Shown: positions 1-41,637 of the stretch, piece by piece | Numbering within the stretch: position 1 is the stretch's first letter | How the letters are laid out: every line of letters begins with the position of its first letter | Source: Dimargaris cristalligena | Taxonomy: Eukaryota | NCBI GenBank assembly: GCA_003614675.1 | Contig: ML002325.1 | Coordinates: 1-41,637 of the forward strand | Length of the DNA stretch: 41,637 nt | Reading direction: 5' to 3' | Position numbers and translations under genes: made by a program | Notes under the pieces: model-generated | The model's input: the letters and a program-made list of their open reading frames with translations, nothing else | Told to the model about the DNA's origin: nothing | Database searches by the model: none

Positions 1-46
1 TGGTAAAACCGACCGTTTGGGAATAGTGAGTAGTGAGTAGACTTAC

Positions 47-1082
47 GCATCGAGTGCCTCGTCAGTGAATTCCAGGTAGAAATTGTACTTGTGCGAACTA
101 GCAGGTAAAACTCCCTGGTTTTTGTAGAACCGGTACTTGACGCTTAGCGGCCAGGGTTTCCGAGCTGTAGGAAATATAAGCCATGCGTATGGCCAGGTGG
201 TGTTTTTATGATATGATTAGCGGATCCAAATTTGGCTGAGAATCGCTCAAGGAAGCGGGTAGGCCCCACGAGATGGGTCGGAGAAGAGTGCCGCCGTGCT
301 TCATGCCAACTCGCGCGGGCCATTTTTTAGCAGCCCGGCGTCACATAAAAAGAACACAGGGTAGGGAAGGGAAGGGGGGGACTTACCGTGGTGCAAACTA
401 TAGCCGTTGCCTCGAATCACTCCTTTGGCGAATCCGCACCGGAGGGCACAGAGGACAGCGAGCTGGAGAGCGATGCGATTTCCACCGAAGTTATCGGGTT
501 TGTTATGGTTCCAAAATAAAAATAGACGCGTCATTAATAATAAGCCGGGCGGGGCACATTTAATATAGCAAACCGAATATTGGTGATGTGGTTTAAAGAC
601 TGTATTCATACAGATATATCACTACCGCTTGTTTATCCAATCTTACCTGTATTTGTTCCTGTAGCTCGGCTGATTTTTCGTAGATGGTGTGGTACTCCTC
701 ACTGTGGTGACTGGTGGGGCGGAGTTATGGCCGAGTTGGGTTGATTTTAAACCCCGGAAACATAGGTTAAATTAGGGCATTAGAACACTTGGGTTAGTGG
801 GGTAAGGTAACCACTAATGAAAGAAACCAGGGGCCTCCGAGACCTATATCAAATCACTGAGTATATAATACAAGGCCGGGAAAGTACGGGAAAAACCCCA
901 ATTACTTAGACTCCGTTTACCCGGATACTACCCAGCCCTATGGCTACCACCCATTCGTATGCCTGGCCTTGGCCGACAGTCAGGGCTTGAACTTACTTGA
1001 AATAGCGCAAGGACACTTGAATCACCTCGTCCCTCACGCATAGAAGGCGGGTTTCGGGTATACGGAAAGAATTGAAATCCAT
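47..1082 (-). CDS. Hypothetical protein, multi-exon, 3'-truncated by window start (exons 1082-997, 710-647, 462-387, 164-47)
   Basis: GTAAGT/GTAAGA donors and CAG acceptors. Intron phases (2,0,1) join into one open frame: MDFNSFRIPETRLLCVRDEVIQVSLRYFNHHSEEYHTIYEKSAELQEQIQLAVLCALRCGFAKGVIRGNGYSLHHARKPWPLSVKYRFYKNQGVLPASSHKYNFYLEFTDEALDA. A further GTAAGT donor lies at 46. The start is uncertain: an acceptor at 1104-1105 and a donor at 1428 could add upstream exons. Confidence 0.6.
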
Positions 1083-2104
1083 GGCCAATGAGTCGCTCTT
1101 TCGCTAATGGGGTGGGCTTGTTGGCGGGGTCTGTGAATCGCGGTGAACCGGATCGACTGAGAGGCGATGAGGCAATTAGCACAGCTATATCGGAGTTGGT
1201 GGTACTGGAAAAGGCAAATGCGCGGGAATGAAAAAAGAAGCCAATGTGCGTAGCATATATTTCGAATACACAACAGGTGAATATATTTTAGATATACGAA
1301 CGGCTGCTAACCGGGCTATCGGAACTATATTAGAAACTATCCGGAGAACAAATATATGTATATAACATAATAAGGGAATGAGGGTGACCAGATGGACAAA
1401 CTTAAAAAAAATAAGTACAAACACCTACGTAGGTCAAGGAATCGGTAGTATATATGGTAAATAGGTAGGTACATGGCTGGTGGAATCTTCCCCCTGAAAT
1501 AACTTGGCCGTATGGCCTGCCTCTGGAAGTTCACGACCGACAAGCCAATATTCAGAGCAACTTGCACCTGAATCTGGGGTTCAGATACTCTATGGCCTAC
1601 CTTGACGTGGGTCAATACAAGGTTTGCATTAAAAGCAGGGCTGCCTTTCGAATGTTACCAGTTCGTCGTGAAGAAATTGTTATTGTTTTGATTATTCCCT
1701 TCGTGGCCATCCTTGGTTTATATGGGCCATTGTATCGGCCCGGTTGATGGACCCCATTAGGGTATGACAACCCGACTACTAGGTACGACAGCCGCTGGGC
1801 CCACTGCTGATTTAGGAAGGCGCCTGCACTTGGACAATCTATGTAATCAGGGCAATGGAGAAGCCCACTACTGGCAAGCCCTGGGGGAAGGAGATGCCCG
1901 GTTCATTCACCACAAGTCCATAAGCGATTATGCAAATGGTACAACTCGATATACTTTATTTCTCATAAACATAAATATTACAATAAGATGGGGGAGGGGG
2001 CTTGAAAATGCCAGATCCTACAAAATTGGATTTATACTATCGCCGGACAGACCATTGGACCATTCTCACCTCAGTCACACTCTACGCGAAAAGACGGGAA
2101 AGCC

Positions 2105-2965
2105 TTATTTGAGGACTACATGGGCATTTCGTAACTCTAGATACTGCTGTTCGGTGCCGCGTGGCAATTGCTGAATATGCTGGTACACCTCCATATTGTG
2201 ATACCGGAGATTAGTTTTGGGGTCGGTGTAGGGTGCCTAGAACAAAACGGAAACGATATTGCAATTGAATCAACGGGAAAAGGCAGGTTAAATAGGGCTG
2301 TATACTTTAGGATATAGTTCAGCAATGCCCACTACCACCAATGCACTCGCAGCTAAAATGTGGTATAATTGGGCCACAAGCCGAATGAGTAGAGGGGCCT
2401 CGCTTTGCGCCCTCTATATTAATTGTCAATGACATCCTACCTCAAAGCCTGTAATATCGCAGTACTTGGGCTGGGGCAAAATGGATGGCGGGGCCTCCAT
2501 CGACCAGTCTATTGTAAAAAGGTGGTTCGGAATACCCGGGTGGAAAACATGCGGTTTAAAAAGCAGAGCGGGTTAAAACAGAAGTAGGTGGGGTTGGCCC
2601 TGTGTTTTATGCGTGCAATAGTTTTTGCATTAACGTGTAGTGAGCCGAAGCGGCCGAGTGGGGTCCTGGATTGCTTCGGAGAGTGGGTATAACTTACATG
2701 TGGGGAAGTCAATGGGGTACGTGGTGGCCTTCTCCATCGTCAGAACCTGCTTAAAGGATTTGTACTTCTTGGTGGATTTGTAGTTGGGATTTTTAAATGG
2801 TTTCGCTGCCTCGAGCAGATTGGGAATGCCGTCGGGCTGAGCTGCCGGAGGTGCTAAGCCAATGCTGCCTGCCTCGTCGTCCGAATGGTCGGACGAAGCG
2901 ATGGTCACTACCTTGCGGCCTCCATTGCCGGAGGTGGCCGTGGCTTTGCGTTTGAGAGCGGACAT
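2105..2965 (-). CDS. IES6: INO80 chromatin-remodelling complex subunit Ies6/INO80C (YL1-C domain), 155 aa; exons 2965-2698, 2508-2441, 2236-2105
   Basis: The spliced product contains KPFKNPNYK...KSFKQVL...PTYWSMEAPPSILPQPKYCDITGFEAPYTDPKTNLRYHNMEVYQHI...QQYLELRNAHVVLK*, the family signature. Splice sites are canonical GT-AG and in frame. Confidence 0.95.
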
Positions 2966-4833
2966 GGTTGGGAAGTCGGAGAATGGGGATTGCCGGACGC
3001 GTAAGAAAGGGTCAACCAATAATGTATCGAATCAATAGAAAGGGCGCATTCCAATGGCCGGGAAAGGAGGGGCAGTGAGTAGAGTAAGGTGGGTAGGGAA
3101 CTCAACTGAGGTGGTACCTTCCCGCATCTATACTCTCTCCTTTAAGCGAAGAGTGGTGGTGGCTCTTCCATTTCACCACGATGGAGTACACTAGGAATTC
3201 AGCCAAGATACACTGCTTGGTCGTTGGGTTCGGAAACCCAAGACATGGTGCTGGCGTATTCCTCTAGCTAGCGGCCATATATGTGTGTTTTAATGAAGTA
3301 GCTATTAATACTGGTCAAAAATAAATATTTAAAATGTGGTTTTGTTATGTAATTCACACTGCCGTGTCCTTGGATTCAGAAAAGTTGATCGATTTCAAGA
3401 TGATCATGTTGAGAATGGTTAATGTACCATACTATACAAATATTATCTTCGCCCTTGGTACGGCAAGATGTGCATAGGCGAACAAGCCATTTAGCAATAA
3501 TGTATGTACCCCTAATCACAGAGAATCGGTATTAGCCCACCGCTTTTTCAGTAGAAGCCTTACAATCGCGCCTACCATATTACAATTCCAACTACCACAT
3601 CTTGATTGCAGATTCATACTCACATTATCTTCCACCCGCTATCTGACTAGTCTACATATCGGGTTTAGTGACCTAAATCAGCCCATATACGTAATCTAGT
3701 TCCTATCAGCCTATGGTTATTATCATTTTGCAGGTCTTGTATTGTGTGCCCTTTGGTAATGACTGCCGTCGACGGTACTTTGGGCGTTGTCATTTTAATA
3801 TCAACATAGCCTCCCCGTTGTAGCAGCTGTATTGGCAGGTAAAATGGACAGTATCATAAACTATATGTGGGCAGGGTGGGGCTTTTTTAGTCACATGGTC
3901 AAGTGTGGATGGTAAAGGTAATCCAGCGGCCGTCATTAATCGCATTTCATCCGCCCCCGTCGGCAGTCTCCCAATGACATCTACTAACTGGACCCTACAT
4001 GAATTCTACCTAATCCTCCAGACAACTAGGTCAGATGATAACCATTAACTAGTTACTGGAGCGACATGGGAGGCTTTTTGGGGGCATTCTACTCTATGAT
4101 TCGTACAGGCTGTTATAAGACTAAAACGCACCGTCGCCTCGACAGCGGTCATTTTCCTCGAGCAAAATCCCGCAAATCTCTTTGTTTAGTGGGTAAATGA
4201 GATAGGGTGGGCCTAAATATGAGTTAAATGATAGGTGGCAAAGACCAAGAAAAAAGGAGACCCTTAATACAATTGGGCGATTACAACTAAGTGCCCCAAA
4301 TCCTACTGGTCTTGTTTATGTCTGTCAAGTTTGTCTATCCCGCCACTATATGATTGCCCATAGCCCTCACCTTCACCATCACTTTAAGAGAAAATAGAGG
4401 TACAGGTCAAGGAAAATCAAGGAGTATCGTTGCTTTCTGTGGACCGCCCAAAGTTACTCCGCCCGCTTGATTTGTTTAACCGGCGTGGTTTACGATGGCA
4501 TGGATTGGTCTATTGCATTACCATTGGGGACGGCCTACGCAGGTCGGGCGGCATGGATATAAGCATGCTTCATTCATACATCTATATAAAAAGGGCAAGG
4601 GAAAAGACCGCGCTTTTGAACAAATAGCCCATGTATTCATAGTTACCGACTTATGTCATTTCCTTATTTTTATAGTCTTACCTTCAACTGTCACCATCGC
4701 CTGTACTAAAATTATATAGCATTGTAGTGTTATATATTGACATTCTAATCCCTACTCTCACTCAATCTAATTAATACCGTCTATTTATTTACCCCTCCTT
4801 TAATTAATATTAACTCAAGGACTATTTCTAATC

Positions 4834-5469
4834 ATGCCACCGAAATGTCTCGCCGTTCCCCTAGAGCGCTATCACGGCTATTTCATCGGGGCATTCGTGA
4901 CCCTTATAGCCTCGATTGGGCTATTTTTAGGCGGCCGATTTGTCCGAGATGATGTCGAAGAAAACGGCGAGGTTTTCTCCGATCACTTTGGCGCTTTTCT
5001 CGCATTAAATATCATTGCCACGATTTTAGTTGTTCTTGCACTTGGTCTAATTTTCATTGGCGTAATTCGTCGAGCAAGTGTAAGTCAAATAGCCATTAAA
5101 GAAAGCTGGGTCAATGTATCCTATTTACCATGACTCACAGTATAGTGTAATGAATGCTACTGCAACAGTACTCTACTTCTACCATGCTCCTAAATATATT
5201 TTCCTTGTCCAACCCAGCCAACTTCGCGCCATTTACTTATACCCGACATATATATATGTATTTAGATTCTATCTGAACGGAGGGAGGAGGAGCGGGAAAT
5301 CCGGCGAGACCAGCGTCGGCAAAATCGACAACGCCATAGCCGGGGCAATGCTCGTTCCAAAGCGCACACTTCAGTCACAGTGAACTCCAATGTTTCTAAA
5401 AGCAAAGAGTCTGTCACTTTCAAAACCCACGACCCAAGTGCCAAGGAAACGCCTATTCTCCCTCTGTAG
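4834..5469 (+). CDS. Small two-TM membrane protein, 149 aa (exons 4834-5079, 5266-5469), Arg/Glu-rich cytoplasmic tail
   Basis: Two hydrophobic segments followed by RRAS. GTAAGT donor at 5080, TTTAG acceptor at 5265, phase 0. Exon 2 is open to TAG (ILSERREEEREIRRDQRRQ...PILPL*). Confidence 0.8.
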
Positions 5470-6358
5470 CGCTACCCTATACGTCCCACTTTATAAGTGA
5501 TACCGTCCTATTCGTTTTTTTAGAGTAATAAGCATGCCCTCATCTCGAACTCCGTTTTCTTATACACCCAAAGGTATCATTTCATTTATACCTGTGTGGC
5601 CATTATGACTTTCGTCAAAGTAAATCCCACTGTCCCACTTTCAACCAAAATTATGTAAGATTTTTATTTCTTGGAGACTGCAGCCCATCTCCAATTGTAC
5701 ACAATGGAGTAGAGTAGTGTATTTCTTTACCACTTCATCTGCCTTTACCTTTTTGAAAAACCGAGTAAAATGATCTGCTTACTGCAAAAACAACAATATA
5801 ATTCAAGCATGCATCAGCTAAACGACATGCCTTCTCCAACAACATTTATATGAGGAAGGGGAAAAGAGGGGGTGTACTGAGAGGAAAAACAGGAAATGAG
5901 TTCGCTTGAGAAGGTGTGTAGGCACACGGATCGACACCATCCTAATGCCAGTAGTTAAGCCAATAGCCGTTCGACGACTTTGAGGCGGCTCTTCATCGTC
6001 GTCCAGGAATGGGTACCGCAGTGCCAATCCCTACGCATTGATCACCATGGGACCAGAGAGTATCAGGTGGACTAAGTGAATCCCAATATAGTCGATAAGT
6101 CCTTCCGAATGCCATCTATGCAAGAGTCCTCCAAGGCCCAGTTCTGGGACGAATGGGTTCCTGACCTCGGCTCGGTTTTGCCACTTTCACTTTCACTTTC
6201 AACCGACGAGATATTCACAGTACACTTGTCCATTTATACCAGATAATTTCCTGAATCTCCGTCTCCCCCCTCTCCTTGACTTTTTATGTTTTTATGTATT
6301 TTTGGGAGGGATCAGTTATTGATTGGTTAATTCTCAATTAGGTATTATATTCTCACCC

Positions 6359-7057
6359 ATGGCATTCTATACTCAACCCCGCCCCGTTTTATTAATAGGG
6401 GCGTTCTTTATTCTACTCGGCATCGGTCTCTTCGCCGGCAGCCGGGTCGTTGCCGTTGACTATTACTATGGTAATAGCACCTACCAGACGGCTTCAGTAC
6501 AATACTACGGTCTAACCTGGTCCGGCGTGGCCGCATTCGTCATTGGCTGGGGTTTCGTGGGCCAGGGATACTACCTTCGGAAGCGCCGGGTAAGTGCTAA
6601 GTGGCAGTGACATAGTTTGCGCGTAGTAAGCAAGGTGGAAAATCCCCACACTCGACTAGTATTTCCTTCAATTGTAATGGTTGACCCCCCCCATTTGAAT
6701 GGCTGGCTGCAGCTATGTTCCAGGTAGAGTGTCGCACTAATAACATATCCTTATTATTCCCCATCTCGCTTTGGCTAACGGGGCCTGGTTTAATAAAATA
6801 ATCTCTTTTTGCAATTTCAGATTGCTGCCATCAACCAAGGTTACGCTACTCCGTATCCACCAGGGGTCCAGCCCGCCGGTTTCTACCAGCCCCAGCAGCC
6901 CCCCGCCATGTACCCAATAGCCCCCCAGATGTATCCGGCTGCTCCCGGTATGTACCCCCCGCAACCGCCCATGAACCCCGCTCCCAATGGATATCCCCAG
7001 AAGCCCGTTATGAGCCCGGGGTCCTATGTTTACCCACCCCAACCCGCCCACACTTAG
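6359..7057 (+). CDS. Small two-TM membrane protein, 155 aa (exons 6359-6589, 6821-7057), Pro/Tyr/Gln-rich tail
   Basis: Two TM segments followed by RKRR. GTAAGT donor at 6590, GCTAAC branch near 6774, TTTCAG acceptor at 6820. This joins track ORFs 6323..6610 and 6809..7057 in frame. Confidence 0.85.
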
Positions 7058-7514
7058 GAGATACCCAAGATTTAAGCGTTCACTCGCTCCACCAGCCTTC
7101 CACGTTTTGCTCATCTGTGACTGTTTAAAATAATGACTGTGGTCAATAAGTGTAACGACCCGGTCGCATAGTCTAACATACTAAATAGCGGCTAGTCCGT
7201 CAAAGCAGTACATACCGTTAATTATATAGCAATTTAGTACTTAGCTGTGTTTTCCGTTGCATCATTAAAATAAATAAATTATTAAATAGTTAGCTACATT
7301 TCCATATGCTTGATAATTGGCTCAGTTGCTATCATCGAAACAAAAAATCGGAGGCATTTTGCCCAAAGTTGTGAGGTCACCGCGAATCGCACTATAATAT
7401 AGAGTACCGCTGCCGGCTATTGGATCCACTCTAAAGCTGCACACACTATTACTGATTAGTCGTCCGCCCATCCATCCCGTAATATTATAAAATTACCTCA
7501 AAACTTATATTTTC

Positions 7515-7632
7515 AGTTGTGGCCATATGTACCAGTTTGCACCGTATCCCGTTAGATCTGCGAAGTTAAGTTGGTATCAGCCAATTTAGTACTGAGGTGG
7601 GTGACCACTTGGGAATAGTTGGTGCTACAACT
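7515..7632 (+). rRNA. 5S ribosomal RNA (dispersed copy 1)
   Basis: AGTTGTGGCCATA...GCACCGTATCCCGTTAGATCTGCGAAGTTAAG...TAGTACTGAGGTGGGTGACCACTTGGGAATA...GTGCTACAACT is colinear with fungal 5S. The terminal helix is AGTTGTGGC/GCTACAACT and a T6 Pol III terminator follows. Confidence 0.97.
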
Positions 7633-7953
7633 TTTTTCTATTATTATGGATTTTTTGGCACAACCATTCCCTTTTTACTTTAGGCAAAATGGGCACTATT
7701 CTATAAGAGTGCAGGGAAGATATTTATTGCTAAATACGTAAATACTAAAATTATATTTAAATGTCGACATAGTAATATGTATATATAAAAGATGGAGTAG
7801 TGTAGGTAGATTGGGCCGATACGATTGAAGGGCTTTTTTAAATGATTACATAATGGAATTCCTATTAGGGCGCTCTAGGTGTAGTCAGTTGTGGAGGAGA
7901 CAAGGTCTCAGGTAAAGGGGGAAAAAAAGAAATAAGTATGATACCGTTACTCA

Positions 7954-8454
7954 TTAAGACTGGGGGAACTGAACGTGCACTTCGCTATCACGACTCTTCC
8001 GACGAGGTGGCGGCGGCACCCCACTGCCGGGGGCCTGGGAATAGGAGGTGGGTGCGCTGATGTACTGGTCGTCCGCATCCGAAACGTCCGCGTTCCGGCC
8101 CATGGAATGCTGGGGATAGCCGGGGGGACCACCGGGCTGGTGCATCGGTTGGGCCATGCCGACCGCGGGATGCTGATGATGTTGAGCCCCGCCGTAGCCT
8201 TCTTCACTTTCGGCCTTGTTAAGGTTCAGCAGGGACATAATGTGACCAAGTACCAGCAGCAGACAACCGGCCACCAGAATACCCCAGGAGGCATAGATGA
8301 GGCGACGGCTCACCTTATGGCCCATGTACTTCTTGCGGGATACGCGGGTGTGGATCCCGAAAAGGATAATGGCCACGACCATAAGAAAACTGCCAAAGGC
8401 CGAACAGCCAATGGCCAGCCGGCGTTGGGCGCCGTAGAATTGGGGGGAAACCAT
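7954..8454 (-). CDS. Small two-TM membrane protein, 166 aa, single exon, Pro/Gly/His/Gln-rich tail with PPGY
   Basis: Clean ORF with two hydrophobic helices and a low-complexity tail. A TATATAAA box lies on the minus strand near 8748-8755. Confidence 0.8.
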   Translation of the reverse strand: MVSPQFYGAQRRLAIGCSAFGSFLMVVAIILFGIHTRVSRKKYMGHKVSRRLIYASWGILVAGCLLLVLGHIMSLLNLNKAESEEGYGGAQHHQHPAVGMAQPMHQPGGPPGYPQHSMGRNADVSDADDQYISAPTSYSQAPGSGVPPPPRRKSRDSEVHVQFPQS

Positions 8455-10804
8455 GGTGGTGCGGATAGGAGGGTTAGGTGGGGGGTAAGGGAGGTAGGCG
8501 TAAATGGTTATAAGCTCAATGATTTAAACAAATTAATCAAAGTGCGGTGGAGGGGGTAAAATGGGTGGTAGAAGGAGCTGGTTGCTATAATAGAGCTAAC
8601 GAACCGGATTTTTTGGTTACAATAGATGAACCGGGAATTACAATGATCATTAATTAAATAAAAACACAATCATCGGTTGAGGAAAGTGGGCATCTATGCA
8701 AAGTTAAGTCAATGAATAATTCGACCAGAGTAGGGAACGGCAAGCAGTTTATATATGGGCAGGTCCAGGCAGGCAATATCCGGTGCGAGGTGTAGGGTGA
8801 GACCAAAGGAAGCCGTGGAATACTTATCGAGGCCCTCATATTATTATTATTATTTAAGATGGTGAGCGAAGAAAAGTCGGCGAGTCTAGTTTAGTTTCCC
8901 GCCAAGGTAACGCAGGCTGTCGAAGCAGATGTGTGACCAATCGAGCAGCCTGCTTTACTGTTTTCTCGCCCACTAACAGGGAGAGAGATACAGTGATCCT
9001 GCCGTTCATTTACCTATACTATGTATCAATAATAATAGTGAGCGTTGAATACTTGGGCAAGCCAAACGTAATTGTAGAGATAAACGGGTGGCTTTTGAGG
9101 ACAAGAACGTATTCAGGGCACACCTGTGACGTATAGTGGAACAGGTTGGGACTAATACGACCGCACCTTTTACTTGTCCCTTTGGATCCAACGGCTAGTT
9201 CAGCCCAAATGCATTGCTATACAGCCAACTCCCGACAAAATGATGGCCAAAGGGGAGGGAAGGCCCGTTCTATCAACCAACCGGTCTCTATGAAGGGTGG
9301 ACCGACGGCCAAAGTAGGCCATTTTTGCAGCTTTCGCACTGGCTATTACCCATATCAACGGGCGGCCGCCGCTAGGTTGGTACACCGTTAAAGGACACAC
9401 AAACCGCTGGCTCGTGCCACTCTGGCTTCTTTATGCGTCACTCGACACATGTGTAACTCGGCTGCGCTTTACACGCTGCTCGTCTCTTGGACAAGGATAT
9501 ATTTTTCTAGCCTTCCCTATTCTCCCTCGCTTATATTTCCGTTTCCGTTTCCGCCTCAGCTACTCTTCTCCCCCCTTTAGCATAATTTCCAAATAAGACC
9601 ACTGGCCCACCAAAAAAATGCCGAATGAGACCAGTTTTTTTCCCTTACACAGTACACCATTTTAGGCAATCAGCTAGCTTCCTTTCTTTTGACTATTTTT
9701 GAATTGCAGCAATGGTATGAGAGGTTAGATTTCGAGATTTATTTTCGCAGTGGTCTTGCTATTCAATCTCCGCCCGTTTCCAAAGAAATGGGCGCGTGGT
9801 CAGATTAATTGGCTGCACATACTAGTAGTGGTTTGGGTTCGTGAATTAAAGAACGGATCAGGTAAAATGCTATTTAACTATAATAAATTGCCTGCCTGAT
9901 AGAATACTATGAATGTAATGGATGGTCCGGTTTAAAAAGAAGTGGTTCGAAGAGTGGACCACGCCTATCTATAAAAATAAACTAAAATAGGAGATGGTGG
10001 TGGGTTTGCATTGGCGAATCCTAAACAGGACGACTAGAAGCGTCGTATCGGAATGACGGTGGTGTCACAATAAGTGAATGAAAAGGGTCGGTCGCCCTGT
10101 TTAATAGTGGTTCTGGCCCTTGAAATACGGCCGTCTCTAATACTCAATAAGTCTCCCCTTGTTTACTTTTCCCCCATTTTACTGTACCGGAGCCGACATT
10201 CGTCTAGCAGTTCCTAGCTACCATCACTTATCGACTCGACGAGGAAGCAGCCTATATTAGACTAGACCGAGCACTCGTGACAAGCCTTAGAGCGGCTGTA
10301 TGCAACTCCAAGGGTAGATGACAATGCCCAAAAGCATCGGGCCAGGTTCAGCACAGACTACTATTACCCCCCCTCGGCCGGTTAGCCTGTGCCCTTGTTT
10401 TGGCTTCTCTGGTCCTACAACAGTGGGCTTCCATGGAAGGGTGTGGTTAAATATGAATTCTTAAAGCGCAGAATAATTGCCACATTTAGCCTGCGCCAAG
10501 CCTTTTGCTCGCAACACCTTTCAATTGGTATAATGCAATCACAAGTCCCCCTTTATTCATTGGCAATTACATTTCGTAAAAGCAGTGACCCACCTCGAAA
10601 TACCGAAAAGGCGGACTATTCATCCAACTTTTAGAATAGGCCGCTGGAATCTTTTATTCTAATGAATGCCTCTATAATATAGTAAAGCGCTTCAATACAA
10701 CTAAATAATACAATATATACGACTGGCAGCTCCTTTTTTAATACCATGCTGATATTCAACTACGGTGGCACAGCTCGGCACACCAAAAGCTCTACTGGCT
10801 ATAC

Positions 10805-12666
10805 CTAGTTTTTCTTCCGCCTCGGCCTTTTAGCCGCACGGACATCCTTTGTTATCGCTGGTAAGTCGGCTGTATCTGGTATTAAAGTCTCTTGCACGAT
10901 GGGGCTTTCGACACCCCGGACAGGCGGCAGGTCGGCAATGAACAGAACCTAATAGTAAAATGGATGGTGTATTAGAAAAAATAGGCGATTAATATTAAAT
11001 TTGCCGGGCTCATAATAAGTATCAATGATTCACAAGACCGTGTACGGTTTACTCCCACGGCATGTACTACAGTGAAACCTCCGCCCTGGTTCAATTAAAT
11101 ATTAAGAAAAGGCCATCTTTGTATTTACCGAGTGGGCCCACCCGGCATGCTGTCCGAACAAGTCCCCGAGGTAAGAGGCCACAGCTTTGTAAGCCGTTGT
11201 AGTCAATGATTTGATTGGTTTACTAGCAGCGGGGGACTTGGCCGGAGAGGCTGAGGAAGGTTGGAATTGGTAGTCCCGAACAGCGATTTGCCAAACATGG
11301 GTGTCGACGGGTATAACCTCCGATTTATCCAGCGACATGAGACACTGGAATGGTATAGCGAGTGGTCGTGAGTAATAGAAACGCTCCACGCGAGTGAGTT
11401 AGGGGGTTTAAATTAATTGGGTCTAAATTGACATTGCAAATTAGTCCCGGAGAAAGCTACTGGGTATTTGGCCACATGGCTGATAGCAAATGCCGGGAAT
11501 ATATAAATTAGGCGCTTACGATGCAGTCTGCCACCTTGGGGCCGATTCCGGAAAGTTTCAAAAGAGCCGAATGGGCATCGGCGTAGCTTTTGTCTCGTAA
11601 AGAGTGGAGCCAGCTTTCGGCCTCCTCCCCGTAGGCGTCGGCTAAATAAGCCACGGTTTTACTGATGTATTTGGCCCGATAGCCGAAGCCAAGGGTCCGC
11701 AAACGAGCCTCCAAATCCGGAGATACTGTGGAGGAGGGCAAAGACGAAGGAGAAGAAGGAGCACTCGACGAGGCCAGTGCGGTTAAACGAGGAAAGGTGT
11801 AGAACTCGCTACCGGCCACCGTGCCCAGTCGGTGACCGTACAGTTGGCAAAGAGACTCCACCATTTGGGTGATACGGGAAATATGGTTGTTGGAAGAACA
11901 AATGAAGGATATGAGGTTTTCGAAGGGGTCTTGCCGGAGTACCCGTACACCCGGAAAACGCAGGGCTTTGGTCTGGAAATTGGGGTCGAGCTCAGACCAG
12001 CGCTGGTAGCAATCATTTAAATTGATATGTAGTTGGAAATAATCGCTGAGCAACGACTCGGTAGTCGCTGACGGTGACGGGGTTACGGAGCCACCAGCAG
12101 TTGTAGATTTAACAGGAAGAGGCTCGGTGGAGTATGTCCTGAATAATGTCGTTTGGTCTGGGTACCAGGATATACGGGAATTGACATAGACCCCCCAAAA
12201 AAATACAAATGGAAGGGGATCGGCACCCTTTGTTTATTAGACAATTTGACTCAAACTCCATGGCCAGATTAGTGGATATTCCCGGGCTCTGAAATACTAA
12301 ATTGACCTACCTGTTTGCTTCAAAGTCACCAATCGGTCACCGACCACCCCCGTCCTAAAAACACGCCGAGAGATGCAGTAGGTATAGAAATCCGGGTATT
12401 AGATTTCAGTATAGTGTTGACTGATTACCCTAACCATTTCTCGGCCTAGTTTAGCTAGTTATCAATCAAAGCCGTGGAATGAAAGAGTAACGAATTGGCC
12501 GTATATGGTTTTAGTACAGAAAGAGCCGAGGACTACAAAACTAAAGTCGGGCATACCATTCCTCGGGTGCGGTTTGCTTCCAGCGGAACGACTGACCCGA
12601 ACGAAGCGTAAAGCCAATGCGCAATTCGGGTGGGGAAACCTTAAGGTCCTTCCATACGCGTGACAT
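10805..12666 (-). CDS. OGG1: 8-oxoguanine DNA glycosylase/AP lyase, 383 aa (exons 12666-12557, 12354-12311, 12157-11520, 11344-11129, 10948-10805)
   Basis: Motifs present: GQSFRW, DYFQL, GVRVLRQDPFENLISFICSSNNHISRI, LGFGYRAKYI, HhH GIGPKVADC (catalytic Lys), PVDTHVWQIA (catalytic Asp), AGWAHSVLF, and a C-terminal KRPRRKK. All introns are GT-AG with consistent phases. Confidence 0.97.
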
Positions 12667-12871
12667 ATTCAAGAATGGGCGAATGGGCTGCACCGCACAA
12701 GATTAGACTTAAAAAAAGGCGAGGAATAACGGCGAATAGGTCGCGGGAATCAGGTCGCTAATCGAATTTTGGAAAAATGCCAATGGAGCAAGGCAGCTTA
12801 AAGCCAATGAACGATAAGGCTTCGATGGAGCCTTTTATTTTTTCTTGGATAAAAAAATGAAATGGGAATGG

Positions 12872-13142
12872 GAATGCCATTAGAGCTGACGAACTCTCTT
12901 GGGCCTGAAGTACGGCATTTGGGCAGTAGTTGAGACTGTGACTGTTCCAAGACCAGCCCAACCACCCTAAGAAAGGAAGCACGAGGTTTAGTTGGATCCC
13001 CAGACCAGGCACGCTATCAGAAGCTTGGGCCCGGGGCTGTTGGAATACAATACAAGGCATTTATTTTCTGGGTAACTGTTCCCGAATACCACTAACCCCG
13101 CCTGGGTCGTGGTGTATTTCCCCGCCGCGGTTGTCCACATCG
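12872..13142 (+). ncRNA. Candidate H/ACA-type structured RNA
   Basis: Manual pairing only: long stem 12943-13047, ANANNA (ATACAA 13050-13055), and a 3' hairpin 13070-13136 with an internal loop, immediately followed by ACA (13137-13139). Confidence 0.3.
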
Positions 13143-13854
13143 GTCATACATTTTTACCCCCTGGATGGCATGCAGTGATAAGTATGTGCTTGAGTGCGGA
13201 GAGGAGAGGAGAGGGTGATTTCTGGTTATATTTCCCCCCTGATACTTTGGACTTTCGCCAGGGTTTATATAAAAAGTATTCACTCGTAGTTGTCGTTGAT
13301 GAACCATGTCCAACCGCATAACTCACTGACTACCAGTGGTTATTAAAAGGGGCAGCTCTCGAGCAACACCATGTAAAATCCATTCAATCATAACAATTAC
13401 ATAATTACGTAGTACTGCAATCAATGGAAACTCCACATTGCGGTCTAGATTTTAAAATTTCGGGTATTAGCTAGCGATTGATATGTACGGCCACTCCAGC
13501 CCAGTTTTATTTATAGGTATTCTACCAAACACCCAGCCCCCAGACACAATGGACATGGGAAACCGCCTGGGCTAAATTTAAACCAAAACGGCAGTCGACT
13601 CAGCCGCACCTGTGGCCTGCTGACCCTCCATTGCGATGCTACTAGTTATCAGCCCAACTTTGCCAGCATTGCGAGAGCAAGAAATACAGGGGAATGGCGT
13701 TAGTAAAATAATCAAGTGATGTGATGGCTTCCACCATTAGGGGCATAGGTTCAAGTTTCGGAAGCTAGAACCGTATGCTGATTTAGAAATACAAAAGTTG
13801 GCCGATTCATTGAGCGAGGGCATTATCTGAAAAAAATCCATAATAATAGAAAAA

Positions 13855-13972
13855 AGTTGTAGCACCAACTATTCCCAAGTGGTCACCCACCTCAGTACTA
13901 AATTGGCTGATACCAACTTAACTTCGCAGATCTAACGGGATACGGTGCAAACTGGTACATATGGCCACAACT
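13855..13972 (-). rRNA. 5S ribosomal RNA (dispersed copy 2)
   Basis: Exact reverse complement of 7515-7632, checked base by base, with the same T-run terminator. Confidence 0.97.
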
Positions 13973-15676
13973 GAAAAATTGGGGTTTGAAGAGGTTTTAA
14001 CGCCGTTGACCATTCTAGCAAGGCTGAGTGAGTTATCTGGCTAATGCTGCAGATGCGGATAAAACCAACAGCGGTCCCTACAGGTAGAGAGAGGTATGCG
14101 GGTTAAGGAGAGGCAGGGCAGTGTGAATCATGTTGCTGACGTGGTACCGCACATAAGGGGAGGAAGGGGGTGGGATACTGTAGGTAATTAGATTTTGGGA
14201 AATATACATCCGTTACCATTCTCTCACTTGAGGTAATCCACTCCACCACCTATCATCAATATTGAAGAGACATGGCTCAGTGTGATTTTGAAGATTGCTT
14301 AAAGTAGCACATAGTATACGCAGCCCAGATTCACTCTGATTGACTACTTGGTTTAATGAGTAGCTAAAGAACAGAAAAAAACATCCACTACCGGTTCCTT
14401 GGAAACAGGGGGTTTCAGAAGGGGGGCCTCGCCGGGAATAGAAGGAGGTGAAGGTTAATTTCTCGCTGACTGAATGTGAGACCTTGAGGGGTTTTATTAA
14501 CCTGATGGACCGCGCACCGATAGAGAAACAGAGGTTGGGGCAGTAAAAGGTGGTCGTCCAGGTACGTCAACAACCGACACACGCACTATTCTGTACAGTC
14601 TCAGACATGACTTTCATTGGATTAAAACCATGAGAAGCCTACGAACATTGGCCAGTGTTGGTAATTCGAGCCGCTCGCTTTTCGTGATAGGTTGGACCAA
14701 GAGGGAGGAAGGAGGCCACCGTTTCTTTTTTAATGATGGACGCGCGGGTAAACTAGGTTCACTGTTGGCCTATCACATCCACCCACACACCTATAACACA
14801 CACTGGTCCATTGACGGAAGGATTTGCAAGAAATGAATGTAATCCAGCGCTCCTCAATGTGAAGAGGAGAGAAACTAAGTTTAATGGACCGGGCGAGGGA
14901 TGGGCTCTCCGTCGTCCTGTGGTGGAGGGGAAGAGGTGGCTTCTTTAACAATGGCTATTTGAACTGGAAGAGACCGGATCCACCCCGCCGGTGGCCATGG
15001 ATGGGACTGGTCTAATTTAAAGCTTGGAATTTGGGGGATATATGGTAAACAAGACCCTGCGTCGGATATATTATAGCTGACCCTACCAATGCCGGGAACA
15101 CTTTTTTTAAATGGGGGTACTACCAGGTAGAGGGGACGACGGCGGTCTTTTGGATTCCGAAGGTCCATATAACTTACACGTATCCCTTTACTTTTCGACA
15201 GTCATATCGGTCACCGATGGACTGCGAAGGCAGGCGGGGAGTGCATCACACGACGGTCTCTAAGGAGAATCATTATTGAGAGGGTTCTTTGTATTTGCAG
15301 ACCATTTTTTTCATATCCACCGAATTCGGCATCGCGCTCATTTCCATGCCTCACTCACCCCCGTGCTGAATGAATATGGGTTGAATGTGGGGGAGTATCG
15401 AAGGATAGACGGCCATCTTTTCCATGGCCGATATCCTCCGCTCCCGTCCGTCGAGTGTCCTCCTCTTCGCTTCGTCTCAGGTGCCACTGAAACCGAACGT
15501 CGATGATGCTGACGCCACACACACCAGCGAAGGATGATGGGAAGAGAAGGGGGGAGGATGTTTCCCCTACAGATGCCAAAACGAGGGGAGAATTGGTCGG
15601 CCCAATGTCTTTGATAGTCCTCCGACGCTGCTGGACTAGGTGGACAGCCAAGTATTAAATAGTCCATTAGTTGGTG

Positions 15677-15721
15677 GTTATAGTTATAGTTACAGTTACG
15701 GTTACGGTTACGGTTACGGTT
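15677..15721. repeat. Hexamer microsatellite (GTTAYR)7
   Basis: GTTATA x2, GTTACA x1, GTTACG x4, read directly. Confidence 0.9.
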
Positions 15722-16678
15722 TTATAAGGAGAGAGGAGGTGTTACTCGTCCTATAAACTATCCATCTGCCCCCATACAATAGCGGCCCGCTATTCTATTA
15801 GCAGCACCCTTTCCCGCTCACACTGGCCAACAAAACTCTTACACACCCCACCACACAGACACAGACATACACAACACATCCCACATAAAATAATGGAATG
15901 GACTTATTACTACTACTACTTATAGGTAAAACGGCACATCCCGCCTGGCCGTCCAATTTCTTTCCCTTCCCTCTGTCCCTTTGTTCGCAGCTGCCTGTGC
16001 GCCCCATGTTTGCTGGCTGTATGCTTCTCTTCCTTCCGTCTGTGTATGCGCCTTCGTTTCTTTAAACTTTGCCATCTCTCGTCGCTTAGTGTTTTGTCGT
16101 TTCTCTCTTACTTCCCCTCAGTTTAATCTGCTTGTGCATTTGTTCAAGGCCTGGTTCGTCGTTTCAGACCGTGCTCTACTTCCGTGTAACCGTCGGCGTC
16201 CTCACTGCTTCCTTATACATAGAAAGAGAGAGAAGAGACCTTCGCTATTTCTACATACCCACACCACGGCCTCCTTCTATACTACTAGTAATAGTCCTCT
16301 TCGCCGGCTGTCGGGTCTCCTCCTCCCTTCTTCCCCTACCTACCCAACTAACTTCCCTCGCAACATACCCGCACCGCTCTACGCCTTGCCATCCCCGATT
16401 CTGCCCTAACATTTCGGTTCTCCTCTACCCTCTCCTCCCACTGCGTCAACCGACATCCAAGAAGCGCGTCTCTGGTCGTACCCCGGGTTCTTCATCACCC
16501 TTTCCTTTTACCCGCTGCGTCGCTCTACCCCATCCGGGGGCCTATTCCACTCTAGTAGGACCACGCGTACTTCCGGCTTCTTCTCCTCCCCTGTCTACAC
16601 CATTGGCCGATCTCACTGGCGACCCACACTGTTGTTTATTCTCCTGGCCCACCGACAGTGCCCCTTCTTGAGCTTCTG

Positions 16679-17269
16679 GTAAGTCACCACCCCCCACGCT
16701 CGTTAAAAGTCCCCCAGGCCACTTTAGCACAGAGGCCTTCCCCGTATTCACTGGAGGGCCTGCTGAAGCTACTTCGGCTTTTTTATTTGGCGTATATGTC
16801 GGTGTTTGCGCTTCTGTGGAATATCTGCGTTTATTCATTGCTATAGGCCGTTACTATGGCTTTTTTTCCGGAGTGATGATACTTTTGCCTTGAGGGGCTC
16901 GCTCCAAAGCTACTCATCCAATAATGCTACTGCCCTGAGCTACTCCAGCCCCTTTGTATTTGAACCTTCCCCTTCTTATTCAGTAGACCTCATTTTCTAT
17001 CCATTGCCTGTTATTTTTGGCGGTCTTCTGTTCAACGTAGCTCCAGCCGACTTTTTCTGTTTTCTGTGCTTTAAATGACTCTGTTAACTTGTATGCTGCA
17101 CCGCAGTCCCTTTTTGACTTCCTATCACTCGTTTCTGAACACTCCATATTTTATCAATATCTTGTTTTTAATTTTTCCGACCCCAACTGTATGAATGGTT
17201 GTTAGCTAATGCCCTTGTATGATAATACTAATCTCTGTAATTAATAATCAACGGTATATCCCTCCATAG
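16679..17269 (+). other. Probable 5'-UTR intron of the PSR1-like gene
   Basis: GTAAGT donor at 16679, TACTAAT branch at 17226-17232, CATAG acceptor at 17269. The flanking leader segments are ATG-free while the intron contains several ATGs. Confidence 0.6.
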
Positions 17270-17464
17270 AGTCCACTCATCTCCGTATTTCCCAGTCCGT
17301 CGCATCATTTTTGTGATCCTACCATCGGCCTCACTGTATCTGGCGACTTAGCAGCGTGGTCTAGTCTTCATCTATCCTATTTCCCCTCAAATTCCCGTAT
17401 TTAGACACCACTTCTCTGGTCTCTCAACATTCTGACCCGCCCTGCATTTAGTTTGCACCGTAGG

Positions 17465-19404
17465 ATGACTTCAGTAGCCACAATAACCAGCCCACCATCG
17501 ACCACTCATGTGGATTTAGCGAATCCCGCCAAACCGACCACAACCCATGTCGGTCCGGTAACATCAAGCGGGTCCACCGTCGGTGGCGAAGAGTCGGAGC
17601 ACCATACCGCCGATGGTGTCCAACAAGTGACGGGGCGGCAATCCTTTACCAAAGAGGGCAAGCTCCGCCTTCGCAAATGGTCTAGTAAGTAGTCTAACTC
17701 CCACGTTGGTTTATTTGCATGCCATATCAATATATATATATGCTGTTGTTTATGAAATGGCAGGTCGACGGGTGGGCGGACGCTGCTTGTATTATTGCGC
17801 ATATAGACTGACAGACTTCTAATGATGGGCCTTTATGGGGGCTGGAGTGGAGGCGTAGCTGCTTGACTTCTGTCCTACCTTTACTGAGCTCACCCTAAAA
17901 TGCCCCTACCCGTCCATCATTCACTGCCGCCGTTCCCTCGCCCGCCATACCGACCGGGACCGTCGTATTGGCCTACCGGCAGATTACCCCATTCTAGTTC
18001 GCGTCCTACTGGTTATTGACCACCTTTTCACCCGTAACGGTTGGTATATCACTCCACTAACCTGCGAGTACATCGGTTCTTTTTCTAACCATACGATATC
18101 CCCTCCCCTCTCTCTCTGGTCCAATTTTGAATATCCCACCACTCTCATTAGGCGTTATGGGTCGCCGCATGTCGCTTTCCAACAGTCGGTCGACAATCCC
18201 CAAAGTCGCACCCTCTCCCGAGCCCACGAACAACTCCAGCACTCGACTTTCTATATCCGATCGGACCAAGCCCAGCAGCCCTTTCTCTCCCCCTCCCAAA
18301 CCATTCCGGTCTTTTTTCCTCTGCTGTGGTGGCTTCTTTCCCTTTGCCAAGCCCCCCCGCCACCGCGATTATGAGCGCGCGGCGACGAGCATGGACGACC
18401 AGGCTGTCAATCCGGCCGCGGGCTCGACCAAGCCCGGTCAACCGGGAGCTGTTGGTCCTACCGAATCCAACCCGAGCCTAGGCCTCAGTACATCTAACGA
18501 ATCCCACCCTATGCTGCCCCCTATTTCGTCCTCCTCGCCGTTGCTTCAGGATATCATTACCAGTGTTTCGGTAGAAGATGGTCTAGATGACAAATCACCT
18601 ATTGCCTCCGTTCACCCTGACCACGGCATCATTCCTATTTCCGTAAGCGAACTCGAGCCCTACGCCATTCCGGAAACCAGTGCTCCTGCCCGGGCCGACG
18701 TTGAATCTGCCAAAGATCACGCCAATGAAGAGGACCACAGTGAAGATGATGATGACGACGATGATGATATTTCGTCGGACGAAGAGGCCGCCCTCCAGGC
18801 TAACCCACAGCTCAATGAAATTGTGATGGCCACTGCCCAAGTGACCCCGCCCCTCCTCCAGCCTCTCCTACCCCAGGATATGGGCAAGAAGTGCCTCGTA
18901 CTCGACTTGGATGAAACCCTACTCCACAGCTCCTTCCGTATGGTGGAGAACCCCGATTATATTGTCCCCGTTAAACTCGAAGGCCAGACCCACAATGTGT
19001 ACGTATTGAAGCGTCCAGGGGTCGACGAATTCATGAAGAAGGTTGGGGAGCATTTTGAGGTGGTGGTCTTCACTGCCAGTCTGTCCAAATACGCCGATCC
19101 TGTCTTGGACCTCCTGGATATCCACAAAGTGGTGCGCCACCGACTCTTCCGTGAATCGTGCATTCTATACGCCGGCAACTACGTGAAGGACCTTTCCCGG
19201 ATTGGACGCCCGCTGGGTGACCTCATCATTGTCGATAACTCCCCCGCTAGTTACGCCTTCCACCCCAATAATGCCATCCCCATCACCACCTGGTTCAATG
19301 ACACCCACGATACCGAACTCTTGGACCTTGTACCGTTCCTTCTCGACCTTAAGGATGTCCCTGATGTATCCACGGTTCTTGACAACACCAACCCTACCGC
19401 ATAA
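17465..19404 (+). CDS. PSR1: PSR1/PSR2-type (CTDSP/NIF, FCP1-like HAD) protein phosphatase, ~490 aa (exons 17465-17684, 18152-19404)
   Basis: [17 protein letters not shown] (DxDxT), [52 protein letters not shown]. An FFLCC putative palmitoylation motif and an acidic linker are also present. Phase-1 GTAAGT...TTAG intron. Confidence 0.93.
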
Positions 19405-20916
19405 GTCCGATTATGTTTCCCTCTCATTCCCGAGCCCCCCCCCCACCCCTCCTTCCGCACCTCTCTTCGATAGGCTGTCATTCCCCGTGGATCTACACGT
19501 GACACATTCCATCTAATTCTCCCTAGTCTTATCCCCCAACCCGCAGTGTTTATTTTCGTTTTGTTTCTCTATAATACTCCCCCACATCTACACATTCGCT
19601 CTTCATATCTTCCGCTGCGGGGATTTTAGCGGGATTGCTTCCACCACAACCTGTTGGTCGAGAGGCGGCTATACCATTTCACCTAAACTGACAGGGAAGT
19701 CACTCTATTACCTTTGTCGGACTCTCGATCGGTCGGCCTACCTATCAGCTACGGCCCCGCGTGTCATTATCCCCGATCACCCTCTTATTTATCCTCGAGT
19801 GTTACCCCTAATGTTCTGTACTTTCATGCGCAGTCCTCGTATCCCTAGTCGTTTGTAAAACGGCGGATTATATTTTTATTCAGCCCTTTTTCTCCCATAA
19901 TTTTATCTGTATTTGCCCTCTTTAGGCGTTTATTACTATTCGGTTTATTATTCAGTTGATTTAGTCTTCCGCTACCTATCTATGTACCGCCTCACTATTT
20001 TATCCCCAAATTTTTTGGTCTCTTATATTTTACTGAACAGCTCGGCTTTCTGTTGTGACTGGTTATATTTTATATATCAGCATTTTACTGTCCCATCATC
20101 GTTGGGGTTTTTTTCTAAGTTTTCTCCGTATCTACCGCTTTATTCCCAGTTTTGTGTCTGCCATACCGTATCGTCCCTACCATCCTCCTCTTATTCACCC
20201 TCTTACTTGCATCGTGTACTTGTAGCATGGGAGAGTCTTTCATTGGGGCGAATACTCTGAAGATTCCACTCCGCATTCTATAGTTCGCCGGCTTTTAATT
20301 TTATTATCTGTCCTGTCATCGATACCTCTTTTAAGATTCATTTTTATTCTATTATTATTATTATTTATTTTCTTACCCCTTCTCCAAACTTATAATTCAC
20401 CCCTTGTTTTCTGCTATAAACACCGTTTTACGTGCAGATTCTTTGAGTGGCATTCATAATCGGAAGCCTCGTATACCCCGTGCTGTTGCAGTATGTTTCA
20501 AAGTGTGGTTGAGTAGATGGCGCTTGTAAATCAAGTTGTATATATGTAGAAAGGTGGTGGTTTTAATTTACAATAATTAAATTTCGAAAAACAGTGCCCA
20601 CGGACTAAATGCCAGCTCATGCGGTTGGGTAGTTCGTTGATTTTATCTATAGTGTTCAACTTGGCTACTAATAAGTTAGGTGACGTTATGATAAAATTTT
20701 GCCGGGACTAAGCTAATTGTTTGATCCAGTTTCATCAGTGGTATTCACCACCAATTTTCCAACGCCTACTATTTATGCCATCCGAGCCAAGGTGGTATCG
20801 CGAGTGGTGGCTGAAAATACACTAATTCAATGGGCCTTTCAATGGATATCGACAGGATGCGATCCTTTCCTTTCGGTGTTCAACTGGCTCAGGGAGGGGA
20901 GAGGGGTGGAGGTAAT

Positions 20917-21678
20917 CTACATAGTCACCAATTCGCCGTCGCTAATATTTTCAATATCGATGATTTCTTCATCACTGGAGTCGTCGTCAATCACAGTCAC
21001 TTCTTTGGCATCCGCGGAGTTGGGATGGGGATTCCGAGGGCCCACCGGTTTGCCGGTAGGACCATTCGTTACTGGGTTACATCCAGTTGTTTCCAACCCC
21101 CGCGGCAGGTCGTCCCCTTTTGCATCCCCATCTCCATTGCCATTGTCACGGCCAAAATTATCGATGAGGCCCCCCACCCCACCAGCTTGGGGCGGGATAA
21201 ACCAGGGTAGCGATTCGTTGATGTTAAGCACATCGTCGGCGGGTTCCAGCAATTCGTTTAGCCACTGGTAGGCCAACCGTTGCAAGGCGGTCGGGCTTGG
21301 GGTGGGAGTAAGCGAGAGCGAGAGTGGGAGTGGGAGGATTGGTGTTGGGTCGGAGACGTTGATTAGGCTAGTCGGGAGGTAGTTATGCCAACGAACCCTT
21401 CCTCCCACATGGTCGGGAGCAACTGTGGAATCCCGGTCCCTGCCTCCGGGGAGCCGCCGGTTCACTGAATTAGGACCCCGGTGGGGCGGAGGGGGTGGTG
21501 GTGGTGGTGGGGACGTGGTGAGTAACTTGGTCCAGTTGGGGTGGTTGACCAACGATGGACGGCTGTTCGCCGGGACTGCTGCCGTATCCGTAAGTTGACT
21601 AGGCCACGGATGTGCTTCGGAGTTTCGCGGGAAGCCAATTAGGAGCCCGGTGAGGCCAAGCGCTGCTAGACGGTACAT
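20917..21678 (-). CDS. Hypothetical secreted Pro-rich, acidic-tailed protein, ~253 aa
   Basis: Internal ATG of the 381-aa track ORF, followed by a signal-peptide-like MYRLAALGLTGLLIGFPRNSEA. Contains a poly-Pro tract and a DDDSSDEE tail. The upstream part of the ORF looks non-coding. Confidence 0.6.
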   Translation of the reverse strand: MYRLAALGLTGLLIGFPRNSEAHPWPSQLTDTAAVPANSRPSLVNHPNWTKLLTTSPPPPPPPPPHRGPNSVNRRLPGGRDRDSTVAPDHVGGRVRWHNYLPTSLINVSDPTPILPLPLSLSLTPTPSPTALQRLAYQWLNELLEPADDVLNINESLPWFIPPQAGGVGGLIDNFGRDNGNGDGDAKGDDLPRGLETTGCNPVTNGPTGKPVGPRNPHPNSADAKEVTVIDDDSSDEEIIDIENISDGELVTM

Positions 21679-23282
21679 TCGATAGGAGCGGTTTGCTGGT
21701 ATATTGAAATGACTTGTGCTAGGCCTTGGTCGGGAGCGTAAAGTTATTGAGAAGGCAACAATAGTAGCTAGCGAATTGAAGGGTCTCGACGTACAAGTGT
21801 TCACTAATGGTTGCAAATCTATGGCTTGTATTAGCAGGAAGACAGCGAGACTTTTACCAATAACAACCAGGGCTTCTAGGCTATTTATGTGTCTTACGAC
21901 ATAGCCATAAAGTGCGCCATCCCCACCCTCTCCAATTTGAATGTTCCACCAGCTCAGGGGTTGGGGCGATGTCCATTGGGAGGTCAGTTGAATTTTATTT
22001 AAACAAGTATCATTTCTAGCATTGAGTAGCACGCAGATGGATAAAGTAATATTATATATCATCTACTCTTTTAAAATAGCCTACGACTATGCGCATTACT
22101 AAAATATATTTTGTAGAGAAAGTGCATGGTGTTAAGTTTACGGTCAGAAGGGTGAGGGTCGACTGCTGCTATGACATACCCTGGATATTTCAAAATGCCT
22201 GAGCGGCAGGTATAGATGTTGTGTTTGCCAAGTAATAGTAGAGTAAATACACAATCACTAATGCTGCGATCGGAAATAATTAATACGTATATATAATGTG
22301 GAAGCCCTGCAATAACTAAAGAAAACGTACTAAAGTAATTGTCGGGCATTTGTTATTGATAAACATAAATGTTAATTCCTGGCCCTACTAGCCTTACCTT
22401 ACGGTAGTGCTGACCTTGCCATTTTCTAAGCCTTACCATGTACCGCTTGCCTGTTTCGAGGCAAAGGAAATGGGCTGAACTACAAAATATGATAATGCGA
22501 AGAACCGTGGGTCTAAAGGGATATCAGCTGAGGAATACTCATAACCAAGTGACGATGTGAATGCATCTAGCCCGGGAATAACTAGCCGCTGTAAGTGTAC
22601 ATTCGACCCTACTCTACGCCTACAATATTCACCTAGAGACCGCTTGGAAGAGCTTGGTGTAGCGTATTCGCAGAGCCCATTGGTATGGCCCACGCGCCGC
22701 GAAGGGCCGTTTTACCTTCAACCTGTTCTCTATTCACACGATCTTCGGCCTTGCCATTTACAGGGAAGATCCCCTAAGACCGTAGTGTTTCAATAGCGCG
22801 AATAAAGATTAAATAAAAAGGGATATACCCATAGTCGCTGCAAAGGGTAGAAAGTGGAAGTTTTTGACCTCCATGTGCGTCCCTTATTCAAGGGTTACGG
22901 TTGGGGGATTTTGGTTTAGTAGGTACTACAACCTTTTCCGAATAGGGGTGGCTGACCATTTCGTATTCTGAAAAACCATGTGCCTTGCTACTTTCCGCAT
23001 TGAAAATCATTTACCGTGGCCCAACTGGGCGGACAGGTATCCTCAAGAATAAAAAAACCACAAGAATGTTGGTGATGAGGGGCTCAACAACTTATGTTAC
23101 GAGTATATAACATACATTATTCTCCTGTCTAGTGTTCTAATCATTTCACAGCGAACTATTCAAGGTCAAGTTATTCGACCCCATTGTGACTCGCGCTCAT
23201 AAAACATATATTTTTTTGGGCCACTCTTTAGTTACCAATCCCCTTACTTCGTCGTCCCTCGTGTATTACTACTTAGTCCAAC

Positions 23283-25011
23283 ATGGGAGTGCCCGTTACA
23301 ATGTCTTTAGTCTGGCTGCACCTACTGGCTATTGTCGCCACCACAACGGTTGCCGGTGTTTCCCAATCGATTTATCACCCGGCCATGGTAATTTCCGGTA
23401 AACCAGAAGTCAATACGCGCGGGACAGACTGGTCGGGAGGCTACCAGCTCCCTCCGAAGAGGTTTGTCACTATGTCACCAGTGCTTAGTTCGGACATACC
23501 CGACGAACCGGCGTGGATTAAAAAGGACAGCAGCATTCGCGTCCCCAAGATTCAGATTTCCCAGGTAAATATCCTACTATTTTGATTTTTCTATAGCATG
23601 TCCTCGTACTTTGTATAAACGTTCGAGCCAATTCGCTTTCCTCGTCAAGCTTGGCTCGGGGTATAGCAATCAGTAGCGCACACTCGCCACTCCGAGAAAC
23701 CACTTCCGTCCGCACATTAAAACCAATATATAATAATATTTTTGAACTTTGCCTAATTCCTCACAGTTTACGGCCATTTTGAATAAGAAAAACGAAGATA
23801 GTGATATATTCTGGAGTCAAGCTAGCTGGGACGAATTTGCCCGCGAGCTCGAGGTGGCCGCACCCTTGGAAACCCGCGACACCTACTTTGCTGAATTGAG
23901 CAACTATCTAGGCACTACTTACGGCTATACCCCCAGCCCCCGACCCAGTCCCATGAGCGGAATGTCTATTGATCCCTCCAGCGACATTCCCTCCGAGTAT
24001 ACCCAAATGCTGCGTCGTATTGAAGGTAACCACCACCTGTCCCTCAACTCACGCGTGGTCGTCAATCTCGACCAGCTCCAGCTCGATGAGATTCTCCGCA
24101 ATTTCCCTTTGGTGACTTCGGCTACCTGTAAGACTCTGTTGGGGCTATTTAAACTCATGTTGGCCGCGGAGTCCAACCCGGTGGCAGGTACCGTGTTGAG
24201 GGACACCCTTGAAATCTACAAGAAGTTCCCGGACCACACCCTACTTGCTCCCAAGTACTTTTTGACGGTGGCCGACCGCATCATCATGGTGACCTTGTGG
24301 TGGTTTTACCGGATCGGGCAGGTCGACAATGTGGCCCACTTTATCGAGTCGGCCGGGAAATATACGCTGAATAGCCCAATCTACCGACCAGCCTCCTTCA
24401 AACTAGCCGGTTTATTCGTTCGCTACGCCCAGCTGGCTATTACGCCGGCCACTTTTGAATCAGACCACGATTTCATCCAACGTATCGAGGGCCACTGGGT
24501 TGAAGTGCACACCCAGTTTTTCACTCCCAGTTTCACATTCGCCGAGAGCCGGACGGCTTTCCAAATTTACCTACGTGACCGGGGCCTCACTTCCCCGCTC
24601 CGCTACCTCAATTCCATCTGGGGGGCCGTGGACCCCTACACGAAGAGTATCCCCGCTTGGCCGCACACCGACGACTCGGATTACCAGTGGTTGACCAACG
24701 AAGGTCATTTGTTCACGACCATTCCCTCGGGAACGCTATCGGATTTAGAAGGGATTGATGTGGCGACAGCCCCTCCGGCAGCGTTTCAGGGCGGTATGCC
24801 CACGCCCTACTGGTTCACCACTCCCAAGGAAGACCCTAAGAAAAAGAGTCGCCTGTCTAGCGCAAAGTCGATTAAAACGGTATCGACGGCCTTTTCCAAT
24901 CGTCAGTCTAGTTTGGCAAGCGTCAAGTTGAAGAATAAGACAAGGCGAAGCTCACAAATTATTACCAAAGTTAAGGACTTGTTCAGCTCCAAAAATCGGG
25001 ACACTTATTAG
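23283..25011 (+). CDS. Hypothetical secreted protein, ~508 aa (exons 23283-23564, 23767-25011), Lys/Arg/Ser-rich C-terminus
   Basis: Hydrophobic N-terminus MSLVWLHLLAIVATTTVAG (start at 23283 or 23301). CAG|GTAAAT donor, CCTAAT branch, CACAG acceptor, phase 0 into the 420-aa ORF. Confidence 0.8.
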
Positions 25012-25881
25012 TCCCCACACGTTTTTCCCCCTAAACTATTACAACTACCCGAAATGTTGAGACTATTCCTATTTATAATTCCAACATACTATAATTTACC
25101 GTGTGCTCACTAGTATTATTGAGCTTAATCTAATGAATAAAGATTTTCTGACTAGTAGCCATCCCAGTTGTATACAGGCAGCAAGGGGTATTCTACAGAA
25201 TGTAAAAAAAAACTGACCCTAAATAATATATTACGTGGACCAGGTACAGTATGCACTTAATAAAAATGATTAATCCAATCCCATAAACAGGCTGATTCAA
25301 ATCAAGTCATTGGTAGTGGCTGAGAATATCCTATATAAGGCCTGATGGATCGCATTGATGTTACAATCAGTGAACAACAAAATCCAATGGCAACATTAAA
25401 GTTCGAGGTTGGATTCTTCTCTGTATTCTCCATCGCGTTCCCGTTGCCTAAACGATTGACTGGGACATACGCGTCCCTCTGTACTGATATCAATTGTCAA
25501 TATATCACAGTCCCATGATAAAGCGATTAATCAGTCCAGCACAACCTTCATTTTCTTCATCATAACAAAAAAAACCAAATTCAAGTGAGCCAATCTATAA
25601 TATCTAATGCTCTACTAGCGACAAATAATATTTATTTTTCGTGTGTAGCTCAGAGCAGAAAAATGTATGTGGCAGAGTCCTAAATAGAATATAGCCAGAC
25701 GTATGAAAATATACTGCCTGGTTCAAATTCATGTAGGAGGTGGGTAATCGCTACAATACTGTTCGTGGAACATCCAATTATTTAAACAAATTAACGTACG
25801 AAAGGGAAAAAAAATCAGTCATGGGATTTATATATATATACACTTAATATGATTACAAAACAAATTTAATAAACATGACCC

Positions 25882-25954
25882 GTTTCTATAGTGTAGTGGT
25901 TATCACGTTTGCTTTACATGCAAAAGGTCGCCGGTTCGATCCCGGCTGGAAACA
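25882..25954 (+). tRNA. tRNA-Val(TAC), intronless
   Basis: Acceptor stem GTTTCTA/TGGAAAC with discriminator A, D-arm TAGTGTAGTGGTTATCAC, anticodon arm TTTGC-TT-TAC-AT-GCAAA, T-arm GCCGG-TTCGATC-CCGGC, and a downstream T-run. Confidence 0.97.
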
Positions 25955-28368
25955 TCATATTTTTGGTTAGCTGTATCTTATAGCCATTAATAAAATTATT
26001 CATTTTTGGCAAAACCACGTCAGCCCGCTGGAATAATAGTTGGGCTATAGAAAAATAGAATTATTTTTATCGTTAATGGCTTATTATGGCCAGTATTCGC
26101 AATGGTTTTTTCAAGAATGTATGTATTATTATTAGTTCATCTCTTATATTTTCTAGCAGCAAGGTCACCGAGCATTGCGTTTTACAAACGATAATAGGTA
26201 TATTCGTCCTTGAATCCGAGGTATATCCACCACCAATATGTTGCTTAATACTCTATTGGTAGAGGATACGTGGGCGGATTTCCTATAATACTTTTGTGCC
26301 GATTGTTTTTTCGCATATACCCTCTGGTATAACCATCAATGGTTCTAACGAGAGGGTCGACCTACCAAGGATAGTGTAGACACTTCCCCCATTAGTCTAC
26401 TTTCAAACAGTGGGGTATAAATCTCGGAGTAAGACTCAAAGGTGTTCACAAGCGAAAATGAACTGGTCGCGGCCTAACTCAAGATGTTAAACTCATTATT
26501 CTCTGAATATGACGTTGACCCATATACATTTTAGACACCCATGTTTCCAAAATATTTTGAGTAGACAATTCGTGTGTGCTTTTCTAGTTGGGAACAAGGC
26601 CACTGTGGCAGAAATATTGGACAATATGTAATATTCTTATTTATTCATCTGATAAGTAGTGTCTATAGCTATTTATGGATTATTTTCAGCGTTAAGTTCA
26701 AGGATTGGCAAATCACTTAGGTTATTGCTGGGAAAGGTTGAGGAAGGGAAAAAGGGATACCACGTAAACCATATACCATATACCCAAATAGAAATTAACG
26801 ATACGGTAGAGAGGGGGGATTACCATAAGTACCCCTTTTTTTGTGCAAACCGTATACCCCCATTTTTTAGATCCGTTATAGAAACCCTGAATTAAACTAA
26901 TGGCTATGCTGTAATATTTGAAACGTTCATATATCTTGATTGAGGAAAATTTGGGAGCCATCGATACTTCCGAAAATGGTATAAACCTATTCACGTACGG
27001 GGGAATAGCACATAGCTTCAGTCACTGACCTTTTTACACAAGATTATTACGTAAACGGGGCTCTGACTATGTTTATCTACCTGTGCGTTATGTGTCTAAT
27101 CGATTGTCAAGTAATACAGTAAGTAAGCGACTATCTCCCTAAGCAATTCTCTTGATTCGGGATTTTTAGTTGTATTTTACTCTCGAATCCGACTCTAATT
27201 CATTTTCACAGTATCGTGTAATGCCTTCCACCATGAGCTGCACAACTAATTGACGTATTCCTTCATACATTGCCACCCTATCAACTCCAACCAGTGTCGT
27301 CATACATTTTAGGAGAGAGAGATAAACCATTTAACAAAGTGCATTCGTTTGGCTCGCCACTTCCGGAAATTAGGTGAATTATATGCCCGGCAAATTGCCC
27401 AATTTGGGAATGTTGGCTTCCCTTACACTCATTTTTGGGGAGTGTAACAGGATAGACAGGCTAAGTTCAGTACATTGTGGGCTTTAAATTGGGCGTACTT
27501 GACCTTGAGTTTGGACCACTACCCAAACCCGGTGATGCCATTTTTACTCTTACCTTTTCGGTTACGGCCTCATCGGTCAGCGGTTTCTTTATCGTCTAAA
27601 ATCGCTCCTCCCCCTCTGATGGTGCCTCCCAAGTTCGAGACATTTTCCCCCTCCCAGGGTATTTTTGGTTTACACTAGCTAGCATCCCTGTGACGTCGGC
27701 CCATCGTCTACATTTTCCCACTTCGCCATTTCTCCGGTTAATCGGCCGAGTGAATCGATGTGCGGTCCATCCACTGCCCTTTTTGCATGTAACATGGACG
27801 ATATCGGTAATTACCGGCTGACGAAAACCACAACAAACTGAAACACCTGGAGTGGGGAGGGCGAGTTGCTACTTCGGCAACTATTTAATTCATGGGCCCT
27901 CTGGTGCGTACCCTAGCCGTGTTTCATCATCACCCATTAACGGGGCTCTCGAATGAGACTGTCAGCTTGGCGGAAAGATACGAGGGGGTGGGGACGCTGG
28001 AGAGGGGAAGATCCCGTGATGTGATCGCGAGCCTGGTGTACGTACTTATGATTCGGCCAATTAAGTACATTCGTCATGCGGCTAAATTAATAAGTGAATA
28101 AGTGAATAAAGACAACTGTATGGTCTGACTTTGAAACTTGGCATAATGCCTTGGCGGTCGTGACGAATCCCCCTAATCCAGTTTCAGACTATAGATAGAT
28201 AGCGGAATGAAGCTTACCCATATGGTCCAGTCTAATGGTCGATATTTCGTTCTGCCTAGTTCCTCTCACACCCTTAACATATTCAGGGATTATTATTTTT
28301 TGATTGGACCCAAAAACAATGGTTCCCATTGTCCACGTTTTCATCATGACCCGGGTAATATTTATTAT

Positions 28369-28390
28369 TATATATATATATATATATATA
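28369..28390. repeat. (TA)11 microsatellite
   Basis: Read directly. Confidence 0.9.
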
Positions 28391-31300
28391 TCTACATATA
28401 TATTTGGGGGGAGGGGATCCAAAACTTGGTGTTGAATGCCAAGTCACTACAGTGATGGGTTTGTGTTTAACCGGTCGCTGCAGGAAAGCGACTCCTAAAG
28501 GTTAAAGTAGTGCGAGAACAACGTGCAATCCCATCTCCCCGGCGGGACCTACCTTAACTTAATGGCTAAGTTAATAATAATGCAGGTTTCATTGATATTC
28601 AGTGACCATCAGACCCAACTGCGAGTCACATCGATAACAAAGGGAATACACATGCGTAAGCGGATCTCCTATTTTGGGCTACCATCATCACATTGGCCTT
28701 CACCACCCACCCACCTGAGGTTACATTTACCACCCATTTCAACTTGACTTCCCCATCTAGCCTCACGTTCGCTAAGTTTCTCACACCTCCCATATACCTA
28801 CATCCAGCGACAGAGAGGGGAACGGAGTGAAAAAAAAATAACTTGTGCATCCGTATGACCCCTAGCATGACCTAAACCTTCAGCCATATTAAAAATCAAT
28901 CTGAATTCGGAGGAGAATAAGAGTTGAATGAAGAAGGGGGTATAGTGCGGAAAGTGGGAGTGATGGGAGATGGTAGAGCTCGTAGAGGAGGAGGGGACAG
29001 CGATTAGGATTCTATTCGCAAATACATCGAGTGGAATACTAGTGGCATTAAAAAAGTCAACGGGGAAATCGAACCATCTAAAGTTAGGGATGATCAGTTG
29101 GTAATAGCAAAAACACCACACGCCCTACCAGCCATTTGCATCGGTTGGGGGCAATTTACAGACAGGTATGGATAGAGTAAATACCATGTAGTAGTGCCAT
29201 TTGGCCGATAAAGGCATACCCCTGTTACCTACAATTGGCATTCAGCTGGGAACGGAGGGTGGGGAGGGGGTAGATGTGAATATAATAGTAGGGAAACGTC
29301 CGTGATTACCCCTTTCCGCTAAATGGAATTGAATTGGCGGCCCTTGCAAAAATGGCACAGAGCCTAGTCGTGGAGACGAGGTAGGAGTGTACGAGGTGGC
29401 TTTATCGGTAATAACTGCTACGTAAATCCGGATATCTGTCTACAATGGTCGGTATAGTGCCGACAGGGGGAGGGTGTAGAATTATTAGTCGAATCGCCCA
29501 TTAGGCGGCGTACATAATAAACTCGACGAAGGGCTGTAATAGTGCGGCTTTGTATTTTTGTTATTAGTCTAACCGGCTCAACAACAGATGCCGGTGCTGC
29601 CGATGAGGATGTTTTTTAGGGGGGGAAGGGTGAAGTAACACGAAACAATCTAGTTGAGCCGAGGGAGGGCTTGTGCTCATCTGATGCCTATTCCACTTCC
29701 CATTAAATGGTTATGGTTGGGGATAGCCGAGTATTAGCGGCTCCAACGAGGTCCCCTCCCTACCTTCACAAGCAAAAGTAATGAATGATTTTGGGGAAGG
29801 GAAAACAGCTTTGGGTAAACAATTGGGCGAAGTGGTGGACAGATTCGGTTAGACGCCGGCCGGTTTACCAAATGGGCGGCTGAAACATCCGCAAGGGACC
29901 ATGATAGGGTTGGAGGAAGAGTCGGGGATGGAAGGGTCCGTATTTGTGGTTTGGGATTAACTATCTGACAACCACAAGATGCGGCGCGGGTTTTTCGTCG
30001 CCTCTCTCACTCTCTCTCTCTCTCTCTCCCCTTCTCTCTTCCGCCGCCCCTTGTCTGAAGTGCCAATCACATATTCCTGCACATCTGCCCCAGCCCTATT
30101 ATAGAATTGCCGATATTACTTGTATATCTATCCAGCCGGCTAGTGAAAAGAGGTATAAGGGGTTTAGTAATCAATCCGTTGAATGATGTGTACCAAAAAA
30201 AAATAGGTGGATGAAATCGGGCCTCCTTGCTTTTAACCCTCTCCCATAACTGTTAGAAACATTGCGGACCGTGACACCTCGGGTCGCATACCCTCTCACC
30301 CTCACCCTCACCCTCACATCCATTCAGGGGATTTCTTGTTCATCGAGCCTTGAGCCTGTAGATATGTGATCATTCGCTGGCCCCACGGTCTTGTTCTAAA
30401 AGATTTTTGAATACCGTGACAATCGGCAGCCCCGCCACTGGATCCCGAGGATTTACACGGCACATCCGAGGGGCAATTGGCTGGGCACGAGGGGCGAAGG
30501 TCGCTCAGTAATCGACCATCATTATGTTCGCTTCTCCAATGCAACTGCACCTATCACAGAATGGATCGAGTATCATTCACTTATTACTCAATACATACTA
30601 GGAAAGATGGGGAGAGTTTCAAGTCACCCTCTTCCTTAGGCACTTGCCTGATAACCCCTCCCCCAAAACACACACGCACAATGATCCGACCATCAATTCT
30701 TTAATAACCGCTCAAGATCGCATAACTCTCCCTCAGTTGGGAATCCCTTCAGGAAATTAGGCGGGGGTGTAGCTTCGATGTATCGACCGCATGACTGTGG
30801 TTACTCACCATATGACCTCCTCCGATTTCCTTCAACGTTTCTTGGTGTAAGTAAAGTGAAACGCGAAAAATAATGAAGGGGGTTTAGAATGACCAGCTGA
30901 GTAACCCCCCCCCCTCCTTCGCTCTGTATACACACCAAGCGCTCTCGAATATTACTGGATACGACACGTTCATGAATAGTTTCTTTCATTACTATAGCTT
31001 CCAAGTCACTCAGATTGGATGCGCCCCTTAAGCCAACGAGCAACGCCAAAGTTTAGAAAACCCACTCGCTGATTGGGTATCGGCCCTTCAGCTTCACTCA
31101 GTTTAAGCAATTCAGGATGGACAATCATCACCAGAGATTGGTTGTAAAATAAGTGCGCCCTTCCGCCTGTTTTTAAGCGAGTCAAAATGGTCAGCGTATC
31201 CGTGATCACCGTAGTTTACGGCATTAGGCTACCGCCTCTTTAAATTTACCCTCCCGGTCGCATAGCCTTCGTACTATCTACGAGTGGTTAAAATGCCACC

Positions 31301-31705
31301 AGCTTCCTGGATCAAACTACCACCTCTCTACTTTTCGTGGACTTGGTAGAGCACCAGCCAATCCCTCCTACCATGCCCCCCCTTTGTTAAATGTGTCAAG
31401 CCGTTGACAAGACGATGGAGAAAGTTGTGCGGTCGTACACGACCAGCTGACCTCGAGAAGACCTTTCTCTGCCATACCTGCGTTTGGTATCACACTATAA
31501 TCAGGCCCAAAAAGGCGAGGGTCCCCTCCTCCACCACCATGGCGGGTAGCCGGTGTTGTTAAACAGACCGGCTCAATTGATAGATGCATCGTTGTTGGCG
31601 TTCGAAAAAAGGGGAGGAAGGGCAGGCGCTATCGAAGGCTCGAGAATTTGGCTCTGCAGCTCCCGCCTGTTGGACTATGTGGCACAATTCCAATGGCTCT
31701 GTCCC

Positions 31706-31709
<4 letters not shown>

Positions 31710-31745
<36 letters not shown>
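31710..31745. repeat. (TC)18 microsatellite
   Basis: Read directly. Confidence 0.9.
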
Positions 31746-31748
<3 letters not shown>

Positions 31749-32958
31749 CGCAGCCCCGGCTCATCCCGTTCTTAGCTCTTTTCTTCCTTCTCCTTATACC
31801 ATATCCCCCCCCCTGTAAACGAAAAGAGGAAATTCGGTGGGACAACTTGATGGCGAATAGTACACCAGATTGTGGAGCTATCGTACGAAAGTTTACCTAA
31901 ACGCCCCCGTTTATCCGGACTGGTATTAGATAAAAGTATTTAGCTGGTCGCCAAACGACTATCTCTGCCCCTATCGCTCCGCGAACCGACAACTACTTGA
32001 CTGTGGTACCCTATGGCTTATTTCCACCTGAGCCAGTCGGTTTACGTTGCCCCATACTCGCATTATAGTAGCCTATCACCCGCGCACCCCTCTCCTCCTC
32101 CTCCTCCTGTAATATAGTACACTACTTCAGTGCCGCTAGGTGGTAAGATACCCAATCGGAATAGCCCCCTTGGCTGGACCAAACTGATAGAGCGATACGT
32201 CGGCATCCGATGGTCTAGAGAGACCTAGAGAAAGAAAAGACTACCAACTGTTACTTCTCTCCCGTGCCCCAACTGCCTTTGACACGCCTTGTCGGCCGAA
32301 TTTCCAATGCACGGCTGCATACTAACAAAGTACCGACTGACTAGCGAATGGCCACAAAATAGGCCATCCATGCAGTAGACAGCTGGACAATGTGGAAATA
32401 AATCGTGAGAGGGGGGATTAGCCATGCATTGTTGCATCCCGGAACTCCAGTTGACGCCTGGGGTTTTTTCTATCTTATTTTTATTGGGGGTTGTTTTTTT
32501 TGTTTTAGATAAAAAGGGGGAGGGGTAGGGTAAGTCTTACGACGGAGGCTACATTTCTCCGACGCCATAGAATTAGTTCGGATTGTTATCCCAGTGATCT
32601 TGGATATCAATTATAGCTGCGGCGGACTGCTGGTCGGAATGGCGAGGGTATTGTAATGGTCGAGTAAATCAACGCAAATTACCCGAGCGGGCGGACATGT
32701 CGGGAGGTGAGGGTATGGTATGGTTGATAAAATGTGGCTGGTAACGTGGAGGGTCATTCGCCAAGCCTTGGTTTTATTGTTCAGTTGGTTAGGTTCGGGG
32801 ACATATCCGGTATTTTAACTCGTCAAAGATAAAATTTATTGTAATACAAAAGCTGCCAAACGCCGATGCTGCACTTTCGAAAAAAGGATCAAGACAAAGA
32901 CCTGCAGTCTTCCATATATAAATTATACCTATTGGTTTGGTGTTTTTGAAGGGACGTG

Positions 32959-32988
32959 GGAGGAGGAGGAGGAGGAGGAGGAGGAGGA
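32959..32988. repeat. (GGA)10 microsatellite
   Basis: Read directly. Confidence 0.9.
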
Positions 32989-35526
32989 TGCGAATTGGAA
33001 TCGAGTGAACGAGTGCTGACTTACGTTCGCTGGGGAATATCGGGAAATAATCACATTACCACACACTCCTTTCCTCCAGGAAGAATCGAAGAGTACGCAC
33101 GGGGCTTCAATGAGCCGCCCAGATCGGGGGAATGTGACTGGTCCATCGCTCAGAGAATAATGCGCTTGGTTCATACCCTCGGCTCGGCTGAAGGGCAAAG
33201 ACCCAGCCGGGTTAGTTTGCAAATGGGCAATCCGGACCATAGGAATAAACCCCCTCCGGCCTGTTCTTTGCATGACAGTACGCTATAATAAATAGTCGGG
33301 CACAGTGCAGCGACATGTATTCATTAATATAAGGATATCTTCGGTGTATGTTTCCGAGAGGAGGATGGGGGGTGGGTAAGCAGCCGCCTGTCAGTATGTA
33401 GAAGTTTGTGGGCGGAGGAAGGTATACTGCTTGGTCAACCCCTTTTAGTTATCCGGTGCTGATCAACCGGCAATAAAAGTGTAAATCATCTGTAGATGGC
33501 TCCTAATCATCACTGGGAAAAGCCGGCTAGCTATATAGGAGAAGACGGGTTAGGGGGTAGAACATAAGCAAACCTATGCTCCAGGTGCAGTTGCCGGACT
33601 TTGACCATACTCAATCACCACGCCGGCCTATTCTTTATGATTGGGCGTTGATCTTTAGAAGGCTCTTCTTCCAGGGGGGAGAGTGCGAGAAAAAGGGACG
33701 CGAGTTTCTTATGTGATTCCCCTCCTATACTCTCCTTTGAATAAATCAGCGGGTAGTTCATGGAGTCATAGTCCAACTTTCTAGACCACGATAGGTTAAA
33801 TGACTCGGAGAGGAGGGGGCGAAAAAGAAAGGCGGACGTTAGTCCCAGCTGTTCTCACCCGCCGTAGACTGTTTCTAGCGACCATTATTCCCTCCACCTT
33901 TGTTGAACCGGTAGAAGCATGGCTACTTATACAAACCGTTATCTATGTGTGTGCCTCTACTACATTGACTAACGGACCATTATTCGAATAAATTGTTGGT
34001 TAGAGTTTAATTGAATCGGGTCGGGGTATTGTATAGTAAATTTATCAGATTCTCTACAGACCAGCGGCACTCTGCCTCGTAAATCGTCTACATTAATCAT
34101 TTAACGACGTCCCCGAGCACCCGCTCTAGAGGTGATTAGTTTCAAGCAATCCCTTCGGCTCGCCAGAAGATGTCCTTCCAAACCACCTCCCCGCTATTGG
34201 CTCCTTTTGAGGGCCCGGGGTACCGGTAAAATGGTCGCCCCAAAATTGGTGAAAGGGGCCTAGATAAACCCAGGGTGCATGGCGGGTGAATAGCGCCCTT
34301 ATCGAAGTAACACCGATGGGTGGTACACTGTATTCTAATACAGCTGGTACGACCGCCCACCCTTGTCTTGTACCCTCAGCGATATCTGGTGTTACTTCCA
34401 ACTGTTGGACATCAGCTGTTCCGCGTTCATTGTATTAGGTGCGGGCGACCCCATTGGGACGACCATTGGCTATCCGCCGTGCGAGGGGCAATTTATCAGA
34501 GCGATTAAAGTTGGGCGGGTAATAGCCCACTTCAGGATTTAAGGTGAATAGAATTTCCCCGAATTGTGCTTGGCGGGATGCTTGGTGATAAATCCTCAAA
34601 AACACAATACATTTATTCAAAAAAACTGTGGCTGGAGCAACTCTTCATGAGCCACTTCTTACTAGTTCACCGTTCCGATAGTGGGCAATCCAGCTATCGG
34701 AAGGGTGTTAAAGCACTTCCGGGGCAATTGCATGGAAACGCTACTACTGGGAATGCGGAAGGTGTATCATCCAGGGAGAACAAAGAGTGGGTAATGGGGC
34801 TCGACGGACGAGGGCAATAATACCAAAATGGTCCGGATGCGGGTTCAGGCTCTTTGCAACGCCCTTCAGCCTCGACAGTATCGGGTGGGTATCAGCCCAT
34901 CTCGATAAATTCCAATGCAGTGGGAGTGCCCATCATCCCCTCCAGTATGGATTTTAGGTGGTCTAGCTTAACTGTACTGTGCAGAACTGGGCCAAAACCA
35001 CACTGTACTGGGGGGAGAGGTGGACTGGACAGTCTCCTCCCCCCTCATCCACTGTTTTATTCGGGCTTTACCATTGGAGGAGTAGGAGGGACAGTCCACC
35101 AGTGGGAGGGAAGGGCCAAGTATGAGAGTCACCCGCTTGTTGGATGGGGAGACCAACTCTTTGCCTGGCTCACTGAATTAAACAATAGCGGACAAATTGT
35201 CCCATGGTAGATCCGATGGGACTAAGTAGCCACCACATCAATGAGAGGGGGTGGTATAATAGAGGGAATGAGGTACACACAAAACCCGGTTGCCCAACCA
35301 TTCTGAGAAATGGGGCCCCCCCACCCTGGGCTTTGGAACCCTCTTCCTGCTCTACCTATTGTTGAACCAGGCGACACAGAACGGGAAAGATGTGATCGTC
35401 ACGACCCCTCTCCTCCCCCTCACCAGCTGCCAAGACTCACTAAAGTCTTACGTCCCTCTCTCTCCTCCTCGTCTCATTACGCAGCCAGAGCCAAGCCCGT
35501 CTCTCTCCCCTTTCCAAGTGCTCCAA

Positions 35527-35533
35527 TATAAAA
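35527..35533 (+). promoter_or_regulatory. TATA box (TATAAAA) of the microprotein gene
   Basis: Canonical TATAAAAG followed by a pyrimidine-rich, ATG-free leader to the ATG at 35702. Confidence 0.6.
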
Positions 35534-35701
35534 GCAACCCGGTCGCCCAACCAGTTTGCCTCATCATCATCGCCCGCTCGCTCTTTATACCTCTCTGCCC
35601 GTCTCTATTGACTCGCTTAGGATTCCCGACTACTCTACTGCCCTGCGCTACTCCTCTTCCCGCACCCTCTCTCCCTCCCATACCTTTAAACCCTTTCAGG
35701 C

Positions 35702-36505
35702 ATGACCATGTATCCGTTGATGAATCTCATTAATGTCGGCAGTAATGTATCGTTCCATCTAACTGTATTTATATATTGAACCCATATGGGATATCCCTTT
35801 CTTTGATAGAGAGGTCCCTCCCAGCCGGGATTTGGTGTCGCGTGGAAATGGCCTTGGCATATGGGGGGATAATAGTCTCCCCTCCCCACACTAACCGTTT
35901 CTAATGGCGCCTGGTATATCCCCGTGTTCGATTAGTTGGACAGGTTGGACTTTGCCCACCAAGCTCTGACCCGGCTAGGCATAATTATGCCTATCCACAC
36001 GGAATTCCATTGGGCAATTATTTATTGGGTTTAACCCTCTTCGGCTGCAGCCAATAATCTGACCTCCCTAACCCCGAGTACTAACTAAACTATTATCCCT
36101 TATCTCTGATTGCACTATTGCCCTCGTTTTTCACTGTTGCTCTTTCGCTGGTGCGCTTCCCCTCCCCCTGGTCGACCCCTCACTACCCAATCACTGTTCC
36201 ACCCGACTATGGTTACACTACTACCCGGTGTTTTTCGTGAATTGAATCCATCGCCGATCATTGCCTGTAATGCTTTCGTCACCACCCTTATTTCCTTCGC
36301 ACCTATTTGCTTTACACCGTGTTCCGCAATCTTAGGCCGTCTCATCTTTACCGTAAGGGACGCCGATTCGGGGGGCAGTGAACAGAAGGAGGGCACCGTC
36401 GTTTACATTGTACACGACGGCGACAACACCAAAATGAATGCCGAGACGGAAGACGGCACCATCCACTACCTTCGGCCCGGCGACATCCGACAGCTGCTGC
36501 CATGA
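35702..36505 (+). CDS. Putative 61-aa microprotein (coding exons 35702-35709, 35936-35943, 36336-36505), possibly a small SH3-like beta-barrel
   Basis: ATGACCAT|gtatcc...actaac...ttag|TTGGACAG|gttgga...tactaac...cttag|GCCGT joins in frame to MTIWTGRLIFTVRDADSGGSEQKEGTVVYIVHDGDNTKMNAETEDGTIHYLRPGDIRQLLP*. The last exon has coding-like C/G-ending codons. The micro-exon boundaries are less certain than the last exon. Confidence 0.6.
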
Positions 36506-39058
36506 GCTAACGTTGGTCCCCTCCTCGTCTGAGTGTTCGGCCTCCATATATCGAATAGAGGTGGTCATTTCCCTCTCTCTCAGTCGAGCATCATCTGGCC
36601 AAGGTCGAATAACCGGGATTCTGGGAAATTATCTCGTCATTATACGTTCCAGGCCCAATCGAACGGCGACACCCGCCCTCCTCCCACTGGTTATTTGCCT
36701 CGAAGGATACGCCGCTCCCATCTCGCTCCCACTTCCCTCTGTATTTCAAATATGACCCCGACGCCTTTCGCTGGGCAATCAACCTCTTCTTCCCCTTCCA
36801 TTTTTAGTCTCCTTTACCGTGCTTTGTCAACTGTAGGGTGTTCACGTCATGGCTCTCTCCGACGTTTTTGTGTCTGCGTCCTCTCTCTCTATGATTCCAC
36901 ATGCAATTCCCATCACTGTCTACATATCTCATCCCGTATTTATTTCACGTTCACTCTTATGTTTCGAAAAGTGTAGTATTGCTCCCCCACCCACCCTTTT
37001 CTTTCTCAATGCCTTAGTCACTCCAGTCAACTAGTAGCGGGAGGGGGGACTTCTGGGCTGGCCCCAGTTAGACTCTACTATCTCTTAGGTTTCCATTTCG
37101 CTCGCTGAGTCGACTCGAATCCACTCATTTTACTCCCCAATCCGGGTTATACCTGTCATTATTAACCTTCCAAGGCTGAATCCATTTGGCCTAGTAATGT
37201 CTCTATTATTTTTTACACGGCCGCCGACTAATGGGCTTCGTGATTATTGCCGATATTTCAACTTTTACTCCACTTCCACTGCTTACCCACAGTGGATGCA
37301 GACTTCTTTAGGTCCAACTGAGCCATGTTTATTCTCCCCTTCCCCGCCCTTGCTTCTCGATATTGCATTTCTTGCGCAAACCTACCTTTCCGATTGACGC
37401 CTACCATATATACGGGTCCGCTTTCCCGCCAACCAGGGTTTCCGTGATCCACCGGGCTTATTGCTTAGCTCCCACCATTATTTTCCTGTGCCATATTGCT
37501 AATAAAATTGCTTAAACCGAGTCTGGTTGGTTGGGGTACTCTTTGCCATTTTCTTGGAACTCTGTGGAGCAGAGGTTGGTTCTGTTCAACATGCCAATAG
37601 GCTCCATGGTAGCATTTTCATTTTGGCTAAGTGGATTGGCTTGTTCCATATAGAAGACTGCTTACCTAGCTTCTCATCAGTAGGAATATTCTATTACATA
37701 TTATTGTTTTTCCGTCTTGCCCAATAGACTCGGATTGGTCAGATCAGGGCGGGAGGATGGCCTGGCCAAGCTTAAGCATTTTCCTCCGGGTCGCTATTAT
37801 CTGGCTGAGTTTGAACCATCGGCATTTACTGGAATGGTTAATGTATTTCACTGTGACTAGAATTGATTGCTATATGTTATAATATTATATAGCAGAGGGC
37901 ACCATCGCCAGACCAATCCAGACCCCAGCCTTCCCGCGAAAGGGCTAGTTACGGCTGAACCTATGTACTGATGTAGTTTACCTTAACTTCATCAGTTCCA
38001 CAGTACACGCGGCACCACGTCCAATAGGGTCGACAATATCCCCTCCGCCGATGTCCCTTTCACTCCACTCTAATCGACTCCTTGATTCCCTTTATCCCTA
38101 TCTTGCGTTGAAAAGCGAGTTACCGGTTCGGCAGTGAATAAAAGGTAAGAAGCCGAGTGACTGGGGGTGTAGATTTCGGCCCAACCAAGATCGCCTCTTT
38201 GTGAACTTATTATCCGTTCCTGTACTGGCCTCGGCTTTCAACTCGTGGGTAGAGAGTGACCATCCAAAGTGGAACTACTAACCCTGGTCGGTAACTCGGT
38301 TGGGTGATCCTTGGCGGAAGCCAGGGGTGTAGTGAGCGTAAAGGACTGTGCGGATTACATTCAACGAACACTACGTTGGCAGTGGAGGAGGGGAAGAACC
38401 GCTGATTAGTCTGGCGATTATTGAACGATCCAATGACCATGTGGGGTCATCCTATGTTAGGATGGTCACAACCTGCTGAATATAATGGTGTGGTGCACAG
38501 CAAAGCCATGAATATCATCGAACCAAGGCAAGCGATGGGGGGAGGTGATCCCCTTACAATGACTTCATTTCAATCCCATGCTAATGAGAGGGTGGGCAGT
38601 CTATCGCCTTAATAGTTTAAATGAATGGGTCGGGTCGTAGATGGCTAATACAGCCGGCGACTAGATGCGGTTTATTTAGCATTCAGCTTTTACAAATCTC
38701 ACTTTAACCGTAGTGTTGGGCAAAAAAATAGCCGGCACCAATGCATTCAATATTGTATGGTCAATACAATAACATATATTCCCTTATACGGTCGCATTTA
38801 TGACTAGAAATGCTTTTAATTAGGACTTTTCCCGACTGAAACAGTGTCCGACATAAGAAGTTTTAACTAACAAACCAACGTATTGTGATGATTCGCTTTT
38901 TTCCCGAATTTTGCTAACGTCACCCTCATTTCCGCCATCACCCCTATTCACTATATATTTTTTCCCTTGAGAGAGGGTAATTTTTAAGCCTAAAATGACA
39001 CGGTAATCCTTGACAAGATGGTAGGTTGTATTGGTATGTACTTACGTCTGCTATATAT

Positions 39059-39113
39059 ATATGGGAGAAGTTCATTCAGGCTGTATAATGAAAAATCCAT
39101 TGGATGAGGCCAA
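39059..39113 (+). repeat. Diverged direct repeat, copy A
   Basis: 48/55 identical, ungapped, to 41583-41637. Confidence 0.85.
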
Positions 39114-40029
39114 GATTACTGGTTAAAAGCTATTCTCACATATATTCGCCCATACACGTATATTGTAAAACCTTATACAGCTGGTTTGAATTTTACCCAT
39201 ATCGTAACGAACCGGTGAGCATGTGCCAAAACCGCTGTACAACTTTAAACGCCATTGTCGTGGTTCAGATGCCAAGGGTTAATGCGAGTAGCTTAGTGGT
39301 CTTTATTGCTGTTTACCAAACTTACTGTGGAACGTATACTCATTGGTTGGAGTTGGACGAAGTTATCCAAAGCGGGCTGGCATGAATATCGTAATACGAT
39401 ATCTATAGTGTAAGATGTCAAAATAAAATCTCATTTTTCGGGTGTACCTTCGAGTTGTATGGAAGAATGGTTGGGAATGGGTAGAATAATGATGGAGTGG
39501 AGGGGGATGGTAGTCATACTTGGCTATAGGATAGTATGCTGCCATAAAGTTGCAGGCCAAGAGGCCAGGACGTGGTGTATTCGGCAGCCAGCTTCTTCTT
39601 TGGTACTCTTGTAACGGTAAGTTATGTTTAAAGCAGGGCTACTAATGGCAAATTCATGGATTAGAGTGAAGACCATTGAGTCTGCTAGGAATATTCCCTG
39701 ATACCGATTATAGTACCGATGTTGATGGTTATATTGTTTATTATATCACTTCGTCCATTTTGTCGCTATAGCGCTAATTACCAACCCACCTGGAGTTATA
39801 TAGTCACATAATAATTTATTAATGGTATATTCCAATTATAAATACGTACAGTTTCTGAGGTTATCGGGACCCAGCAATTAATTTGAGCTCAGCTAGGGAT
39901 GAAGAGTGTGGTACTGCCGTTTTGCATGCCTTAACGACCGGTTCCACCAAATTCGGGCATAGATACACCGGTGGCGAATACCGATATTAAATTTGAGGTA
40001 AGTTTACAATGGCACCGGCCAAACCGCCC

Positions 40030-40251
40030 TTAATAGTTACAAGTAATGTAGTCACCATTCTGGTAGCAACGAGTGCCGGGACCGCACTGGAAGTTCACCG
40101 CGGTACCGAAGTTGCAGACATAAAAGCCCTTGTCGTAAGTTCCACCGCAACGCATAGTACCGGTGGCGCAAGGAGGGACGGCGTGGGACTGAGTGGCCGA
40201 TACCGAAGCGACGAAGGCGGCGGCAGAAAGAATGGCGGCGATGAGCTTCAT
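40030..40251 (-). CDS. Small secreted cysteine-rich protein, 73 aa, CBM19-like putative chitin-binding module
   Basis: Signal peptide MKLIAAILSAAAFVASVSA and a C-x2-G-x3-C...F-x2-C-x2-G-x6-C-x2-GT-x-C...C pattern (6 Cys). TATAAAA lies on the minus strand at 40417-40423. Confidence 0.85.
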   Translation of the reverse strand: MKLIAAILSAAAFVASVSATQSHAVPPCATGTMRCGGTYDKGFYVCNFGTAVNFQCGPGTRCYQNGDYITCNY

Positions 40252-41582
40252 GGCGTTGGCGGGAAAGGGTTGTGAAACGCGGGGAGGAAGGTTCCGGGTG
40301 TTGGAGCAGGGGGTGGCTTAACGAGTCGAGTGAAGCAGCGCTGGAAGAGATGTCGAATGTCGGACGAGATACAGAAGATGTTGGTGATGGAGAGACTGAA
40401 GAGGCGAGCTCTGCATTTTTATACGCAACCTATGTTGTGCAAATAGTATGCAGACCAACATCGGTTTCGGCTCGGTTCTATTCATTTTACGAGTCACGGG
40501 CGGTGTAAATTCCACTTTTCCACATTATTGAAAGCGGAGCGGTAAATAGGCCAGACTAGGATACGCAGTATGGCTTACTCAAGCCTGCCATGATATTTTT
40601 ATCACAAGTGCTCAGTCAGTCCAACTAAGAGAGTCGCTTATGCTTGGTGCGGCATCAAAATATTGCCATCCCATTAATTTATCCCGCCATACATATTTAG
40701 TGCTGGTTTCCATTTATGGCGGGCTTGGCTTATGATCAGCGGCTCTAGCATGGTCTTCTATACATCCTTGGGAATGATGCAGACGAGGGAATTGTGCCAT
40801 GCCATTGTTTACTGAATTTCACTATATGTTTAGTATTGTTAGCCGGAAAACCCCGTTTCACTTCAGCGCACTTGTTAGCCCCACCTTAGTTCCCAAGATG
40901 GCGATATTCATTTCAGTCAAATGCCAGGCGGAAAAAGGGGCTACGGTCATGTACCAACCTAAAAATATTCTCGTCAGTCAATCATCATTGCGTATTCTTG
41001 AAAACACGAAGTTAGTATGGGCAGCCCAAATCCATGCCCTGAAGGACTGGTGATCTCGAGATGATTATTGAACACCCCCTTGCCATTGCAACTCACATAT
41101 TTCATGCCAGGCCAATTGTTCATTGCTGTTTCCTTCTCCACACCCCTCCGCCACTGATAATTATTTAAACTGCATGAACTATTTTTGGCATGTTACAGCT
41201 GGTCCCTCTTCATTAGCTGGATAAAAGGTGATATCGACCATCCTTCTTATATAACCGCTGTTCGACTGATACGTCGGTGATATGGGAATTAATGGACTTG
41301 GGGGTTAAAAATAGGTTGATGGTCCGTCATGTGGGCGATCTGTGAAAATATTGACTATGGCGAAGGCCTGGGTTACTGGCTAAAGAGTAGGGCGAGGCCC
41401 TGGACAGTGACGTCTGCACACCTCTTTTCCCAGGAATAATCTAAAATTAACTCAAACCCGTGGTGGTTTATGTTGGTCACTCGGTGTTTTCTCCCTAGTC
41501 TGCCGAAATGGATTGGCCACATTTAATCGAATTGTTAGGCTGAAGCGCAGTAAGTTGGAGAGCCATTGGTTCTTACCTCATA

Positions 41583-41637
41583 ATATGGGAGTAGTTCAGC
41601 AAGGCTGTATAACGAAAAATCCATTTGATGAGGCAAA
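41583..41637 (+). repeat. Diverged direct repeat, copy B (truncated by window end)
   Basis: 48/55 identical to 39059-39113, offset 2524 bp. Confidence 0.85.

Follow-up and report, generated by a model that had tools for sequence, protein, structure and literature searches.

A candidate small orphan gene of Dimargaris cristalligena with a long AG-free stretch ahead of its terminal exon

On a contig of the fungus Dimargaris cristalligena, an open stretch of 170 nt raises the question of which gene, if any, it belongs to. The original prediction had read it, from the DNA letters, as the last exon of a hidden and undescribed microprotein of 61 residues whose first codons are spread over two 8-nt micro-exons. 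To address this question, we analyzed the window, which is the whole stretch of 41,637 nt of contig ML002325.1 (GCA_003614675.1), with all coordinates on the forward strand, and we asked what the public record, the coding signal, the splice sites and the predicted fold say about the locus.

The terminal exon and its public record

The 55-residue peptide encoded by the last exon has a sole match among 5.8 billion clusters, the hypothetical protein H4R33_001290 of 69 aa, whose residues 15–69 are the product of 36336–36505 (+) at 100% identity. Joining 35702–35741 to 36336–36505 yields the exact H4R33_001290 sequence from two exons separated by a 594-nt intron, and this is the single stop-free in-frame two-exon join open to the ATG at 35702. 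The product is thus already in NCBI rather than hidden, and its record fits a plain two-exon model instead of one with two 8-nt micro-exons. What stands of the original proposal is its core, a stand-alone small protein with the ATG at 35702 and the terminal exon at 36336–36505, which is supported. The annotated model and its upstream region are laid out as follows.

35527–35533, + strand: TATAAAA, a candidate TATA box by its position, 175 nt ahead of the first ATG
35534–35701, + strand: pyrimidine-rich, ATG-free leader, candidate 5' UTR on weak evidence
35702–35741, + strand: annotated exon 1, 40 nt including the ATG; donor GTAATG directly after it at 35742
35742–36335, + strand: annotated intron of 594 nt; donor GTAATG, acceptor AG at 36334–36335
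36336–36505, + strand: putative terminal coding exon of 170 nt, beginning with a split codon that is followed by 55 complete ones; stop codon TGA at 36503–36505

The record of H4R33_001290 carries no function, family or expression evidence. Its cluster consists of one sequence on one contig, whereas two contigs are on record for the OGG1 of D. cristalligena; the gene may therefore not have been called in a second annotation of the species. Low-coverage genomes of Kickxellomycotina were annotated ab initio and without transcriptomes, according to one report (PMC9866270); if that practice applies to this record, the public model would itself be only a prediction.

The terminal exon has a codon log-odds score of 19.7–20.6 bits over 55 codons; when 1,028 stop-free windows lying outside the genes used for training were scored, only 2 equalled or exceeded it. 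With the OGG1 exons added to the training set the score is 19.7 bits, or 0.36 per codon, and leave-one-gene-out scoring places the exon at the 90th percentile of real-gene windows. The signal sets in at 36335 and ends at the stop codon, and the 75 upstream codons of the same open frame score approximately 0. At a pyrimidine fraction of 0.46, the exon is also the only purine-balanced island in the + strand CT-rich domain (35400–37500) that encloses the locus. As had been observed before, the open reading frame list shows this exon only as the tail of a TTG-started ORF of 131 aa at 36110–36505. Codon usage discriminates the two strands poorly here, as the sense score exceeds the antisense score by +2.6 bits compared with 15.5 +/- 8.6 bits for real genes (likelihood ratio about 3:1). 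An excess of C over G on the sense strand is found in 8/8 gene-like loci of the window, of which only two, OGG1 and the NIF phosphatase, are backed by a family, the other six being ORF-based. We regard it as an even call that 36336–36505 (+) is the terminal coding exon of a real, small and lineage-restricted D. cristalligena gene that is already in GenBank.

The features upstream of this exon are less informative. The TATAAAA motif, the ATG-free leader and the first ATG at 35702 are all present as originally described, with the TATA count and the leader at chance level: TATAAAA occurs 10 times in the window against an expectation of 10.15 and is not enriched, and the 175-nt leader lacks an ATG in 32% of its shuffles. 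No ATG occurs from 35393 to 35701, and the pyrimidine fraction of 35400–35701 is 0.70. The codon score of exon 1 is uninformative (0.9 bits over 13 codons), and its donor, GTAATG at 35742, has T at +5 and G at +6, each found in 0/4 verified donors. The 5' part of the gene, comprising exon 1 and any middle exon, is tentative.

Splice sites and the micro-exon model

The 594-nt intron is approximately three times the length of the four homology-verified OGG1 introns of the window (153–202 nt). Such a length fits the species, as D. cristalligena is described (PMC8042348) as having longer introns, and genes at a lower density (242 genes/Mbp), than any other of the fungi compared. The intron has the GT donor, AG acceptor, branch-point-like motif and pyrimidine tract of a GT-AG intron ending at 36335; its 3' end reads TTAG at 36332–36335, with CCTAT 30 nt before the first AG and a pyrimidine fraction of 0.68 over the last 258 nt. 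In the verified introns of the window, a TCTAW motif precedes the first AG by 24–31 nt. Support for the 3' splice site at 36335 is good, and two further features lie upstream of it.

36078–36335, + strand: AG exclusion zone, pyrimidine-rich and AG-free up to the acceptor
36079–36085, + strand: TACTAAC heading the AG-free zone, 250 nt before the acceptor; candidate distant branch point

No other of the 4,767 AG-to-AG gaps on the two strands of the window is as long as this AG-free interval of 257 nt, the runner-up measuring 167 nt. Within the zone, AG occurs 0 times where composition predicts about 6, while GA, AA and GG occur 6, 8 and 4 times, respectively, and 20 of 20,000 shuffles of the zone were without AG. 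The shortage affects AG specifically, the counts of GA, AA and GG being those expected. TACTAAC is present at six sites in the window, counting both strands. From its sequence and position the copy at 36079–36085 is a candidate branch point, with CCTAT at -30 as the alternative, and a branch point so far upstream may be the reason why AG is missing from the last 257 nt of the intron. The arrangement resembles that of human exons with distant branch points, which (PMC1431707) likewise have a long, AG-free, pyrimidine-rich stretch running from a branch-point-like motif to the 3' splice site; those exons are human and their branch points were mapped experimentally, whereas the present case comes from a fungus and its branch point is a candidate by sequence only.

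Several side observations concern the same region. Other dinucleotides are also absent over long CT-rich tracts of the window, such as a GA-free tract of 266 nt at 15901–16168. Self-similarity analysis found no second copy of the locus in the window, and at the locus itself it detected trivial repeats and a 12+12 nt palindrome at 35973–35996. Rfam gave nothing at its gathering score in the intron or the locus, only chance-level matches (E 0.25–9.7), and the idea that the long intron hosts a snoRNA found no support; Rfam coverage of early fungi is poor.

Combining the annotated model with these features, transcription would start downstream of the TATAAAA at 35527 and translation at the first ATG, 35702; the single long intron, 35742–36335, would be removed from its GTAATG donor, and the splice site at 36335 would probably be served by a far-upstream branch point at TACTAAC, or by CCTAT at -30.

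The alternative originally proposed divides the 5' part differently, with coding exons at 35702–35709, 35936–35943 and 36336–36505 separated by introns of 226 and 392 nt. The arithmetic is correct, as the 8+8+170 nt join into a stop-free frame of 61 aa that starts MTIWTG. Compared with H4R33_001290, this product would keep the same ATG, differ in its six-residue N-terminus and require two additional splice junctions. Its distinguishing features are the following.

35900–35935, + strand: candidate internal or alternative 3' splice site, TTTCTAAT and then the first AG 32 nt later
35936–35943, + strand: proposed second 8-nt micro-exon, TTGGACAG; donor GTTGGA, the sole AG-N8-GT in the interval

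We consider this micro-exon model improbable. When all GT/AG combinations leading from the ATG at 35702 to the last exon were enumerated, 70 stop-free in-frame three-exon models were obtained, in 13 of which the middle exon does not exceed 15 nt. Since 70 models share the frame, an in-frame join is not evidence, and the micro-exon join has nothing in its support beyond being in frame. The acceptor at 35935 is a different matter, as it looks like a genuine 3' splice site by its sequence: the combination of TTTCTAAT with a first AG is carried by 7 of the 4,767 AGs in the window, and 3 of these 7 are verified OGG1 acceptors. If this acceptor is used, the three-exon models keep the frame only with a middle exon of 8 or 93 nt; the 93-nt version (35936–36028, donor GTTTAA) scores -9.6 bits, below 98% of real-gene windows, and was rejected. 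Introns of 226 and 392 nt also lie nearer to the verified 153–202 nt than one of 594 nt does, and CAG/GTTGGA agrees at its exon side and at +5 with the usual donor consensus. Against these points, 1.9 AG-N8-GT segments are expected by chance in the interval in which one was found, and both donors depart from the four verified ones, in which neither the C at +5 of the first (GTATCC) nor the T at +3 of the second (GTTGGA) occurs. The micro-exon N-terminus is absent from the database proteins, the near-length search returning the 69-aa form only, and two consecutive 8-nt coding exons, the first with the ATG, would be exceptional. The nearest functional precedent among fungi would be the microexon of Trichoderma virens Xlr2, a case that is based on transcripts (PMC11121469), whereas the present model needs two consecutive 8-nt exons read from DNA letters.

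Homologues and predicted fold

HMMER found no homologue among 1.84 billion representatives and returned the protein itself and six long repeat proteins. These six are bacterial surface proteins of 857–2,200 aa matched over up to 16 short repeat stretches, and we set them aside as matches of composition and beta-strand pattern. Word-indexed searches returned the protein itself only at near length and nothing at longer lengths, and no homologue was found in bacterial and archaeal genomes. The search with OGG1 shows that the database includes proteomes of Dispira, Tieghemiomyces and other Dimargaris species, and the peptide matched none of them. It did match 12 loci from viruses (5) and metagenomes (7); the six that were opened form one family of approximately 402–411 aa with the octamer IHYLRPGD in common, and the remaining six align to the same residues of the query. 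We rejected this family of approximately 405 aa as a chance 8-mer match, since pairwise BLASTP aligns 48 residues at 32.7 bits, a score without significance at the scale of the database; the family is without a Pfam family and is not listed by the HMMER scan.

Domain and structure databases were similarly sparing. At E <= 10, Pfam gave no Tudor, chromo, SH3 or KOW family for the peptide and listed only CopK (E 0.045–0.073) and Fn3_arc (E 0.007–0.015), the latter at 15.8–16.8 bits where the cut-off is 28.9. PHROGs and NCBIfam gave no match, and the sequence search of the PDB returned only an unrelated PARP14 macrodomain at E 0.75. The ESM Atlas neighbours of the + strand peptide, which serve as a lead only, were unnamed phage clusters of approximately 70 aa at 0.93 (185/256 features) and DUF3104 at 0.90.

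AlphaFold2, run on the single sequence, gave a best model with a pLDDT of 69.0 and a pTM of 0.49, the five models ranging in pLDDT from 69.0 to 44.9. The model has strands at residues 7–11, 15–21, 28–41, 44–51 and 56–59, which predicts an SH3/Tudor-like beta barrel of five strands for the 69-aa product; its confidence is too low for placing side chains such as those of an aromatic cage for methyl-lysine or methyl-arginine. Fold comparison ranked chromo, Tudor and SH3 barrels first, all as weak matches. The barrel of SH3, Sm or KOW type guessed from the strand pattern therefore agrees with the model in its general form, and the weak matches fall short of proving it. The structures compared were the Tudor and chromo 'Royal family' and SH3-like barrels, including the RBBP1 chromodomain (6bph_A), the RDM15 Tudor (7de9_A), the SETDB1 Tudor (5kch) and the ERCC6L2 Tudor (6hq9). 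The D. cristalligena protein has no sequence similarity to them, its fold scores lie under the tool's usual noise level, and it stands alone, whereas the Royal family barrels sit in larger chromatin proteins. The BirA C-terminal domain (1wnl_A), which had been named as a likeness, ranks behind about 35 other barrels and appears unspecific as a match, and there is no sequence relation. With no obvious signal peptide, the 69-aa product would, from its fold class, act inside the cell as a small module that binds a peptide or a nucleic acid; this assignment of function, built on the model, is the weakest step of the reading.

Competing explanations and significance of the locus

The evidence above must also be weighed against readings in which the exon is something else. 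In one of them, the frame would be open by chance and codon-like in composition, within CT-rich intergenic or non-coding transcribed DNA; there would be no protein-coding gene and the public model would be an ab initio false positive. We rate this as rather unlikely. The protein is indeed an orphan among 1.84 billion representatives with a single database record, its donor is weak and its intron unusually long, and the codon model gives 26.5 bits to the CT-rich stretch 35284–35583, a high score which shows that it has a false-positive mode. The exon, however, is not itself CT-rich and yet reaches the 90th percentile of real-gene windows, with a coding signal whose borders are the acceptor and the stop, and the AG exclusion zone terminates exactly at that acceptor. 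The weakness of the structural matches would suit a chance frame, and so would the weak contrast between sense and antisense; on the other side, AlphaFold predicts an ordered all-beta barrel from the single sequence and the closest ESM neighbours have 185/256 features in common. The same weak strand contrast, a difference of only +2.6 bits, could be taken to mean that the minus strand codes, through an intronless 78-aa ORF at 36568–36335 (-) with its ATG at 36566–36568. This ORF has an ATG start, makes splicing unnecessary, scores 15.6 bits over its overlap with the + exon and has an ESM recognition value (2500) equal to that of the + peptide. Its codon signal is nevertheless confined to that overlap, the first 21 codons scoring about 0–2 bits per 15 codons, and the overlapping signal is accounted for because a mirror frame inherits codon-like composition. 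In its flanks the + strand is rich in pyrimidines, as it also is near other + genes of the window, the + strand AG exclusion zone would be meaningless for a minus-strand gene, and out-of-frame ATGs lie within about 30 nt upstream of it on the minus strand. It is unannotated in the database searched, has no match in Pfam or NCBIfam, and its ESM neighbours are poorer (best 0.87, 78 features, against 0.93 and 185/256). We consider coding by the minus strand very improbable.

A further reading accepts the terminal exon as real and on the + strand and gives it a different 5' part, the main candidate being the following.

36209–36505, + strand: intronless ORF of 98 aa with a hydrophobic, membrane-anchor-like N-terminus, in the same frame as the exon

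The same ATG at 36209 could instead be combined with a 69-nt intron (donor GTAATG at 36267), or the gene could have further upstream exons, and 13 other ATG-plus-donor combinations exist for the terminal exon. The ATG at 36209 is in the frame of the exon with A at -3 and G at +4, the 98-aa ORF requires no intron, and its N-terminal 19-residue window reaches a maximum Kyte-Doolittle value of 1.97. A score of 0.1 bits for its first 42 codons is not in itself disqualifying, as 17% of real-gene windows score the same or lower, but these codons lie within the AG-free, pyrimidine-rich zone and look more like the 3' end of an intron than like coding sequence, with the coding signal beginning only at 36335. 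No obvious TATA-like element is found just upstream of this ORF, 10 ATGs intervene between the TATAAAA and 36209, and the public predictor chose the spliced model over it. We consider a different 5' part improbable, and the annotated two-exon gene, with its terminal exon at 36336–36505, remains the reading we prefer.

On present evidence the outcome is an ordinary one, a publicly listed small orphan gene with an unsupported micro-exon structure, and it illustrates that an in-frame micro-exon join proves nothing alone when 70 alternatives exist at the same locus. If expressed, the gene would nonetheless provide a clean, species-restricted, all-beta protein of 69 aa in the Zoopagomycota, a phylum in which experimental data on proteins are, to our knowledge, nearly absent. 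With TACTAAC at its head, the AG-free zone of 257 nt offers a concrete candidate for a distant fungal branch point. A broader reading, which we regard as a long shot, would combine these features: a lineage-specific, possibly de novo SH3/Tudor-like mini-barrel, whose branch point lies approximately 250 nt upstream and is protected by the AG-free zone, and in whose transcript the acceptor at 35935 is also used, giving rise to an 8-nt coding micro-exon or to a switch between productive and unproductive isoforms. If true, an early-diverging mycoparasitic fungus would have a regulated 3' splice-site architecture in the style of animals.

Window content and the public gene model

The window is eukaryotic with scarce long ORFs in the ORF listing, and protein identity assigns it to Dimargaris cristalligena, the studied peptide and OGG1 both being 100% identical to proteins of that species.

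Features of the window
In the window, + strand: NLI-interacting-factor-like (NIF) phosphatase ORF, family match
10808-12666, - strand: OGG1 glycosylase gene, intron-split, five exons and four introns
7515-7633, + strand: 5S rRNA gene 1, Rfam RF00001, 102 bits
13854-13972, - strand: 5S rRNA gene 2, Rfam RF00001, 102 bits
25882-25954, + strand: tRNA-Val (anticodon TAC), solitary, in an AT-richer, ORF-poor stretch
4867-5130 (+), 6323-6607 (+), 7957-8523 (-): small ORFs, each with a membrane-like hydrophobic stretch
40033-40317, - strand: ORF with a signal-peptide-like start (MKLIAAIL...), then Cys-rich, codon score 21.6 bits

The two 5S rRNA genes are dispersed among protein genes on opposite strands, and a TATAAAA lies at 7486-7492, 29 nt upstream of the plus-strand copy. 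The small hydrophobic ORFs may encode a family of small membrane proteins local to this region, for which no Pfam family was found (the third was checked as 7942-8556); those at 4867-5130 and 6323-6607 show a weak likeness (68 residues aligned at 29% identity, E 7e-4 in the pairwise comparison). The Cys-rich ORF, which gave only sub-threshold Pfam matches and has a TATAAAA on the same strand at 40417-40423, is a candidate small secreted protein.

The 61-aa microprotein of the original prediction, assembled from coding exons of 8, 8 and 170 nt, had been described as hidden; the peptide is in fact already public. The 55 aa encoded by the terminal exon have one match among 5.8 billion clusters, 'hypothetical protein H4R33_001290 [Dimargaris cristalligena]' (69 aa, 100% identical), whose cluster has one member from one contig. 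Its sequence corresponds to 35702-35741 joined to 36336-36505 across an intron of 594 nt with donor GTAATG, and the protein database search found no longer proteins containing the peptide. Low-coverage Kickxellomycotina genomes are described in an excerpt of PMC9866270 as annotated ab initio without transcriptomes, and if the record belongs to such a project the public model would be a mere prediction.

The terminal exon and its 3' splice site

The solid part of the gene proposal is the terminal exon at 36336-36505. Using a codon log-odds model trained on five gene-like ORFs of the window, 36338-36502 scored 20.6 bits over 55 codons, a value attained by only 2/1,028 stop-free windows not used in training, both of which fall in other probable genes. 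Once the training also included the exact OGG1 exons, its score was 19.7 bits, the 90th percentile of real-gene windows under leave-one-gene-out scoring. The coding signal begins at 36335 and lasts to the stop, the 75 codons that precede it in that open frame scoring approximately 0, and the exon (pyrimidine fraction 0.46) is the only purine-balanced island in the 2 kb of pyrimidine-rich plus strand at 35400-37500. As originally predicted, an AG is present at 36334-36335, the frame is open to the TGA at 36503-36505, and in the ORF list this frame is included only as the end of a 131-aa ORF with a TTG start. The codon model also gave 26.5 bits to a Ser/Pro/Leu/Thr-rich open frame at 35284-35583 (+), upstream of the TATA box; this is probably a CT-rich false positive, an upstream exon being the alternative.

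The 3' splice site at 36335 is well supported and unusual. Its AG ends 257 nt free of AG, a length that no other stretch of the window reaches on either strand (the runner-up measures 167 nt), although CT-rich tracts of the window lack other dinucleotides over similar lengths, such as GA over 266 nt. Composition-matched shuffles were free of AG in 20/20,000 cases, and the depletion is specific, with 0 AG versus approximately 6 expected while GA (6), AA (8) and GG (4) are at expectation. One of the six TACTAAC motifs of the window lies within the first bases of this zone, and CCTAT occurs 30 nt before the AG. The AG-free stretch following a branch-point-like TACTAAC resembles the distant branch points with AG-exclusion zones described for human exons in an excerpt of PMC1431707. 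A spacer-free palindrome of 12+12 nt (92% complementary) is present within the annotated intron at 35973-35996 (+).

The 5' structure, relatives and predicted fold

The 5' structure of the gene is less firm than its 3' splice site. All landmarks of the original prediction are present, yet most do not exceed chance expectation: TATAAAA stands at 35527 but shows no enrichment in the window (10 observed versus 10.15 expected), the leader lacks ATG from 35393 to the first ATG at 35702 as do 32% of shuffles, and the interval holds one AG-N8-GT segment (35936-35943) where 1.9 are expected. A locus with no gene at all is an unlikely reading, though the foremost of the rivals.

Splice models were compared with the introns of OGG1 (P0008), a homology-supported protein recorded on two contigs, after mapping it onto the window. 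These introns measure 202, 153, 175 and 180 nt, have donors GTATGC, GTAGGT, GTAAGC and GTAAAT, and in 4/4 cases the first AG follows TCTAW at a distance of 24-31 nt; TCTAW is a possible branch-point motif of D. cristalligena. Two introns known from prediction only, near 6590-6810 and 23565-23759, have CTAAC or CTAAT at approximately 42 and approximately 11 nt in place of TCTAW. By this standard the annotated intron is approximately 3x too long and its donor differs at +5 and +6; according to an excerpt of PMC8042348, D. cristalligena ranks lowest in gene density and highest in intron length of the fungi compared there.

The micro-exon structure is unlikely. Its arithmetic is correct, as 35702-35709, 35936-35943 and the last exon give a stop-free 61 aa starting MTIWTG, and its middle acceptor at 35935 is good-looking, with TTTCTAAT 32 nt before the first AG, a signature found on 7/4,767 AGs, three of them verified OGG1 acceptors. 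However, both donors depart from the verified ones (GTATCC at +5, GTTGGA at +3), and bare GT/AG combinatorics from ATG 35702 yields 70 stop-free in-frame three-exon models, 13 with a middle exon of <=15 nt, versus exactly one two-exon model. Only middle exons of 8 nt or 93 nt keep the frame from acceptor 35935 to the last exon, and the latter was rejected at a codon score of -9.6. Functional microexons were reportedly undescribed before in filamentous fungi, according to an excerpt of PMC11121469. Another 5' structure, such as a 98-aa intronless ORF, is just as improbable. The annotated form, a real species-restricted small gene on the plus strand encoding 69 aa in two exons, has in our judgement about an even chance of being correct.

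No homologues were found by HMMER among 1.84 billion representatives, where the hits besides the query protein were six long bacterial surface proteins of repetitive sequence, each aligned over numerous short segments and rejected; Pfam, PHROGs, NCBIfam and PDB sequences gave nothing significant. Twelve viral and metagenome loci, six of which were opened, were also rejected: their shared octamer IHYLRPGD, followed up by pairwise comparison, is non-significant at database scale and a chance 8-mer match only. They form one ~405-aa family (402-411 aa, e.g. 862-2097 of metagenome locus L006) from viral and marine metagenome contigs, with a conserved ...GDIHYLRPGD... and no Pfam family. The nearest relatives' proteomes are included in the database, and since OGG1 there is only 50-55% identical, a homologue of a fast-evolving 69-aa protein could escape detection or be unannotated.

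AlphaFold2 (single sequence, 69 aa) returned a best model with pLDDT 69.0 and pTM 0.49 (the other four 59.7 to 44.9), predicting five strands, one contributed by exon 1. Foldseek gave no match at E <= 0.001; its top rows were the Tudor domains of SETDB1, ERCC6L2 and UvrD and an SH3 domain, at query-normalised TM-scores of ~0.5-0.58, a weak likeness. The small beta-barrel originally proposed is thus consistent with the sole model but not established by it, and an SH3/Tudor-like fold, itself weakly predicted, is the sole pointer to a function.

Strand of the gene

Codon usage by itself is a poor guide to the strand. The mirror frame is open on the minus strand as a 78-aa ATG-started ORF (36568-36335) with 15.6 bits over the overlap, and sense minus antisense is +2.6 bits where real genes give 15.5 +/- 8.6 (likelihood ratio ~3:1). 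That this antisense ORF is the gene is nevertheless the least probable reading, as its codon signal disappears outside the overlap and its ESM Atlas neighbours are poorer (0.87, 78 features) than those of the plus-strand peptide (0.93, 185/256 features). The AG-exclusion zone, moreover, is meaningful on the plus strand only. The flanks of the locus are pyrimidine-rich on the plus strand, as around the plus-strand NIF gene, with pyrimidine fractions of 0.62-0.70 in plus-gene flanks and introns (35400-37500, 16000-18100 and 19402-19900), and C exceeds G on the sense strand in 8/8 gene-like loci by 1-kb GC skew, only two of these loci having family support. Together these observations favour the plus strand, and sense-strand pyrimidine richness or C>G skew could act as a strand indicator in the D. 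cristalligena genome.
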